From contig OY970067.1 of assembly GCA_963705305.1 (NCBI GenBank), positions 2,176,001-2,240,000 on the forward strand: a stretch of 64,000 nt of DNA, read 5' to 3'. This DNA is from an uncultured Methylomirabilota bacterium. Its GTDB lineage: Bacteria > Methylomirabilota > Methylomirabilia > Methylomirabilales > 2-02-FULL-66-22. Of the stretch, positions 1 to 64,000 are shown in pieces. Both the position numbers and the translations under genes were made by a program. The notes under the pieces were generated by a model. It was not told where the DNA came from and did no database searches. It saw only the letters and a program-made list of their open reading frames with translations. Every line of letters begins with the position of its first letter. Positions within the stretch are counted from its first letter, which is position 1.

Positions 1-2
1 GG

Positions 3-1001
3 CACCTCCACGTCATGGGCGCCAGCGGGATGGGTGGGCCGACAACCCGGACGACCGATCTCCAGATCGAGCGAATCGCAGGCGCCGGGGTCACCACTGC
101 GGTCTCGCCCCTGGGAGCGGATAGCCTGAGCCGGACCATCCCGGCGCTCCTGGCCCGGGCAGCGGCGCTGGAGGCCGAAGGTCTCACTGCCTACTGCTAT
201 ACAGGCGGGTGGCGGCACCCGGTGCCGACGCTGACCGGAGACCCCCAAGCGGATGTGGCTTTCGTGGATCGGGTGCTCGGCGTGAAGGCGGCCATCTCCG
301 AGCCCATGGCGCCTGTCTACTCGCTGGAGGAGCTGTGCCGGCTGGCGCATGCCGCGTTCACGGGCGGGCGCCTGGCGGGAAAGGCGGCGGTCCTGCACGC
401 GCACGTGGGGGACGAGCCCGACGGCCTTACGCCGCTCTGGGAAATCCAACGGCGAACGGGCATCCCGGCTCACCGACTGGTGGCCACGCACGTCAACCGG
501 AACTCCCATCTCTGGACCCAGGCCCGGGAATACGCGCGGGCCGGGGGGAGCATCGACATCACCGGCATGCAGCGGCCGGAGACGGGGCACCCGAAGGCGC
601 TGCCTCCGGCCAGGGCGATCCAGGAGGCGCTGGCGGAGCGAGTGCCGCCGGAACGGATCACCCTCAGCACCGACAGCGGGGCGGCCTACCCGCGCACGGA
701 TGCATCCGGTCGGGTCGTGGGCCATTACATGGCCGGGCCGGAGTCGCTGCTGTTGACCATCCGGGAGCTGGCGCAGGAGGGCGGGCTGTCGTGGGGCCAA
801 GCGGCCAGTTTCTGCACGGCACACCCTGCGGATCTTCTCGGCCTGTCTCGCAAGGGCTACCTGCGGCCGGGACGGGACGCGGACCTCGTGCTCCTCGGCA
901 GAGCGGGGAACGTGGAGTCCGTCCTGGCGCGCGGATCCTTCCTGGTGCGGGAGGGCCGCAAGGCGGTCTGCGGCAGCTTCGGTGAAGGCGGGGCGAGCTG
1001 A
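3..1001 (+). CDS. iadA: Beta-aspartyl peptidase (isoaspartyl dipeptidase)-like amidohydrolase, 5'-truncated by the window edge
   Basis: HLH metal motif at 3-11, in frame with ORF 15..1001; GPTTRT, AGVTT, DRVLGVK, HAHVGD, THVNR, LSTD and GxDADLV follow the IadA motif order. Confidence 0.8.
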   Translation, partial: HLHVMGASGMGGPTTRTTDLQIERIAGAGVTTAVSPLGADSLSRTIPALLARAAALEAEGLTAYCYTGGWRHPVPTLTGDPQADVAFVDRVLGVKAAISEPMAPVYSLEELCRLAHAAFTGGRLAGKAAVLHAHVGDEPDGLTPLWEIQRRTGIPAHRLVATHVNRNSHLWTQAREYARAGGSIDITGMQRPETGHPKALPPARAIQEALAERVPPERITLSTDSGAAYPRTDASGRVVGHYMAGPESLLLTIRELAQEGGLSWGQAASFCTAHPADLLGLSRKGYLRPGRDADLVLLGRAGNVESVLARGSFLVREGRKAVCGSFGEGGAS

Positions 1002-1082
1002 GAAGCTGGCTCGTGGGGAGCGCGGCGCCGAATTCGGGCTGCGCCCTTCGACGAAAAAAGGGGAGCAGAGGAGCGGAATCAC

Positions 1083-2165
1083 ATGGCGACGTATGCAATC
1101 GCAGTGCTGCCGGGCGATGGGATCGGCCTGGAGGTGATGGCGGAGGCGTTGAAGGTTCTGCGGGCGGTGGAGAGCGCATTCCCGGGCCTGCGCTTTGCCT
1201 GCCGGGAGCACCCGGTGGGGGCCCGCTGCTACCGGGAGACGGGGACCGACCTTCCGGACGCCACGCTGGAGGCATGCCGGGCGGCGGATGCGATCCTGCT
1301 GGGGGCCGCCGGGCTTCCAGACATCCGCTGGCCGGATGGGACGGAGATCCGGCCGCAGGTCACCCTGCGCTTCCTCCTGGACCTGTACGCCGGCATCCGC
1401 CCCATCAAGAAGTACGCCGGGATCCCCGCCGTGCTGGCCGGTGATCCCCCGATCGACTATGTCATCCTGCGGGAGAACACGGAGGGGTTGTTCGCCGGCG
1501 GCTTGCGGGTGGGCGGGCACGTGGCCATGGACAGCATGGTCATCACGCGGCCCGGGACCGAGCGGATCGTGCGCTATGCCTTCCGCCTGGCCGAAAGACG
1601 AGGCGGGGCGCCGCCGGGCGGCCAGCGGCGGGTGACCTGCGTGGACAAGGCCAATGTCCTGAAAAGCATGGCCTTCTTCCGCCAGGTCTTTGACGATGTG
1701 GCAAAGGGATTCCCCGCCATATCGACCGACCATGCCTACGTGGATGCCATGACGCTGTATATGGTCCAACGGCCCCTGCGCTTCGACGTGGTCGTGACAG
1801 AGAACATGTTCGGAGACATCATCTCCGATCTGGGTGCGGGAACGATCGGGGGGATGGGGGTGGCCCCATCGGCCGACGTGGGGGACGCGCACGGCATCTT
1901 CCAGCCGTCCCACGGCACGGCGCCGGACATCGCCGGGAAGGGCATCGCCAATCCGATCGGCCAGATCCTCTCCGTCCGGATGATGCTGGAGTGGCTGGCC
2001 GACCGGAAGCGGGACGCCCAGCTGGGCCGGGCGGCCGCCGCCATCGAGAAGGCGGTGGAGGCCACGCTGGCCGACCCCCGCAACCACACCGCCGACCTGG
2101 GCGGGAGAGCTTCCACTCAGGCCGTGGGCGACGCCGTGGTTGCGGCACTCCGGCCGCCTCGCTAG
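1083..2165 (+). CDS. Isocitrate/isopropylmalate/tartrate dehydrogenase family protein
   Basis: LPGDGIGLEV, RENTEG, VDKANV, NMFGDIISD, HGTAPDIAGKGIANP, TADLGG; GAGGAG SD upstream. Confidence 0.9.
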   Translation: MATYAIAVLPGDGIGLEVMAEALKVLRAVESAFPGLRFACREHPVGARCYRETGTDLPDATLEACRAADAILLGAAGLPDIRWPDGTEIRPQVTLRFLLDLYAGIRPIKKYAGIPAVLAGDPPIDYVILRENTEGLFAGGLRVGGHVAMDSMVITRPGTERIVRYAFRLAERRGGAPPGGQRRVTCVDKANVLKSMAFFRQVFDDVAKGFPAISTDHAYVDAMTLYMVQRPLRFDVVVTENMFGDIISDLGAGTIGGMGVAPSADVGDAHGIFQPSHGTAPDIAGKGIANPIGQILSVRMMLEWLADRKRDAQLGRAAAAIEKAVEATLADPRNHTADLGGRASTQAVGDAVVAALRPPR

Positions 2166-2306
2166 CGCGTGTGGGAAGGCCGGTCAATGACGAATGTCCA
2201 CCGCTGTGTTATGTATAAGGAGGATGTTGCGACCGCCGGTTCCCATGGCAACCCTCACGGTGCGTTGCGACGCCCTCGAGAATCTTTTTCCGGGAGGTAA
2301 GACATC

Positions 2307-3350
2307 ATGGATCGACCGATTCTTGGCATTACCATGGGGGACCCCGCCAGCATCGGGCCGGAGATCGCGGCCAAGGCCCTGGCGGATCCCTCGGTGTACG
2401 CGAAGTCCCGGCCGTTCGTCATCGGCGACCGCCGCGCCATGGCCGATGCGCTCCGGATCACCAAGCTCCCGTTGGCCATCGCGACCATCTCGAAGGTGGC
2501 CGAGGCGCGCTTCGCGTCGGGCACGATGGACGTCCTGGATCTCGCCAACGTGGACATGGCCAAGCTGGTATACGGGAAGGTCAGCGCCATGTGCGGCAAG
2601 GCCTCGGTGGAGTATATCGAGAAGGGGATCGCCCTGGCCCTGGCGGGCGAGATCGATGCCGTCGTCACCGGGCCCATCCACAAGGAGTCCATCAACCAGG
2701 CCGGGTGCCCCCACCCGGGCCACACGGAGATCTTCGGAGCCCTGACCAACACCAAGGACTACGCGATGATGCTGCTGGGCGAGGACCTCCGGGTGGTGCA
2801 CGTGTCCACCCACGTCTCGCTCCGCCAGGCGATCGAGCGCACCAAGAAACCGCGCGTCCTGACCGTCATCCGGCTGGCCGATCGGGCGCTCAAGGCGCTG
2901 GGCATCGCCGAGCCGAAGATCGCCGTGGCCGGCCTGAACCCCCACGCCGGCGAGCACGGGCTGTTCGGCGACGAGGAGATCAAGGAGATCATTCCGGCGA
3001 TCGAGGCGGCCAAGGCGGAAGGCATCAAGGTGGATGGCCCGATCGCCCCGGACACCGTCTTCGGGCGCGCCCGCGGCGGCCTCTACGACATCGTGGTCTG
3101 CATGTACCACGACCAGGGGCACGTCCCCCTGAAGACCCTGGGCTTCACGTTCGACAGGGCCACCCAGAAGTGGACGTCGGTGAGCGGGGTGAATGTCACC
3201 TTGGGGCTGCCCATCATCCGGACGTTGGTGGACCACGGGACGGCCTTCGGCAAGGCGGGCAAGGGAACGGCTGCCCAGCAGAGCATGCTGGACGCCATCG
3301 ATGTGGCCGTAAAGCTGGCCCAGGGACGCAAGAAGGGCCTGTCGGCCTAG
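2307..3350 (+). CDS. pdxA: 4-hydroxythreonine-4-phosphate dehydrogenase / PdxA2 family
   Basis: ITMGDPASIGPE, GHTE, GLNPHAGE, MYHDQGH, GLPIIRTxVDHGTAF; SD GGGAGGT. Confidence 0.92.
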   Translation: MDRPILGITMGDPASIGPEIAAKALADPSVYAKSRPFVIGDRRAMADALRITKLPLAIATISKVAEARFASGTMDVLDLANVDMAKLVYGKVSAMCGKASVEYIEKGIALALAGEIDAVVTGPIHKESINQAGCPHPGHTEIFGALTNTKDYAMMLLGEDLRVVHVSTHVSLRQAIERTKKPRVLTVIRLADRALKALGIAEPKIAVAGLNPHAGEHGLFGDEEIKEIIPAIEAAKAEGIKVDGPIAPDTVFGRARGGLYDIVVCMYHDQGHVPLKTLGFTFDRATQKWTSVSGVNVTLGLPIIRTLVDHGTAFGKAGKGTAAQQSMLDAIDVAVKLAQGRKKGLSA

Positions 3351-3557
3351 CAGGCTGCTCAAAAAGGCCCATCTGCCGGGTACCCATCTGATGGGTGCCC
3401 ATCCTTCGGATGGGTACCCCGCCCGCTCGCGCACTCGCTGCGGCGTACCGGAAGTATGCCTTGACCCGCACGTGGCGGGTGCCCCGCGCTTTGCGGGCCG
3501 CCTTGCATCTGGACCTTTTTGAGCAGCCCGGGCGAAGACGAGTTTTTCAGGATCCTG
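3351..3557 (+). mobile_element. MITE-like repeat family A, copy 1
   Basis: Ends CAGGCTGCTCAAAAA...TTTTTCAGGATCCTG, flanked by CTAG at 3347-3350 and 3558-3561; homologous to 38645-38897 and 42425-42619. Confidence 0.8.
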
Positions 3558-3830
3558 CTAGCGTAGCGGTCTGAAATCCGCCGGCTTTTCCCGAGCCCCT
3601 GGTCTGCACCAAGGCACCGGACCCGCGACGCCCGGACGGATCTGGGGGCCTGTGCGCCTCCGTGCGCACGGCGTGTCCCGTCCCGCCGCCGCAGTGTCCG
3701 GGCGGGCGGCCCGACGGCCGGAGATTCGTCGCGCGACGTTGGCTCAGGCTGCCCGATCTCCGCTCGGCCCTGGTCGGCAGTACCCCCGATTCTCGGACCG
3801 GACCTCCCCCCTCCCTGGTCTTGTATCCGT

Positions 3831-3859
3831 AGCCCCCCGTGTTACTGCGACGGGGGGCT
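3831..3859. terminator. Stable hairpin, possible terminator or regulatory stem upstream of mgtC
   Basis: Perfect 10-bp stem AGCCCCCCGT/ACGGGGGGCT with a 9-nt loop; only a weak U tract follows. Confidence 0.3.
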
Positions 3860-3962
3860 TGCCGTTTGAACTCCGCAAGGAGAGGCGCTATATTCGCAGC
3901 CACCTTGCTGTGACCTCTGGTGTCGCGAGCCAGATGGCTTCCCTGCCATAGGAGGTACACCT

Positions 3963-4652
3963 ATGAACGCGTATCCGTATGAAATCCACCTGCTACTCCG
4001 GTTAGTGCTCGCCGTTCTCTGCGGGGCTGCCTTGGGGTATGAGCGGGAGCGCCACGGGCGGAGCGCCGGGCTCCGCACCAACCTCCTCGTGTGCGTCGGG
4101 GCCGCCCTCATGATGGTGCTCTCGAAGTACTTCTACTACAAGCCGGGGGAGGTGGCCGCCACCATCCCGGTTGCCCTCGACCCCGCCCGGATCGCGGCGC
4201 AGATCGTGTCGGGGATCGGCTTCCTCGGGGCGGGCGTGATCCTCAAGGACCGCGGGGGCGCCCGGGGATTGACCACGGCAGCGACCCTCTGGTTCAACGC
4301 GGGGGTCGGGATGGCCTGTGGGGCGGGCATGCTGCTCCTGCCGCTCTTCTGCACGGGCCTCGGCCTGGTGTCCCTCACGGCCGTCAAGCAGTGGGAAGGG
4401 CACATCCGCCGGGACAGCTACAAGACGATCGCGGTGGACTGCCAGGATCGGAATGGCCCGCTCCTGGCCCACCTCACACAGTACCTCACCACCCAGCACC
4501 TCCAGATCCTCAATGTGAATTTCAGCACCACCGCCGCAGACGGGGCGACGTACGAATTCGCCGTCAGAGGCCCCTGGCGGGATCTGGAGCTGCTCACGCG
4601 CCTTAATGACTTGATGGGGATGGACGGCATCGCCCGGGTCCGGGTGGGGTGA
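3963..4652 (+). CDS. mgtC: MgtC/SapB family membrane protein with C-terminal ACT-like domain
   Basis: GYERE, AGLRTNLLV, RIAAQIVSGIGFLGAG, GLTTAATLW; SD AGGAGGT. Confidence 0.92.
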   Translation: MNAYPYEIHLLLRLVLAVLCGAALGYERERHGRSAGLRTNLLVCVGAALMMVLSKYFYYKPGEVAATIPVALDPARIAAQIVSGIGFLGAGVILKDRGGARGLTTAATLWFNAGVGMACGAGMLLLPLFCTGLGLVSLTAVKQWEGHIRRDSYKTIAVDCQDRNGPLLAHLTQYLTTQHLQILNVNFSTTAADGATYEFAVRGPWRDLELLTRLNDLMGMDGIARVRVG

Positions 4653-4791
4653 GCGCTACCGGGCGTCGTGAGTGCGCGAGCGCCCGCACGATTGCAGGAC
4701 GAGAGCCGGCCCGCCGGACAGCGGTTTATACTGGACGCTCCGCTGTTGCGCTCGCGGGATTGTTTCCGACCAGTGCCCAGGTTTGCCCTAC

Positions 4792-4984
4792 CCGCTACAC
4801 AAAGGTGTTGAAGATTCGCTTGTCAATAGGCGCGATTCCTCTGTGGTTACAGCGCATTCCGTCCTTTTCGGATTGAGCTGACATCGAGGAAGATTTCTTC
4901 CCCGACAAGGCGTTCCGATTCGGTCAACCAATTCATGCCGTTACTAGCGAAACGCCGACCGTTATCAACACCTTTGTGTAACGG
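4792..4984. mobile_element. MITE-like element family B (193 bp)
   Basis: Terminal inverted repeats match 19/20: CCGCTACACAAAGGTGTTGA (4792-4811) and TCAACACCTTTGTGTAACGG (4965-4984); flanked by CTAC/CTAG; interior is AT-richer and non-coding. Confidence 0.75.
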
Positions 4985-5034
4985 CTAGAGGTTTGCCCTG
5001 CTTGGGGAGCCATGCGGGACTCGAACTGTGCACC

Positions 5035-5319
5035 TCATCCGATAGGACCGAGGCCAGGGTCACCACAGGAAGTAGCCCCATCCTGTGAGCCAGCGCCGCC
5101 ACCGATTTGCAGCATCTGGGCCAAGGTGAGCGCGAACACCACCATGATGATGTAGCCCATCGCCAGCACGGCGAACCATCCCAGCAGGTGGAGAAAGGCG
5201 GGGAAGTCCTTGCCTTGCAGCAGATTAGAGAACCACCGATTCCATTGGGTAAGGGGCACCGTCACGAGGACGCTCCCGAAGAGGAGCGAGCCCGGCTTCT
5301 TCTGGACCCGGCGCGCCAC
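5035..5319 (-). pseudogene. Fragment of YddA/BacA-like ABC transporter membrane domain
   Basis: QWNRWFSNLLQGKDFPAF...QMLQI, then a 1-nt deletion before the family motif WRRWLT and an in-frame stop soon after. Confidence 0.65.
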
Positions 5320-5427
5320 ACCGAATCATCTGAGGCTTATCCCGGGCAGATCGATCTCAAGCCGTAGTGCGGGCGCCTGCCGGCTGCCGGCTGGGGCAAG
5401 GTGATAGCGCGGGCAAACCGGCAGGCC

Positions 5428-6420
5428 TCAAGGGCGACGCCGGTTGTCCGGGCCCACGGCGGTGCCGTTCCTGAAGGCGTTTCTTACTATGAACATCGGC
5501 CGGCCGCGAACCTGTTCGTGCATGCGGCCCAGGTACTGCCCCATAATCCCCAACACGAAAAGCTGAATGCTGCCCATGACCGTCACGACGATCATCAGGC
5601 TCGCCCAGCCTTGGGGGGTCTTGCCGACGAAGAGCCAGGAGTAGAGGATGTAGCCGAGCAGGACCAGGCTTCCGGCCGCAAAGAGCAGTCCGGCGTAGCT
5701 GGCCAGCGCCAGGGGTCGGGTGGAAAAGGCGACTATGCCGTCGAGCGCCAGCCGCAGGAGGTGCCAGAAAGGATATTTGGTCTTCCCTGCGACGCGGCTG
5801 TCGCGGTCGTAGAGAAAAGGCGTCTGGCGGAAGCCGACCCAGCTCACCATGCCGCGGATGAAGCGGTGGCGTTCCGGCATTTGCAGGATCAGCTCCAGCA
5901 CTCGTCTTGAGATGAGGCGAAAATCACCGGCATCGACGGGAATGGGGATGTCCGACAAAGCTCTCAGAAAACGGTAGAAAACCGAGCAGGCCATGCGCTT
6001 TAGCACACCGTCTCCCGGCCGGCTTCGGCGCTGGGCGTAGACGACGTCGGCCCCTTCATCCATCAGCGCGAGCATCCGGGGCAGCAGTTCGGGGGGGTCC
6101 TGCAGGTCGGCGTCCATGATGAGAATCCGATCCGCCGTGCAGTAATGCAGTCCGGCCGAGATGGCAAGTTGATGGCCGTGGTTGCGCGAAAGGTCCAGCA
6201 CCACTACCGCCGGATCATCGCGGCTGAATTGGACTACCTGGAGGAGTGTGTCATCGGTGGAGCCGTCGTTTACAAAAACGATCTCGTAGGCCTTCCCGAG
6301 CGAGTCTCCTACCGCCTTGACGCGGCGATAGGTTTCCGGGAGCGCCGCCGCCTCGTTATAGCAGGGCAAAAGAAAGCTTACGAAAGGGCGGGCGGGATTT
6401 TGCGCGGAAGATACGTCCAT
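5428..6420 (-). CDS. gtrB: GT2 polyprenol-phosphate glycosyltransferase (GtrB/ArnC type)
   Basis: PCYNE, VNDGSTD, LSRNHGHQLA, MDADLQDPPE, GDFRL, RFIRG, two C-terminal TM helices. Confidence 0.88.
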   Translation of the reverse strand: MDVSSAQNPARPFVSFLLPCYNEAAALPETYRRVKAVGDSLGKAYEIVFVNDGSTDDTLLQVVQFSRDDPAVVVLDLSRNHGHQLAISAGLHYCTADRILIMDADLQDPPELLPRMLALMDEGADVVYAQRRSRPGDGVLKRMACSVFYRFLRALSDIPIPVDAGDFRLISRRVLELILQMPERHRFIRGMVSWVGFRQTPFLYDRDSRVAGKTKYPFWHLLRLALDGIVAFSTRPLALASYAGLLFAAGSLVLLGYILYSWLFVGKTPQGWASLMIVVTVMGSIQLFVLGIMGQYLGRMHEQVRGRPMFIVRNAFRNGTAVGPDNRRRP

Positions 6421-6430
6421 GTGGACCACC

Positions 6431-7624
6431 TCATTGGATCGCGGGCACGCCGGCAAACGGGCTGTCCGGACGCCGCAGCAGCGAGGCGAGCATCGTGATA
6501 AAAACGGCTGTCATCACCGGGTGCCAAAAGAGGGCGAAGTAATTTCCGAACACCGGGCGCAGCAGGTTGGGCAGAAGGCTCATGGACAAGCAGAGGGACG
6601 CCGCCAGCCATCCGAACCTGCGCGCCGTGGGGGCGCCGATCGCCGCCGTGGCCCAGAGTCCCATGGCCGGGGCGAGAATCACGTAGCTGTTGGCTTCGTT
6701 CATTGGGTTGAACAGCATCAGGTAGGATGTGGTAAGCGCCAGGAGCCACATGGCCCGGAAGGGCTCGCGGAGCCGCTCGGCCCCGATCCACCACAACAGC
6801 AGGGCCACCCCTCCGGCTGCGACGCGCAGGAGTAACGATATGCGGGTCGGCAGCTCCCAGCCCAAGGTCCGGATAACGCCGCCGATGTCCGCGAAACGGT
6901 GCTGGGTAACCGCCGCGCACGCTTGAATGTTCGCAAAAAACGCTCTATGTTGGGCTGCGACGTAAACGGCGGGCGCGAACAAAAAAGGCAGCAAGAACAG
7001 TGCGGCAAGCACCGGAAGGATGCGCAGGCGCAGCGGCGCGTAAACCGCCACCGCCAGAAGCAGCAGCACGGCGCCCAGAGGTTTTACGCCGAGCGCGAGC
7101 ACAATGAAGGTCGAAGCCCGCCACCACTGCCGGCGCGGCAGACACGCCGCGGCGTGCAGGGTGAGCGCCGCAAATATCCCGTTTGCCTGTCCGTTTCTAA
7201 GTGCGTCGAGGCACAGGGGCATCGTGAAAAGCGAAGCATAAAGAAAAGCCCGGGCAATATCGGGGCCGAATTCTTCCCGCTGAAAGCGCCAGACGCCCGT
7301 TGCCAGGAGGGCCACCGTGCACAGGCGCCAGAGGATATCGCCCACCGGCACGGGCAGCCAATGGAAAGGGGCAAACAGCACCGGGAACTGAGGCAGGTAG
7401 TTCATGCCTCCGGGGCCGCGGTAGATGTCTTTCCCGGCCCACCAGTCGGCGCTCGCCTGATGGTAGAGGTGGGTGACGCTGCGGTGCGCGGGGTTTGCGG
7501 CCACCAGGACGGAGATAACCAGGAAGGGGATCAGCCAGATCAACACCCCAAGCCATAACTGCCGGCCCCTGTCGTCGAGCCGGCCCGGCCCTTTTGCCTG
7601 GTCGCGCGCAGCTATTTCGGACAT
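6431..7624 (-). CDS. GT87/DUF2029 membrane glycosyltransferase (GT-C fold)
   Basis: Polytopic; NYLPQF, NGQAN and LGVKP motifs typical of GT87. Confidence 0.75.
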   Translation of the reverse strand: MSEIAARDQAKGPGRLDDRGRQLWLGVLIWLIPFLVISVLVAANPAHRSVTHLYHQASADWWAGKDIYRGPGGMNYLPQFPVLFAPFHWLPVPVGDILWRLCTVALLATGVWRFQREEFGPDIARAFLYASLFTMPLCLDALRNGQANGIFAALTLHAAACLPRRQWWRASTFIVLALGVKPLGAVLLLLAVAVYAPLRLRILPVLAALFLLPFLFAPAVYVAAQHRAFFANIQACAAVTQHRFADIGGVIRTLGWELPTRISLLLRVAAGGVALLLWWIGAERLREPFRAMWLLALTTSYLMLFNPMNEANSYVILAPAMGLWATAAIGAPTARRFGWLAASLCLSMSLLPNLLRPVFGNYFALFWHPVMTAVFITMLASLLRRPDSPFAGVPAIQ

Positions 7625-7661
7625 ATGACGACCACGTTGAACAAAAGGCCCGTCCTCGTGG

Positions 7662-7884
7662 TCAGGGCGAACATCGCGGCGGTTTTTTTCGGGCCCTGGC
7701 CCTGGACGAGATCCGGCAGTTAAGGTAGTAGTTACAGCAAACGCTGACCAGGTAGCCGGCAACGGAAGAAGGAACCGGATCGAACTTCAACCGCTGCACG
7801 AGCAGAATCAGTATGCAGAACTGAATAAGGGTCGCAAGGGCGCCGACGCAGGCAAACCTCCACAACTGGGAGAAGGTCTCGCGG
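7662..7884 (-). pseudogene. gtrA: Truncated GtrA-family flippase
   Basis: QLWRFACVGALATLIQF...AGYLVSVCCNYYLN matches GtrA helices 1-2, then the frame degenerates and stops; no clear start codon. Confidence 0.6.
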
Positions 7885-8197
7885 GCGCTGACCGGATAGG
7901 AAGTTGGAAAACGCCCTCGGCTGGACTCCGGGGCCGGAGGACACGGACCGGCCCGGGGGCGGCCGCACCGACGGGAGAACCCGCGAGGAACGCAAGATGC
8001 GGCGGACGCTACCACCAGCGGGCGAAGGGTGTCAAGCGGAATACCGGGAGCGGTAGTGTATCACTGATCAGTGGGGGCAGGCCAGAGCCAGGCAGGACTC
8101 GAACCGGAGGTCTCGCCTCCAGTGGCCGAGATCCGCGCCTCGGGCCGCCGTCGGCCGGCCTGAGACCCCCTCCGCCTCTGCCTCCAACCTCCGACAC

Positions 8198-8237
8198 TCG
8201 TCATCGAACTGTGAGACAAATGTCAACAAATTGTCAC
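8198..8237 (+). promoter_or_regulatory. Pho box-like array (PhoB/OmpR-type direct repeats)
   Basis: CGTCAT (8199), TGTGAG (8210), TGTCAA (8221), TGTCAC (8232): exact 11-bp period, upstream of a phosphatase gene. Confidence 0.75.
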
Positions 8238-8324
8238 GGCGATTCTCAAGAATTCCCCACGTTCCCCAGACCGTCGATCGCGTCGCATCCCCGCATTTCC
8301 CGTTGGCACTGGGAGGAAAGACCT

Positions 8325-9023
8325 ATGCGAAGGCTTCGGGTCATGGTGGTGTGCGCCCTGCTCGTCGCGTGCCCGGGACTCCTGCCCGCACACGCCGGTG
8401 AGTCGTTCTTCGTCTCCCCCGACACCGTCAACCTGCTCGTCCTGCTCCCGCCGCCGCCTGGGCCGCAGGACCCCGTCACGGGGGCGGAGCTCGACGAGCT
8501 CCGGCAGCTCCAGGCGACGCGCACGCCTGCGCGGGTGGCGGTCGCGCAGGCGGACGCGGAAATAACGGTGTTCCGCCTCCTGATCGTCTTCAACAGGCCA
8601 CTCACGCCCGCGCAGCTCCCGAAGACGGCCGCTTTTTTCAAGAAGCTGATGGCGGATGAGGAGGTCGCCACCGCTCCGGCCAAAGCGGGGTTCGCCCGCC
8701 CGCGCCCGTACGCGGTCGCCAGCGATCTCCAGCCGGTATGTCCCCGCCCCCGCAGTGAGGCGTATCCGTCCGGCCACACGACCACGGGCTACTACATGGG
8801 AGTGGTGCTGGCGGCGATGGTCCCGGAGCAGCGCGCGGCCATCTTCGCCCGGACTCAGGAATTCGCGGAGAGTCGGCTGATCTGCGGCGTGCATTACCGG
8901 AGCGACATCGAGGCCGGACGCACCGCCGGAACCGTGCTCGCCGCAATTGCCATGAATCAGCCGCAGTTCCGGGCCGAGTTCGCCGAGGCGAGAGCCGAGC
9001 TGCGCGCGGCCCTCGGGATGTGA
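8325..9023 (+). CDS. Secreted class A acid phosphatase (PAP2 family)
   Basis: Signal peptide; KxxxxRPRP, YPSGH and SRLICGVHYRSD motifs; SD GGGAGG. Confidence 0.9.
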   Translation: MRRLRVMVVCALLVACPGLLPAHAGESFFVSPDTVNLLVLLPPPPGPQDPVTGAELDELRQLQATRTPARVAVAQADAEITVFRLLIVFNRPLTPAQLPKTAAFFKKLMADEEVATAPAKAGFARPRPYAVASDLQPVCPRPRSEAYPSGHTTTGYYMGVVLAAMVPEQRAAIFARTQEFAESRLICGVHYRSDIEAGRTAGTVLAAIAMNQPQFRAEFAEARAELRAALGM

Positions 9024-9523
9024 ACGGTCGCCCTCCGCGTCTGGCCTGGTCCTGGACCGTCTCGGGGCGGCGCCTTGAGTGCAAGGCGGGGACCGGGTAA
9101 TGCGGATCGCGTTGGGCGGTTCCGAATGAGTGCCAGTGCATTGAGGGGATGGGCCAGAATCTGGAGGTTCCGGTCATGGCGGCTGAAGACTACCGACGCA
9201 TGGCGACGCTGAGTTTTGAAGGGGGAGTGGTAGCGAGGGCGAAGATGGTCGCAATTGCCATGAAGACAATGCGCGCTAAACAGGAGCCCCCATCGCCCAA
9301 CCCGTCCACCCGCCGCTCCCAGGACTCGCCCTTCGAGACGTAGCGCTACGGGCGCCGGAGCTTCGCCGCCACCCCTGCCTGCGTCAGCCCCGCCGCCAGC
9401 CGGGCGTCTCGGGGGGATCCCCTGAGGACGACAACGACAGAAAGAGGTTAGAACGGGTGGGAAGGGGAGCGGGAGACGGCCGCGCCTCAAACCGGTGAGC
9501 GGCCGCGCACGATCCGTTGCCGA

Positions 9524-9736
9524 TCATTGACGGCGCTCGCCAAGGCCCCCCATCCGAGGCGGGGAGACAGCAGCGGTCTGCAGGGCCCCGCGGTACAGGC
9601 GCTGCCAGGTCTCGACGGACTGCCGGTGAAAGGCGTCCTGGAGCCATCCCAAGGAGCCGACGCTGGTCACGGCCAGGACCAGGGCCAGAACGAGCGCCAC
9701 ATGCAGCCAGGTATTGACGGCGGTCAGCTTGAGCAT
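9524..9736 (-). CDS. Small single-TM hypothetical protein
   Basis: SD AGGAGG before ATG; hydrophobic segment WLHVALVLALVLAVTSVGSLGWL. Confidence 0.45.
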   Translation of the reverse strand: MLKLTAVNTWLHVALVLALVLAVTSVGSLGWLQDAFHRQSVETWQRLYRGALQTAAVSPPRMGGLGERRQ

Positions 9737-9784
9737 TGTCGGCACCTCCTGCCGCCCCGCCGGGCGCACACCGCACGGCGTCGC

Positions 9785-9868
9785 TCCCCTCAGCCGCGCC
9801 GCCTCTTGAATGGAATCCTCCGGCCTGAGGCTCACCACCTCTCGGCTCATGGCCTCTACCATCTTCAT
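9785..9868 (-). pseudogene. CBS-domain N-terminal fragment
   Basis: MKMVEAMSREVVSLRPEDSIQEAARL resembles the start of a CBS domain; similarity stops after about 27 codons. Confidence 0.5.
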
Positions 9869-9909
9869 CGCCCTGCTCCTTACGGGTCATTCCTCGCGAC
9901 CCGCACCCT

Positions 9910-10386
9910 CTAGTGCAGACTGGGTGCCCTAGGGCCCTGGGGAGTCTCCGCGTCCTCGCCGTGCAGTCCGCGCTGCCCAGCCGCCATGAACCGGCGCTCC
10001 CACCTCTCCAGCTCCCGGACGGGCACATGGCTCTCCGCGGCGACGGCCTCCGCCGGCTCTCCCCGGAGGAGGCGGAGCACCAGGCCCGTCCTCCCTTGGA
10101 CGCTCCCCGGATTGGAGAGATCGCCTCCGCGATCCGCCTGGTGGGCCTCGAAGAGCGCCACAGGATGCTCAAGCGCCGGAGTCCCAGAGGACTGCCAGGT
10201 CTCCGTCACGAGGGCCGCCGCCTGCAGCGTGACGAGGAACATCGCCACGAGACCGAGTACGGAGAGCGTTCGCCAAAAGGGTCCCAGCCTCTCCTGCCGC
10301 CGCGAGCGATCCATGCTCCCGGTCTCTGGATCCTCGAGACCCCCGGTCCCACGGCGGGCACCATTAGACGATCCCTGGGCACGCAT
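9910..10386 (-). CDS. Membrane-anchored protein with C-terminal IS3-OrfA-like helix-turn-helix
   Basis: SD GAGGAGG; TM segment FWRTLSVLGLVAMFLVTLQAAALV; LVLRLLRGEPAEAVAAESHVPVRELERWERRF HTH-like segment. Confidence 0.55.
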   Translation of the reverse strand: MRAQGSSNGARRGTGGLEDPETGSMDRSRRQERLGPFWRTLSVLGLVAMFLVTLQAAALVTETWQSSGTPALEHPVALFEAHQADRGGDLSNPGSVQGRTGLVLRLLRGEPAEAVAAESHVPVRELERWERRFMAAGQRGLHGEDAETPQGPRAPSLH

Positions 10387-10849
10387 GTTGACCTCCTCGA
10401 AGGAGCCCCTACCCCCGGTTCCACCCCGATCCGACGGGGGGGCGCACCGTAGTGAGGTGAAGCCGCATGGGAGCTCTCCTCTGCCCGCGGGCGGCCCTCC
10501 CGCACTTTCCAGCATCACGATACGCAGGCAGCCGCACGGTGCCTAGTAAAGAGACGCACAAGAAGGCCCCCAAACTCGTCAAGAGCCCTCAATGTCCCGT
10601 GCGGGCGGCGGGCGTCCGGCCGTGCCCAAGATGCCAGGAGTGGTGGGGTGTTGGGCGTGCGGACCCTTGCGGCGCGCACGCCGCTCGGGTGTAAAGATCC
10701 ATCAAGATGGGGGCCCTTTTTACCCCGCGATTCCCCCTCGTGCATTTCCAGTCCTCCGTGTTGCTGGACCTTGAGGCCCCCTCCTGCTCTCGTCATGCCC
10801 ATGGGTATGTGCCCTACCCCATCATGTGGAATGGTGGTATTCTTTCAGC

Positions 10850-11497
10850 ATGAGGAGCCCGTTCCGGATAACAGCGAAGGCTCGGATTTCTTGCAACACG
10901 TGTCACCCGGGCGATCCCTCTTCGCGGCACATTATCCGACTGCAGGTGGCGACCCTCGCCTGGATGCTGATCGAGTGCGGCATCGCCCTGGTCGCGGCCT
11001 GGCGGGCGCAGAGCCCTGCGCTCCTGGCCTTCGGCGCCGACAGCTTCGTGGAACTGCTGTCCGCCACGGTGGTGCTGCTCCAGTTCGTCCCCGCCTTCAC
11101 TCTCGGCGAGGCGCGGGCTGCCCGCTGGGCCGGAATGCTCCTGTTCGTGCTGGCGGGCGTGGTTGCGGTCACGGCTCTCGTGGCGTTGACCGGCAGCCTC
11201 GAGCCGGAGCCGAGCTGGCTGGGGATCGGGGTCACGGTCGCCGCGCTCGTCGCCATGCCGGTTTTGAGCGGGGCCAAGCGGCGCGCGGCACGGCGGCTGC
11301 GCAATAGCGCTTTGGCCGCCGATGCCGTGCAATCGGCCACCTGCGCGTATCTTGCGGCCATTACGCTGCTCGGGCTCGCGCTCAATGCCGGATTCTCCAT
11401 GCCCTGGATCGATCCGGCCGCCGCCCTCGTCGCGGTGCCACTCATCTGCCTGGAGGGGAGGCGCGCGCTTCGCGGGGAAGCCTGTGGGTGCTGCTGA
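10850..11497 (+). CDS. Cation diffusion facilitator-like membrane protein (TM domain only)
   Basis: ALLAFGADSFVE, ALAADAVQS and WIDPAAAL motifs; ends in CGCC; start uncertain. Confidence 0.75.
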   Translation: MRSPFRITAKARISCNTCHPGDPSSRHIIRLQVATLAWMLIECGIALVAAWRAQSPALLAFGADSFVELLSATVVLLQFVPAFTLGEARAARWAGMLLFVLAGVVAVTALVALTGSLEPEPSWLGIGVTVAALVAMPVLSGAKRRAARRLRNSALAADAVQSATCAYLAAITLLGLALNAGFSMPWIDPAAALVAVPLICLEGRRALRGEACGCC

Positions 11498-11787
11498 CCC
11501 CATCCCGATAGTGCCTCACCGCCAAGGCGCCAAGAATCGCACGGATGATACGGGCAAGATGCGGAAGACTGGAACCGCGTGACGTCCCCTAAGAGGGCCG
11601 CTGGCTCGAATCGCGGCCGCCGGACTCCTTGGACTGCGGTGTCTCGGCGTCGTGGCGGCCGAAGGGCACTTGCGATCCAAGGGCGCGTCCATCAATTCGG
11701 AGCTGCGGAGGAGACCCAGGGGCGTACCGGGGGCTCAAACCCGGACTCTGTGATCTCTCCCCTGGCTCAGAACTCCTCATCTGCTCC

Positions 11788-11816
11788 TTGACCCCTCTGC
11801 GATACGGGGGTACAGT
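11788..11816 (+). promoter_or_regulatory. Sigma70-type promoter with overlapping inverted repeat (candidate copper-regulator operator)
   Basis: TTGACC-N17-TACAGT, with ACCCC...GGGGT inverted repeat at 11791-11811. Confidence 0.5.
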
Positions 11817-11936
11817 CCTTCACAAACGTCCCGGCGGGTATGGCCCGGGCGAGGACCCTGCGGGCCCATACAGACGCCGGGGCGTCCGGCGATACCTGCC
11901 CTCCGGACCCCTCTTCAAGCTGCTTGCGGAGAGACC

Positions 11937-12521
11937 ATGATGCGGTCCACATGCATCGTCGCGCTCCTGTTGCTCTTGGTTCTCCCCTGCACGGCGGCCG
12001 AGTCTCCGTTTCGTACGGGCGTCCTCGAGCCGCCGGCCCCGGCGCCGGACTTCACCCTCCACAGTGACCGGGGCACGACGGTCCGCCTCCACGACTGGCG
12101 AGGCAATGTCGTGCTGCTCTACTTCGGGTACACCTCGTGTCCCGATGTCTGCCCCACCACCCTGGCCGAATTCGCCGAGGTCCGGAAGCAGCTCGGCGCG
12201 GCCGCCCAGCACCTCCGGGTCGCCTTCGTGACCGTCGATCCCGCGCGCGATACCCCGGCGCGGCTTCGCGTATACACCCGCGCCTTCGACGCCACCTTCG
12301 TCGGCCTGACCGGCCCCAAGACCACCCTGGCCAAGGTCTGGAAGGCCTACGGGGTCTATGTGAAGAGCCACCGGGTGCCCGGCTCGTCCGAGGGCTACGT
12401 GGTGGACCATTCGGCCACCACGTTCGTGATCGACGCCAAAGGAGACCTGCGCCTGGCCATCCCGTTCGGGACTCCGGTGGATGACATCTGCCACGACCTT
12501 CAACTCCTATTGCCGAGGTGA
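11937..12521 (+). CDS. SCO1/SenC family copper chaperone
   Basis: FGYTSCPDVCP (CxxxC), VDPARDT, YVVDHS; signal peptide. Confidence 0.93.
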   Translation: MMRSTCIVALLLLLVLPCTAAESPFRTGVLEPPAPAPDFTLHSDRGTTVRLHDWRGNVVLLYFGYTSCPDVCPTTLAEFAEVRKQLGAAAQHLRVAFVTVDPARDTPARLRVYTRAFDATFVGLTGPKTTLAKVWKAYGVYVKSHRVPGSSEGYVVDHSATTFVIDAKGDLRLAIPFGTPVDDICHDLQLLLPR

Positions 12522-12524
12522 CTC

Positions 12525-13001
12525 ATGCGCTTCCCCGTCGTGTGCTCTCTCAGCCTCGCCGTCTGCGTGTTCGGCCTCGCGCCCCTGGCCCGGGGGGCGC
12601 AGATTCCCCGGGCCGCCTCCGTCCGAGTGACTGACGCCTGGGCCCGGCAGGCCCCCATGCTGATGCCCCAGCCGGGCCGGAGGCACGGTGACACCGGCAA
12701 TGGGGCCGTCTACGTGACCCTCCGCAACTTCGTCTCCCACCCGGATGCCCTGCTCCGGGCGACGAGCCCCGCCGCCGAACGGGTGGAGCTGCACGAGACG
12801 CTCCGCGAGGGAGACGTGATGCGGATGCGCCCCGTGGCCAAGCTGGCGGTGCCCGCCGGCGGGGTCCTGGCCATGAAGCCGGGGGGATTTCACATCATGT
12901 TGATCAACCTGAGGCGCCCATTGCATCCGGGGGATCGCATCCCGATCACGCTCACCTTCGCCCATGCGGCCCCCCTATCGCTGGACGTCCCGGTTCGCTG
13001 A
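12525..13001 (+). CDS. PCu(A)C copper chaperone
   Basis: DAWAR, VELHET...MRMRPV, PGGFHIML motifs; signal peptide. Confidence 0.92.
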   Translation: MRFPVVCSLSLAVCVFGLAPLARGAQIPRAASVRVTDAWARQAPMLMPQPGRRHGDTGNGAVYVTLRNFVSHPDALLRATSPAAERVELHETLREGDVMRMRPVAKLAVPAGGVLAMKPGGFHIMLINLRRPLHPGDRIPITLTFAHAAPLSLDVPVR

Positions 13002-13020
13002 CGGGGCGCGGTGTGCACTG

Positions 13021-13524
13021 ATGAGGGTCCGGTGGTTCCCCCTGCTCGGGGGGGTCCTGGTTCTGATCGGTGGCCTGGCGACCGTCGGCTGGCTCGCGCT
13101 GGCACCGGTGGCGCCCCGCCCGCCCGGTGAGCGGGAGCTGGTGTATGTGATCCCGAAGGGAGCAGCCGCCAGGCTGGGCAGCCCCGACCAATACGCCCTG
13201 CCGTCGACCGTTCGCCTCATGATGGGGGTGCGGGACATCCTGGTCCTCCGCAACGACGATGTGGTCCCCATGCAGCTGGGGCCGGTGCGGCTGGCCCCCG
13301 GCCAAACCTACCGCCTTCCCTTCCACCAGCCCGGGGCGCTCCAGCTGGCGTGCTCCTTCCATCAGGGAATCAGCTTCCTCATCCTCATAGACCCCCCGCC
13401 GCCCCCCGGATGGGCGCGACTCTTGTGGCGGCTTGGATGGTCAAACGGATACGGTGCGGAGGACCCGGCCGAAGCATCGCCCGAACCCCAGGGGCTCTTG
13501 TCCTGTGCCGTCTGCTGGGGCTAG
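13021..13524 (+). CDS. Membrane-anchored cupredoxin-like hypothetical protein
   Basis: N-terminal TM, LRNDD, LAPGQTY, LACSFH; co-oriented with sco-pcuAC. Confidence 0.6.
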   Translation: MRVRWFPLLGGVLVLIGGLATVGWLALAPVAPRPPGERELVYVIPKGAAARLGSPDQYALPSTVRLMMGVRDILVLRNDDVVPMQLGPVRLAPGQTYRLPFHQPGALQLACSFHQGISFLILIDPPPPPGWARLLWRLGWSNGYGAEDPAEASPEPQGLLSCAVCWG

Positions 13525-13964
13525 GTGGCGTGCGTCCCCTCGACATCCAGCGGGCGAAGGCGTTCGGCCCCGGCGGCTCGGAGAAGTTGCGCGTCCGCCG
13601 CGGCGAACGTGATGTCCTCATCCAGGGCGCGCTTGAGGCTGAGGGCGGAGGCGAGATGGATGGCGTCGAAAGCCCTCAGGGGGTGGCGCTGAATCAGTTC
13701 GCGGGCCAACACCAGGATCTCATCGCGGAGGTCAATGCGGGTGAAAACCTTCCATTCCTCTTCGAACCGACGCACTGCGAGGGCGTATTGGACCCGGGAG
13801 AGATCCCCGGCCCGCTGCTTCCGGGTGAGAACACCGTATGTTTCCGCGTAGGCGATCTTCGCGGTTGCCACCCTCGCCTCGCTGGTCAGGAGCGAATAGA
13901 CGAGGGGAGATCCCGGCTCGACAAGAAAGCGTTTGATCAGCGCGCTCGTGTCGAAGTAGATCAC
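13521..13964 (-). CDS. vapC: VapC PIN-domain toxin
   Basis: YFDTSALIKRF, LRAFDAIHLASA, AAD acidic PIN motifs. Confidence 0.9.
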   Translation of the reverse strand: MIYFDTSALIKRFLVEPGSPLVYSLLTSEARVATAKIAYAETYGVLTRKQRAGDLSRVQYALAVRRFEEEWKVFTRIDLRDEILVLARELIQRHPLRAFDAIHLASALSLKRALDEDITFAAADAQLLRAAGAERLRPLDVEGTHAT

Positions 13965-14239
13965 CGCCGGTCCTCCAGGATCATCTGGGAGGCGAGCGGA
14001 CCTTTGGCACGGATCGGACGGAACCGCGAAGCCTTTCGGGTCGGGAGGGTCAACAAGCCTTGGGCGGCGAGCTGGGCCAGCTGGGCCTCCTGGCTCCTGA
14101 CCTGCCTGGCCGATTCGATCGGCTGGAGCAGGGCGATGGGCTTCCCCCGGTCAGTGACAATCACCTCTTCCCCCCGCATCGCTCGCCGAAGGTAATGCGT
14201 GAGGCGGTTCTTCAACTCCCTGACACCGACGCTGCTCAT
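13961..14239 (-). CDS. Phd/YefM antitoxin
   Basis: VGVRELKNRLTHYL...GEEVIVTDRGKPIA; 4-nt overlap with the toxin gene. Confidence 0.9.
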   Translation of the reverse strand: MSSVGVRELKNRLTHYLRRAMRGEEVIVTDRGKPIALLQPIESARQVRSQEAQLAQLAAQGLLTLPTRKASRFRPIRAKGPLASQMILEDRR

Positions 14240-14253
14240 AGCCTGCTCCTTTC

Positions 14254-14288
14254 AGTAGCTATTGTAGCTACTTCAGATGGGAAGTCAA
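14254..14288 (-). promoter_or_regulatory. Toxin-antitoxin promoter with autoregulatory palindrome
   Basis: Minus-strand TTGACT-N16-TACAAT; perfect AGTAGCTA-TTG-TAGCTACT (14254-14272) centred on the -10. Confidence 0.75.
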
Positions 14289-14433
14289 TGAGAGGGCGGA
14301 AGGCGATTCAGTTCATGGAGAGGGAGGCCTTGCGCCGGTCCCCGCCGGCAGAATCCGCTTGACGCAGGCGAGCGATCCCGCCAAAGTTACGGTGTCGTGC
14401 CGTAGCAGGCGGCCGCACTGGAGGAGCAACGCC

Positions 14434-15801
14434 ATGGCGACGCTGAGAGAGCTGGAACCGCGGGCACAGGAGATCCTGGCGCGCGAGCAACGTGTCTATG
14501 AACAGAGCAATCCGCGATCGAAAGAGGCCTACCAGCGATCGCGCCGGGTGCTCCCCGGCGGTGTCTCCCGCGGCCTGTGCTTCTTCCCGCCGTTCCCGTG
14601 CCAGACGGCCTCCGGCGAGGGCTGCTGGATGGTGGATATCGACAGCAACCGCCGCCTGGACCTCTTCAACTGCGCCACGACCCTCATCCTCGGTTACCGG
14701 CCTCCGGCCGTCGTGAAGGCGGTGGAGGAACAGCTCGGCCGCGGCACTGCCTTCCAGACCAACAGCGGGCTCGAGACGATCCTGGCCGAAATGCTGGTGG
14801 ACCGGGTGGCCTCGCTCGAGCAGGTCCGCTTCACGAACAGTGGGAGCGAGGGGACCCAGATGGCCATCCGGGCCGCCCGGGCTTTCACCGGACGCTCGGC
14901 GATCGCCAAGATGGAAGGCGGCTACCACGGCTCGCACGATTCGGTGGAGGTCAGCGTCCGTCCGCCCGCCGATGCGTCCGGTCCCGCCAAGACCCCTCGG
15001 GCGGTGGCCGATTCCGCCGGGATCCCGGCCGAGGCCCTGGAGCACGTCGTGATCCTCCCCTACAACGACCTGGAGGCGGCCCGTGCCATCCTCGATCGGG
15101 AGGCCGCCCGGCTCGCCGCCGTCATCGTCGAGCCGATCTTGGGGAGCGTCGGCTTCATCCCCGGCGAGCCGGAGTTCCTTCGGGGCCTGCGGGCGGAGGC
15201 GGAGCGGCACGGCATCCTCTTCATCCTGGACGAGGTGCAGAGCTTCCGGCTGGATCGAGGCGGCGCTCAGAAGCTCTTCGGCCTCAGGCCGGATCTCACC
15301 TGTCTCGGCAAGATCATCGGGGGCGGCTTCCCGGTGGGGGCCTTCGGCGGGCGGAGGGACATCCTGGCGCTGTTCGATACGGCCTCCGGGCCGGCCCGGA
15401 TCCCCCACCACGGAACCCTCAATGCCAACCCCATCACGATGACCGCCGGCATCGCGACGCTCGAACAGCTGACGGAGCCGGTCTATGCCCGCCTCAACGG
15501 GACGGGGGATCGCCTGCGGCGGGAGCTGCGCGAACTGGGGGAGCGCTTCGGGGCGCCCATGCAGATCACCGGGATCGGCTCCATGTGGAAGATCCACTTC
15601 AGCGAGAGCCCGGTGTGGGACTATCGGTCCACCCTCCGGGCCAGCGGCCTCATCCACCGGGCTCTCTTCCTCTTCGGCTTGAATCGCGGGCTGTTCATCT
15701 CGGAGGGCGGGCGCTGCTGCCTCTCGGTCCCCATAGGAGATGCCGAGGTGGACCGGTACCTGGCGGCTGTCGAGGGGTTCCTGGCGGAGCTGACCCGCTG
15801 A
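14434..15801 (+). CDS. Class III PLP aminotransferase (GSA aminomutase-like)
   Basis: LPGG, FTNSGSEG, GGYHGSHD, FILDEV, LGKIIGGGFPVGA, GTLNANP; SD GGAGGAG. Confidence 0.88.
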   Translation: MATLRELEPRAQEILAREQRVYEQSNPRSKEAYQRSRRVLPGGVSRGLCFFPPFPCQTASGEGCWMVDIDSNRRLDLFNCATTLILGYRPPAVVKAVEEQLGRGTAFQTNSGLETILAEMLVDRVASLEQVRFTNSGSEGTQMAIRAARAFTGRSAIAKMEGGYHGSHDSVEVSVRPPADASGPAKTPRAVADSAGIPAEALEHVVILPYNDLEAARAILDREAARLAAVIVEPILGSVGFIPGEPEFLRGLRAEAERHGILFILDEVQSFRLDRGGAQKLFGLRPDLTCLGKIIGGGFPVGAFGGRRDILALFDTASGPARIPHHGTLNANPITMTAGIATLEQLTEPVYARLNGTGDRLRRELRELGERFGAPMQITGIGSMWKIHFSESPVWDYRSTLRASGLIHRALFLFGLNRGLFISEGGRCCLSVPIGDAEVDRYLAAVEGFLAELTR

Positions 15802-15903
15802 GCGTCCGGAGCGGATTCCGCCGCACCGCCAATGAAATGCCCTCCGGGTATCGTACCCGCCGCCGCTCCATCTGCCGGGTCTCGGATCTTCCGGAGTCCT
15901 TGC

Positions 15904-15921
15904 GGTCGGAATGTCGGACAA
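15904..15921. promoter_or_regulatory. Possible GntR/FadR-family operator upstream of glcD
   Basis: TGTC-G-GACA palindrome preceded by a GTCGGA repeat; short, so it may be chance. Confidence 0.35.
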
Positions 15922-16078
15922 TCAGCCGCACCAGAGCCGATTCTGTTCAGGGTTGGAAGGGCCGAGTTGTAAGATTAGAATGATCTGGACGCGGCCCCGA
16001 GATCGGGGCCGGCCTGCACCCGTTGCGCGGCCCGGGGCAGAACCCTGAGTCCGCCGCCTCGTGGTTGAAGGGAGAATC

Positions 16079-17467
16079 ATGGCCATTGCGAGTCGTACCC
16101 TGGCGTCGGATCTCCGCCGGCTGGTCCCGGCCGGGCAGGTGCTCGACTCGATCGAGGATCGCACGCTGTACGCCTACGACGGGACCAGCACGAAGGCGCT
16201 GCCCGACATCATCGTGATGGCGCACACGACGCAGGAGGTCTCCACGCTCCTCAAGTTCGCCTCGGATCGGGCGGTGCCGGTCGTCCCGCGGGGGGCGGGG
16301 ACGGGCCTGTCCGGAGGCTCCGTTCCCGCGGAGGGAGGAATCGCCCTGGTGCTGGCAGGCATGCGGGCCATCAAGGAGCTGGACAAGGACAGCATGGTGG
16401 CCGTGGTCGAGCCGGGGCTGGTGACGGGACAGTTCCAGAAGGCGGTCGAGGCGGCCGGCATGTTCTATCCGCCGGATCCCGCCAGCCTGAACTACTGCAC
16501 CCTCGGCGGCAACGTGGCCGAGAACGCCGGCGGTCCGCACGGGGTGAAGTACGGGGTCACCAAGGACTACGTCCTGGGGCTGGAGGTGGTCCTGCCGTCC
16601 GGTGACATCGTGCGCCTGGGGGGCCGGCAGATCAAGAACGTGACCGGCTACAATCTGGTCCAGTTCTTTGTGGGCTCGGAGGGGACGCTGGGGGTGATCA
16701 CCGAGATCATCCTGCGCCTGCTGCCCAAGCCGCCGGCCAAGCGGACCATGCTGGCCGTCTTCGATCGGCTGGACGACGCGGCCACGGCGGTGGCGGGGAT
16801 CATGTCGGGGGGCGTGATCCCGGCGACCCTGGAGATCATGGACCAGATGAGCATCAACTGCGTCGAGGACTACCTGAAGCTGGGGCTCCCGCGGGATGCC
16901 GAGGCCATCCTCCTGATCGAGGTGGACGGCATGCCGGCGGCCGTCGAGGCGGAGGCCGACCTCATCGGCCGGATCTGCCGCGAGAAGGGAACCCGCAGCT
17001 TCCAGGTCGCCAAGGACAAGAAAGAAGAGGACGACCTCTGGAAGGCGCGCCGGTCCATCTCACCGGCCATCTCGGCCGCCCGCCCCAGCAAGATCGGTGA
17101 GGACATCAGCGTGCCGCGCCGGGCCATCCCCGAGATGGTGCGCGAGATCCAGCGCATCTCCCGGGAGTACTCGCTGCCCATCGTCATTTTCGGCCATGCC
17201 GGCGACGGAAACCTGCACCCCAATATCCTGACCGACCGGCGCGATCACCAGGAAATGGAGCGGGTCGAACGGGCCATCGGCGCCATCTTCGAGGCGTCCG
17301 TGCGCCTGGGGGGCACCCTGTCCGGGGAGCACGGCATTGGTCTCAGCAAGAAGCCGTTCCTGGGGCTGGCGCTCAGCCCGGAGACGGTCAAGCTGATGGC
17401 GGACCTCAAGCGCGCGGTCGACCCGAAGAATATCCTGAACCCCGGCAAGATCTGGGGAAGAGCGTAG
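16079..17467 (+). CDS. glcD: FAD-linked oxidase, glycolate/D-lactate dehydrogenase GlcD-like
   Basis: PRGAGTGLSGG, YPPDPAS, ENAGG, GSEGTLG, GHAGDGNLH, SGEHGIG, LNPGK. Confidence 0.9.
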   Translation: MAIASRTLASDLRRLVPAGQVLDSIEDRTLYAYDGTSTKALPDIIVMAHTTQEVSTLLKFASDRAVPVVPRGAGTGLSGGSVPAEGGIALVLAGMRAIKELDKDSMVAVVEPGLVTGQFQKAVEAAGMFYPPDPASLNYCTLGGNVAENAGGPHGVKYGVTKDYVLGLEVVLPSGDIVRLGGRQIKNVTGYNLVQFFVGSEGTLGVITEIILRLLPKPPAKRTMLAVFDRLDDAATAVAGIMSGGVIPATLEIMDQMSINCVEDYLKLGLPRDAEAILLIEVDGMPAAVEAEADLIGRICREKGTRSFQVAKDKKEEDDLWKARRSISPAISAARPSKIGEDISVPRRAIPEMVREIQRISREYSLPIVIFGHAGDGNLHPNILTDRRDHQEMERVERAIGAIFEASVRLGGTLSGEHGIGLSKKPFLGLALSPETVKLMADLKRAVDPKNILNPGKIWGRA

Positions 17468-17468
17468 C

Positions 17469-18785
17469 ATGCAGATCCGGGACGTCTCCTCCCTGTTCAA
17501 GTGCAACAAGTGCGGCTCTTGCACGTCGGTGTGTCCGCTGTACCAGCAGACCGTCCTCGAGGGAATGGCCGCCCGAGGCAAGCTGGCCTTGCTGGAAGCG
17601 GCGGTGGACGGGCGGCTGGAGGCGACCAAGGCCGTGCGCGCAAAGCTGGAGGAATGCCTGCTGTGCGGCGCCTGCGCGCAGAACTGCCCGAGCCTGGTTC
17701 CCACCACCGAGCTGTTCCTGGAAGCCCGCGCCGCCCTGGCGGGGGATTTGGGAATCCCGCTGCCGATTCGCCTGTTCCTGACCGCGCTGGCCACGCCCGG
17801 CCTCATGCGCGCCGGCATGCCGGGGATGCGCCTGCTCCAGCGCTCCGGCGTGCTTCAGGTGGCGGAAACGCGGGCGGGCCTCCTCCTGCCGGAATCGGTG
17901 CGGGCCGCGGTGCGGGCCGCGCCCCCCATCCCGTCCCCGCCGTTTCTGGCACGCCGGCTGGCGTTCGCCGGCAACGGGAAGGGGGAGCGGGGGACCGTCG
18001 CCTACTTCGCGGGCTGCTTCATGAACTGGGGCTACGCCGATGCCGCCGAGGCGACCCATCTGGCCCTCAACCTGGCCGGCTATCGGGTGGAGTCCCCGCC
18101 GGTGGTCTGCTGTGGACTGCCGCACCGCGTGTACGGCGATCTGGAGCGGGCTCGCCGCCTGGCGCGCCAGAATATCCAGACCCTGGAGAAGTACGAAGCG
18201 ATTGTCGCCGACTGCGCCTCGTGCGGGGCGGCGCTCAAGGAGTATGGCGAGGTGCTGGCGGACGATGCGGAGTATCGGGCTCGCGCCCGCGCGCTTTCCG
18301 ACCGGGTCTTCGACGTGTCGGCATTCCTGGTGGCGCAGGAATTCCTCCGGCCGGAGGGCGAGCTGCCGATCCGGGTGACCTACCACGAGCCATGTCATCT
18401 CGGGCGGGTGCAGGGCGTCAAGCAGCAGCCGCGGCAGATCCTGCGGGCCATCCCGGGCGTGGAGTTCGTGGAGATGAAGGACGCCAACGTCTGCTGCGGC
18501 GGGGCCGGATCCTTCTGCGTGCTCCATTCCGAGCTGTCGGAGAAGGTGGGGGCGGCCAAGGTGGAGAATATCCTGGCCACCGGGGCCGAGGTGGTGGTGA
18601 GCGGGTGTCCCTCGTGCATCTCCCAGCTCGCCGCCATGCTGCGGGCCCGCGGATCCGGCATCCGCGTCTGCCATCCCATGGAGCTTCTGGCGGAAAGCTA
18701 CCGGCGCTCCCGCGTCCCTGGCACCACGGCCGTCGAAGAGGAAACGTCATCTTCCCAGCCGGTCGAGGGACGAAAGGCCGGGTGA
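17469..18785 (+). CDS. glcF: Fe-S subunit GlcF-like (2x[4Fe-4S] plus two CCG domains)
   Basis: CNKCGSCTSVCP, CLLCGACAQNCP, VCCG, YHEPCH, CCGGAG, GCPSC. Confidence 0.88.
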   Translation: MQIRDVSSLFKCNKCGSCTSVCPLYQQTVLEGMAARGKLALLEAAVDGRLEATKAVRAKLEECLLCGACAQNCPSLVPTTELFLEARAALAGDLGIPLPIRLFLTALATPGLMRAGMPGMRLLQRSGVLQVAETRAGLLLPESVRAAVRAAPPIPSPPFLARRLAFAGNGKGERGTVAYFAGCFMNWGYADAAEATHLALNLAGYRVESPPVVCCGLPHRVYGDLERARRLARQNIQTLEKYEAIVADCASCGAALKEYGEVLADDAEYRARARALSDRVFDVSAFLVAQEFLRPEGELPIRVTYHEPCHLGRVQGVKQQPRQILRAIPGVEFVEMKDANVCCGGAGSFCVLHSELSEKVGAAKVENILATGAEVVVSGCPSCISQLAAMLRARGSGIRVCHPMELLAESYRRSRVPGTTAVEEETSSSQPVEGRKAG

Positions 18786-18892
18786 CCCGGCCGCAGGGCG
18801 TAGAGGAAGTGCGCTTTCGCGTTGGTATTCTCCGATCCCTCCGCTCGCGATGGCGTGCCCGGCCTTCTCCTCGTCAGGGCTAGACCCTCCAC

Positions 18893-19273
18893 TCAATAGC
18901 AGAGCGTGGCTTTTGCCTCCAGGCACTCCTGGACCAGCCGTGCCGCCGCGATCGGCTCGGCGCCATCCATCAACGCCTCTACCCCGATCCGGCGCTCCTT
19001 GATGCATGGCGAGCAGACCAGAAGCTGCCCGCCCTGCTTCACGAAGCTGTCCATCAGGTCCTTGAGCGGGGGAAGGCCGCCGGCAAAGACATGCTCGTTC
19101 GTCCCGTTCACGGCCAGATAGACCCCGTTCCCCTGGAGGGCCACGACTGCCTTCACGTCCATCACCAGGGCGCCGTTTCCCACAACGAAGGGCAGCGTGG
19201 CCCGCTCGGGATCCTCCGGTCCGTGGGTTGCGACGATCACCATCTTCTCGGCCTTGACCTCTTCGGCTGGCAT
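18893..19273 (-). CDS. DsrE-family sulfur-transfer/peroxiredoxin-like protein
   Basis: THGPEDPERATLPF, LQGNGV, VCSPC; SD GGAGGGAG. Confidence 0.82.
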   Translation of the reverse strand: MPAEEVKAEKMVIVATHGPEDPERATLPFVVGNGALVMDVKAVVALQGNGVYLAVNGTNEHVFAGGLPPLKDLMDSFVKQGGQLLVCSPCIKERRIGVEALMDGAEPIAAARLVQECLEAKATLCY

Positions 19274-19362
19274 TTCTCCCTCCATCATCGAATTGTCATT
19301 GGACTACCAGACCTGTCGTTCGCCTGCGAAGGTTGCTCCGCTGGCTATCTTCGGTGAGCACG

Positions 19363-19920
19363 TCAAATGAAAAGCGTCGCTTTGCTGGAGCCGGCTTCGG
19401 CCAGGAACGTGGCCACGCCAGCCGCCTTCATGTTCGGGTACTCTATCATCTCCTCCATCTTGTACCCCATGAGGTCCATGCTCATCTGGCAGACATAGAT
19501 CTGCACGCCAGAATCAGCCGCGGTCTGGATGAGCTGCCCCAGACTCATGACATGCTGCTTCTTCATGAGCCACTTTATCATTGCTTTCCCCGCCCCGGCC
19601 ATGTTCATCCTGGAGAGGGAAAGGGCCGCCGCCCCCTTGGGGAGCATGTTCTCGAACATCCTGCCGATGAGGGACTTGGCGACCCTCTTCTTCGGGTCCT
19701 TCAGGGCCGGTATGGCCCAGAAGGTAAAGAACATGGACACCTTCTCGTACATGACCGCCGCGCCTGTGGCTATGATGAAAGCGGCCAGGAGCTTGTCCAG
19801 GTCTCCGCTCATCACCACCATGGAGAGCTTGTCCTGGGGCAGATTGGCCTGGAGCGTCTCCACTTCTTTCTTGAGCCGTTCAACGGTTTCATTCAGTTTT
19901 TGTATCTCAACGGTATCCAT
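19363..19920 (-). CDS. DsrE2-family (DsrE/F/H-like) protein
   Basis: SGDLDK, AFIIATGAA, MFFTFW, VCQMSMDLMG, GVATFL. Confidence 0.88.
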   Translation of the reverse strand: MDTVEIQKLNETVERLKKEVETLQANLPQDKLSMVVMSGDLDKLLAAFIIATGAAVMYEKVSMFFTFWAIPALKDPKKRVAKSLIGRMFENMLPKGAAALSLSRMNMAGAGKAMIKWLMKKQHVMSLGQLIQTAADSGVQIYVCQMSMDLMGYKMEEMIEYPNMKAAGVATFLAEAGSSKATLFI

Positions 19921-20043
19921 ATTTTCTGTTCATCCCTGCCAAAGGCATTGGTCTCATTCGGCGTCCGACCGTTGCAAACGTCCTCCGGGCCGCCCCCGGA
20001 ATCCCCTCTTTTCACCACCCGGCGTCTCTTTTCACGAGCCGGT

Positions 20044-21228
20044 TTATGCACTGGCCGCCCGCAGGCGCCAAAACTCCGTGAACCAGATGGCGGCCGGACG
20101 GTAGAGGATGTGGGCGAATTTGGTAAAGGGCAGGAGCAGGATCAGCTCCATGGCCAGGGCGATGTGGACGAGGAAGATGACCCCCATGGCGACCCCCGCC
20201 CCGCCGGCCAGCGGAACGTAGTCGGCCAGCTCGAGGATGAAGCCCGTGATGCCGATGGGCCAGAGGAACCCCAGGAAGAGCCAATCCGAGAGGCCCGTGT
20301 GCGCATAGTACTTGTCGGGCTTGCGCAGACGCTGCAGGATGGCCACCGTCGTCCCGTAGACGAAGAAGGCCCCGGCCACGGTGCCCAGCAGTCGGATCGG
20401 ATACCAGATCGGCACATAGGATCCGGGCGTCTTGAACAGGTAGTCGAGGACCGTGGCGAGACCCAGCCCGGCCATGCCCATCATGATGGAGTAATGCACG
20501 AACCAGCGGCGGAGGAGGAGCGGCCCGGGGGGCTGGGTCTTCTCCGAGTCGCAGTCGCGGTAGCGGCGCTGTCCGACGACCTCGGCCATGGTCGTCTTGA
20601 GCGCGATCAACGCCGCCCCCAGGGGAAACAGGCCCGGCCGCACCTCCGGCAAGCCCAGGCCGCCGGGAGAGGCCGCCCGCGAGATCATCCAGAACATGTT
20701 GAGCAGTGTGGCGGCGGTCATCGCCGCGACGGCGACCATCACACCAATGCCGAGCCAGTGGATGGTCTCGTACGGCACGAACGTGAGCAGGGCGCTCGCG
20801 TCGGCCGGGCCCGGCGGAAGCCCGGGCGAGCGCGCGAGCAGGATCGCGAGCAGGCCCGCAAAGACAATCGCGAGCAGGCCCGCGGCCAACCCCTTCGACC
20901 GGTACAGGCGCCCCGCGATCGAGGTCGGGTCAAAGCGCGCGATGGCGTAGCGCCGGGCGGAGGCCATGAACTCGCCGGGCTCGGCTTGGCGGGGGCAGGT
21001 GTCGGAGCACTCGGCACAGTAGTCGCACAGCCAGAGCTCGCGGCTCGCCGCGATGTGGTCCTTCTGCCCGAGCTGGGCATAACGAATCACGCGACGCGGG
21101 AAGGCGACGTATTCCTTGGACAGCGGGCAGACCGCCGTACAGTTCCCGCAATTGAAACAGGCGTCGATGTCGAAGGCGCCGAACCGCTTCATGTCTTTCA
21201 GCACGCTGGTATCGACACGCATGGCCAT
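20044..21228 (-). CDS. QmoC-like protein: 2x[4Fe-4S] domain plus cytochrome b-type membrane domain
   Basis: CFNCGNCTAVCP and LWLCDYCAECSDTCP; about six TM helices with four His (TIHW, FVHY, LVHI, PFTKFAH). Confidence 0.82.
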   Translation of the reverse strand: MAMRVDTSVLKDMKRFGAFDIDACFNCGNCTAVCPLSKEYVAFPRRVIRYAQLGQKDHIAASRELWLCDYCAECSDTCPRQAEPGEFMASARRYAIARFDPTSIAGRLYRSKGLAAGLLAIVFAGLLAILLARSPGLPPGPADASALLTFVPYETIHWLGIGVMVAVAAMTAATLLNMFWMISRAASPGGLGLPEVRPGLFPLGAALIALKTTMAEVVGQRRYRDCDSEKTQPPGPLLLRRWFVHYSIMMGMAGLGLATVLDYLFKTPGSYVPIWYPIRLLGTVAGAFFVYGTTVAILQRLRKPDKYYAHTGLSDWLFLGFLWPIGITGFILELADYVPLAGGAGVAMGVIFLVHIALAMELILLLPFTKFAHILYRPAAIWFTEFWRLRAASA

Positions 21229-21231
21229 CGG

Positions 21232-21543
21232 CTAGTCTCCCTTGCCTTTCTCCTGCACGAGCCGGTAGGTAAAATACTCGCCGTCCTGGGCGTCCTCCGC
21301 CAGCTCGCCGTACTTGCGCATGGCCGCCACATGCCAGAGCACCTCGCGCGCGGTGAGGCCGCAGGCCCCGGCCAGGGTCGGCACGGTCGCCGGTCCCTTG
21401 GCCAACTCGGCCCGGATCTTGCGCCGCGCGGCAGCCCGCTGCTTGTTCTGCTGGGTCGCGGTCTCCAGGATCCCCGCGCGTTCGGCGCGCAGCCTTTTCA
21501 GCGTGTCTTTCAACGCCTGTTTCTGCTCGCTCGTCTGAGTCAT
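21232..21543 (-). CDS. Small winged-helix protein within the hdr operon
   Basis: GPATVPTLAGACGLTAREVLWHVAAMRKYG wHTH pattern; ATGA overlap with the upstream hdrA. Confidence 0.75.
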   Translation of the reverse strand: MTQTSEQKQALKDTLKRLRAERAGILETATQQNKQRAAARRKIRAELAKGPATVPTLAGACGLTAREVLWHVAAMRKYGELAEDAQDGEYFTYRLVQEKGKGD

Positions 21544-23480
21544 CTCGCCAGTGCCTCCGAGCCGACAAGGAGGGCATCGACCATGGCATCGTACTGGTCG
21601 AGCGTCCAGCCGGCGAGGTCGATGGCGCGGACCGGGCAGACCGCCACGCACGCGCCGCACCCCGAGCAGAGGGCGGGATTCACGACGGCGCGGGAGCGGC
21701 CGTCGGGATACTCGTGGAGGGCGATGGCGCCGGTGTAGGGGCATTCCTGCACACACAGGCCGTGGCCCTCACAGCGCCCGGCCTCGACGTGGGCCACGAA
21801 CGGGTCGAGCTCGACGTGTCCCCTGGAGAGCAGGGCCATCGCCTTGGCTGCCGCGGCGGAGGCCGAGGCGGTCGTTTCGGTCACATCCTTGGGCCCCTGG
21901 CTGGTGCCGGCCACCAGCACGCCGCCGACGGCGAGCTCGACCGGACGCAGCTTGGGATGGACCTCGAGCAGAAAACGGTCGGTGCCCACCGGCAGCTTGA
22001 GGCTGCCGACCAGCGACGACACGTCGGCCGGCTTCATGCCGACCGCAAGCACCAGCAGGTCGACAGCGGCCTCGACCTCCTCGCCCCAGGTGAGTCCGTC
22101 CTTGCAGCGGACGATCACGGGGCTCGCCTCGCCCGCTGGCGCCTTGGTGACGCTGGGGGGGGATTGAGCGCTCCAGCGCACGAAGACGGTGTCGCTCTTG
22201 GACGCTTTCTCGTAGTAGTCCTCGTGGCCGCGGCCGTAGGTACGGATGTCCTGGTAGAAGTCGAACGTCGCCACATCCGGCCGCTTCTCGTGCAGATCGC
22301 AGATGGCCTGCAGCGTGGCGGTGCAGCACACGCGCGAGCAGTATTCGTTGATCTTGCCGTCGGCCTGCGGCTTGTTCACGCCCTCGGCCTGGCGGCTGCC
22401 CACACAGTGCATGAAGGCGACGCTGCCGATCGGGCGGCCGTCCCGCTCCGGCAGGCCCGCGCCGGCAGTGACGCCGCTCAGCCACTTGATGAAGTCGGGC
22501 AGCGTGATGACCTGCGGGATGCGGCCGTAGCCGTACTCGCCCTTGCCGGGGACGTAGTGCTCGAAACCGGTGGCGACGACGATCGCCCCGGCCTCGAGGG
22601 TGAGGACGCGGCCGCCGGGGGCCTCAGCGGGGGCGCCTCCAGCCGCCGCAGCCTGGGCGCCGGAGGCGGCGCCGTCGAGCGCGTACCCCTCGAACGGACG
22701 GAAGCCGCCCGGAGCCCGGCCGTGACGACGGGCGGCGGCGTCCACCACCTTCCCGTCGGATTCCTGCCTCACCGAGAGCGTGAAGTTGCCCACATACCCC
22801 TCGGCCCGTTCGACCACGGCGCGCGTGTAGACCGTCACGCGGGGATCGGCCAGGACCTCTTCGGCCAGCCGCGTCAGGACGTCGGCCGCGGGCTCTTCGT
22901 TGGGAAACAGGCGGTCGAGGACCGCCACGTTGCCTCCGAGGACGGCCTTGCGCTCGAGCAGCGCGACCTGGATGCCGGCGCGCGCCAGGTCGCGGGCCGC
23001 GCGCAGGCCCGCCACCCCGCCGCCGATGACGGCGGCTCTGGCCGTTGTCTCCACACGGATGGGCTCGAGGGCGGAGAGGCGCGACGCCTTGGCGACCGCG
23101 GCGGCCACCAGGGAGGCCGCCTTGGCCGTGGCCTGCCCGGGGTCGCCGGTCGCCCAGCTCACCTGCTCGCGGATGTTCACGTGCTCGTAGAGGTAGGGGT
23201 TGAGTCCGGCCCGCCCGAGCACACCGCGGAAGGTGGTCTCGTGCAGCTTCGGCGAGCACGCCGCCACGACGACACGGTCGAGATGCTCGTTCTGAATGTC
23301 CTGCACGATCGCGTTCTGCCCCGGGTCGGAGCACATGAACACGTTCATGCGGGCCACCACGACGTTGGGCAGCGCCGCCGCCCGGTCGGCCAGTTGCTGG
23401 ACATCGACCACGTCGGAGATGTTGCCCCCGCAATGGCAGATGTAGACGCCGATGCGCGGCGTGGACTGCTGGGCCGTCAT
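21540..23480 (-). CDS. hdrA: HdrA/Qmo-like flavoprotein (N-terminal Fe-S domain, FAD domain, C-terminal ferredoxin)
   Basis: GVYICHCG, ACSP, NIREQ, IGGGVAG, HCVGSR, CSRVCC, DIRTYG, GPKD, CSGCGACVAVCP. Confidence 0.88.
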   Translation of the reverse strand: MTAQQSTPRIGVYICHCGGNISDVVDVQQLADRAAALPNVVVARMNVFMCSDPGQNAIVQDIQNEHLDRVVVAACSPKLHETTFRGVLGRAGLNPYLYEHVNIREQVSWATGDPGQATAKAASLVAAAVAKASRLSALEPIRVETTARAAVIGGGVAGLRAARDLARAGIQVALLERKAVLGGNVAVLDRLFPNEEPAADVLTRLAEEVLADPRVTVYTRAVVERAEGYVGNFTLSVRQESDGKVVDAAARRHGRAPGGFRPFEGYALDGAASGAQAAAAGGAPAEAPGGRVLTLEAGAIVVATGFEHYVPGKGEYGYGRIPQVITLPDFIKWLSGVTAGAGLPERDGRPIGSVAFMHCVGSRQAEGVNKPQADGKINEYCSRVCCTATLQAICDLHEKRPDVATFDFYQDIRTYGRGHEDYYEKASKSDTVFVRWSAQSPPSVTKAPAGEASPVIVRCKDGLTWGEEVEAAVDLLVLAVGMKPADVSSLVGSLKLPVGTDRFLLEVHPKLRPVELAVGGVLVAGTSQGPKDVTETTASASAAAAKAMALLSRGHVELDPFVAHVEAGRCEGHGLCVQECPYTGAIALHEYPDGRSRAVVNPALCSGCGACVAVCPVRAIDLAGWTLDQYDAMVDALLVGSEALAR

Positions 23481-24832
23481 GCCGGTACCTCGGCCGCGCT
23501 TCGCGCCTCGGCGGCGCCTGCGGGGTGGGCCCCAGCCGCTCGCCCGCCGAAACCGTGCGCGCGCAGATAGAGACTCGCCTCGGCGGCGGCCGCCCCCGCC
23601 TCCACAATGGCGTCAACGATGTCCTTGGGACCGGTCGCCGTGCCGGCGACGAAGATGCCGTCGACGCCGCTGCGGCAGGGCGCGTCTTTGGGGTGCGGCA
23701 CGCTCACGAAGCCGTCGCTGCCGGTCTCCAGGGCAAGCAGGCGGGAGAGGTCGACGGCGGGCCGCAGGCCCAGCGAGAGCACGACCAGGTCGTGCGCGCG
23801 CTCCTCGACCTGGCCGAATTGATCGATCCGCTCGACGCGGACGGTCACGCCCTGGTCCGCATTCTCCGACAGGCGCGCCACCTTGCCCTTGACGAACTCG
23901 ATGCCCATGGCCTGCGCCGAGCGGTAGAACTCCTCGTATCCCTTGCCGAAGGCGCGGATGTCCATGTAATAGATGGTGATGTCGGCGAAGGGCAGCGCGC
24001 CGCTTAAAAGCATCGCCTGCTTGATCGCGTACATGCAGCAGACGCGCGAGCAGTACGGCACGCCCAGGGTATGGTCGCGCGAGCCGGCGCACTGCACGTA
24101 GGCCACCGACTGGGGGACCTTGCCGTCCGACGGCCGCAGCACCCGGCCGTAGGGGCCGTGCGGCGCCAGCAGCCGCTCCATCTGCGTCGGGGCGAGCACG
24201 TTTGCGATCTGGCCGCCGCGGTACTCGGCCTTGGCCTCGAGGGGAGTGAGCTGCCAGCCCGTGGCAGCAACCACGGCGCCGGCTTCGAGCTCGAAATCCT
24301 GGGGCTGCTGGTCGAGCACGATGGCGCCGGTCGGGCAGGCCGCCACGCAGCGCCCGCACAGGATGCAGTGATCGGGATCGATCAGGGCGGTCTGCGGAAT
24401 GGCGTTGGTGAAGGGGATGTAGGCCGCCCGCCGCGCCCCCATGCGCCCCTCGAACTCGTCCTCGACCTCCACCGAGCAGGCGTACTCGCACAGCCGGCAG
24501 CCGATGCAGTCCGCCTCGTTCACGTAGCGGGGTTTCTTGCGCAGGGCGGCCTTGAATACGCCCCCCTCGCGCCGCACCGAGCGGAGCTCGATATAGGTAT
24601 AGGTGGCGATGTTGGGATGGTGAGCCACGGCCGCCATCTTGGGCGTGGTGATGCAGCTGGCGCAGTCCAGCGTCGGGAAGACCTTGCTCAGGCCGATCAT
24701 GGCCCCGCCGATGCTCGGGTTGCGCTCGACGACCGCCACCGAGAAGCCCTGGTCGGCCAGGTCGAGAGCGGTCTGCAAGCCCGCGATGCCAGCGCCGATG
24801 ACGAGGGCGTCGAACCTGGAATCCTTGCTCAT
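23477..24832 (-). CDS. hdrA: HdrA/Qmo-like flavoprotein (FAD domain with inserted ferredoxin)
   Basis: IGAGIAG, KVFPTLDCASC, CIGCRLCEYAC, CILCGRCVAACP, QCAGSRD, YCSRVCCMYAIK, DIRAFGK, GPKDI. Confidence 0.9.
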   Translation of the reverse strand: MSKDSRFDALVIGAGIAGLQTALDLADQGFSVAVVERNPSIGGAMIGLSKVFPTLDCASCITTPKMAAVAHHPNIATYTYIELRSVRREGGVFKAALRKKPRYVNEADCIGCRLCEYACSVEVEDEFEGRMGARRAAYIPFTNAIPQTALIDPDHCILCGRCVAACPTGAIVLDQQPQDFELEAGAVVAATGWQLTPLEAKAEYRGGQIANVLAPTQMERLLAPHGPYGRVLRPSDGKVPQSVAYVQCAGSRDHTLGVPYCSRVCCMYAIKQAMLLSGALPFADITIYYMDIRAFGKGYEEFYRSAQAMGIEFVKGKVARLSENADQGVTVRVERIDQFGQVEERAHDLVVLSLGLRPAVDLSRLLALETGSDGFVSVPHPKDAPCRSGVDGIFVAGTATGPKDIVDAIVEAGAAAAEASLYLRAHGFGGRAAGAHPAGAAEARSAAEVPA

Positions 24833-25245
24833 GCAGCGACCTCCCGGGCCCCGGCCAGCACGGCGTTCAATTCGTCGATCTCCTTGAGGAACGGCTTGGT
24901 GCAGACCGTGCAGATGGCGCTCAGGCGCAGCCGTTCGGGCGCGATGCCGCGCTCCTTGAGGCCGAGCTTGACCCGGTCGATGCGGGCGGCGAGTTTTTCG
25001 AACGCTCCGACATAGGGGCACTCGTGCCCGCATGACATCACGAGGATGCCGCCCACGCCCTTGGCAAAGCAGCGGTAGTAGAATTCGTCGGGAAAGAGCA
25101 CCGGCGAGGGCACCCGCAGGATGAAGGTGTTGGGGGCGTAGTGGAGATGGGCCTGTCCCGTGGCGTCGGCGGCCGGGTAGGCGCAGGTCGCGGTCGCGAG
25201 AATCAGGATCCTGGCCTGATCCCGCACAGTCGTATGCTCACTCAC
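24829..25245 (-). CDS. mvhD: MvhD/FlpD-like iron-sulfur subunit, variant
   Basis: CAYPAAD, ILRVP, GGILVMSCGHECPY, GIAPERLRL, overall MvhD layout. Confidence 0.8.
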   Translation of the reverse strand: MSEHTTVRDQARILILATATCAYPAADATGQAHLHYAPNTFILRVPSPVLFPDEFYYRCFAKGVGGILVMSCGHECPYVGAFEKLAARIDRVKLGLKERGIAPERLRLSAICTVCTKPFLKEIDELNAVLAGAREVAA

Positions 25246-25333
25246 GGAAGAACTCCTGTGGGACGAACCAATGCGCCCCCGCGCCCCCTATGACACCCAG
25301 GGGGGCACGCAGGCCATCCAAACACTTCACCGG

Positions 25334-25591
25334 CTACTTGCCTCGCCGCACGAAGATCCGGTCGTAGCCCTCGGCCGCCCGGAGGGCGCCCAGGAATTCG
25401 TGGCCGACCTTCTTGGCCCATATGGGGATGTCGTTGCGCGAACCGGCATCGCCGGAGCGGATCTCGACGACCCCGCCCACGCTCACCGTGCCCATGCCCT
25501 TTTTGGCTTCGAGCAGGGGGCCAGGGCAGGCGCTGCCGCGGGCATCCACAACATGATCGGGGGTGATGTCTTCGAGCTCCTCAACGTCCAT
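25334..25591 (-). CDS. tusA: TusA-family sulfur carrier
   Basis: VDARGSACPGP, DIPIWAKKVGHE; SD AAGGAG. Confidence 0.9.
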   Translation of the reverse strand: MDVEELEDITPDHVVDARGSACPGPLLEAKKGMGTVSVGGVVEIRSGDAGSRNDIPIWAKKVGHEFLGALRAAEGYDRIFVRRGK

Positions 25592-25777
25592 GTCTGGCTC
25601 CTTTCATGGCGCATGGTTGTCGGCGCGCCCCGGGTGTGAAATACAATCCAAACCCGCAATCCCGGCATCCGGGAGTCCCGGGGCACGGCATCTGGTTTGA
25701 TTCGTACGAAAGGCTGTTGGAGCGCTCCGAAAAGCGTGCGGCGAGCTTCCGGACCTCGGCGGGCGTGCCCGGGGCGT

Positions 25778-26251
25778 TCAGCGCGCTCCGTCAGCCAGGC
25801 GCGATTCCTGGAGGTGCTCTGGTTCGAGGGCCGCTCGAGCGGGAGCGGGCCGAGCAGTCTCCTCGGACGTGCTTGCGCCGTCGAGGAACCTGGCTGCGAG
25901 GAGCGACATCCCTGCGGCCCGATGTTGCTCGACGAGCGCCTTCCGAATCAGCCGGCATCCCTCAATGAACGTCGGATTGGTGATCGAGTAGTAGACGGAT
26001 TGCCCCTCCTTCCGTGGACGGACCAGCATCCGCTCTTTCAGCACGCGCAGGTGCTGCGAGAGGGTGTACACCGGAACCTGGAGCATACGGGCCAAGTCGC
26101 TGACGCACATCTCTCCTTGCGCCAGGTGGTACATGATCGCAAGGCGATGCTCGTTGGCGAGGGCCTTGCAGAACTCGGCCTGCATCCGAAAGACCGTTTG
26201 TAATTCTTCGCGTGACGGAGTATTTGACTCATCATGTATTTGCATATACAT
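25778..26251 (-). CDS. ArsR/SmtB family transcriptional regulator
   Basis: FCKALANEHRLAIM, LSQHLRVL, RKEGQSVYYS; start uncertain (26251 or 26245). Confidence 0.88.
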   Translation of the reverse strand: MYMQIHDESNTPSREELQTVFRMQAEFCKALANEHRLAIMYHLAQGEMCVSDLARMLQVPVYTLSQHLRVLKERMLVRPRKEGQSVYYSITNPTFIEGCRLIRKALVEQHRAAGMSLLAARFLDGASTSEETARPAPARAALEPEHLQESRLADGAR

Positions 26252-26261
26252 ACAAATACAT
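26234..26261. promoter_or_regulatory. AT-rich inverted repeat, candidate ArsR operator
   Basis: ATGTATTTGCAT-ATAC-ATACAAATACAT (arms match 11/12), overlapping the arsR start. Confidence 0.6.
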
Positions 26262-26355
26262 TATTATATCTGTAGTGTCAAGCGGGATTCTTTCTCTTTA
26301 TGGGCTCACCGAGCAGAATTCCGCAGATTCATGCGATCTCGACAGATGAAGAGCC

Positions 26356-26395
26356 TTGACAGGCGACTGGCATTGGAGTAACTTGTATTGTACAA
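26356..26395 (+). promoter_or_regulatory. marR promoter with overlapping operator
   Basis: TTGACA-N17-TAACTT, followed and overlapped by palindrome TTGTA-TTG-TACAA (26383-26395). Confidence 0.7.
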
Positions 26396-26422
26396 ATATA
26401 ACTCAAGGAACGGCTAGGATTC

Positions 26423-26881
26423 ATGCTGACCCTGGATGAAGGGGCCGAGAGGCTCCACCGATTGACTAAGGAACTCATACGACGCTACCAGTTTCGCGAC
26501 TGGAACCAGGTGTGCTGCTACGGGATCACGATCAGCCAGAGCCACATCCTGGACGTGCTGGCGGAGGATGGGGATCTGACGATGCAGCGGCTGGCCCGAC
26601 GGATGTTCAAGTCCGTCAGCACGATGACGCGCGTCGCCGGGCAGCTGGTGCGCAAAGGGCACATCAAGCGGCGGCCGGATCCCGAGGACCGGCGGGTTGT
26701 GCACGTATCCATCACACCGCAGGGGAAGGCCGTCCTGGCCGCCATTCATCGGGACATGGTGGAGAGCCAGAAGGCTATCTTGCAGTCGATCCCGGCGGAT
26801 CAATGGGCGGGCGCCTTCACGATCCTCGATGCGCTGGTCCAGGGCGCACAGCGATGGCAAGACGCGTGCCGCAGTGGCTGA
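26423..26881 (+). CDS. MarR family regulator with vicinal Cys pair (arsenic-associated type)
   Basis: QVCCYGITISQ, KSVSTMTR, DPEDRRVV, C-terminal Cys; directly upstream of arsM. Confidence 0.88.
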   Translation: MLTLDEGAERLHRLTKELIRRYQFRDWNQVCCYGITISQSHILDVLAEDGDLTMQRLARRMFKSVSTMTRVAGQLVRKGHIKRRPDPEDRRVVHVSITPQGKAVLAAIHRDMVESQKAILQSIPADQWAGAFTILDALVQGAQRWQDACRSG

Positions 26882-26900
26882 GCTTCTTTTCTTTATATGT

Positions 26901-26913
26901 TTGTATTGTACAA
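26901..26913. promoter_or_regulatory. Second copy of the marR operator palindrome
   Basis: TTGTATTGTACAA, identical to 26383-26395. Confidence 0.7.
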
Positions 26914-26962
26914 TTACTACTTGTGTTTGCCGGTCATCCAATCCAAGGAGGCTGCTGTGAGC

Positions 26963-28308
26963 ATGAATACGCCGGATGAGCAGGAAATCAAAGAGGCGGT
27001 CAGGGCCGGTACGCCAGGGCCATCCAGCGGCAGGGATCCTGCTGCGGACCGTCGCCCGCCCAGCCGCTGCAAATTACCGGTTCCTGTTGCGGACCGGAGA
27101 TTGTCGCGGCGAAGGGGAATTTTGCCAAGGTCGCCGGCTACGGCCCGGACGAGCTGAGCCGGCTGCCGGCGGACGCCGTCGAGAACTCCTTCGGCTGCGG
27201 AAACCCGCTGGCGTTCGCGGCGGTCCAGCCGGGCCAGGTGGTCCTGGACATCGGCTCGGGGGCGGGGATCGACTGCTTCATCGCTGCGGAGAAGGTGGGG
27301 CCAACCGGCTGGGTCATTGGCCTGGACATGACGCCGGAAATGATCGGTCGCGCCAGCCAGAATGCCAGGGAGGCCGGGATCACCAACGTCGAGTTCCGTC
27401 TCGGTGAGGCGGAGAAGATGCCGGTCGAGGATGCCTCGGTGGACTGGCTCATCTCGAATTGCGTGATCAACCTCAGTCCGGACAAGCCGGCGGTGTTCCG
27501 CGAGATCGTGCGGGTCCTCAGGCCCGGGGGACGAATCTCCATCTCCGACATCGTGGCGGCAGAGTTGCCCGAGGCCGTCCGGCAAAGCCGGGATGCCTGG
27601 ACCGGCTGCCTCGCTGGCGCCATCGACGAGGGGGCCTATGCCACGGGACTCGAAACGGCGGGCCTGCGGGACGTCCGGGTGACCGCCCGGACCGTCTACG
27701 ACGCGAGCCAGCTCCGGGGGTTGTTCGCCAGCACCTGCTGCAGTGTGGGCGACGAGGCCGGAGGCAACGTGGAAAGCCTGGCCGAGGCTGCGGCAGGAAA
27801 GATCTGGAGTGCGCGGTTCGAGGGGGTGAAGCCGCAGCCGGCGTCCGTGGCTACCGAGGTTGCGATCGGGCCTGCGCGGGCAAACGATCTGCCGTCCATC
27901 GAACGGCTGCTGACCGAGGCCGGCCTCCCCACGGATGTCCGATCGCATCTCTCGGCGTTTTTGGTGGCGCGGCGTCGCGGTAAGGTCGTGGGGAGCATCG
28001 GCATGGAGGTTCTGGGGGCGAATGCCCTGTTCCGGTCTCTGGTGGTCTCTCCGGCCTTCCGGGGTGCAGGCACGGGGCGGCGGCTCTTTGACGCCTTGGT
28101 GCGTAAGGCGCGGGATAGCGGCGTCGAACGGGCGTACCTGTTGACAACCACCGTCGCCGGCCTGGCGGAGTCGTGGGGATTCAAGCGCATCGCCCGGGAC
28201 GAGGTGCCGGGGGCCATCCGGGAGACGACCCAGTTCCAGGGCGCCTGCTGCGCCTCGGCGATTGCCATGTGGCTGGACCTGCGGTCGGAGGACGCGATGG
28301 GCGAGTGA
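26963..28308 (+). pseudogene. arsM: Arsenite methyltransferase (ArsM) fused to ArsN2-like GNAT acetyltransferase; apparent 1-nt deletion near 27003-27007
   Basis: IKEAVR, frame break, then RYARA..SCCG..SFGCGNP..VLDIGSGAG..ISNCVINL..GCLAGA; C-terminal AGLP..LFRSLVV..YLLTTT..QF..CCASA. Confidence 0.8.
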
Positions 28309-28573
28309 TGGTCCCGACGGGAATCCCGCCAGCGGGGCCGCACCGAGGCGTCGCCTGACCCCCGGATTGTCAGGGAACAGGGAGAAAGTCACGCAGGACC
28401 TGGGCAGAAGACGACGCACCTGCTACTATCATCTTGACCGCGGGGGAAGGGGAGCTGCCGGGAGCGCTCGAGGGGTGGTTCGCCCCCGGTCGGACGAAAA
28501 GTCCATCTCCCGGGGCCTGGAATGATCGGAGGTCTCCCGGCCTGAGATCGCGACAGACGGGTGGAGGCTTGCC

Positions 28574-29473
28574 ATGATCGGCATACCGCTTCTTGACATC
28601 GAGGGGCTGACGCTCCGGCGCGCCGGCCGCGAGGTTCTGCGCCGCGTGGGATTGAAGGTCGGCGAGGGGGAGATTCACGGCCTCCTGGGACTGAACGGCT
28701 CGGGGAAGAGCAGCCTCGCCTACACGCTGATGGGATGCTCCGGATACCGGCCGGACAGCGGCTCGATCCGCTTTGCCGACAAAGATCTGGCCGGCACGGG
28801 TATCACGGAGCGGGCGCGCCTGGGCCTCACCCTGGCGTGGCAGGAGCCGGCGCGGATCGAGGGGCTGACGGTCGAAGCGTACCTGGTTGCGGGGATGAAG
28901 GAGCGCCGGGAGGACCGGATGCAGGTCGCCCTGGAGGCCGTCGGCCTTCCGCCCGCCCGCTACATCCGGCGGACATTGAACAGCAGCCTGTCGGGCGGCG
29001 AGCGCAAGCGAATCGAGCTGGCGGCCATCTATGCCATGCGGCCCCGGCTGGCCATCCTGGACGAGCCGGATTCCGGCATCGACGTCCTCTCCCTCGGGGA
29101 CATCACGGCGCTCATTCGCCGGATGGCGGCCGAGGGAACGGCCATCCTGGTGATCACCCACCGGGACGAGCTGGCCGAGGCGTGCGACGTGGCCTCCCTG
29201 ATGTGCGAGGGAACGGTGACGCAGACCGGCGAGCCGGGCGTCGTGCGCGAGCACTATCGCAGCCGGTGCCGGCCGTGCGACGCCCTGCTGGGCCGCCTAG
29301 GGCCGGACCGCGCCCCCGAGGCCGAGGCCGTCGGCGTCCGCCAGGCGGGTTCCGGAGGGGGGAGCGATCATGAGCGACTTCGAAGCCATGGCAGCCGCCT
29401 ACGCCCAGGCCGGCGGCAATCCGAGCCTCCTGGTCCTTCCCACGGCTGCCAGCATGGTGGTCAGCGGGAATAA
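28574..29473 (+). CDS. sufC: SufC/SmsC-like ABC ATPase
   Basis: GLNGSGKS, AWQEP, LSGGERKRIE, LDEPDSGID, ITH, C-terminal CRPC. Confidence 0.85.
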   Translation: MIGIPLLDIEGLTLRRAGREVLRRVGLKVGEGEIHGLLGLNGSGKSSLAYTLMGCSGYRPDSGSIRFADKDLAGTGITERARLGLTLAWQEPARIEGLTVEAYLVAGMKERREDRMQVALEAVGLPPARYIRRTLNSSLSGGERKRIELAAIYAMRPRLAILDEPDSGIDVLSLGDITALIRRMAAEGTAILVITHRDELAEACDVASLMCEGTVTQTGEPGVVREHYRSRCRPCDALLGRLGPDRAPEAEAVGVRQAGSGGGSDHERLRSHGSRLRPGRRQSEPPGPSHGCQHGGQRE

Positions 29474-30308
29474 GGTGCTGAACGCGCGCACCGTTCCAGG
29501 CATCGAGTTCGCGTCGGAGGAGCTGCCGCAGGGCATCAAGGCCACGATCCGGGTCCTGCCCCGGACGCGCCTGGCCGAGCCGGTCCACCTATGCTTCGGC
29601 GTGCTGCCGGAGCGGGGCGTGCAGGAAATTGTCGCCAGCTACGAAGTGGGCGAGGATGCCGACGTGGCGTTCCTGGCCCACTGCACGTTCCCGAATGCCG
29701 TGGAGGTCCGCCACGTCATGGATGCCACGATCCACGTCGGTCGGGGCGCCACGCTGCGCTACACCGAGGCGCACTTCCACGGGCCGACCGGGGGCGTCGA
29801 GGTGCTGCCGACCGCCCGGGTGGTGGTGGACAGCGGCGGGCGCTTCCTGACGACGTTCAGCCTGGTCAAGGGACGGGTCGGCACGATGGCTCTGGATTAC
29901 GCGGTGGATGTGGCCGAGGGGGGGATCGCCGAGCTGACCACCCGGGTTCTGGGCTCCGGCCAGGATCGGATCAAGGTGGCGGAGACCATCCGCCTGAACG
30001 GCTCCGGCGCCCGGGGACTGGCCAAGGCCCGGCTGGCCCTCGCCGGCGAGGCGCGCGGCGAGGTGATCGGGACGACCGAAGGGAACGCCCCGGAGACGAG
30101 GGGGCATATCGACTGCATCGAAATCGTGCGCGACCGCGCCCTGGCCAGCGCCATTCCCATCGTCCGCGTGTCAAATCCTACGGCACAGGTGACCCATGAG
30201 GCGGCCATCGGAACCGTGAACCGGAAGGAACTCGAGACGCTCATGGCGCGTGGCCTGGACGAGGCTGCGGCGGTGGATACGATCGTCCGGGGGATGCTGG
30301 GGGCGTAG
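29370..30308 (+). CDS. SufBD/SmsB-like Fe-S scaffold
   Basis: PVHLCFG, HCTFPNA, RGHIDCIEIV, VTHEAAIG, LMARGL. Confidence 0.88.
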   Translation: MSDFEAMAAAYAQAGGNPSLLVLPTAASMVVSGNKVLNARTVPGIEFASEELPQGIKATIRVLPRTRLAEPVHLCFGVLPERGVQEIVASYEVGEDADVAFLAHCTFPNAVEVRHVMDATIHVGRGATLRYTEAHFHGPTGGVEVLPTARVVVDSGGRFLTTFSLVKGRVGTMALDYAVDVAEGGIAELTTRVLGSGQDRIKVAETIRLNGSGARGLAKARLALAGEARGEVIGTTEGNAPETRGHIDCIEIVRDRALASAIPIVRVSNPTAQVTHEAAIGTVNRKELETLMARGLDEAAAVDTIVRGMLGA

Positions 30309-30335
30309 CGCTAACCCTCTGATCCATTTCACGGT

Positions 30336-30459
30336 CTGGACCCCGGCTTTCGCCGGGGTGACGACAGGCCGTCTGGACCCCGGCCGTCATTCCGGCGGAA
30401 GCCGGAATCCAGTCGAGCCGCGATCTTGGACCCCGGCGAGAGCCGAGGCCGGTGTGACG
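30336..30459. repeat. Cluster of REP/RIME-like palindromes in alternating orientation
   Basis: CTGGACCCCGGCTTTCGCCGGGGTGACG (30336-30363), CGTCATTCCGGCGGAAGCCGGAATCCAG (30385-30412) and a degenerate third unit (30426-30459), between convergent genes. Confidence 0.8.
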
Positions 30460-30600
30460 AGACGCCAAGGGATTTTCGAACCAGTCCGGTAGAGAATTCC
30501 GGTCGTAAGAAGCGGCCCGTTGCGAGAAAAGAAGAGGGAAGGAGGCGAGCCTCCTTCCCTCTTCGTATGTGAACAGCTCCCCTCCGTCTCGATTTGGCCT

Positions 30601-31077
30601 TCACGCCACCTCGACTTTGATGGCCTTGGGCTTGGCCTCTTCCTTCTTCGGGAGCTGAATCTCCAGAACGCCGTCCCGGTAGGTGGCCTTCACCCGACCG
30701 GCATCCACCATGGAGGGCAGCAGGATGCTCCGCTCGAACTTGCCGTAGCTCCGCTCGACGCGGTGGTACTGATCCTCGTTGACCTCCTTTTCGAGCTTCC
30801 GCTCGCCTTTCAGGGTCAGCGTGTCGCCCTCGATGGACACCTGGATGTCTTCCTGCTTGATGCCGGGAAGCTCCGCCACGAGCACCAGGCTGTCCTTGGT
30901 CTCGTGGACGTCCACCAGCGGGCTCCACATGGACTCGGTGGCGGCCATCCGGAACGGGGTCTGGCCGAAGAAATCGCCGAAAACGTGATCCATCTCCCGC
31001 CGAAGGTCAGCCACCTCTGCAAAGGGATCCCACCGATTCACCGAGGCCATTCGCGGCTTCCATCTCTCGAGAAACAT
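30601..31077 (-). CDS. Hsp20/alpha-crystallin small heat shock protein
   Basis: WDPF, PLVDVHET, ELPG, ERSYGKFERS, YRDGVLEI; SD AAGGAGGT. Confidence 0.93.
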   Translation of the reverse strand: MFLERWKPRMASVNRWDPFAEVADLRREMDHVFGDFFGQTPFRMAATESMWSPLVDVHETKDSLVLVAELPGIKQEDIQVSIEGDTLTLKGERKLEKEVNEDQYHRVERSYGKFERSILLPSMVDAGRVKATYRDGVLEIQLPKKEEAKPKAIKVEVA

Positions 31078-31183
31078 CTGACGTTACCTCCTTTTGTCGA
31101 TTTCGATGCAGCCTGGATTTTTTCGTTTTCCAGGCAGTCATTGTCCTCGATCACCCATTTACGCTATACCATGAACGCTTATG

Positions 31184-31213
31184 TTTATATTACATGAGCC
31201 GACTATTGTCAAG
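31184..31213 (-). promoter_or_regulatory. hsp20 promoter with HAIR-like operator
   Basis: Minus-strand TTGACA-N17-TATAAA; CATGAGC-N7-TGTCAAG matches 10/14 of CTTGAGT-N7-ACTCAAG. Confidence 0.55.
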
Positions 31214-31318
31214 TATCTAATAAAAAAATTCACACACTTATAAATGGTTTATTTTTAATAATTTATACACTGTATGCTTGTTTATGAATGTATTCGAGCA
31301 GACAACTTCAGGAAAATG

Positions 31319-32053
31319 CTACCGGCCACTTTCGAGGATAAGAAGCCCTGAGGAAGCATCCAGCCCAACCCGAAACCGCATGAGATAACTCAATCCGAGC
31401 AAGCCGATAACGTCAGGAGGGGAGGAGGGCAGGTCCAGGATCACGACCGGGACATATCGAGCCACCGCGCCGCCAACGTCCAATTCTTCCAGCAATCCCA
31501 GAGGGGCCTCAACAAGGCCGGTGACCGTCCGCAGCGTAACCCGGCTCTGGCTCTCGGACACGCCCAGCCGGTCGGCCGCCGAGCGGTTGAGCGCCACATA
31601 GGTGGCCCCGGTATCGAGGATGAAGTAGCCGAGCGCCCCCCCATTGACGCGTCCAGGAACGAGAATGGCGGTCCCTCGGGATTGAAATGGAACGGAGACG
31701 GTCAGGCGGGCGGGCTCGCCCTGCGCCGTCAAGGCCTGCTGCGCATCGCGAGCCCGCGCAGAGCCCGGGGCCACATCGAGGATCCGGCGGTAGATGGTGA
31801 CTGATCCGGCCAAGTCTCCCAATTGCCGGTACGACTCGGCGAGGTACCATAAGGCCTCGGGGTTGCGGGGGGATCGCGCAACCGCCTCGCTGAGCTTCTC
31901 CAGCGCCCAGCGGTAGTGGCCGCTCTGGTAGAGATCGACTCCCTCCTCGAATTCCCCCGCGACCGCATGCGCGGCCGGAAGGCCCAACCCGCAGAGGAGA
32001 GCCGCCGCCAGAAGAAGGTGTCGGAATACCGTGGAGCGGACGCTGCGTCCCAT
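31319..32053 (-). CDS. Exported TPR plus retropepsin-like aspartic protease
   Basis: Signal peptide, TPR helices, FILDTGAT and GLLGLSYL. Confidence 0.82.
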   Translation of the reverse strand: MGRSVRSTVFRHLLLAAALLCGLGLPAAHAVAGEFEEGVDLYQSGHYRWALEKLSEAVARSPRNPEALWYLAESYRQLGDLAGSVTIYRRILDVAPGSARARDAQQALTAQGEPARLTVSVPFQSRGTAILVPGRVNGGALGYFILDTGATYVALNRSAADRLGVSESQSRVTLRTVTGLVEAPLGLLEELDVGGAVARYVPVVILDLPSSPPDVIGLLGLSYLMRFRVGLDASSGLLILESGR

Positions 32054-32074
32054 CGCCTCGCTCCGCAATCGAGC

Positions 32075-32413
32075 TCAGGAAGATTCCTCCGACCCCGTGT
32101 GGCCGGACGCCCCCCCGGCGGTGTCGGAGCGCTGCGAGTCCGGCCGGGCGGCCCTGGCCTCCTCGATTGCCACCCGGACGGCGGGAGGCAAGAAAATACC
32201 CTCCAGGTCGAAGGCGCCGATTCCCTCGGCCAGCAGGCGGGCTTTCTCGCGCGAGGTGAGGGAGCGTTCGATGATGATGCGCCGCTCGCCGTAGATGACG
32301 CACAGGCCGCCCCGCCCAGGCAATTCCTCGGTGGCGAGGGCGGCGTAGCTCACGGGAATCTGCAGCCGCTCGGCCAGGCCTTCCAGCAGCATCAGCAGCG
32401 CCTCGGCATCCAT
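32075..32413 (-). CDS. Hypothetical protein
   Basis: Globular-looking LEGLAERLQIPV..GGLCVIYGERRIII..IFLPPAVR; SD GAGGGG; co-oriented with neighbours. Confidence 0.65.
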   Translation of the reverse strand: MDAEALLMLLEGLAERLQIPVSYAALATEELPGRGGLCVIYGERRIIIERSLTSREKARLLAEGIGAFDLEGIFLPPAVRVAIEEARAARPDSQRSDTAGGASGHTGSEESS

Positions 32414-32536
32414 GTCCCCTCGCAGGGGCCTCGCCCCGGCGCGCCCGTCACACCAGGCGCGGATCCCGGCGGCGGGCCGCAGCCGCGATCGGCCCCGCGG
32501 ACGCATCCGAGGCCTGCCGGAAGGGGCCGCCCGGCA

Positions 32537-33376
32537 TCACTCCGCCCGCAGCGCCTCGGCCACGCGGACGGCATCGCGGGTGGGACCCACGTCGTGCGTC
32601 CGGATCAGATGGGCCCCGTTCAGCACGGCCACCGCCGTGGCCGCCAACGAGCCCGCCAAACGATCCGCCGGATCCGACTTCCCCAAGAGCTTGCCGAGGA
32701 AGGACTTGCGGGAGAGGCCCACCCCGATCGGATGGCCCAGCGTCGCCAACTCCCGCAGCTCCCGCAAGATGGTGCAATCCCACGCATCCCACGGGAGGAA
32801 TGCCGAGCGAAAGAAGCCGATGCCCGGATCCAGCACCACCCGATGCGGGGGAACCCCGGCCCGCCAGGTGATCTTCAGGCTCTCCTCCCAGAGGCCGCGC
32901 ACCGTCCGAATCGGGTCCTGGGCGGAAGCGGTTAATTCCGCCGCCATGAGGATCACCCCCTGCGCCCGCCTGGCCGCCAGCTCCGCCATCTCCGGACTGT
33001 GCCGGAAGCCGGTCACGTCGTTGATCACCTGGGCGCCGGCGTCCAGGGCCGCCAGCGCCACCCGGCTGCGCCAGGTGTCGGCCGAGATGGGGACACTCAC
33101 GGATTTCCGGGCCGCGCCGATTGCCGCGACCAGCCGCCGCGTCTCCTCCGCCTCGTCGATGGCGGTCTCCAGGTAGGGGGCGCTGGACATTCCGCCGATG
33201 TCCAGGCAGTCCGCCCCCTCCCCCACCATGCGCTCCGCCTGTTCGCGGACGGCGCTCTCGCCGTCCGCGAACGAGCCCCGGTAAAACGATTCGGGGCTCA
33301 CGTTGATGACCCCCAGGATACGGACGGGAAATCCGTCGCCAAGCTCCAGACCCGCCAGGTTCGCGTACGCGGTCAT
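32537..33376 (-). CDS. folP: Dihydropteroate synthase
   Basis: GVINVSPESF, LDIGG, SADT, INDVTG, LDPGIGF, GLSRKSF, IRTHDV. Confidence 0.9.
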   Translation of the reverse strand: MTAYANLAGLELGDGFPVRILGVINVSPESFYRGSFADGESAVREQAERMVGEGADCLDIGGMSSAPYLETAIDEAEETRRLVAAIGAARKSVSVPISADTWRSRVALAALDAGAQVINDVTGFRHSPEMAELAARRAQGVILMAAELTASAQDPIRTVRGLWEESLKITWRAGVPPHRVVLDPGIGFFRSAFLPWDAWDCTILRELRELATLGHPIGVGLSRKSFLGKLLGKSDPADRLAGSLAATAVAVLNGAHLIRTHDVGPTRDAVRVAEALRAE

Positions 33377-33491
33377 GGGGCCCCTCCCCAAGACTGCAGG
33401 GGTCTTCCGGCCGTGCGGGAGCCTGTGCCGGTCAAAAGGGAACGGCGCCGCAGCCGTCCGGGCGCCGTCGGGCAGGCGGGGGAGCAACCCG

Positions 33492-34289
33492 TCATGCCGG
33501 CTTCTTCTCCCCGATGATCGATCGCATCATCTCGATCGGCAGCGGGAAGACGATGACGGAATTCTTCTCGGTCCCGATCTCGGACAGCGTCTGGAGGTAC
33601 CGGAGCTGGATAGTGATGGGCTCCGAGGCGATGACGTGCGCTGCCTGGGCCAGTTTCTCCGACGCCATCAGCTCGCCCTCGGCGTGGATGATCTTAGCGC
33701 GCTTTTCCCGCTCCGCCTCGGCCTGCCTGGCCATGGCCCGCTGCATCTCCTGGGGGAGGTCGATGAACTTCACCTCCACGGCGGTCACTTTGATCCCCCA
33801 GGGTCCGGTGTGCTCGTCGATGATCCGCTGGAGCTTCTGGTTGATCTTGTCCCGCTCGGAAAGGAGTTCGTCCAGTTCGGACTGGCCCAGGACGCTGCGC
33901 AAGGTGGTCTGGGCGATCTGCGAGGTGGCGAACAGGTAGTCCTCCACGGCCACCACGGCCCGCTCCGGGTCCATCACGCGGAAATAGATGACGGCGTTCA
34001 CCTTGAGCGAGACGTTATCCTTGGTGATGGTGTCCTGCGAGGGGACATCCATGGCCACGGTGCGAAGCGTGACCTTCACCATCTTGTCGATGATGGGGAG
34101 GAGCAGGATCAGGCCGGGACCGTTGCCGCTTCCGCCCGGGTTGAGGATGGCCTTGGAGAGGCGGCCGAGGCGGAAGATGACGGCGCGCTCGTACTCGCGC
34201 AGCACCTTCACCGAGCTGGCGAAGATGTAGAGGAAGATGATGAGGAGGAAAATCATCGGCACAATGGCGGCTGGCAAGAGCGTAGTCAT
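33492..34289 (-). CDS. SPFH/stomatin-like (slipin) protein
   Basis: [47 protein letters not shown]. Confidence 0.93.
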
Positions 34290-35641
34290 ACTGGCCTCCC
34301 CGAGGTGACGGAATTGGATGCTGTATCGGTGGCACGCTCCACCGGGATGACCGTCAGCGTGAGCCCGTCCACGGCCATCACCCGGACGGATGCCCCGGGA
34401 TCGATCGGGAGCTCGCTCACGGCGTTCCACAGCTCGCCGTGGAGGAAGATCTGCCCGCGCGGCTCCAGGCGGCTGCGCACGACCGCGATCTCCCCGATCA
34501 GGCCGTCCATGCCCGTGGACGTCTTGCTGAACAGGGCCCGCACCCCGGCCCCCACCACGAAGACGAAGAAGCCGGCGGTCGCGAGGGCGGTCACCAAGAT
34601 GGCGGAGATGGAGATCTGCATGTAGGGCGCGGGACTGTTGATGAGCATCATGGAGCCGAGGATCATAGCCGCGATGCCGCCCAGGGTCAGGACGCCATGG
34701 GAGAGTATCTTGATCTCGGCGATGAACAGCACGATGGCCAAGAGGATCAGCAGCACCCCGGCGTAGTTGATGGGCAGCTGCTGGAAGGCAAACAGCGCCA
34801 GGATCAGACTGATCCCACCGAGGACGCCCGGCAGGATGGCGCCGGGGGTGGTGAACTCGAAATACAGCCCGGCCAGGCCCAGGATCAGGAGCAGGTAGGC
34901 CATGGTGGGATCGGTGATGATCTTCAGGACCTGATCCCGCAGCGTCATGCCTTCGCTCCGGATGACGGCATCCTTGGTGTGGAGGGTGACTGTGCCGGCC
35001 GCCGTGGTGACGACGCGGCCGTCGATCGTCTGGAGCAGATCCGTGAGGCTGGGGCTCACCAGATCGATGAGCTTGACCTTCAGCGCCTCTTCATCCGTGA
35101 TGGACGTCGCCTTGCGCACCCACTCCTCGGCCAGGTTCACGGGCCGGCCGCGCTTCTGGGCGATCGTCCGCATATAGGCCGCCGCGTCGTTCATCACCTT
35201 CCGCTCCATGGTCTTGCCCATCTCCCCGCCGATGGCGACGGGCGAGGCGGCCCCGATGTTGGTGCTGGGGGCCATGGCGGCGATATTGGCGGCCATGGTG
35301 ATGAAGGCGCCGGCGGAGGCGGCCCGGGCGCCGCTAGGGGAGACGTAGACCACGATGGGCAGCCTGGCCGCCAGCATCTCCTTGATGATGGCCCGCATGG
35401 AGGTGTCCAGGCCTCCGGGGGTATCCAGCTGGATCACCAGAGCGGCGGCGTTGTCCTTTTCCGCGCCCTGAATGGCCGAGATCACATAGTCGGCGGCCCC
35501 GGAGGAGATCACCCCGTCCACGCGGATGACATGGATCACGGGGGTGGAGGCGAGGGCGGCAGGGCAGGTCGAGCCGATGAGCAGCAGGCCGGCGATGAAA
35601 CCGGCGAGGCGCGATACGCTTCTCATCGGAGTCGCAGGCAT
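34286..35641 (-). CDS. nfeD: NfeD long form (ClpP-like protease, TM and OB domains)
   Basis: LDTPGG, RAASAG, NIGAASP, TM block, GELWNA; paired with the SPFH gene. Confidence 0.9.
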
Positions 35642-35690
35642 GGAGTGTCCTCGGCTCCCGTGTCTGGTGTGCAGGCTCGCCTACTTCTCA

Positions 35691-36566
35691 TCATAGCACA
35701 TCCAGATGGCGCAAGATAGCCGGAGCGATGTCGGTCAGGTCCCGGATCGTCCCTGCAGCCTGTGCGGCTCCCGCCCCCCATAGGAGGGTGGGGACCGGGT
35801 TCCGGGTGTGGCGGGTGGTGGACAGGTCCTCCAGGTTCCCGTGGTCGCTCGTCAGGACCACCAGGGTGCCGGAGAGATCCGACGCGGAGAGGACGGCATC
35901 CAGGAAGTCCTCCAGATTCTCCAGCACCTCGACCGCGTGAAACATATCCTGGGCGTGGCCGGCGCGATCGGTGAGGAAATGCTCGTACATGGTGAAGGCC
36001 TGGGTGGCCGCCAGCCGCGCCAGCCGCCGCCCCGCCTCCTCCGGGGTAACGGGCGGCAGAACGTAGCCCCGCTCGGGCAGCAGCCGGTTGGTGAAGTCGT
36101 GAAAGACCGCCTCGCCGCGAGCCAGGTCCTCCAGCGTCCTCAGCGGCAGCCCCGCCCGCAGGACGGCGACGGTGCTCACCGAGAGAAACCGGGGCCGTTG
36201 CTCGAAGAAGCGCGGGGTGTAGGCATTGGCGAAGGTCGCCCGGCCCCCGGCGGCGGCGACCCGGCTGAAGAGCGAGCGGCCGTCCAAAAGCTCCGCCAGC
36301 GAGCTGGTGCAGTAGCCGTTGATGTGGCGGCCGACGGCCGCCGGGGCGTTCAGGCCGGCCAGGATCGCCGTCTGCCCGGTGGCGCTCTGGGGAAGCCCGT
36401 CCACACCCAGGCAGGCATCCGTCACCGCCAGGGCCGCCGTCGGGTCGGATACCGGACGGTCGCGGAGGACGCGCAGGCGCCGCAGGCGGGCCCGGGCGAC
36501 GGGATTCGTCGCCGGGTCGTCCTCTCCCAGGCCCAGCCCATCCACGAAGATCAGCAGAGCAGGCAT
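35691..36566 (-). CDS. Alkaline phosphatase/metalloenzyme superfamily protein
   Basis: FVDGLG, PQSATGQT, TDRAGH, TSDHGN, HTRNPVP. Confidence 0.82.
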   Translation of the reverse strand: MPALLIFVDGLGLGEDDPATNPVARARLRRLRVLRDRPVSDPTAALAVTDACLGVDGLPQSATGQTAILAGLNAPAAVGRHINGYCTSSLAELLDGRSLFSRVAAAGGRATFANAYTPRFFEQRPRFLSVSTVAVLRAGLPLRTLEDLARGEAVFHDFTNRLLPERGYVLPPVTPEEAGRRLARLAATQAFTMYEHFLTDRAGHAQDMFHAVEVLENLEDFLDAVLSASDLSGTLVVLTSDHGNLEDLSTTRHTRNPVPTLLWGAGAAQAAGTIRDLTDIAPAILRHLDVL

Positions 36567-36572
36567 GGCCCC

Positions 36573-38588
36573 TCAGGATCCCGCAGCCGTCCGGCGATTC
36601 AGCGGGCCGGGGTCGGCGACCGCTCGGGGGCGGGCGCGGCTCGGCATCTCCCCCGCCCCGAAGAACACCTGCAGGTCGGCGCGCTCCGTCGTCACAGGGC
36701 AGGGGGGGAGGCTCTCCAGAAAGGCCCGACCGTACGAGCGGGAGAGCAGGCGGCCGTCCAGGATGCACAGGGCGCCGCGGTCCTGGGCGCTCCGGATCAA
36801 CCGTCCCAGTCCCTGCCGGAGCGTGATGATGGCGGCCGGCACCTGATACTCCCAGAAGGGGTCGCCGCCGCGCTGACGGATGTGCTCCAGCCGGGCCTCC
36901 AGAATCGGCTCGCCCGGGAAGCCGAAAGGCAGCCTGTGCACGATGAGACAGCTCAGCGCCTCCCCGACCACGTCCACCCCCTGCCAGAAGCTTCGCGTGG
37001 CAAACAGGACGGAGGCCACCTCCCTCCGGAAGCGCTCCAGCAGCTGCGTGCGCGGGGCCTGCCCCTGGACCAGGAGCGGGAACTCCAGGCGGCCTTCCAG
37101 CAGACGGGCGGAGGTCTCCATGGCCTCCGTGCTGGTGAAGAGCACCAGGCCGCGGCCCCGGGTGATCTCCAGGATCTCGCCGATCTCGCCGGCGGCGGCC
37201 GCGACGAAGGCGGGATCCTGCGGATCTGGCAGATGCCTCGCCACGTAGAGGGTGGCCTGGCTGGCATGGTCGAAGGGGGATCCCGCAGAAAACTCCCGTG
37301 CGTCCTGGATGCCCAGCCGCCCACGCAGGAAATCGAAGCGGCCGCCCGCGACGAGGGTAGCGGACGTGAGGACGACCGTATCGGCGGAGTTCAGGATGGT
37401 CCGCCGGAAGTCGTCGGCAACGTCCAGAGGGGAGATCCGGAGGCAGAGACTCCGTCCCCGCCGCTCGATCCAGCGCACCACCGGAGGCCCGCCGTCCCCG
37501 TCCGGCGCCGAAGGCGGCAGGGCCAGGAACTCGCGCAAGGTCGCGGCCTGCTCGCGTGCGCGCCGGGCACAGGCCAGCAGCCCCTCCGGCTTCTCCGTTG
37601 CCGCCTGGATCAGATCGTGGAGGAGATACAGACCGCGAGCCAGGTCGCCTCCGGCGTCCCCGCAGGGTCCCTCCAGATCGCCCGGGCCGAGGCGTCGCGC
37701 TGCCTCGGGAAGCTCCAGCGACCCGAAGAAGCGCGCCGACGATTCGGCCAGCCTCGTCGCGTGCGTGACAATGTCGCGCCCGGCGGCGGAGAGAACGGCC
37801 CCCTCGCGATGGACATCGTGCAGGAGCCGGTCGATGCGGGAATCGCTGATCTCTGTCCCGAAGAAATCCGTCGCCACCTCCTCGAGTAGATGCGCTTCGT
37901 CTAGGATCAGGATCGCACAGGAGGGGATCACCTGGAAGAGACTGGTGTCCCGCAGGACGGCATCGGCGAGGAAGAGGTGGTGGTTGACGATGACGAGATC
38001 GGCGGCGGCGGCCTCCTGGCGCATGCGGGTGAGAAAGCAGGTCTCGTAGTCCTCGCAGGAGGTGCCCTGGCAGGTCTCGGACCAGGCCGCGATACCATCC
38101 CAGAGGGGGTCGTTCTCCGAGAGGAAATCCAGTTCGGCCCGATCCCCGCGCGGCGAGGTGGCCGACCAGCGCTGAATGTTCTGCAGGGTCTGCCGGTCCC
38201 GGCGGGTGGGGGCCTCCGCCAGGCGGCGACGCAGGCTCCGGCGGCAGAGGTAGTTGCCGCGTCCCTTCATGAGACTGACCTCGAACGCGTCAGGAAGGAT
38301 CGAGGTCAGCAGCGGGATATCCTTGAAAAACAGCTGCTCCTGGAGGGGCTTGGTGCCGGTGGCGACCACTGTTTTCCGCCCGGACAAGAGGGCGGGGACC
38401 AGGTAGGCGAGGGTCTTTCCGGTCCCCGTGCCCGCCTCGGCCAGGAGTGTGCCTCCGGCGGTGATGGCCTGATCCACGGCCCGCGCCATCTGAAGCTGGG
38501 ACGGCCGGTATTCGAGCTCGGGAAGCCGCGCCGCCAGCCGGCCCTTGGGTCCGAAGATGTCCGAGAGATCCGTTTTGGGCTGCGTCAT
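36573..38588 (-). CDS. DinG/YoaA family Fe-S helicase
   Basis: YRPSQ, EAGTGTGKT, KGRGNYLC, ILDEAH, TSATL, FWQGVDV, QGLGRLIR. Confidence 0.92.
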   Translation of the reverse strand: MTQPKTDLSDIFGPKGRLAARLPELEYRPSQLQMARAVDQAITAGGTLLAEAGTGTGKTLAYLVPALLSGRKTVVATGTKPLQEQLFFKDIPLLTSILPDAFEVSLMKGRGNYLCRRSLRRRLAEAPTRRDRQTLQNIQRWSATSPRGDRAELDFLSENDPLWDGIAAWSETCQGTSCEDYETCFLTRMRQEAAAADLVIVNHHLFLADAVLRDTSLFQVIPSCAILILDEAHLLEEVATDFFGTEISDSRIDRLLHDVHREGAVLSAAGRDIVTHATRLAESSARFFGSLELPEAARRLGPGDLEGPCGDAGGDLARGLYLLHDLIQAATEKPEGLLACARRAREQAATLREFLALPPSAPDGDGGPPVVRWIERRGRSLCLRISPLDVADDFRRTILNSADTVVLTSATLVAGGRFDFLRGRLGIQDAREFSAGSPFDHASQATLYVARHLPDPQDPAFVAAAAGEIGEILEITRGRGLVLFTSTEAMETSARLLEGRLEFPLLVQGQAPRTQLLERFRREVASVLFATRSFWQGVDVVGEALSCLIVHRLPFGFPGEPILEARLEHIRQRGGDPFWEYQVPAAIITLRQGLGRLIRSAQDRGALCILDGRLLSRSYGRAFLESLPPCPVTTERADLQVFFGAGEMPSRARPRAVADPGPLNRRTAAGS

Positions 38589-38644
38589 TCGTGTCAGGGT
38601 TGCCCGGCTGCGTCGGCCACCGTCATGCCCCCCGTCGCCATTAG

Positions 38645-38897
38645 CAGGACACTGAATTACACGTTTTCGCCCAGGCTGCTCAAAAAGGCCCAGATGTCCC
38701 TCGACTTCGCTCGGGACCGTGAGCCCGCCGAACGGCAAGGCGCCGTCACCCATCCCTCGGGATGGGTACCCGCCGCGGGGCACCCACCGGAGGTGGGTCG
38801 GAGGCGTACTTAACCGGTACGCCGCAGCGCCGCGCGAGCGCGGGGGGTACCCGACCAAAGGACGGGTCTCCGCAGATGGGTCTTTTTCAGCAGCATG
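38645..38897 (-). mobile_element. MITE-like repeat family A, copy 2 (with nested insert)
   Basis: Reverse complement starts CATGCTGCTGAAAAAGACCCATCTGC and shares CGTAC..GTACGCCT, GCCTTGC and TTTTTGAGCAGCCTG; flanks are TTAG/TTAC. Confidence 0.8.
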
Positions 38898-39692
38898 TTA
38901 CCGCCCCTGCGCCTTGGCCTCGTCCCAGAGGGCGTCCATCTCCCGGAGCGTCGTCTGGTTGAGCGAGGTCCCGCGGCGCGCGAGCTCCTCCTCGATGTAC
39001 TGGAAGCGGGCGATGAAGCGGGCGATCGTCTTTCGGAGCGCCTCTTCGGGGTTGACCGCGATGAAGCGGCCGAGGTTGACCAGGCTGAAGAGGAGGTCGC
39101 CCAGCTCGGCCTCCATCCGTTCGGGCTGCCGCTCGCCGATGGCCGCCTTGAGCTCGCCGTATTCCTCCTCGACCTTTCGGAGGACCGGCTCGACCTCCGC
39201 CCAGTCGAAGCCGGCGCGGGAGGCCTTCTCCTGCAGGCGGTGCGCCTGGAGCAGCGCCGGGAGATCCCGCGGAACGCCGTCCAGCAGGGAGGCGCGCCCC
39301 CGGGTGTGCTGCCGCTCGGTCTTCTTGATCTGCTCCCAGTTGAACAGGACCTCTTGGGCCGTGTCGGCCTGCACGTCGCCAAACACGTGCGGGTGGCGTC
39401 GGATCAGCTTCTCGGCAATTGCCCTGAGAACATCCGCGATGCCGAAGAGTCCGGCCTCTTCGGCCATCTCTGCGTGGAAGACGACCTGCAGCAGGACGTC
39501 CCCCAGCTCTTCGCAGAGCTTGCCGGCATCCCCCTCGTCGATCGCCTCCAGGACCTCATACGTCTCCTCGACGAAGTAGGGCTTGATGCTCTCGTGGGTC
39601 TGCTGCCGGTCCCAGGGGCACCCGTTCTCGCCCCGCAGCCGGGCCATGATTCTGACCAGTTCCTCGAACAGCGGGCCGGCGGATTCAGCCAC
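38898..39692 (-). CDS. mazG: Nucleoside triphosphate pyrophosphohydrolase MazG
   Basis: GCPWDRQQT, EETYE, EELGDVL, RRHPHVF, GFDW, ELGDLLF. Confidence 0.95.
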   Translation of the reverse strand: MAESAGPLFEELVRIMARLRGENGCPWDRQQTHESIKPYFVEETYEVLEAIDEGDAGKLCEELGDVLLQVVFHAEMAEEAGLFGIADVLRAIAEKLIRRHPHVFGDVQADTAQEVLFNWEQIKKTERQHTRGRASLLDGVPRDLPALLQAHRLQEKASRAGFDWAEVEPVLRKVEEEYGELKAAIGERQPERMEAELGDLLFSLVNLGRFIAVNPEEALRKTIARFIARFQYIEEELARRGTSLNQTTLREMDALWDEAKAQGR

Positions 39693-39884
39693 GGTCAGGG
39701 TCCTCCCAGGTATGTGCCGGTACGCGGGGTCGTGAGCCCGGCGGAAAGACAGGGGCGGCCGATCGGCCGCCTCGGCAGATCCGGTTCGTACCATACGAGG
39801 AAAGCACCGAACCGGCAAGGAGAAATGTCGCCGAGGGGGGGAGGCGGCGGGGCGCCTGCGAAGGCGACTCGGGCCGAGCCACGG

Positions 39885-41330
39885 CTAAAACTGATGGCCG
39901 AGCTGCAGATAGAACAGGCTGGATTCTTTGCTGAATCCGTAGTCAAAGCTGATGATCGTAGCGAGGTTCCAGATCAGTCGCAGGCCGATGCCGGCGGAAG
40001 CCTTCCAGTCGTTTGCGCTGAATTCGGCGATCCGGTCAAACACCCGGCCGGCGTCCACGAAGGGCACCAGCATGAACTGCAGGTTCTGCCGCAACGCGGC
40101 GACCTCGAAGGCGGTCCAGCGGAGCTCGAGGCTCCCGTGCATCTCCACGTTCCCCACGAACCGATTGTCGTAGTAGCCGCGGAGGGTGCTCCAGCCTCCC
40201 AGCCCCTCCTTGGCCTCGTCCCCCGGGACGGCCAGGCTGGAAAGCGCATAGAACGGCGCGTCCCCGAAATGGGCCGAATAAACCACGTTGGCGGCCAGGA
40301 CCAGCCGCGTCACCTTCGGGATGAGGGGATGGTAGCCCTGCAGGCCCACCGTGAGGTGACCGAAGTAGGAGTTCCCCCCCACCCATGGCGAGGTCCCTTC
40401 CAGGAGGGCCTGGCCCACGATGCCGGAGGTCGGGTTGGGCTCGTAGTCGCGGGAGTCATAGGTGAGGCCAACGCGGGCGAAGTTGAGCCATCCCCCGTCG
40501 AAGCCCCGAATGGATCCGTTCCGGTAGTCCTGGTAGAGCAGCGTCTCCTGATTCACCGCCCCGTTCACTATTGAGCCGGTGTAATCCCGGACATCCACGT
40601 GGGAGACCTGGAAGCCGATCAGCGGACGCAGGAGGCCTCCCCACAGGCTGCGCTCCAGGTTGAAGACGAGCAGGGGCTGGCGCCGGTCATACGAGTTGTA
40701 GCGGGCCCAGGTCTCGCCATTGCGGACTTCGTTGAGGGCGTCAAAGTAGCTGCTCGTGCGCTGGTAGGTCACCCCGGGTGTTCCCGGAAAGCTGAGCTGC
40801 CCGAGCGTCTTCTCGCCCACCCCGAAGTAGTCCGCATACTTGTCCTCGTAGAAGGCTGCGTGGGCTCGGATGCGCCAGGGGGAGCCGGCGATGTAGGGCT
40901 GATCGTACTCGAGAATGTACTCCTGATAGCCCTCGGTGCTGGCATCGGCGGTCAGGTTGATCATTCTTTCATACGGGGCATAATAGAAGAGGGGGTTGTC
41001 CTTGGAGCCGTTGTCGTACCACTGGATGCTGGCCCCCAGGGACACCCCGGTCTCCGGATCGCTGGCAATCACCGGAATGCCCGTGAAGTAGCTCCCCTCC
41101 TGTTTTTTTTCCAGGATGAACGCGGGGATGGGATGCAGGTTGCTCACGAGATCCGGCGGCGGCGGAATCGAAGGGGCTTCGGTGTCCGCCGGCATGGCCG
41201 GACCCGGCCGCAGCAGAAAGGACAGGCAGGCGCCCAGAAAAAGCAGCAGCGCGAGGCTGGAATAGGCAGGGGCGAGAGGACCCTTGCTGGATGACGAGAC
41301 GCGGTTCCTGTTTGGCATCGATAGTGGCAC
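39885..41330 (-). CDS. Omp85/BamA-TamA family beta-barrel without evident POTRA domains
   Basis: Hydrophobic signal region, YDSRD, GLGGWSTLRGY..RFVG, FVDAGRV, GIGLRL, C-terminal Phe; start uncertain. Confidence 0.8.
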   Translation of the reverse strand: MPLSMPNRNRVSSSSKGPLAPAYSSLALLLFLGACLSFLLRPGPAMPADTEAPSIPPPPDLVSNLHPIPAFILEKKQEGSYFTGIPVIASDPETGVSLGASIQWYDNGSKDNPLFYYAPYERMINLTADASTEGYQEYILEYDQPYIAGSPWRIRAHAAFYEDKYADYFGVGEKTLGQLSFPGTPGVTYQRTSSYFDALNEVRNGETWARYNSYDRRQPLLVFNLERSLWGGLLRPLIGFQVSHVDVRDYTGSIVNGAVNQETLLYQDYRNGSIRGFDGGWLNFARVGLTYDSRDYEPNPTSGIVGQALLEGTSPWVGGNSYFGHLTVGLQGYHPLIPKVTRLVLAANVVYSAHFGDAPFYALSSLAVPGDEAKEGLGGWSTLRGYYDNRFVGNVEMHGSLELRWTAFEVAALRQNLQFMLVPFVDAGRVFDRIAEFSANDWKASAGIGLRLIWNLATIISFDYGFSKESSLFYLQLGHQF

Positions 41331-41604
41331 GCGGGTCGCCGAATCTCGCTAACCGGATAGACGGCGGGGTCGGCAAGAGGGGGCCGACTGCTCGGACCCC
41401 TGCAACCTCTCCGCACGACAGTCGCGTACGATGACGCGGCGAGCGCCGGACTGTCAAGGCAAAACCTCCCGAGTTCCGTCCGCCGGACATGCAGGGAAGC
41501 ATGCCGGCCCCTTCCCTGGGCCGGCGCCCGCGAGGCCACCGGCCCTTAGCGGCGTCGGATTGGCCCTTGCCACCGAGAGAACGGTCTGGTATAGATTCCC
41601 AGCG

Positions 41605-42321
41605 ATGAGACGAGTCGAATCGGCAGCCCTCGCCGCCCTGGCCGGAGGCGTGCTCCTCCTGTCGGTGGCCGTCTGTGCGCAATCGGCCGTCTACGTCTAC
41701 GTGGACGGACAGGGCACGGCCCACTTCACCGATGCGCCCACCAAGCCCTACTTTCAGCGGCTGCCGGCCTTCGGCCTGCCGCCGGGAGTCGACCTCGTCC
41801 ACGGGCAGTATGCGGACCTCATCAACGCCATCGCGGGGGAGTACGCCGTGGATCCGGCGCTGGTGAGGGCCATCATCAAGGCCGAGTCCAACTTCAACCA
41901 GAGCGCAGTCTCCCGCAAGGGGGCCCAGGGGCTGATGCAGCTCATGCCGGGCACGGCGGATCGGTACGCCGTGGGCGACGCCTTCGATCCGGGCGCCAAC
42001 ATTCGCGGAGGTGTCCAGCATCTGCGGGCGTTGCAGGATCAGTTTCCCGGCCAGCTCCGCCTGGTACTAGCGGCCTACAACGCGGGCGAGAGCGCCGTTC
42101 TGCGGTACAACGGGGTTCCGCCGTATGCCGAGACGCGGCAGTACGTCGCCCGCGTCCTGCGCTACTACGGACGCTCCGGCTCTGCCCCCCGCGATCCCGC
42201 CGCACCGGCCTCGGGACGTCGCGGCAAGGACGGCCCGGCACGGCGCATCGCCTCCACCCCGGGCGTCTACCGGCAGACAACCGCCGAGGGAACCCTCCTC
42301 TACACCAACGTTCCCCGCTAG
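41605..42321 (+). CDS. Lytic transglycosylase (SLT domain) with DUF4124-like segments
   Basis: IKAESNF, SRKGAQGLMQLMP, LAAYNAG, ETRQYV; YVDGQGTAHFTDAP at the N-terminus. Confidence 0.9.
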   Translation: MRRVESAALAALAGGVLLLSVAVCAQSAVYVYVDGQGTAHFTDAPTKPYFQRLPAFGLPPGVDLVHGQYADLINAIAGEYAVDPALVRAIIKAESNFNQSAVSRKGAQGLMQLMPGTADRYAVGDAFDPGANIRGGVQHLRALQDQFPGQLRLVLAAYNAGESAVLRYNGVPPYAETRQYVARVLRYYGRSGSAPRDPAAPASGRRGKDGPARRIASTPGVYRQTTAEGTLLYTNVPR

Positions 42322-42385
42322 CCCTCTGCACCCCGCCGCATCGTCTCCGAACGACCTCCGCCGCCGCGAGCCGCCGGCCTTTCCC

Positions 42386-42414
42386 TTGACAGGCCTTACC
42401 CCCCGGACTAGACT
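42386..42414 (+). promoter_or_regulatory. Sigma70-type promoter for the glyA operon
   Basis: TTGACA-N17-TAGACT. Confidence 0.7.
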
Positions 42415-42424
42415 CGGCCATTAA

Positions 42425-42619
42425 CAGGCTGCTGAAAAAGGCCCATCTGCGGAGACCCGTCCTCCGGACGGGTACCCCGCGCGCTCCCGCGACGCTGCGA
42501 CGTACCCGTAAGTACGCCTCGCGCCTGCACCCATCCTCACGGATGGGTACCCGGCGCGCCGCCTTGCATGTGGACTTTTTTGAGCAGCCTGGGGGAAAGC
42601 GGGCTTCTCAGCACTGGTG
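42425..42619 (+). mobile_element. MITE-like repeat family A, copy 3
   Basis: CAGGCTGCTGAAAAAGGCCCATCTGC...TTCTCAGCACTGGTG, flanked by TTAA at 42421-42424 and 42620-42623. Confidence 0.82.
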
Positions 42620-42673
42620 TTAAGCGGCCCGAGAGGGTGATCCACATGTTTTCACCTCGCGGAGGGTGCAGCC

Positions 42674-43924
42674 GTGAAGCGATTGATTGACGCGGATCCG
42701 GAGGTCGCGCGGATCATCCGCCTGGAGACGGAACGGCAGGCCTCCAAGCTGGAGCTCATCGCCTCGGAGAATTTCGTGAGCGAGGCGGTCATGGAGGCCA
42801 TGGGATCCCCCCTGACCAACAAGTATGCGGAGGGGTATCCGGGAAAGCGCTACTATGGCGGTTGCGAGTTCGTGGATATGGCCGAGAACCTCGCCATCGA
42901 GCGAGCCAAGCAGCTGTTCGGGGCCGAGCATGTCAACGTCCAGCCCCATTCCGGGGCGCAGGCCAACATGGCGGCGTACTTCGCCGTGCTGAACCACGGC
43001 GATACGATCCTGGGCCTTAATCTGGCCCATGGGGGCCACCTCACGCACGGCAGCCCGGTCAACTTCTCCGGCCGCTTCTTTAAGGTCATCCCCTACGGGG
43101 TGGATCAGACCACCGAGCAGATCGACATGGCCGAGGTTCGCCGGCTGGCCAAGGAGCACCGCCCCAAGATGATCGTGACGGGGGGCAGTGCCTACCCCCG
43201 CACGCTCCACTTCGACCAGTTCAAGGAGATCGCCGACGAGGTGGGCGCCTATCTCATGGCGGACATCGCGCACCCCGCTGGGATCATCGCGGTCGGGCTG
43301 CATCCCTCCCCCATCCCGTACTGTGACCTGGTCACGACCACCACCCACAAGACGCTCCGGGGGCCGCGCGGCGGGATGATCATGTGCCCGGCGCGGCATG
43401 CGGCGGCGGTGAACAAGACCATATTTCCAGGGATGCAGGGGGGCCCCCTGATGCACGTCATTGCGGCCAAGGCGGTGGCCTTCCAGGAGGCCCTGACTCC
43501 CGAATTCCGGGTTTACCAGCAGCAGATCGTTGCCAACGCCAAGGCCTTGGCAGAAGGGCTCATCGCGCAGGGCTTTCGGGTGGTGTCGGGCGGGACCGAT
43601 ACCCACCTCATGCTGGTGGACCTCGCACCGAAGGGGTTGACGGGCAAGGTGGCCGAAGCGGCTCTGGACAAGGCCGGACTCACGGTGAACAAGAATGCCA
43701 TCCCCTTCGACAGCAAGCCCCCCACGGTGACCTCGGGCATCCGGCTGGGGACGCCGGCGCTGACCACGCGAGGGATGCGCGAGGTAGAGATGCAGCGGGT
43801 CGCCTCCCTCATCGCCGAGGTGCTGGCGGACGTCGAGGATGCCGATCGGCAGGCCCGGATCCTGGGGAAGGTCCGCGAGCTGTGCGCCGCTTTCCCCTTG
43901 TACCGGGAGCGGCTGTCTCCCTGA
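42674..43924 (+). CDS. glyA: Serine hydroxymethyltransferase
   Basis: [43 protein letters not shown]. Confidence 0.97.
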
Positions 43925-43948
43925 GCCCCGACGCAGTGGAGCGACCCC

Positions 43949-44422
43949 GTGCGCTGTCCGTATTGCGGCCAAACGTCGGAAAAGGTGGTGGACTCCCGGG
44001 AAGGGAAGGACGGGGAAGTTATCCGCCGCCGCCGAGAGTGCCTGGAGTGTCATCGGCGCTTCACCACGTACGAGCGGATCGAAGAGATCCAGTTCATGGT
44101 GGTGAAGAAGGACGGACGGCGAGAGCCCTTCGACCGGCACAAGCTATTGAACGGCCTGCTGAAGGCCACCCAGAAGCGGCCGGTGAGCGTCGCCCAGTTG
44201 GAGGCCATCGCCGCCGACGTCGAGAGCCGCTTGTCCGAGAAGCCGGATCGGGAGATCTCTTCCGCGGAAATGGGGGAGATCATCATGCAGCGCCTGCACG
44301 ATCTGGACGAGGTGGCCTATGTCCGCTTCGCCTCGGTCTACCGCCAGTTCAAGGATGTCCATCAGTTTGTCGAAGAGGTCAAAGGTCTCCTCGGCTCGGG
44401 CAAGCGTAACAACAAGGACTAG
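43949..44422 (+). CDS. nrdR: Transcriptional repressor NrdR
   Basis: CPYC..VVDSR..RRRREC..RFTTYE, ATP cone, [11 protein letters not shown]. Confidence 0.96.
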
Positions 44423-44525
44423 AGGCGGCCGGGCGGCGGCCAGGGCCCTGCGACCGCTCTCTCCTCAGGCGCCGCCCCGCAGGGGTGCGGATGCCGGGCC
44501 GAGGGGCCGGCGTGCGCTCTATCCC

Positions 44526-45164
44526 ATGCTGGTGGATCTGGCGGGGCGCCTGTGCCTGGTGGTGGGCGGGGGGGCGGTCGCCGAGCGCAAGGTGACCGGA
44601 CTGCTGGAAAGCGGGGCGACGGTGAAAGTGGTGAGCCCCGCCGTGACCGCACGTCTCTCGGCCCTGGCGTCCGCGGGGCGCATCCGTCTGTCCTGCCGTC
44701 CCGTGCAGGCGCGGGATGTCTCGGGGCTCTTCCTGATCCTGGTTGCCACCAACGATCCGCAGGTCAACCGGCGTGTAGCCGCTCTGGCCCGGCAGGCGGG
44801 TCTCCTGGTGAATGTGGCCGACGATCCGGCGGGCTGCAGTTTCCTGGTGCCGGCGGTAGTCCGGCGCGGGGAGCTAACCATCGCCGTCTCCACGGGCGGC
44901 GGCAGTCCGGCTCTGGCCAGGAAGCTGCGGCAGCGGCTGGAAGAGACCGTCGGGCCCGAATACGAGGCCGTCCTGAAGGCGCTACGCGGCCTGCGCCGGC
45001 GGGCCCGGGTTGAGATTCCGGATCCGGCCGCCCGGCAGGCCTTGTACCGCCGGGCCGTCGATTCGGATTTGTTCGAGCTCGCCGCCCGGAAAGATGCGGC
45101 GGGTATGGCGGCGCGAGTTGCCGAACTGCTTCGGGCGGCCCTGCCGGTGGGGGCCGGGCGCTGA
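44526..45164 (+). CDS. sirC: Precorrin-2 dehydrogenase/sirohydrochlorin ferrochelatase (SirC/Met8-like)
   Basis: YPMLVDL..LVVGGGAVAERK, VNVADDP, AVSTGGGSPALA; start uncertain. Confidence 0.85.
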   Translation: MLVDLAGRLCLVVGGGAVAERKVTGLLESGATVKVVSPAVTARLSALASAGRIRLSCRPVQARDVSGLFLILVATNDPQVNRRVAALARQAGLLVNVADDPAGCSFLVPAVVRRGELTIAVSTGGGSPALARKLRQRLEETVGPEYEAVLKALRGLRRRARVEIPDPAARQALYRRAVDSDLFELAARKDAAGMAARVAELLRAALPVGAGR

Positions 45165-45177
45165 CCCGACGGGGCCA

Positions 45178-45999
45178 ATGGTCATGACGCTTCATTTCGT
45201 CCTGTTGTGCCTGGCCGTTCTTTTATACGCCGTCGGGACGCTCCATTATTTGCTGCATGTCGTGGCCAAGCGGGCGATCCTGGGCGTGGTGGCGACCGCG
45301 GCCACCCTGGCGGGGCTCGGGTTCCACACGCTCTCCCTTGCGGTTCGCCTCTACAGCCTCGGCCGGCCGCCCCTGGGGAGTCCCTCCGACAGCCTGTCCT
45401 TTTTCGCCTGGGCCGTCGCCCTCATCTACCTGATCGTCGAATTCCGCTACCACGACCGGATCATGGGCGCCTTCGCCCTGCCGATCGTGCTCCTGGCCGG
45501 CTCGGCGGCTGCGGCCCTGCCCGAGCGCCTGGCGGGCCTGGGGCCGAAGGTACAGGGGCTGGGGCTGTGGGTGCACGTGGCTTTGGCCGTCTTCGGAAAC
45601 GCCGCCTTTGCCCTGACCGCCTGCGCCGGCCTCATGTACCTCATCCAGGAGCGCCAACTGAAGTCCCGGCACCCCGGGGGGATGCACTTCCGGTTGCCTC
45701 CTTTGGAGGTGCTGGACGACGTCGGCGTCAAATCCATCCTGTTCGGGTTCCCCCTTCTGACCTTGGGCCTCATCACCGGATCGATCTGGGCGGAGCACGT
45801 CCGGGGGTCTCTCTTCAGCTGGCGACCGCGCGAGGTCCTGTCGGTGGTGAGCTGGCTGATCTACGCAGGCCTGCTGTATGCCCGGGTCTCCGCCGGGTGG
45901 CGCGGCCGCAAGGCGGCCGTCCTCGCCATCCTGGGATTCTGCCTGGTGCTTTCCGCGTTTCTCGGGGTCAAGATCTGGAAGGGCGGTCCCGGCATGTAG
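45178..45999 (+). CDS. ccsA: Cytochrome c assembly protein CcsA/HemX family
   Basis: LWVHV, MYLIQERQLK, GLITGSIWA, WRPRE, GWRGRK; polytopic. Confidence 0.85.
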   Translation: MVMTLHFVLLCLAVLLYAVGTLHYLLHVVAKRAILGVVATAATLAGLGFHTLSLAVRLYSLGRPPLGSPSDSLSFFAWAVALIYLIVEFRYHDRIMGAFALPIVLLAGSAAAALPERLAGLGPKVQGLGLWVHVALAVFGNAAFALTACAGLMYLIQERQLKSRHPGGMHFRLPPLEVLDDVGVKSILFGFPLLTLGLITGSIWAEHVRGSLFSWRPREVLSVVSWLIYAGLLYARVSAGWRGRKAAVLAILGFCLVLSAFLGVKIWKGGPGM

Positions 46000-46039
46000 A
46001 GAGGGCCGGCGGCGGCGAGCCGCCGCCGCGGGAAGGCAC

Positions 46040-47314
46040 ATGGAGCTGTTTGTCCTCGGCCTGAGCCACAAGACGGCGCCGATCGAGCTGCGCGAGCACT
46101 TGCACGTCTCCGAGCGGGATCTTCCCAAGCAGCTGGAGCTTCTGGGAGACGTGCCGGATCTCCTGGAGCGCATGGTGGTCAGCACCTGCAACCGGGTAGA
46201 GGTGTACGGGGTCGCCGACGGGCCCCTCGGCAAAGTCGCCGAGGCCGTCACGGAGTGTCTGGCGGCCTACCACAATCAGGAGGCGCCCCGCTTCGCCAGC
46301 GCGCTCTACATCCTCACCGAGGCGGCGGCGGTCCGCCACGTCTTCCGGGTGGCCTCCAGCCTGGATTCCATGGTGCTGGGCGAGCCCCAGATTCTGGGCC
46401 AGGTGAAGGCCGCCTACTTCGTGGCGCGCGCCCAGGAGGCGGTCGGCGTCATCCTCAATAACCTCCTGGAGCAGGCGTTTCATGTGGCCAAGCGAGTCCG
46501 GACCGAGACGGGCATCGCCGCGTCGGCCGTCTCCGTCTCCTCGGCCGCCGTCGAGCTGGCCCGGAAGATCTTCGGCGACCTGGCGGACCGCACCGTCCTG
46601 ATCCTGGGCGCCGGGGAGATGGCCGAGCTGGCCCTGCGCCATCTCTTGGACGACGGGGTGCGGTCGGTGCTGGTCGCCAACCGAAGTTACGACCGCGCGG
46701 TGGCGCTGGCGGCCGAGTTCGAGGGGCGGGCGGTCACCTTCGAGTCTTTCCGGGACGAGATGGTCGGGGCCGACATCGTGATCAGCTCGACCAGCGCCCC
46801 GCACATGATCCTGAAGAAAGAGGACATGCAGGCCGTCACCCTGCAGCGCCGGCACCGGCCGATCTTCCTGATCGACATCGCCAACCCGCGCGACATCGAC
46901 CCCGCCTGCAACGAGGTGGACAACGTCTATCTGTACAACATCGACGATCTCCAGGCGGTGGTGTCGGCAAACCTGCAGGAGCGCGAGCGGGAGGCGGAGC
47001 GAGCTGAGACCATCATCGGGCGCGAGGTCGAGGTGTTCCTGGATTGGCTCAAGGGGCTGGACGTGGTCCCCACCATCGTCTCCCTGCGTAAGCGGGTCGA
47101 GGAGATCCGCCAGACGGAGCTGGCCAAGGCCATGGCCCGCATGGGGGATCTGACCCCCGCGCAGCGCGAGACGGTCATCGCCATGACGTTGGCCATGGTG
47201 AACAAGATCCTGCACCAGCCCATGACCGAGCTGCGGCGGCGAGCCGTCCTGCAGGACGGACATCTCTATTCCACCGTCTTGCGGCGGCTGTTCGGCCTGG
47301 AAGAAAAGGAGTAG
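46040..47314 (+). CDS. hemA: Glutamyl-tRNA reductase
   Basis: GLSHKTAP, STCNRVE, LDSMVLGEPQILGQVK, GAGEM, DIANPRD. Confidence 0.96.
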   Translation: MELFVLGLSHKTAPIELREHLHVSERDLPKQLELLGDVPDLLERMVVSTCNRVEVYGVADGPLGKVAEAVTECLAAYHNQEAPRFASALYILTEAAAVRHVFRVASSLDSMVLGEPQILGQVKAAYFVARAQEAVGVILNNLLEQAFHVAKRVRTETGIAASAVSVSSAAVELARKIFGDLADRTVLILGAGEMAELALRHLLDDGVRSVLVANRSYDRAVALAAEFEGRAVTFESFRDEMVGADIVISSTSAPHMILKKEDMQAVTLQRRHRPIFLIDIANPRDIDPACNEVDNVYLYNIDDLQAVVSANLQEREREAERAETIIGREVEVFLDWLKGLDVVPTIVSLRKRVEEIRQTELAKAMARMGDLTPAQRETVIAMTLAMVNKILHQPMTELRRRAVLQDGHLYSTVLRRLFGLEEKE

Positions 47315-47315
47315 G

Positions 47316-48311
47316 GTGAACCTCGAACCGCGCAGGTCGAATGTCGAGCGCGGCACGTCTCTCATTCTCGGCACGCGCAGCTCGCCGCTGGCGCTCTGGC
47401 AGGCGGAGCACGTGGCGGCGCGGCTGCGCGGGGCCTTCGCGGGATTGCAGGTGTCCCTGGAGCGGATCAAGACCAGCGGGGACAAGATCCAGGACGTCCC
47501 GCTGGCGCAGGTGGGCGGGAAGGCGCTGTTCGTCAAGGAGATCGAGGAGGCCCTGCTGGCCGGCCGGGTGGATCTGGCGGTTCACAGCATGAAGGACGTC
47601 CCCACCGACCTGCCCGCGGGTCTCGCCATCCTGGCGGTGACGGAACGGGAAAGCCCTTCGGACGTCCTCATCTCCCGGCAGGGAGCACGCCTGGCGGACC
47701 TGCCCGGCGGCGCGATCGTGGGGACCAGCAGCCTGCGCCGCCAGGCCCAGCTTCTCCACCACCGTCCGGATCTCCGGGTGGTCGGCCTGCGGGGGAATCT
47801 GGATACGCGCATCCGGAAGCTCCGCTCGGAGGGACTCGACGCCATCGTGGTGGCGGCCGCGGGGGTGAAGCGCCTGGGCCTGAGCCATCTGGTCAGCGAG
47901 GTGCTCCCGGCCGAGATTCTGCTCCCCGCCATCGGCCAGGGGGCGTTGGGGATCGAGGGCCGAGTGGCGGCCGGCGTGGATCGGGAGCGGGGGATCGCCG
48001 ACATCGTCCGCACACTGGATCATCCCGAGACGCACACCGCCGTTCGAGCGGAGCGGGCCATGCTGGCCCGGCTGGCGGGCGGCTGCCAGGTGCCGATCGC
48101 GGCCCTGGCGACCCTAGAGGCGGACGGCATCCGGCTGCGGGGACTGGTGGCCAGCCCGGACGGCGCGAAGGTGATTCGGGGAGAGCGCCGGGCCCCGCGG
48201 GAGCACCCGGACTCGCTCGGCGCGGGCCTGGCGGAAGAGCTCTTGTCCAGGGGCGCTGCCGGAATCCTGGCGTCCGTCTGCGCCGCCGGAGGAACGGGAG
48301 GGCAGGGGTGA
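47316..48311 (+). CDS. hemC: Hydroxymethylbilane synthase
   Basis: GTRSSPLALWQ, GGKALFVKE, AVHSMKD, GTSSLRR, RGNLDTR, GGCQVP. Confidence 0.95.
   Translation: MNLEPRRSNVERGTSLILGTRSSPLALWQAEHVAARLRGAFAGLQVSLERIKTSGDKIQDVPLAQVGGKALFVKEIEEALLAGRVDLAVHSMKDVPTDLPAGLAILAVTERESPSDVLISRQGARLADLPGGAIVGTSSLRRQAQLLHHRPDLRVVGLRGNLDTRIRKLRSEGLDAIVVAAAGVKRLGLSHLVSEVLPAEILLPAIGQGALGIEGRVAAGVDRERGIADIVRTLDHPETHTAVRAERAMLARLAGGCQVPIAALATLEADGIRLRGLVASPDGAKVIRGERRAPREHPDSLGAGLAEELLSRGAAGILASVCAAGGTGGQG
47318..47359 (+). repeat. Degenerate 7-bp-periodic repeat in the 5' end of hemC
   Basis: GAACCTC GAACCGC GCAGGTC GAATGTC GAGCGCG GCACGTC. Confidence 0.45.
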
Positions 48312-49843
48312 CATCCGCAGGCGCAGGGCACGGGAAGGTGTTTCTGATCGGGGCGGGCCCCGGCGATCCCGGCCTGTTTACCCTGCGCGGGGTGCGCTGC
48401 CTGGCGGCTGCCGACGTGGTGGTTTACGATGCGCTGGCCAATCCCCGGCTGCTCAAGTACGCCGGGCCGGAGGCGGAGCTGATCTACGTGGGCAAGCGCG
48501 GGGGCGCGCACGCCATGCCCCAGGAGGGCATCGGGCGCCTTTTGGTGGAGCGGGCCAAGGCCGGACAGGTGGTGGCCAGGCTCAAGGGCGGCGACCCCTT
48601 CATCTTCGGCCGGGGCGGCGAGGAGGCGGAGGAGCTGGCGGCCGCCGGCATCCCCTTCGAGGTGGTTCCCGGGGTCACCGCGGCCGTGGCGGCCCCGGCG
48701 TATGCGGGCATCCCGCTCACGCATCGGGACTTCACCTCCACGGTGGCCTTCGTGACGGGACACGAGGATCCCACGAAGGAAACAACCGGCATCGCCTGGG
48801 ACAAGATCGCCACGGGAATCGGCACCCTGGTGTTCTTCATGGGGGTGGGGCAGCTGCCCGAGATCGTGGCGAGGCTCCAGCAACACGGACGGCCGCCGGC
48901 CACGCCCGCCGCCGTCATCCGCTGGGGCACACGGGCCGACCAGGAGGTAGTGACCGGGACACTGGAAAACCTCGTGGAAAAATCCGCCGCGATCCGCCCG
49001 CCGGCCCTGATCGTGGTCGGGGAGGTGGTGGGCCTGCGGGAGAAGCTTGCCTGGGTGGAGACCAGGCCCCTCTTCGGGAAGCGGGTCCTGATCACCCGGG
49101 CGCGCGAGCAGGCCAGCGCCCTGGCCGATCTCCTAGAGGCCGCCGGCGCGGAAGTCGTGGAGTTTCCCACCATCGCCATCGTCCCGCCGGAGAGCTGGGC
49201 ACCCCTGGATGCGGCCGTGGCCCGACTGCACGAGTATCAGTGGGTCATCTTCACCAGCGCCAACGGGGTTCGATTTTTTTGGGAGCGGCTCTTGGAGGCC
49301 GGTCGGGACGTGCGGGATCTGGCGGGGGTGACCGTGTGCGCCATCGGCCCGGCCACGGCTGCCGCCCTGTTGGATTTTGGCGTCCGGGCGGACGTGGTCC
49401 CGCCGGAATTCCGGGCCGAAGCCCTGGTCGAGGCCGTGGGGAGCAGGCCGCTCGAGGGCGGCCGGATCCTGGTCGTCCGCGCTGCCGAGGCGCGGGAGAT
49501 CCTCCCGGAGGAGCTTTCCCGTCGGGGAGCGCTGGTGGACGTGGTGCCGGCGTACCGGACGATCCGGGGCGCGCCCAACGTCGATGAGGTGCGGGGTCTT
49601 CTGCGGGAGGGGAAGATCCACGCCGTGACATTCACCAGCTCGTCGACTGTGAAGCATTTCCTGGAACTGATCGGCGAGGAGGCGCCCGCCTTGCTCAAGG
49701 GGGTGGTGGTGGCCAGCATCGGGCCCATCACGGCCGAGACAGCGGCGCGCCGGCAGATCGACAGCCAGGTCGTGCCAGAAAGTTATACGATCCCAGCCTT
49801 AACCGATGCGCTGATAGCACATTTCCACTCCCAGTCCCGCTGA
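48308..49843 (+). CDS. cobA: Uroporphyrinogen-III C-methyltransferase / uroporphyrinogen-III synthase fusion (CobA-HemD)
   Basis: GAGPGDP, RLKGGDPFIFGRGGEE, VPGVT; then ITRAREQ, FTSANGV, IGPAT, FTSSSTV. Confidence 0.94.
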   Translation: MTSAGAGHGKVFLIGAGPGDPGLFTLRGVRCLAAADVVVYDALANPRLLKYAGPEAELIYVGKRGGAHAMPQEGIGRLLVERAKAGQVVARLKGGDPFIFGRGGEEAEELAAAGIPFEVVPGVTAAVAAPAYAGIPLTHRDFTSTVAFVTGHEDPTKETTGIAWDKIATGIGTLVFFMGVGQLPEIVARLQQHGRPPATPAAVIRWGTRADQEVVTGTLENLVEKSAAIRPPALIVVGEVVGLREKLAWVETRPLFGKRVLITRAREQASALADLLEAAGAEVVEFPTIAIVPPESWAPLDAAVARLHEYQWVIFTSANGVRFFWERLLEAGRDVRDLAGVTVCAIGPATAAALLDFGVRADVVPPEFRAEALVEAVGSRPLEGGRILVVRAAEAREILPEELSRRGALVDVVPAYRTIRGAPNVDEVRGLLREGKIHAVTFTSSSTVKHFLELIGEEAPALLKGVVVASIGPITAETAARRQIDSQVVPESYTIPALTDALIAHFHSQSR

Positions 49844-49882
49844 CCGGCCTGCCCATGGGGGACCCGTCTTGCGCCTTTTCCC

Positions 49883-49912
49883 TTGACAAGCATTGAATTT
49901 TACAGCTAATGT
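49883..49912 (+). promoter_or_regulatory. Sigma70-type promoter for the polysaccharide operon
   Basis: TTGACA-N18-TAATGT in an AT-rich patch. Confidence 0.5.
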
Positions 49913-50034
49913 CCCGTTTCGAGAGGGTTCTTGCCGGTGCTGCGGATGAGGCTCAGCACCGCTTTTTCATTTATGGAACGAAAGCTGCAGAACTTCATGA
50001 GGTTACGCCCCGACCCACTCTTTAGGACAGGGCC

Positions 50035-51159
50035 ATGGCCATCCCGATCCTGAATTTGCAGGCAGAATACCAGCGGATGCGCGAGCAGATAGACCGGGCG
50101 GTGCTCCAGGTCCTGGAAAGCGGCCAATTCGTCCTGGGGCCGAATGTCCAGGCCCTGGAGGCGGAGCTGGCGGCCTTCCTGAGTGTGGCCCGCGCCGTGG
50201 CGGTCGCCTCAGGCACGGACGCCCTCCACCTGGGCCTGCGGGCCTGCGGAATCGGTCCGGGCGACGTCGTGCTGACATCCCCCTTTACATTCGTGGCGAC
50301 GGCCACGGCCATCTCGTACACCGGGGCCCGGCCAGCGTTTGCCGACATCCAGCCGGACACGTTCCTGCTGGACCCGGAGCGGGTGCGCGAGGCCCTGGCC
50401 GGGGGCGGCCCGGGGCCCCGCCCCGAGGGGCGCTTGAAGGCCCTCATCCCGGTGCATCTCTACGGTCAGCCGGCCGACATGGATCCCCTGCTCGCCCTGG
50501 CGCGGGCCCACGGGCTTCGGGTCATCGAGGATGCCGCCCAGGCCATCGGCGCCACCTACCGGGGGAAGCGCGTGGGCGGCCTGGGAGACATCGGCTGCTT
50601 CAGCTTCTACCCGACCAAGAACCTGGGGGCCTATGGGGACGCCGGCCTGGCCACGACGCAAGACGCCGGGCTGGGCGAGCATCTGGCGCGCCTGCGCGTC
50701 TACGGCGGCCGGGTGCGCTACATCCACGACGAGCTGGGATACAACAGCCGTCTGGACGAGATCCAGGCGGCCATCCTGCGGGTGAAGCTCGCGTTCCTGG
50801 AGCAGGGGAACGCGCGCCGCCGCGCCATCGCCGCCCGCTATCGCGCGGGGCTGGCCGGACTGGGGATCGGGCTGCCGGCGGAGGTGCCGGGAACGGAGCA
50901 CGTCTATCACCAGTTCGCGATCCGAGTGCCCGACCGTGATCAGATGCAGGAACGGATGGCAAGCCGCGGCGTCCGCACCGCCATCTATTATCCGCTGCCA
51001 TTGCACCTTCAACCGCTGTACCGGGACCTCGGCTATCGGGGCGGCGATTTCCCCGAGGCGGAGCGGGCCAGCCGCGAGGTCCTGTGCCTGCCCATGTACC
51101 CGGAGCTCGCGGATGGCGACGTGGACGAGGTGATCGGGGCGGTGAAAGCATGCGTGTGA
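50035..51159 (+). CDS. DegT/DnrJ/EryC1/StrS sugar aminotransferase
   Basis: SGTDAL, PVHLYGQ, IEDAAQA, FSFYPTKNLGAYGD, GYNSRLDEIQA. Confidence 0.93.
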   Translation: MAIPILNLQAEYQRMREQIDRAVLQVLESGQFVLGPNVQALEAELAAFLSVARAVAVASGTDALHLGLRACGIGPGDVVLTSPFTFVATATAISYTGARPAFADIQPDTFLLDPERVREALAGGGPGPRPEGRLKALIPVHLYGQPADMDPLLALARAHGLRVIEDAAQAIGATYRGKRVGGLGDIGCFSFYPTKNLGAYGDAGLATTQDAGLGEHLARLRVYGGRVRYIHDELGYNSRLDEIQAAILRVKLAFLEQGNARRRAIAARYRAGLAGLGIGLPAEVPGTEHVYHQFAIRVPDRDQMQERMASRGVRTAIYYPLPLHLQPLYRDLGYRGGDFPEAERASREVLCLPMYPELADGDVDEVIGAVKACV

Positions 51160-51169
51160 ACGGGCACGA

Positions 51170-51278
51170 GAGAATGGAAAATTGAAAATGGACAACCGAC
51201 AACCGACAACCGACAATCGAGAAGCAACGAACGGCATATCGGCCGGTTTTGAATTGTCGGTTTCTCATTTTGCATTGA
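51170..51278. repeat. Heptamer tandem array with inverted partner array
   Basis: Eight units GAGAATG GAAAATT GAAAATG GACAACC x3 GACAATC GAGAAGC, then complementary-type units GGTTTTG AATTGTC GGTTTCT CATTTTG. Confidence 0.8.
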
Positions 51279-51291
51279 GGTGAGGGGACGC

Positions 51292-52377
51292 ATGACGGGC
51301 CTATCCGGCACGATCCTGGCCACCGGCGGCATGGGGTTCATCGGGGCGAACTTCATCCGGCACCTCCTGGCGGAGCACCCGGAGACCCGGGTGGTGAACC
51401 TCGACCGGCTCACCTACGCCGGGAACCCCCGCAACCTGGCGGACCTGGACGGGGAGCCCCGCTACCGGTTCGTCCGGGGGGATGTCTGTGATGCGGTAGG
51501 GGTGGGCGCCCTCCTCGCCGAGGAGCGGGTAGCGGCGATCGTCCACTTCGCCGCCGAGACCCACGTGGACCGCTCCATCCTGGGGGCGGCGGAGTGCGTC
51601 CGGACCAACGTCGAGGGGACGCGGGTGCTCCTGGACGCCGCCCGGGCGGCCGGGGTGCGGCGGTTCCTCCACATCTCCACGGACGAGGTCTACGGCGCGC
51701 TGGGCCCGGTCGGGGCGTTCACGGAGGCCGCGCCGCTTCTCCCCAACAGCCCCTACGCCGCCAGCAAGGCCGGGGCGGATTGCCTGGCCCGGGCCTACCA
51801 GGTGACCTACGGCCTGCCGGTCCTCATCACCCGGACCTGCAACAACTACGGCCCCTACCAGTTCCCGGAGAAGTTCATCCCGCTCATGGTCGTGAACGCC
51901 TGCCGCGGAGAGCCGCTCCCGATCTACGGGGACGGGCGCTACGTCCGGGAGTGGCTCCACGTCGCCGATCACTGCCGGGCGTTAGCCGCGGTCCTGGCCG
52001 CCGGCCGCCCGGGCGAGGTGTACAACATCGGGAGCGGCGAGGAGGCGCAGAACCTGGACGTGGCCCGGGCCATCCTCCGCCTCACCGGCCGGCCGGAAAC
52101 CCTCCTCCGGCACGTGGCCGACCGGCCCGGCCACGACCGGCGCTACGCCCTGGCCGCCGGCAAGCTCCGGCGGGAGCTAGGCTGGGCGCCGACCATCCGG
52201 TTCGCGGAGGGCCTCGCGCAGACCGTGGACTGGTACCGCACGCACGAGGCCTGGTGGCAGGAGATCCTCTCCGGGGAGTACCGCACGTACTACCAGCAGC
52301 AATACGGGCAGCGGGGGGAATACGGGCAAGGGAAAACCGACACTGGAATACCGACAACCGGTCAATCGAGAAGTTGA
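51292..52377 (+). CDS. rfbB: dTDP-glucose 4,6-dehydratase
   Basis: TGGMGFIG, DRLTYAGN, AAETHVDRSI, ISTDEVYG, YAASK, NNYGPYQFPEK, DRPGHDRRY. Confidence 0.95.
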   Translation: MTGLSGTILATGGMGFIGANFIRHLLAEHPETRVVNLDRLTYAGNPRNLADLDGEPRYRFVRGDVCDAVGVGALLAEERVAAIVHFAAETHVDRSILGAAECVRTNVEGTRVLLDAARAAGVRRFLHISTDEVYGALGPVGAFTEAAPLLPNSPYAASKAGADCLARAYQVTYGLPVLITRTCNNYGPYQFPEKFIPLMVVNACRGEPLPIYGDGRYVREWLHVADHCRALAAVLAAGRPGEVYNIGSGEEAQNLDVARAILRLTGRPETLLRHVADRPGHDRRYALAAGKLRRELGWAPTIRFAEGLAQTVDWYRTHEAWWQEILSGEYRTYYQQQYGQRGEYGQGKTDTGIPTTGQSRS

Positions 52378-52411
52378 CCGGTTGACAGGTGTCGGTTTTC
52401 GGTATTGCATT
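52332..52411. repeat. Second heptamer fold-back element, overlapping the rfbB 3' end
   Basis: GAAAACC GACACTG GAATACC GACAACC; perfect stem CAACCGGTCAA/TTGACCGGTTG; then GGTGTC GGTTTTC GGTATTG CATTG. Confidence 0.75.
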
Positions 52412-52626
52412 GGAACCGGCACGACGCCAGGAACCCATGCGGAACGAGTCAACGGCGATGGCACCAAGCGCGCACGGTGGAGGAGGCGCGGCGGTGAGAC
52501 TGGCTGCACCCGGCGGGATCCATGATCAAGCCAGCTCGGCAATCCGGCCACCGTCTGTCTGGCTGCCGCCGATTTGGTGCGGACCCCTCGCCCGCCAAGC
52601 CGTTGGCTGGCTTGAGGTCTGACAAC

Positions 52627-53394
52627 ATGGAGGTCCTTCAGTACCGCGAATTGATCTGGACCTTCACCCTCCGAGAGATTGCGGTCCGCTACAAGCAGGC
52701 GGTTCTCGGGGCTGCCTGGGCGATTATCCAGCCCCTGTCGATGATGATGGTCTTCACGCTCTTTTTCTCGCGGCTCATGCATATCCCAAGCGACGGCACC
52801 CCCTATCCGCTCTTTGTCTACAGCGCCCTCCTGCCGTGGACCTTCTTTGCAACGTCGCTTGCCTTCGCCGTTCCGAGCTTGACTAACAATACCCAACTCA
52901 TCACTAAGGTTTATTTCCCGAGGGAAGTTCTCCCTCTTGCATCAGTGCTGGCCGCGGGATTTGACTTCTGCATCGCCGGCCTCGTTCTCCTCGGCATGAT
53001 GTTGGTTTACCGAGTGCCCCTGACACTGTCGATTCTGTGGATTCTCCCCTTGCTCGCGATCCAGATCGTCTTCACGATAGGTGCAGCCCTTTTCTTCTCT
53101 GCGCTGAACGTCTCCTATCGGGACGTGCGGCACGCTGTGCCCCTTGTGATCCAACTCTGGATGTTTGCCACCCCGGTCATTTACCCCGCCAGCGTCGTGC
53201 CTGATCGGTACCGGACCCTGTATTTCCTGAATCCAATGGCTGCCATCATTGAGGGCTTCCGCCAGGTCCTGGTCCGAGGGCTGGCCCCCGATCTGCGGCT
53301 CCTGGTTCCGGCGGCGGCGGTCGCCGGGATCGTCCTCTGGGCATCTTACCGCTATTTCAAAAAGGCCGAAGACACCTTTGCGGACGTGATCTGA
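52627..53394 (+). CDS. wzm: Polysaccharide ABC exporter permease
   Basis: RYKQAVLGAAWAIIQP, LITKVYFPRE, YRDV, ATPVIYP, LNPM, FADVI. Confidence 0.92.
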   Translation: MEVLQYRELIWTFTLREIAVRYKQAVLGAAWAIIQPLSMMMVFTLFFSRLMHIPSDGTPYPLFVYSALLPWTFFATSLAFAVPSLTNNTQLITKVYFPREVLPLASVLAAGFDFCIAGLVLLGMMLVYRVPLTLSILWILPLLAIQIVFTIGAALFFSALNVSYRDVRHAVPLVIQLWMFATPVIYPASVVPDRYRTLYFLNPMAAIIEGFRQVLVRGLAPDLRLLVPAAAVAGIVLWASYRYFKKAEDTFADVI

Positions 53395-53395
53395 C

Positions 53396-54610
53396 ATGGC
53401 TGCCGTGGTGCTCGATGGCATCTGGAAAAAATACCGACGCGGCGGTCCGCACTATCGCTCCCTGCGGGAGGAAGTGACCGAGCTGTTCCGCTCCACTTTT
53501 CGAGCGAGGAAGGCAAGTGCAGTTCAGGAGGAGTTCTGGGCGCTGCAGGATTTCAGTCTTCGGGTAAGTCGGGGAGATGTCGTCGGCATCATAGGTCGAA
53601 ACGGAGCCGGCAAGAGTACGCTGCTGAAGATTGTGTCGCGAATCACCAAACCCACTTTGGGACGCGTGGAGGTGTCGGGCCGGGTGGGCAGCCTCTTGGA
53701 GGTGGGGACCGGGTTTCATCCCGAATTGACCGGCCGCGAGAATATCTACCTGAATGGCGCCATACTCGGCATGCGACGAGCCGAGGTCCGTCGTCGATTT
53801 GATGAGATCCTGGCTTTCGCAGGGACGGAGAAATTTGTCGACACACCAGTGAAGTACTACAGCAGCGGGATGTTCATGCGTCTGGGTTTTGCCGTGGCAG
53901 CCCACCTGGAGCCCGAGATCTTGCTGGTCGATGAAGTCCTCTCGGTGGGGGATGCGGAATTCCAGAGGAAGTGTCTGGGAAAGATGGGACAGGTTGCGGA
54001 AGAGGGACGGGCGGTCCTCTTCGTGAGTCACGACCTGCACGCGATCTCCACGCTCACTCGTCGGGCGATCCTTCTCGACGCGGGACGGATGCTCTTCGAT
54101 GGCGATACTGCCTCTGCACTCAGGTGCTATCGGGATCTGTGGGGTGAGAAACAGGGGCCTGCGGGCGAGTACATTGATCCTACCAAGGTGACCGGCGTCA
54201 GCTTCGCCCGGGTCATCACGTCCGAACCGAATCAGATCCACCGACACGGGGAGCCGCTCGTCTGCGAATTTGAGGTGGTCTTTGCGGACGCGCCCAAATC
54301 GGGTGCCTTCTCCTTCCAGATCTGTGATCAGCAGGCGAGGCCGGTTGCCCACCTCTGGTTGCACGATTCCGATCGCCGTTGGTCCCGGCAGGGACGCGTG
54401 CGGTTGCGATGCACCCTCCCGCGGCCCCGCCTCTACCTGGGGCGATATTATCTCGTGACCCATCTGGCGGATCGGGGCTCGACGGAACACATCGAGACGG
54501 TGGATGGCATCTGCGCGTTCGAGGTCGTCATGGACGGCATCTACCGGGAGTATCCCTGGGTGCCGGGAACGTGCGCCTACCTGGAGGATGCGGAATGGAC
54601 GACAGGATGA
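53396..54610 (+). CDS. wzt: Polysaccharide ABC exporter ATPase with C-terminal carbohydrate-binding domain
   Basis: GRNGAGKST, GFHPELTGREN, YSSGM, VDEVLSVGD, VSHD, plus a C-terminal extension. Confidence 0.93.
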   Translation: MAAVVLDGIWKKYRRGGPHYRSLREEVTELFRSTFRARKASAVQEEFWALQDFSLRVSRGDVVGIIGRNGAGKSTLLKIVSRITKPTLGRVEVSGRVGSLLEVGTGFHPELTGRENIYLNGAILGMRRAEVRRRFDEILAFAGTEKFVDTPVKYYSSGMFMRLGFAVAAHLEPEILLVDEVLSVGDAEFQRKCLGKMGQVAEEGRAVLFVSHDLHAISTLTRRAILLDAGRMLFDGDTASALRCYRDLWGEKQGPAGEYIDPTKVTGVSFARVITSEPNQIHRHGEPLVCEFEVVFADAPKSGAFSFQICDQQARPVAHLWLHDSDRRWSRQGRVRLRCTLPRPRLYLGRYYLVTHLADRGSTEHIETVDGICAFEVVMDGIYREYPWVPGTCAYLEDAEWTTG

Positions 54611-55317
54611 GACAGATTCTGCGTGGGCTGTTCCGCTTCTGGACGCCGGCAGGAGACGGTCTCGTCTCGCGGGCTCTCGACCATTGGGCGATCCGTCGTG
54701 CCCTCGAAGTCATGGTGGTACGCACCGACAACTTTCGGAACGCGAAGTGGCTGGGCCGACATCTCTGGCAGTTTCCTCTCGGCGTATGGGTTCTACAGGA
54801 GGTGATCGCTGAGATCAGGCCGGACGTCATCTTAGAGACAGGGACCTTCCGTGGCGGCTCGGCGTTCTTCTTTGCCTCCCTCTGCGACTTGCTGGATCAT
54901 GGCGAGGTCATAAGCGTGGACATCAACCCGGTGGCCACGATTCCACATCGCCGGATCACATACGTCCGAGGCTCATCGGCTGATCCAGCAGTCGTGGCGC
55001 ATGTGGCAGAACGTCTCCGTGCGCCAGCAGTAGGCCGCCTCCTGGTTGTCCTCGATTCCGACCACGCTGCGTCCCACGTCGAGGCGGAATTGGAGTGCTA
55101 CGCACCCCTGGTTCCCGTGGCGTCCTATATCCATGTGCAGGACGGCTGCATTGACGAGATGGCGTATCATCGGAGAGCCCGTCCCGGGCCGAAAAGGGCC
55201 GTGGAATCGTTTCTCCGGAGGCACGCCGAGTTCGTGCGGGATACGGAAATCGAGCTACGCTACGTCATGACCTATCACCCTTGCGGCTGGCTCAGGCGGA
55301 TCGCGCCTGGCCCTTGA
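54607..55317 (+). CDS. CmcI/rhamnosyl O-methyltransferase family protein
   Basis: WLG, RPDVILETGTFRGGSA, VLDSDH, TYHPCGWLRR. Confidence 0.82.
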   Translation: MRQILRGLFRFWTPAGDGLVSRALDHWAIRRALEVMVVRTDNFRNAKWLGRHLWQFPLGVWVLQEVIAEIRPDVILETGTFRGGSAFFFASLCDLLDHGEVISVDINPVATIPHRRITYVRGSSADPAVVAHVAERLRAPAVGRLLVVLDSDHAASHVEAELECYAPLVPVASYIHVQDGCIDEMAYHRRARPGPKRAVESFLRRHAEFVRDTEIELRYVMTYHPCGWLRRIAPGP

Positions 55318-55396
55318 TCATCGGGCAGGCCCGGTAAGCGCCAGCAGGTTTTGGCAGGGATGGCGAAGGCAGGGGCATAGCCGGGGGAACGTCGGA

Positions 55397-56179
55397 ATGA
55401 AAATCTGGACGGCCATGCGAGATGCGCTTCGGAGACGCCCGTCCCCCGCAGCGGCTGCACGGGAGATCCCTGGTTTGTTGCCCATGTGCTCCCTCGGCGA
55501 ACTGTTCCATGGCATCGAGAAGATCGACCTACGCTTCCCGGTCTCGCGGTTGGAGCGCCGGGGTGAGTGGGCGCTTCCGCTTCCAGAATTGTTGACAGTA
55601 GCCGCCGTCTGCTCCTACACGCAGGCTCGCCGCATCTATGAAATGGGCACGTATACCGGTGCCACGACACTGGTGATGGCCATGAATGCACCCGAGGATG
55701 CGGACATATTTACGCTGGACCTGGATGCGGCCGACCGGGCTGCCCTGCGGACGACAGTGGATGGGGCCGATGCGTCGGCCTTCGTCGTGGGGGCATGCTA
55801 CCGTGACACCTGCTTTGCCAACAGGGTGCACCAGCTCCTCGGGAATACGTTGACGTTCGATCACAGCCCATACTATGGGACGATAGATCTTGTCTTGATC
55901 GATGCAAATCATACTTATCCCTACGTAAGGCGCGATTCAGAGACGGCTTTCAGGCTCCTCCGGCCCGGAGGGACGATCATCTGGGATGATTACGCTTGGG
56001 AGGAGCGGCATCCGGACTGCGCCGGCGTCGCCCAGCGTCTCAACGAGCTGGCGTCGACTCACCGCTTGTTCCAAATCCACGGGACACGACTGGCGATCTA
56101 TCTTGACAGGGGCGAAAGCCAGACCGAGCCGCGGTTCAGCATGGCAAAAGCGCCACAGGCCCGCGGGGACCTGGATTGA
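55397..56179 (+). CDS. Class I SAM-dependent methyltransferase
   Basis: YEMGTYTGATT, LIDANHTY, LRPGGTIIWDDY. Confidence 0.85.
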   Translation: MKIWTAMRDALRRRPSPAAAAREIPGLLPMCSLGELFHGIEKIDLRFPVSRLERRGEWALPLPELLTVAAVCSYTQARRIYEMGTYTGATTLVMAMNAPEDADIFTLDLDAADRAALRTTVDGADASAFVVGACYRDTCFANRVHQLLGNTLTFDHSPYYGTIDLVLIDANHTYPYVRRDSETAFRLLRPGGTIIWDDYAWEERHPDCAGVAQRLNELASTHRLFQIHGTRLAIYLDRGESQTEPRFSMAKAPQARGDLD

Positions 56180-57453
56180 CAGTAGGACGATCCGAAGATC
56201 GCATGGGACTCCGCGTGCTGGTAATGACGAATCTCTACCCCCCCCATTACATCGGAGGGTACGAGCTGGTTTGCCTGGATGTCGTCAACTATCTCCGGAA
56301 CCGGGGCCATGCCGTGACCGTGCTGACCAGCACCTACGGCCTGGCCCGGCCGCGAGTTGACGGGGAGGTCCACCGGGTGCTGGCGTTTCCCCAGCCGGCA
56401 ACGCTCTCCCGCCGCGAGCTAATTCAACGGGAGTGGCGGCACCGCCAGGCGTTTCGTCGTGCCCTTGCCGAGGCGAAGCCTGACGTGATTCACGTTTTCA
56501 GCCTGTACGGGGTGCCCCAAAGCTTGCTCTACGCTGCCCACCGATCCGGAGTCCCGGTTGTGTACGATTTCTCGGCGGAGTGGCTCTCCCTGGGCTGCCT
56601 CGACGACCTCTGGGTGCGTTTCTGGGCTGCTCCAGCGGGCCGGCCGTACCGTCAGGCCTCGAAGGCAGTTGTCCGGCGGGTCCTTGACCTCTGGCTTCCA
56701 ACTGGCCGCGAGTGCCTTGACCTCTCCTGCAGTTACTTCACCAGTCGACGAATCCGGGAGATCTTCGTTGGGAAGGGCTTTCCGGTCGCAGACGCCGCGA
56801 TCATCTATCGCGGGGTGGACCTTGGCCGGTTTCATCCGGAGACTCGCCAGGTCCAGGACGGGCCGGTCCGACTGCTCTTTGCGGGCAGGCTGGCCAGGGA
56901 CAAGGGGTTTCATACAGTCGTCGAAGCAATGGAGATCATGGCGCGAGCAGGAACGGTGGAACGAGTGGCCCTCAGCGCCGCGGGTCTTCCGCAAGATCCC
57001 GAATATCTCGCCGGGCTCCAGCGCACGCTTCACGCCTCTTCCTTACGCGAGCATGTCCGCTTCCTCGGGCAGGTCCCCTGGGAGCGGATGCCGGACCTCT
57101 ACCGGGATCACGATGTCTACCTGCTTCCCTCTGTCTTCGAGGAGCCGTTTTCAATCGGGCTACTGGAGGCGATGGCCTCCGGGCTGGCGGTTGTGGGTAC
57201 GATGACGGGCGGGAGTCGCGAGGTGCTCGTGGATGAGGAGAACAGCCTGACGTTTCCGGCGGAGAATGCTCCCGCCCTGGCCGCTCAGCTTCAGCGCGTG
57301 CTCGATCCGGCTCTGCGTGCCCGCCTTGCTGCAGCGGGGCGGCGAACCGTCGAGCAACGGTTCCCGCTGGACCGGATCCTCTCGGAGATTGAAGCCTTTC
57401 TGCAGAATGCAGTGGCGCGGCATCGGGCCGGATGGCGCGGGGGCTGGATGTGA
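56176..57453 (+). CDS. GT4 glycosyltransferase
   Basis: YPPHYIGGYE, FAGRL..KG, EPFSIGLLEAMASG; start 56176 or 56203. Confidence 0.9.
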   Translation: MTVGRSEDRMGLRVLVMTNLYPPHYIGGYELVCLDVVNYLRNRGHAVTVLTSTYGLARPRVDGEVHRVLAFPQPATLSRRELIQREWRHRQAFRRALAEAKPDVIHVFSLYGVPQSLLYAAHRSGVPVVYDFSAEWLSLGCLDDLWVRFWAAPAGRPYRQASKAVVRRVLDLWLPTGRECLDLSCSYFTSRRIREIFVGKGFPVADAAIIYRGVDLGRFHPETRQVQDGPVRLLFAGRLARDKGFHTVVEAMEIMARAGTVERVALSAAGLPQDPEYLAGLQRTLHASSLREHVRFLGQVPWERMPDLYRDHDVYLLPSVFEEPFSIGLLEAMASGLAVVGTMTGGSREVLVDEENSLTFPAENAPALAAQLQRVLDPALRARLAAAGRRTVEQRFPLDRILSEIEAFLQNAVARHRAGWRGGWM

Positions 57454-58760
57454 GGATCCTGGTGGTAACCCCCCAGATTCCCCGCTTTCCGGGTCCGGGA
57501 GGCGAGGCACGGCAGTTCTGTCTGCTCCGCGAGCTGTGTTCGCGCCATACCTTCACGGTGATGCCACTGGTATGGGCGGGGAGCGAGCACCTCCTCGAGT
57601 TCCTTAGGGCGTTGCCCCTTGCGGTGGATCCCATTCCGGCTGGCGAGACCGTCCAGGACGGGAGGAAGCGGGAAACCGGAGTGAACTCCGTTCGCCGTCG
57701 CCTCCGCGACCGGTACCCCGGTCTCGCCGCGGGATATCGCTCGGTCACCCGAGCTGGTGGGAAGCTGACGGAAGACCTCCGGATCCTCTCCCCGGCCCCG
57801 CAGCGGACCGCAGTCACCCGGGCGGCGGGCCAGGCGGTCCGCCGGAAGCTGGGCGGGATCCGGCTCGAGGCCTTTGACCTCATCCAGGTGGAGCATGCCC
57901 ACGCCGGTCACTGGCTCTCGGGGCTAGACATTCGGATTCCCAAGCTCCTTGTCTGCCTCGATATCGACAGCCTCATCGCCCGCCGGCGAGCGGATCTCCA
58001 GACGCGATTCGGCCACCGGCTAGCGGCATGGGTCGAGTGGCAGAAACTTCGGCGCTATGAGCGGCAGATAGCCGGGATCTACGGCAACTGCGTCACCGTC
58101 TCGGAGGAGGATCGCGCGGCGCTCCGATCCCTGGCGCCTGCCGCTCGAACCTGGGTCGTGCCCAACGGCGTGGACCCCGCCTACTTCCACCGGGCGGATC
58201 CGAGCCGGGAAGAGGCCGGCAGCCTGGTCTTCACTGGGACGATGTTCTGGGAGCCCAACGTGGATGCCATGATCTCTTTCTGTGCCGACATCCTGCCCCG
58301 GATTCGCCGGCAACACCCCAAGGTCCGCATGACGATCGTGGGGGCGGAGCCGTCCCAGGCGGTGCGGGGACTGGCAGCGCACGACGGAGTCATCGTCACC
58401 GGAACGGTGGAGGACGTTCGGCCGTACATCGCCGCGGCCAGCGTCTATGTGGTTCCGCTCCGCAACGGAGGGGGGACTCGGCTGAAGATCCTCGAGGCCA
58501 TGGCCATGGGAAAGGCCGTAGTCTCGACCTCGGTCGGGTGCGAGGGGCTCCGGGTAAGCAAGGACCGAGAGCTGGTGGTGGCGGACGGATCCGAGGCGCT
58601 TGCCGAAGCCGTCTGCCGCCTATTGGAAGATCCAGCGGAACGGCAAGCATTGGGAGAGACAGCCCGGCGGGCCGTGATGGATCGGTATGATTGGCGGATC
58701 ATTGCCAGACAGCAGGATGCAGTGTACACCGCGCTGGCTCAAGACGCGCCGGCGGGCTGA
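57450..58760 (+). CDS. GT4 glycosyltransferase
   Basis: VPNGVD, FTGTM..PNVD, GGGTRLKILEAMAMG. Confidence 0.9.
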   Translation: MRILVVTPQIPRFPGPGGEARQFCLLRELCSRHTFTVMPLVWAGSEHLLEFLRALPLAVDPIPAGETVQDGRKRETGVNSVRRRLRDRYPGLAAGYRSVTRAGGKLTEDLRILSPAPQRTAVTRAAGQAVRRKLGGIRLEAFDLIQVEHAHAGHWLSGLDIRIPKLLVCLDIDSLIARRRADLQTRFGHRLAAWVEWQKLRRYERQIAGIYGNCVTVSEEDRAALRSLAPAARTWVVPNGVDPAYFHRADPSREEAGSLVFTGTMFWEPNVDAMISFCADILPRIRRQHPKVRMTIVGAEPSQAVRGLAAHDGVIVTGTVEDVRPYIAAASVYVVPLRNGGGTRLKILEAMAMGKAVVSTSVGCEGLRVSKDRELVVADGSEALAEAVCRLLEDPAERQALGETARRAVMDRYDWRIIARQQDAVYTALAQDAPAG

Positions 58761-58777
58761 AGACGGGCGGTCCGGGC

Positions 58778-59611
58778 ATGGGGTGCCAGCGGTTCGAGAC
58801 GGGGTTAAGGGCTTGGCTGGAGGCTCCCGAGAAAGGAGGGCATCCCCTCCGGGAGTTCTGGATTCGGGATCATCTCGAGCGTGTGGGCTTCGCGCAACGG
58901 CTTCACCTGCCGCTGGCTGGATCGGCCGGACTCCGAGCGGGGTCCCGGGTCCTGGATTTGGGCTGCGGAACGGCGGGTACGGGGGTGGCCTTTGCCCTGG
59001 CGGGGCACCGCGTCCTGGGGGTAGATTCGTCGCTCCATATGCTCGAGCTGGCCGGTCTCCGCGCGGCAGATGAGGGGGCGGAGCTCCGGCGCGTCGCGGG
59101 GGACGGCCGACGGCTTCCCCTCTGCACGAGCCGTTTCGACCTCGTCGTCTGCGACCAGGTGATCGAGCACGTGGAGAGATACCCGGAGTTGCTGGAGGAG
59201 GCATACCGGGTCCTCAAACCCGGGGGGCTCCTGCTCCTGTCTGCTCCCCACCGCCTGGCGCTCCACGAGCGGCATACGGATCTTCTCTTTGCCGGCTGGC
59301 TGCCCCATTGGCTGGCCGGCCGGTATGCCCACCTGAGGGGGCGGCGGACGCCGGACGAGCCATGGGATGTGTGGCTGGAGCTTCCGTGGCGAATCCGCCG
59401 GCGTCTCGGCCAAGCGGGGTTCGAGGAAGTCCGCAGCCCGTGGCGGCAGCTCCGGCGGCCACCGGCGGAGGGGTCGCGTATCCGACGGGCCTTGGCGCGG
59501 ATCGGCCCCCTGGTTCACTTGGTCCACTGGGCCTTTCGCTGGTACGGGTTTCTCTTCGGAACGGTGACTTTCCTTCTGCTGAAGCCCGGCCGGCCCGAGG
59601 AGGTTTCATGA
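58778..59611 (+). CDS. Class I SAM-dependent methyltransferase
   Basis: VLDLGCGTAG, FDLVVCDQVIEHV, RVLKPGG. Confidence 0.87.
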   Translation: MGCQRFETGLRAWLEAPEKGGHPLREFWIRDHLERVGFAQRLHLPLAGSAGLRAGSRVLDLGCGTAGTGVAFALAGHRVLGVDSSLHMLELAGLRAADEGAELRRVAGDGRRLPLCTSRFDLVVCDQVIEHVERYPELLEEAYRVLKPGGLLLLSAPHRLALHERHTDLLFAGWLPHWLAGRYAHLRGRRTPDEPWDVWLELPWRIRRRLGQAGFEEVRSPWRQLRRPPAEGSRIRRALARIGPLVHLVHWAFRWYGFLFGTVTFLLLKPGRPEEVS

Positions 59612-60642
59612 CGGCGGCCCCGCGGGTGGCGCTGATCGTCCAGCGGGCCCTCCACCATGCCGGGCCCTCCGGATACCATCAGCTGGCGATGCACCTGGCG
59701 GCCAGAGGAGAGGCCGTAGAGTGCGTGCACGGTTTTCCTCGCCGGGGTGTATGGAGGCTGACCCAACCGGCAGTGCGCCGCTCCGGGCTTTCCTGGTATG
59801 GTCCGGAGGCGTGCCTCACCGAGGCCTGGGCGGCCGCTGTCACGGCCTGGCGGCGCCCGATCCTCCATTTCCTGCAGGGGGAGAACAGCTACCGGTATGC
59901 CGCCGCCATCCCCGGCAATCCCGGTCGGCGGCTGGTGGCAACGTTTCACCTGCCCCCGTCGGTGTTCGGGCAGTACGTCCGGGACACACGGCACCTCGAG
60001 CGACTGGCCACCGTGATCTTCGTGGCCCGGAATCAACTAGCGCTCCTGGACGGGATGCGGCGGCGGCCGCCGGCCTTCGTGATTCCGCACGGTATCGATA
60101 CCGAGTTCTATCGACCGCCGGCCTCGCCGCCGGTTGGGGGGATGTGCCTGGTAGTTGGGCAATGGCTGCGGGACTTTGCCACCCTGGAGGCTGTGATCGG
60201 CCGCGTCCGGCAAGTCCGGTCCGACCTGCGCTTTGTCCTGGTGCTCCCTGCCGACCGGGCGGCGGCGTGGCAGGGACGTCCCGGGGTCGAGGTGCGCTCC
60301 GGTCTCGATGGGGCAGCGCTCCTCCGCTGTTACCACGAGGCGGCGCTCCTCTTGATGCCCTTGCTGGACTGCACGGCCAACAACGCCATTCTTGAGGCCA
60401 TGGCCTGCGGGCTCCCTCTGGTGGTCACGGATGTCGGGGGGGTGCGCGACTACGTGGACGCGTCCTGCGCCGTCCTGACTCCCCCGGGGGATGTCGGCGA
60501 GATGGCCCGGGCGATGCTCGATGTCTTCCGCGATTCCGGCTGGCGGGCGGCCATGGGCAGGGCCGCGCGGGCGCGCGCCGAGGGTTTCGCCTGGCCGCGG
60601 GTGGTCGACCAGATCCTCGCGGTGTACCGAGGGATCCGATGA
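59608..60642 (+). CDS. GT4 glycosyltransferase
   Basis: IPHGIDT, NNAILEAMACGLP, TDVGG. Confidence 0.88.
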   Translation: MTAAPRVALIVQRALHHAGPSGYHQLAMHLAARGEAVECVHGFPRRGVWRLTQPAVRRSGLSWYGPEACLTEAWAAAVTAWRRPILHFLQGENSYRYAAAIPGNPGRRLVATFHLPPSVFGQYVRDTRHLERLATVIFVARNQLALLDGMRRRPPAFVIPHGIDTEFYRPPASPPVGGMCLVVGQWLRDFATLEAVIGRVRQVRSDLRFVLVLPADRAAAWQGRPGVEVRSGLDGAALLRCYHEAALLLMPLLDCTANNAILEAMACGLPLVVTDVGGVRDYVDASCAVLTPPGDVGEMARAMLDVFRDSGWRAAMGRAARARAEGFAWPRVVDQILAVYRGIR

Positions 60643-61865
60643 CGGAGGCGCCTCGGGAGCCGGCCGTGCCGGAAGAAGGCATGTCGCGAAACCTCCAAAG
60701 CTTACGGGTCTGCCTGGCCTCCCCCCTGTTTCCTCCGGCTGTGGGGGGAGAGGAGCGGGTTGCCGATCTGCTTGCCCGCGGATTGTCCAAGGCCGGGCAC
60801 CGGGTCACCGTGACCACGCAGCGCATTGCGGGGGCGGCGGCGGAGGTCCGGGACGGCGTCCGGATTGACCGAGTCATCCGACCGGTCTCCCGCGGGCCGC
60901 TCTACGGACCGACCTACGTTGCGTCCCTGGCAGGATTCCTCGTCCGCCGCCGTGGCGCTTTCGATGTGATCCAAACGTCCTATCTGTATTGGGACGCTGT
61001 GACCGCCGCCCTCCTCAAGTCCCTCCTGAAGGTCCGGCTCGTGGTGCGGATTGTCGTGGCGGGTCCTGGTGGGGATCTGGATCGCTTCACCGGCATGCGG
61101 TTCTGGCCCTTGGCCGCAGGCCTGGACCGGCCCACGCTCGAGAGTCTGGTCCGGCTGGTGCTGCGTCGGGCGGATGCGTTCATCGTCTTGAACGAAACGA
61201 CCGCCGGCGAGCTGGCGGCGCGAGGAGTCCACCGCGAGCGATGCCACATTGTGCCAAACGGCGTTGACGTGGCGGCGTTTCGCCGCCGGGAAGCGGTGCG
61301 GAGGCCCGAGGGGCCGTGGCGAGTCGTGTGCGTGGGGCGACTGGTTAGCCAAAAAGGTCAAGACCTCTTGCTGCGCGCGCTCCCCCGGGCGCGCGCCGTC
61401 GCCGGCCCGGTCTCATTGACGCTGGTGGGAGGCGGCCCCGACCGCCCCGACCTGGAAAGGCTGACGGCGGAGCTCGGCCTCGGCCACGCGGTGCACTTCG
61501 CGGGGCAGGTAAAGGACGTGAGGCCGGCGCTCGACGAGGCGGACCTATTCGTTCTGCCCTCCCGGTTCGAGGGGCACCCGCTGGCCCTTCTGGAGGCCAT
61601 GGCGGCAGGGCTTCCTATCGTGGCGACCGCCGTAGCCGGAAACACGGACGCCATCCGCCCGGGGGAGGACGGTCTTCTGGTCCGCCCGGAAGATCCTGCC
61701 GCCTTGGCCGAAGCCATCGGGGCCCTTCTTGTCGACCGGAAGCGGGCCACACGCCTGGGGACGGCGGCACGGGCCAGGGTGGCCGAACAGTTCTCCGCGG
61801 AGACCATGGTGGCGCAGACTCTGGAAGTATTCCGCGCGGTGTACGCCCCTCCGCGGGCGACCTGA
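60639..61865 (+). CDS. GT4 glycosyltransferase
   Basis: PPAVGGEE, VPNGVD, VGRLVSQKG, EGHPLALLEAMAAG. Confidence 0.9.
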   Translation: MTEAPREPAVPEEGMSRNLQSLRVCLASPLFPPAVGGEERVADLLARGLSKAGHRVTVTTQRIAGAAAEVRDGVRIDRVIRPVSRGPLYGPTYVASLAGFLVRRRGAFDVIQTSYLYWDAVTAALLKSLLKVRLVVRIVVAGPGGDLDRFTGMRFWPLAAGLDRPTLESLVRLVLRRADAFIVLNETTAGELAARGVHRERCHIVPNGVDVAAFRRREAVRRPEGPWRVVCVGRLVSQKGQDLLLRALPRARAVAGPVSLTLVGGGPDRPDLERLTAELGLGHAVHFAGQVKDVRPALDEADLFVLPSRFEGHPLALLEAMAAGLPIVATAVAGNTDAIRPGEDGLLVRPEDPAALAEAIGALLVDRKRATRLGTAARARVAEQFSAETMVAQTLEVFRAVYAPPRAT

Positions 61866-61879
61866 GCAGCGAGGTGGGC

Positions 61880-63037
61880 GTGAAACCGGTCAAGATCCTC
61901 TATCTCATCGGGACCCTGGAACGGGGCGGAACCGAGGGGCAATTGGTCGAGCTGGCTACGCGCCTCGATCCGAACCGGTTTCGGCCGGTGGTCTGCTCAC
62001 TGTCGCTGGGTGGGCCCTACGTTGAGACGCTTCGCGAGGCGGGGGTTCCGGTGCACATCGTCGGCTTCCGTGGGTTCAAGCACGGACTCTGGACCGTCCT
62101 CTATCTCCCCCGGATCGCGGAGGAACTGCGGCGGCTCACCCGCCTCATGCGGGCGGAGCAGCCAGCCATTGTTCATGGCTTTCTGTTTTGGGCGTACATC
62201 ATCGGGACCTTTGCGGCTAAGGCGGTGCGGGTGCCCATCGTGGTGGCCAGCCGAAGAAGCCTGGGGTGGTTCAAGGCGCAGAAGCCTCACTACCTCCGGT
62301 TGGAGCGCCTGGCCAATCGGTGGACGGATCTGCTGGTTGCAAATTCTGAGGCGGTCAAGCAGGATGTGATGGCCAGGGAGCGGATGCCTTCGGCGAAGAT
62401 CCGTGTGGTATACAACGGGATCGATGCCGATCGGTACGCACGACCCCCCGATCCGATCCTCCGCGAGGAGCTGGGAATTCCGGCGGGGGCGCCGGTCATC
62501 GGGGTGGTGGCGAACCTGATCCACTACAAGGGCCATCTGGTTTTGCTGGAGGCCTGCCGGCGGATCCGCGAGGCCAGGCCGGACACCCGGGTTCTGCTGG
62601 TTGGCGAGGGCCCCTGTCGGAAAGAGCTGCATCGCAGGGCGGCCAACCTCGGTGTGGCCGAAATGGTCTGCTTCCTGGGAAGCCGGCGGGACGTTCCGGA
62701 GCTGCTCGCCCAGATCTCTGTGGCAGCCCTTCCCTCCCTGGAGGAGGGGTTTCCCAACGCGGTGCTAGAGGCCATGGCGGCAGGAAAACCGGTGGTGGCC
62801 AGCCGTGTGGGCGGAGTCCCTGAGGCTGTCCGTCACGGCGAGACGGGTCTCCTAGTCCCGCCGGGGGATCCGGATGCGCTGGCCGAGGGGCTGCTTGCCC
62901 TGCTTGCCGATCCGAAACGTGCGGCTGTCATGGGGCGGGCAGGGAAAGAGCGAGCACGCGTGCAGTTCGACATGGATCGCATGGTTCGGGAGATGGAGGC
63001 AATCTACGAGGAGCTGCTCAGTGCCGCTCGACATTAG
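61880..63037 (+). CDS. GT4 glycosyltransferase
   Basis: GGTE, YNGID, KGH, EGFPNAVLEAMAAG. Confidence 0.9.
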   Translation: MKPVKILYLIGTLERGGTEGQLVELATRLDPNRFRPVVCSLSLGGPYVETLREAGVPVHIVGFRGFKHGLWTVLYLPRIAEELRRLTRLMRAEQPAIVHGFLFWAYIIGTFAAKAVRVPIVVASRRSLGWFKAQKPHYLRLERLANRWTDLLVANSEAVKQDVMARERMPSAKIRVVYNGIDADRYARPPDPILREELGIPAGAPVIGVVANLIHYKGHLVLLEACRRIREARPDTRVLLVGEGPCRKELHRRAANLGVAEMVCFLGSRRDVPELLAQISVAALPSLEEGFPNAVLEAMAAGKPVVASRVGGVPEAVRHGETGLLVPPGDPDALAEGLLALLADPKRAAVMGRAGKERARVQFDMDRMVREMEAIYEELLSAARH

Positions 63038-63995
63038 CCACCTGCTGGTATGCCCGGCGTGTCGGACGCCGCTCCATTCGCCCGGCGGGTGGGGCGACGG
63101 CGAGCGCCGGTGCCAGCGCTGCGGCCGCCCCTACGGGCTGATCCGCGGGATCCCTCGCTTCGTCGAGAGCGAAGCGTATGCTGGCAGCTTTGGCTTCGAG
63201 TGGCGGCGGCACAGGCGGACCCAGCTTGATGCCGGCCCGGGGGGCGAATCGGAGCGGACCTTCCGGCAGAAGACCGCCCTGACGCCCGAGGCCGTTCGGG
63301 ACCGCCTCGTCCTGGACGTGGGGTGCGGGATGGGGCGTTTTGCCGAGGTGGCAAGCCGCTGGGGCGGACGGGTGGTGGCCGTCGACCTGAGCTTGGCCAT
63401 CGAGGCGGCGCAAGCCAACTTGGGGGGACGGGACAACGTGGCAATCGTTCAGGCTGACTGTTTTCAGTTGCCGTTCCCACCGGAAAGTTTTGATGTCATC
63501 TACAGCATCGGGGTCCTGCATCACACCCCGGATTGCCGGGCGGCGTTCCGGGCCTTGGTGCCCCTGCTGAAGCCGGGTGGGACGATCGCAATTTGGGTCT
63601 ACAAGCACATGCGCAGTTGGGCCCGGGTGGCCAGCGCGTACCGGCGAGTAACGACCCGGCTGCCGCACCACCTCCTGCATGCCCTGTGCTATATCGCCGT
63701 TCCCCTCTACTACCTTCACCGCATTCCCCGTCTGGGGATCCTAACGCAGATGCTGCTGCCCACCAGTCTTCACCCACAGGCGAGCTGGCGCGTGCTCGAT
63801 ACCTTTGACTGGTACTCGCCCCGCTACCAGTCCATGCATACCCCTGAGGAGGTGCGGGGGTGGTTCGAGGAGGCGGGGCTGGTGGATGTGAAGACCCTGG
63901 AGATCCCGGTCGCTGTCTGCGGGCGCCGGCAGCAAGATGCCTCCTCCGGTGCCCTCTCCGGAGGTGAGCGGACGCCTGGATCTCCTGTGGGGTAG
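63021..63995 (+). CDS. Trm112-like zinc finger fused to class I SAM methyltransferase
   Basis: LLVCPAC..CQRC..GIPRF, FGFEW, VLDVGCGMGR, SIGVLHHT, DTFDW. Confidence 0.85.
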   Translation: MPLDISHLLVCPACRTPLHSPGGWGDGERRCQRCGRPYGLIRGIPRFVESEAYAGSFGFEWRRHRRTQLDAGPGGESERTFRQKTALTPEAVRDRLVLDVGCGMGRFAEVASRWGGRVVAVDLSLAIEAAQANLGGRDNVAIVQADCFQLPFPPESFDVIYSIGVLHHTPDCRAAFRALVPLLKPGGTIAIWVYKHMRSWARVASAYRRVTTRLPHHLLHALCYIAVPLYYLHRIPRLGILTQMLLPTSLHPQASWRVLDTFDWYSPRYQSMHTPEEVRGWFEEAGLVDVKTLEIPVAVCGRRQQDASSGALSGGERTPGSPVG

Positions 63996-64000
63996 GGCAG

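Follow-up and report, generated by a model that had tools for sequence, protein, structure and literature searches.

Which partner does a Qmo/Hdr-type redox system serve when its genes lie among those of sulfur carriers? The locus that raises this question is in a 64,000-nt stretch (the window) of a Methylomirabilota genome. Nine co-oriented genes form a single operon on the minus strand (18893-26251), as a sequence-only reading of the locus had claimed and as the ORF list, Pfam and NCBIfam all confirmed. The near gap-free core in that reading was also recovered: ATGA overlaps join the MvhD/A1, A1/A2 and A2/wHTH gene pairs, and 3 nt separate the wHTH and QmoC genes (an internal ATG was taken as the true start of A1 and of wHTH). 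We propose, with a probability of roughly one half, that the nine genes specify a Qmo/Hdr-type complex, anchored in the membrane, which has as its redox partner TusA-borne sulfane sulfur, passed on by DsrE and DsrE2, and not APS reductase or a hydrogenase. The putative role of the complex is probably to link carrier-bound sulfur with the membrane quinone pool. We infer complex formation, quinone coupling, TusA docking, redox activity of a CxxC motif and persulfide redox chemistry, including its substrate and direction.

The core contains two complementary HdrA flavoproteins. A1, in the QmoA position (23477-24832, 451 aa), has a thioredoxin-reductase-like FAD core with an inserted 2x[4Fe-4S] ferredoxin domain (Pfam Fer4, residues 108-171), lacks both the N-terminal domain and a C-terminal ferredoxin domain, and matched the NCBIfam HdrA2 model with 481 bits over model positions 141-560 of 777. 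A2, in the QmoB position (21540-23480, 646 aa), has an N-terminal Cys-cluster domain, an FAD core and a C-terminal 2x[4Fe-4S] ferredoxin; an Ala/Gly-rich linker lies where the inserted ferredoxin domain would be, and no MvhD domain is fused to it. A2 matched the HdrA2 model over two stretches (517.9 bits), with the best one at model positions 1-233, and its second stretch against the NCBIfam HdrA model was 323-652; its best solved relatives were HdrA of 8rvu and 5odc (E = 1e-123). Fourteen A1 cysteines were invariant in 34/34 sequences, and every comparator has 12 of these as well; at the C57 position both canonical QmoA have Pro, and at the C159 position the Mvh-linked A1 has Asp where bona fide HdrA has Ser. 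Alignment with the comparators found no cysteine specific to TusA-linked copies in either A1 or A2, which counts against our proposal.

The QmoC-like membrane subunit (20044-21228, 394 aa) joins an HdrC-like 2x[4Fe-4S] domain to a cytochrome-b-like membrane domain (Pfam Fer4_9 and Nitrate_red_gam) with seven hydrophobic segments; C24/27/30/34, C68/71/74/78 and the four histidines H157/245/355/373 were invariant in 21 sequences. The small winged-helix protein (wHTH; 21232-21543, 103 aa), whose gene is translationally coupled to those of A2 and QmoC, matched no Pfam family (HTH_20 only below threshold). Its AF2 model (pLDDT 92) comprises a helical hairpin and a winged helix, and had generic winged-helix structure matches (best E = 4e-4). 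Its profile matched 302 clusters at E ≤ 1e-10, and its cysteine is not conserved.

On sequence grounds the operon is not a canonical QmoABC, since its QmoC scored below the family cut-off (185.9 bits against 300 for NF038018 qmoC), its subunits fall into separate tree clades, and neither aprA nor sat was found in the host genome (single contig, 98.9% complete). In the HdrA and QmoC trees, the operon A1 and A2 each sit within a clade of their own kind (support 100 for both), and all three subunits, the QmoC-like one included, are apart from canonical, apr-adjacent QmoA, QmoB and QmoC; placement inside those groups, with aprAB elsewhere in the genome, would have undone the earlier reading. Searching the whole genome located dsrAB, dsrC and dsrMKOP at 2.55-2.57 Mb, and hdrB and mvhAG outside the operon. 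Among 50 cluster-bearing genomes, aprA was above cut-off in 7 and dsrA in 11, the absence counts being weakened by MAG incompleteness. Four of five aprA-positive genomes had a separate canonical qmoC (369-397 bits), which on the aprA contig lay 4-5 kb from aprA; the TusA-linked qmoC copy scored 182-201 bits.

A paralogous cluster in the same genome, at 4.53 Mb, has the order A2-MvhD-MvhG-MvhA-A1-wHTH-QmoC-like. Its A1 falls inside the clade of the operon A1, its A2 at an unresolved fork at the base of the operon A2's clade, and its wHTH is 34% identical to that of the operon; locus L086 has the same gene order without TusA. The Mvh-linked paralogue keeps the same core cofactor motifs and has no TusA or DsrE: in this paralogous core, Mvh hydrogenase occupies the place of TusA. 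The suggestion of a Qmo and sHdr hybrid is not supported: the operon shows no sHdr-specific feature, having neither an HdrB or CCG subunit nor a lipoate-binding protein in or beside it, and its core is most closely related to this Mvh-Qmo-Hdr type of cluster. The sequence-only reading had placed no aprAB, hdrB or lbpA in the window. The lipoate-binding protein is indeed not adjacent, but a CCG (HdrB/D-type) domain protein does adjoin the operon, convergently on the plus strand (17469-18785; Pfam, NCBIfam). This neighbour scores as LdhH/GlcF-like, is paired with a GlcD-like FAD oxidase (16061-17467), and the pair was not among the gene families common to at least six related loci.

All three sulfur carriers retain conserved cysteines. 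TusA (25334-25591, 85 aa; PF01206, E = 1.1e-16) is the sole TusA homologue detected in the genome (tblastn, 1e-4). Its single cysteine, Cys22, lies in a CPGP motif and was kept in 65/65 sequences; 26/85 columns were invariant across 31 sequences from several phyla, and no other cluster protein is as well conserved (the median identity is 66% for TusA and 43-64% for the rest). The DsrE2-family protein (19363-19920, 185 aa) matched PF13686 (E = 2e-45) and scored 60.9 bits against NF047629, below the cut-off of 210; its single Cys144 was kept in 18/18 sequences. The DsrE-family protein (18893-19288, 131 aa; PF02635, E = 3.7e-13) has a C92-S-P-C95 motif, with Cys92 in 43/43 sequences and Cys95 in 86%.

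We then counted linkage in 60 related loci whose sequence upstream of the QmoC homologue runs to 6.5 kb or more. A1, A2 and MvhD were each present in 60/60 and TusA in 59/60, so that absence of tusA beside homologous clusters, which could have undone the earlier reading, was not what we found. The wHTH gene was present in 59/60 (54 by tblastn and 5 by ORF clustering) and a DsrE-family gene in 56/60 (48 + 8); TusA and MvhD were spaced by at most 150 nt in 57/62 loci. The cluster order recurs in many phyla, in MAGs labelled Thermoleophilia, Acidobacteriota, Planctomycetota, Chloroflexota, Myxococcota, Ignavibacteriota, Bacteroidota, Latescibacterota, Dormibacterota, Bacillota and Actinomycetales. 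Neighbouring genes included rhodanese in 10 related loci and TauE/SafE in 7. In the variant loci L022, L024 and L026, an HdrC-CCG protein replaces QmoC while TusA and the CxxC motif persist; whatever TusA does can thus dispense with the quinone link, which counts against our proposal. An HdrL-like variant of the cluster has its own NAD(P)H module.

The CxxC motif belongs to the MvhD/FlpD-fold protein (24829-25245, 138 aa; Pfam FlpD, E = 1.1e-18). Its AF2 model (pLDDT 87) superposed on the MvhD chains 8rvu_F and 5odc_D with TM 0.84 and rmsd 1.4 Å (Foldseek), and the C-terminal CxxC (C112, C115) lies between strand 106-110 and helix 116-137 in a strand-CxxC-helix geometry. CxxC was present in 65/65 TusA-linked copies, which keep 0-3 of the five canonical MvhD cysteines; in some, the CxxC pair are the only two cysteines. 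By contrast, the hydrogenase-linked MvhDs (4/4) have 5/5 canonical cysteines and Ser/Glu at the CxxC positions, and the motif is also absent from two canonical QmoB C-terminal domains. The operon's own protein retains three of the five canonical positions and has six cysteines (C21, C59, C72, C76, C112, C115), so here the CxxC might instead serve as cluster ligands, a point against our proposal. Moreover, the association of CxxC with TusA is one clade-level trait rather than 65 independent events, which again weighs against our proposal.

The first gene of the operon encodes an ArsR/SmtB-family regulator (25778-26251, 157 aa; Pfam HTH_5, E = 3.6e-12; NF033788, 87.5 bits, above the cut-off of 55). 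Among solved structures, SqrR, a repressor that responds to sulfide, comes nearest to it (E = 1.9e-12). Of 11 close orthologues, 82% retain C28 and 91% retain C99. Tyr occupies the position of SqrR Cys41, hence persulfide sensing by this ArsR is at most putative, a further point against the proposal. An AT-rich inverted repeat (26231-26264; no strand assigned; 15-nt arms, 87% complementary, 4 nt spacing) lies between the divergent arsR and marR genes, covering the start of arsR, and overlaps a promoter-like hexamer pair, making it a possible operator.

Collectively, six lines of evidence support a TusA-sulfur complex: the conserved TusA linkage, the high conservation of TusA with invariant carrier cysteines, the lack of Apr/Dsr dependence among cluster-bearing genomes, the exchange of cluster cysteines for CxxC that tracks TusA, the Mvh-for-TusA module swap in the paralogue, and the sulfur-related neighbours (rhodanese, TauE/SafE) together with the SqrR-like ArsR. 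Against it, none of the operon genes encodes the catalytic subunit of any sulfur-redox enzyme already known (HdrB/CCG, DsrAB, Psr/Phs molybdoenzyme). Menaquinol/menaquinone would meet the di-haem QmoC-like subunit, whose two [4Fe-4S] clusters would be the next relay after the haems. The A1/A2 HdrA pseudo-dimer, with two FAD and several FeS clusters, would follow, and it is there that flavin-based confurcation or bifurcation with ferredoxin would likely take place. Next would come the MvhD-fold protein, in which CxxC has taken the place of the usual [2Fe-2S] ligand set and would serve as the thiol-disulfide exchange point with the TusA Cys22 persulfide. Our best guess for the net reaction is that sulfur held on the carriers, as persulfide or polysulfide, is reduced to H2S, possibly in reverse. 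Controlled by the ArsR repressor, this might dispose of sulfane sulfur or sustain sulfur respiration at a low level.

The opposite direction is the strongest alternative, albeit an unlikely one. Sulfide or carrier-bound sulfane sulfur would then be the donor, where the paralogous complex has H2 and MvhAG, and electrons would be split by the HdrA flavins between menaquinone and ferredoxin (or NAD(P)+ in the HdrL-like variant). Fitting this idea, TusA and the CxxC protein take the gene position that MvhG/MvhA hold beside MvhD in the paralogue, and TusA is retained where the HdrC-CCG acceptor module replaces QmoC, as expected for the donor side. By midpoint potential, the S0/HS- couple also lies about midway between menaquinone and ferredoxin. 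The Mvh-Qmo-Hdr type has been hypothesised in print to bifurcate electrons from H2 to menaquinone and ferredoxin. However, a known sulfide-activation site, such as an SQR/FCSD-type Cys pair at the flavin, is not present, many hosts bear the labels of fermentative or heterotrophic lineages that would lack further markers of sulfur oxidation, and the thermodynamic margin would be very small.

Two further alternatives appear improbable to a similar degree. The substrate could be an oxidised adduct or a mixed disulfide or trisulfide (TusA-S-SO3-, TusA-S-S(n)-DsrE), making the complex a thiosulfonate or protein-heterodisulfide reductase. The substrate of DsrMK is a DsrC trisulfide, and conservation here extends to three distinct carriers with one or two cysteines each. 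Metallosphaera DsrE3A and TusA carry thiosulfonate (PMC4175335). Genes of the TauE/SafE 'sulfite exporter' family would fit as well, but occur in a minority of loci only; the QmoC-type operon has no CCG or noncubane-cluster site, and the present data do not tell the adducts apart. Alternatively, TusA and DsrE might not be substrates but regulators or suppliers of sulfur for cofactor or cluster building, the complex being of a ferredoxin:menaquinone or NAD(P)H:menaquinone type with another soluble partner. The missing sulfur-catalytic subunit, the NAD(P)H module of the HdrL-like variant, and the different partner of the core (A1, A2, wHTH, QmoC-like) in the paralogue are all compatible with this. 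Yet the paralogue has its core motifs without the carriers, so maturation does not require them; TusA surpasses the enzyme subunits in conservation, and the CxxC change follows TusA. Last, an ordinary QmoABC serving an APS reductase or Dsr pathway encoded elsewhere, to which the overall domain content and the dsr genes of this genome might point, is largely refuted by the lack of aprA and sat, the QmoC score and trees, the canonical copies beside aprBA that coexist in other genomes, and the absence of dsrA from 39/50 cluster-bearing genomes.

The proposed TusA-linked complex can be set beside several known systems. With sHdr-LbpA sulfur oxidation and its TusA/DsrE/rhodanese relay (Tanabe et al., 2024, PMC11094781) it shares TusA and DsrE-family carriers alongside an Hdr-type FeS flavoprotein system; HdrB1, HdrB2, HdrC and the lipoate-binding protein are absent in or beside the operon, which has a membrane QmoC instead. 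Subunits of methanogen MvhAGD-HdrABC (PDB 5odc, 8rvu) have clear counterparts by homology in A1, A2 and the MvhD-fold protein, but the operon has neither the HdrB catalytic subunit nor a hydrogenase, its HdrA comes as two complementary halves, and its MvhD has lost part of the ligand set. Canonical type I QmoABC of sulfate reducers and green sulfur bacteria (Ramos et al., 2012, PMC3333476) likewise has a pair of flavoproteins related to HdrA, an MvhD-type domain, a QmoC with an HdrC-like FeS domain fused to a di-haem membrane domain, and a presumed menaquinone link; there, too, a third partner has been proposed to take part in confurcation. Unlike type I, the operon is not beside aprBA, in a genome devoid of aprA/sat; its QmoC is below the NCBIfam cut-off and in separate clades; its MvhD is a separate gene with CxxC instead of cluster cysteines; and a winged-helix subunit, TusA, DsrE and DsrE2 are added. 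'Type II' QmoABC (Neukirchen et al., 2023, PMC10504309; named sequences from Ammonifex and Vulcanisaeta), likened to the operon through its description, agrees with our HdrA2-model best matches and trees; TusA linkage is not mentioned for it in the portions consulted of the main text and one supplementary table. Our literature search found no published description of a TusA-linked Qmo-like operon, and the view of a Qmo-like set wired to sulfur carriers and not yet characterised stands. Closest in its core is the Mvh-Qmo-Hdr cluster of Ca. Methanoglobus, for which electrons from H2 were hypothesised to reach menaquinone and ferredoxin (bioRxiv 10.1101/2023.09.08.556235): it shares the core, in which a pair of HdrA copies stands with a QmoC-like subunit, but where its partner, like that of the paralogue, is an MvhAGD hydrogenase with a fully liganded MvhD, the operon carries no hydrogenase and has TusA, DsrE and a CxxC MvhD-fold protein instead.

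Open reading frame (ORF) calling placed nine minus-strand genes head to tail from position 26251 down to 18893 of the window. Pfam and NCBIfam named their products, in order, as ArsR/SmtB, TusA, a protein of the MvhD/FlpD fold, two HdrA-type flavoproteins in the QmoA and QmoB positions (hereafter A1 and A2), a 103-aa protein (hereafter wHTH), a QmoC-like protein, a DsrE2-family protein and a DsrE-family protein. The genes and their order as given by the sequence-only reading were thus recovered. ATGA overlaps occur at the MvhD/A1, A1/A2 and A2/wHTH junctions, the QmoC start lies 3 nt from the wHTH stop, and most starts are preceded by Shine-Dalgarno-like motifs; a scan for promoters and terminators inside the operon gave nothing above chance. 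Among public sequencing runs, no RNA set was listed for the operon, and metagenome runs contained small shares of its DNA only. An AT-rich inverted repeat with 15-nt arms (window 26231–26264) lies over the arsR start in the divergent arsR/marR region and is a candidate operator. The flanking genes are unrelated by Pfam and NCBIfam: a divergent MarR, a methyltransferase-GNAT protein and a SufBD-like protein upstream, and, convergent to the operon downstream, a GlcD-like FAD oxidase with a GlcF/LdhH-like FeS protein bearing two CCG domains (window 16061–18785). By its sequence this pair looks like a lactate/glycolate-type dehydrogenase. Hence the earlier statement that the window lacks an hdrB-type gene holds for the operon, but the window does contain a CCG-domain gene, that of this pair. 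We also noted a PIN-domain toxin and Phd/YefM antitoxin pair (window 13521–14239) and adjoining Sco1/SenC and PCu(A)C copper chaperone genes (window 11937–13001).

A1 (451 aa) spans positions 141–560 of the 777-position HdrA2 model and consists of the FAD core with an inserted two-cluster ferredoxin domain, without the N-terminal domain or the C-terminal ferredoxin. A2 (646 aa) spans positions 1–233 and about 323–652 of the same model, and has the FAD core between an N-terminal Cys domain and a C-terminal ferredoxin; an Ala/Gly-rich linker takes the place of the inserted ferredoxin. Taken together, the pair thus represents complementary halves of one HdrA dimer. In the QmoC-like protein we found a pair of CX2CX2CX3C motifs and a hydrophobic domain of seven segments that holds four invariant His.

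Next, we investigated how widely this set is conserved. The QmoC-like protein had 903 database relatives at E ≤ 1e-3 among 8000 candidates scored. A scan of species-representative genomes yielded 559 confirmed QmoC relatives, and the best 80 loci were kept; these are nearest relatives rather than a random sample of the family. The nine window proteins were mapped onto the loci by tblastn, and counts were taken on the 60 loci whose sequence extends 6.5 kb or further upstream of QmoC. A1, A2 and MvhD were each found in all 60, wHTH in 54 (and in five more as clustered ORFs), DsrE or DsrE2 in 48, and ArsR in 35. A 121-aa DsrE-family gene lies directly 3' of QmoC in 8 of the 12 loci without a DsrE match, its family being assigned by Pfam for one representative and by blastp clustering for the others. 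TusA and MvhD are separated by no more than 150 nt in 57 of 62 loci, which is operon-like. Within the set, conservation is highest for TusA (median identity 66%), which has 26 of its 85 columns invariant across phyla. Near the cassette, rhodanese genes were seen in 10 loci and TauE/SafE-family genes in seven (e.g. L058:2957–3433 and L032:16077–16919), and in 15 Chloroflexota-type loci the genes after QmoC are a PadR and hemerythrin pair.

The cassette is window-like in 36 loci, and in 24 others A1 is interrupted by a GltD/NfnB-like NAD(P)H module (Fer4_20 and Pyr_redox_2; e.g. L044:5018–8020). This second form is common in metagenome-assembled genomes (MAGs) labelled Chloroflexota, Actinomycetales, Dormibacterota and Bacillota. 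Three loci of Thermoleophilia-labelled MAGs, L022 (12934–20291), L024 and L026, carry on the minus strand a second, divergent cassette that is convergent with the first in orientation. There, an HdrC-CCG fusion (CCG Pfam E 7e-11) stands in QmoC's place, and TusA, the CxxC-bearing MvhD-fold protein and wHTH are retained.

Record titles of the related loci name about a dozen phyla. Among 251 genomes of the window's own phylum, only three had a QmoC match at E ≤ 1e-60, all of the window's genus and including the window's genome itself. Within the genus, just two of 20 further genomes matched the operon at all: G069 with a TusA-type cassette that is only 45–59% identical, and G065 with an Mvh-type cluster. 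The nearest relatives of the operon, 73–84% identical, belong to MAGs labelled as other phyla (Actinomycetota and Acidobacteriota), and the QmoC tree mixes phyla. An Omp85-superfamily protein with DUF5982 (window 39885–41330) suggests that the host has an outer membrane. An outer-membrane host, set against relatives with those labels and the presence in 2 of 20 genus genomes, is consistent with horizontal acquisition, and horizontal transfer of the cassette would be the simplest reading.

The window lies within a single 5.65-Mb contig, 98.9% complete. A genome-wide search for aprAB, sat, dsrAB, hdrB and mvhAG, as the sequence-only reading had proposed, found the last three; aprA had no match over cut-off (best 45 bits) and sat (TIGR00339) had none. 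The dsrA and dsrB genes (2.563–2.566 Mb) belong to a locus (L101, G000:C1:2549620–2567512) with, in order, a DsrL-like (GltD-type) gene, dsrA, dsrB, a dsrN-like gene, dsrC, an unassigned 191-aa ORF, dsrM, dsrK, dsrO and dsrP, followed by a DsrK/HmcF-like and TmcC/HmcE-like pair. A full dsr locus without aprA or sat indicates that the host is a sulfite- or sulfur-compound-dependent Dsr organism, not a sulfate reducer. The cassette itself is independent of Apr and Dsr: among 50 cluster-bearing genomes, aprA exceeded the cut-off in 7 and dsrA did so in 11, absences that are soft because the MAGs are incomplete.

HdrB, HdrC, a full-length HdrA and two MvhG/MvhA sets lie at 4.53–4.545 Mb, where we found a paralogue of the operon core (L100, G000:C1:4529937–4544956) in the order A2 (686 aa), MvhD, MvhG, MvhA, A1 (442 aa), wHTH and QmoC-like protein. 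It continues directly into HdrC-HdrB-HdrA-MvhD-MvhG-MvhA, with HypB upstream. Its wHTH is 34% identical to that of the operon, its A1 falls inside the TusA-linked A1 clade, and its A2 sits at an unresolved fork within the A2 clade. Another locus, L086, has the same Mvh-type gene order without TusA. In a Planctomycetales-labelled MAG, an A2-MvhD-MvhG-MvhA block (L091:242–4237) and a complete ArsR-DsrE-TusA-MvhD-A1-A2-wHTH-QmoC cassette directly adjoin each other, the block being upstream, hence two partner modules in tandem. A third qmoC-like match in the window's genome scores as TcuB, with a 464-aa ORF adjoining. Comparison of paralogue and operon therefore indicates one core (A1, A2, wHTH and the QmoC-like protein) with exchangeable partners, either a hydrogenase with a normal MvhD or TusA, DsrE and the CxxC protein.

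Upon a closer inspection of the MvhD-fold protein (138 aa), we noted that the partner swap is accompanied by a swap of cysteines. Its model superimposes on the MvhD chains 8rvu_F, 5odc_D and 7bkb_F (Foldseek TM 0.84, rmsd 1.4 Å). Four hydrogenase-linked MvhDs (that of L086, the upstream copy in L091 and two of the window's genome) carry the complete set of five shared Cys, and have Ser/Glu where residues 112 and 115 of the window's protein align. By contrast, all 65 TusA-linked proteins have Cys at both 112 and 115, and they keep none (6 proteins), one (2), two (34) or three (23) of the shared candidate-ligand Cys; in some of them the CxxC pair is the sole two Cys of the protein. The window's protein has three of the five and so lacks the full set. 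It retains six Cys in all, such that a cluster using C112/C115 is conceivable there. Canonical QmoB C-terminal domains are also without the CxxC in the alignment. The pair lies in the model between a strand (106–110) and a helix (116–137), the arrangement in which redox-active CxxC motifs are usually found. Being shared by descent, the CxxC counts as one or a few events; nevertheless, its invariance in the aligned sequences despite decay of the old ligands argues for selection.

Among the sulfur carriers, TusA exceeds the Pfam gathering score (PF01206, 60.9 bits against 28.6), and its C22-P-G-P sequence (CPxP motif) is invariant. The DsrE2-family protein falls short of the NF047629 equivalog cut-off (60.9 against 210 bits), and its membership is limited to the Pfam family DrsE_2 (155 bits). 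TusA, DsrE and DsrE2 are each single-copy in the genome (tblastn at 1e-4).

The partners known for modules of the Qmo and HdrA types are APS reductase, heterodisulfide reductase and hydrogenases. In the present cassette, a core of this kind is hard-wired to TusA/DsrE in hosts that mostly lack Apr and Dsr, which points to a sulfane-sulfur-quinone route. We postulate that A1, A2, wHTH, the QmoC-like protein and the MvhD-fold protein form one complex, in which QmoC would exchange electrons with menaquinone and the A1/A2 flavins would couple this exchange to a second carrier, in the manner that has been suggested for Qmo. The CxxC would exchange with a persulfide on TusA Cys22 that DsrE and DsrE2 load or unload. 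In its fullest form, this reading has the TusA/DsrE relay and the CxxC protein replace the hydrogenase, with carrier sulfane sulfur/sulfide as the mid-potential couple for HdrB-free flavin bifurcation to menaquinone and ferredoxin, or the reverse, in a cassette spread across phyla by horizontal transfer; we consider it improbable as a whole, at roughly 15%. As to net direction, we lean towards reduction of sulfane sulfur to sulfide, because such thiol-disulfide chemistry is typically reductive, because an NAD(P)H module is part of the variant form, and because most hosts, as far as tested, are without known sulfur-oxidation or sulfate-reduction pathways. A rival to be taken seriously is the opposite direction, in which sulfur would hold the donor place of the hydrogenase.

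All sulfur-redox readings are weakened by the lack of a known sulfur-catalytic subunit among the operon's genes and of a TusA-specific Cys in either flavoprotein: a search of A1 and A2 for Cys confined to TusA-linked copies gave none, and nearly every conserved Cys of the two is shared with the Mvh-linked paralogues and with bona fide HdrA. A complex prediction of TusA with A1, the MvhD-fold protein and wHTH, made from alignments of these four proteins only, scored 0.21 against a mark of 0.32 and is evidence neither way. The invariant CxxC of the MvhD-fold protein and TusA Cys22 offer a concrete and cheap test, with the Mvh-linked paralogue, which the genome itself provides, as a natural control.

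For wHTH, a role as a DNA-binding regulator was also considered. Its model is a helical hairpin followed by a winged helix (pLDDT 92), with only sub-threshold HTH matches in Pfam and NCBIfam and generic winged-helix structure matches (best E 4e-4). A profile search collected 302 clusters at E ≤ 1e-10, almost all stand-alone proteins of ~100 aa. The protein may act as a regulator, but the gene is translationally coupled inside the enzyme genes and also occurs in the Mvh-linked paralogue, and the conserved residues are aromatics in the wing (Cys are not conserved). For the operon's ArsR, the best solved match is SqrR (E 1.9e-12), and the BigR model gives 46.3 bits against a cut-off of 155. In SqrR the sensing pair is Cys41 and Cys107; the position of Cys41 is Tyr in the operon's protein, which has C28, C49 and C99, and the alignment stops short of Cys107. 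SqrR-type persulfide sensing by this ArsR is conceivable.

How does the operon relate to known systems? Like canonical, apr-adjacent (type I) QmoABC, it has two HdrA-like flavoproteins and a QmoC that combines two FeS motifs with four heme-ligand His. However, the canonical complex has an MvhD-like domain fused to the QmoB C-terminus, whereas A2 of the operon ends with a ferredoxin and MvhD is a separate upstream gene. The operon's QmoC scores 185.9 bits with NF038018 (qmoC), below the cut-off of 300. In four of five aprA-positive genomes a separate qmoC exceeds that cut-off (369–397 bits); the copy on the aprA contig lies 4–5 kb from aprA, and the TusA-linked copy scores 182–201 bits. In quick trees with few canonical rows, five canonical QmoC rows stand apart from 37 others, 36 of them TusA-linked (maximum likelihood; branch 2.16, SH-aLRT 98), and canonical QmoA groups with canonical QmoB (99), outside the A1 (100) and A2 (100) clades. 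Consequently, two outcomes that would have undone the sequence-only reading, subunits within canonical clades with aprAB elsewhere in the genome, and tusA/dsrE not conserved beside homologous clusters, are both contradicted, since the trees are apart, the genome has no aprA and the carrier linkage is conserved (TusA in 59 of 60 loci by tblastn). The best NCBIfam models of A1 and A2 are HdrA2/HdrA, and the two are apart from type I in trees that hold no named type II sequence; by the description of Neukirchen 2023, type II Qmo has a QmoAB nearer typical HdrA than bacterial type I QmoAB.

Systems of the sHdr type have HdrB-type CCG subunits and a lipoate-binding LbpA (GCV_H-like). By contrast, the operon's nine genes are without a CCG domain, the adjoining CCG protein being the convergent GlcF/LdhH-like one, and no LbpA lies near the operon at 2.195–2.202 Mb. 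The sole HdrB-like gene of the genome is at 4.539 Mb with HdrC, HdrA and Mvh, and its three GCV_H matches are far from the operon, at 1.21, 3.33 and 3.84 Mb. CCG genes at 1.02 Mb, considered as a possible sHdr, were rejected because they belong to the LutB/GlcDEF type of lactate or glycolate genes. In one locus, L029, a downstream GCV_H domain was likewise discarded as an LbpA lead, since it is the C-terminal part of a response regulator and confined to that locus.

Searches of openly available full-text literature turned up no description of a TusA-linked Qmo/HdrA/QmoC cluster. The operon points to an unrecognized route by which soil, peat and sediment bacteria would connect sulfane sulfur of the cytoplasm with their respiratory quinone pool, and possibly with ferredoxin. 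Should the sulfur couple sit at the bifurcating position, it would be a new substrate class for flavin-based electron bifurcation and would bear on the long-open role of the second Qmo flavoprotein. A published parallel to the paralogue L100 is the cluster of MvhAGD, two HdrA copies and QmoC ('Mvh-Qmo-Hdr') of Ca. Methanoglobus, which L100 matches in type and which is hypothesized to bifurcate H2 electrons to menaquinone and ferredoxin. If the sulfur reading is true, the TusA-linked cassette would be a sulfur-driven counterpart of Mvh-Hdr and Mvh-Qmo-Hdr, without HdrB, in soil and sediment bacteria.
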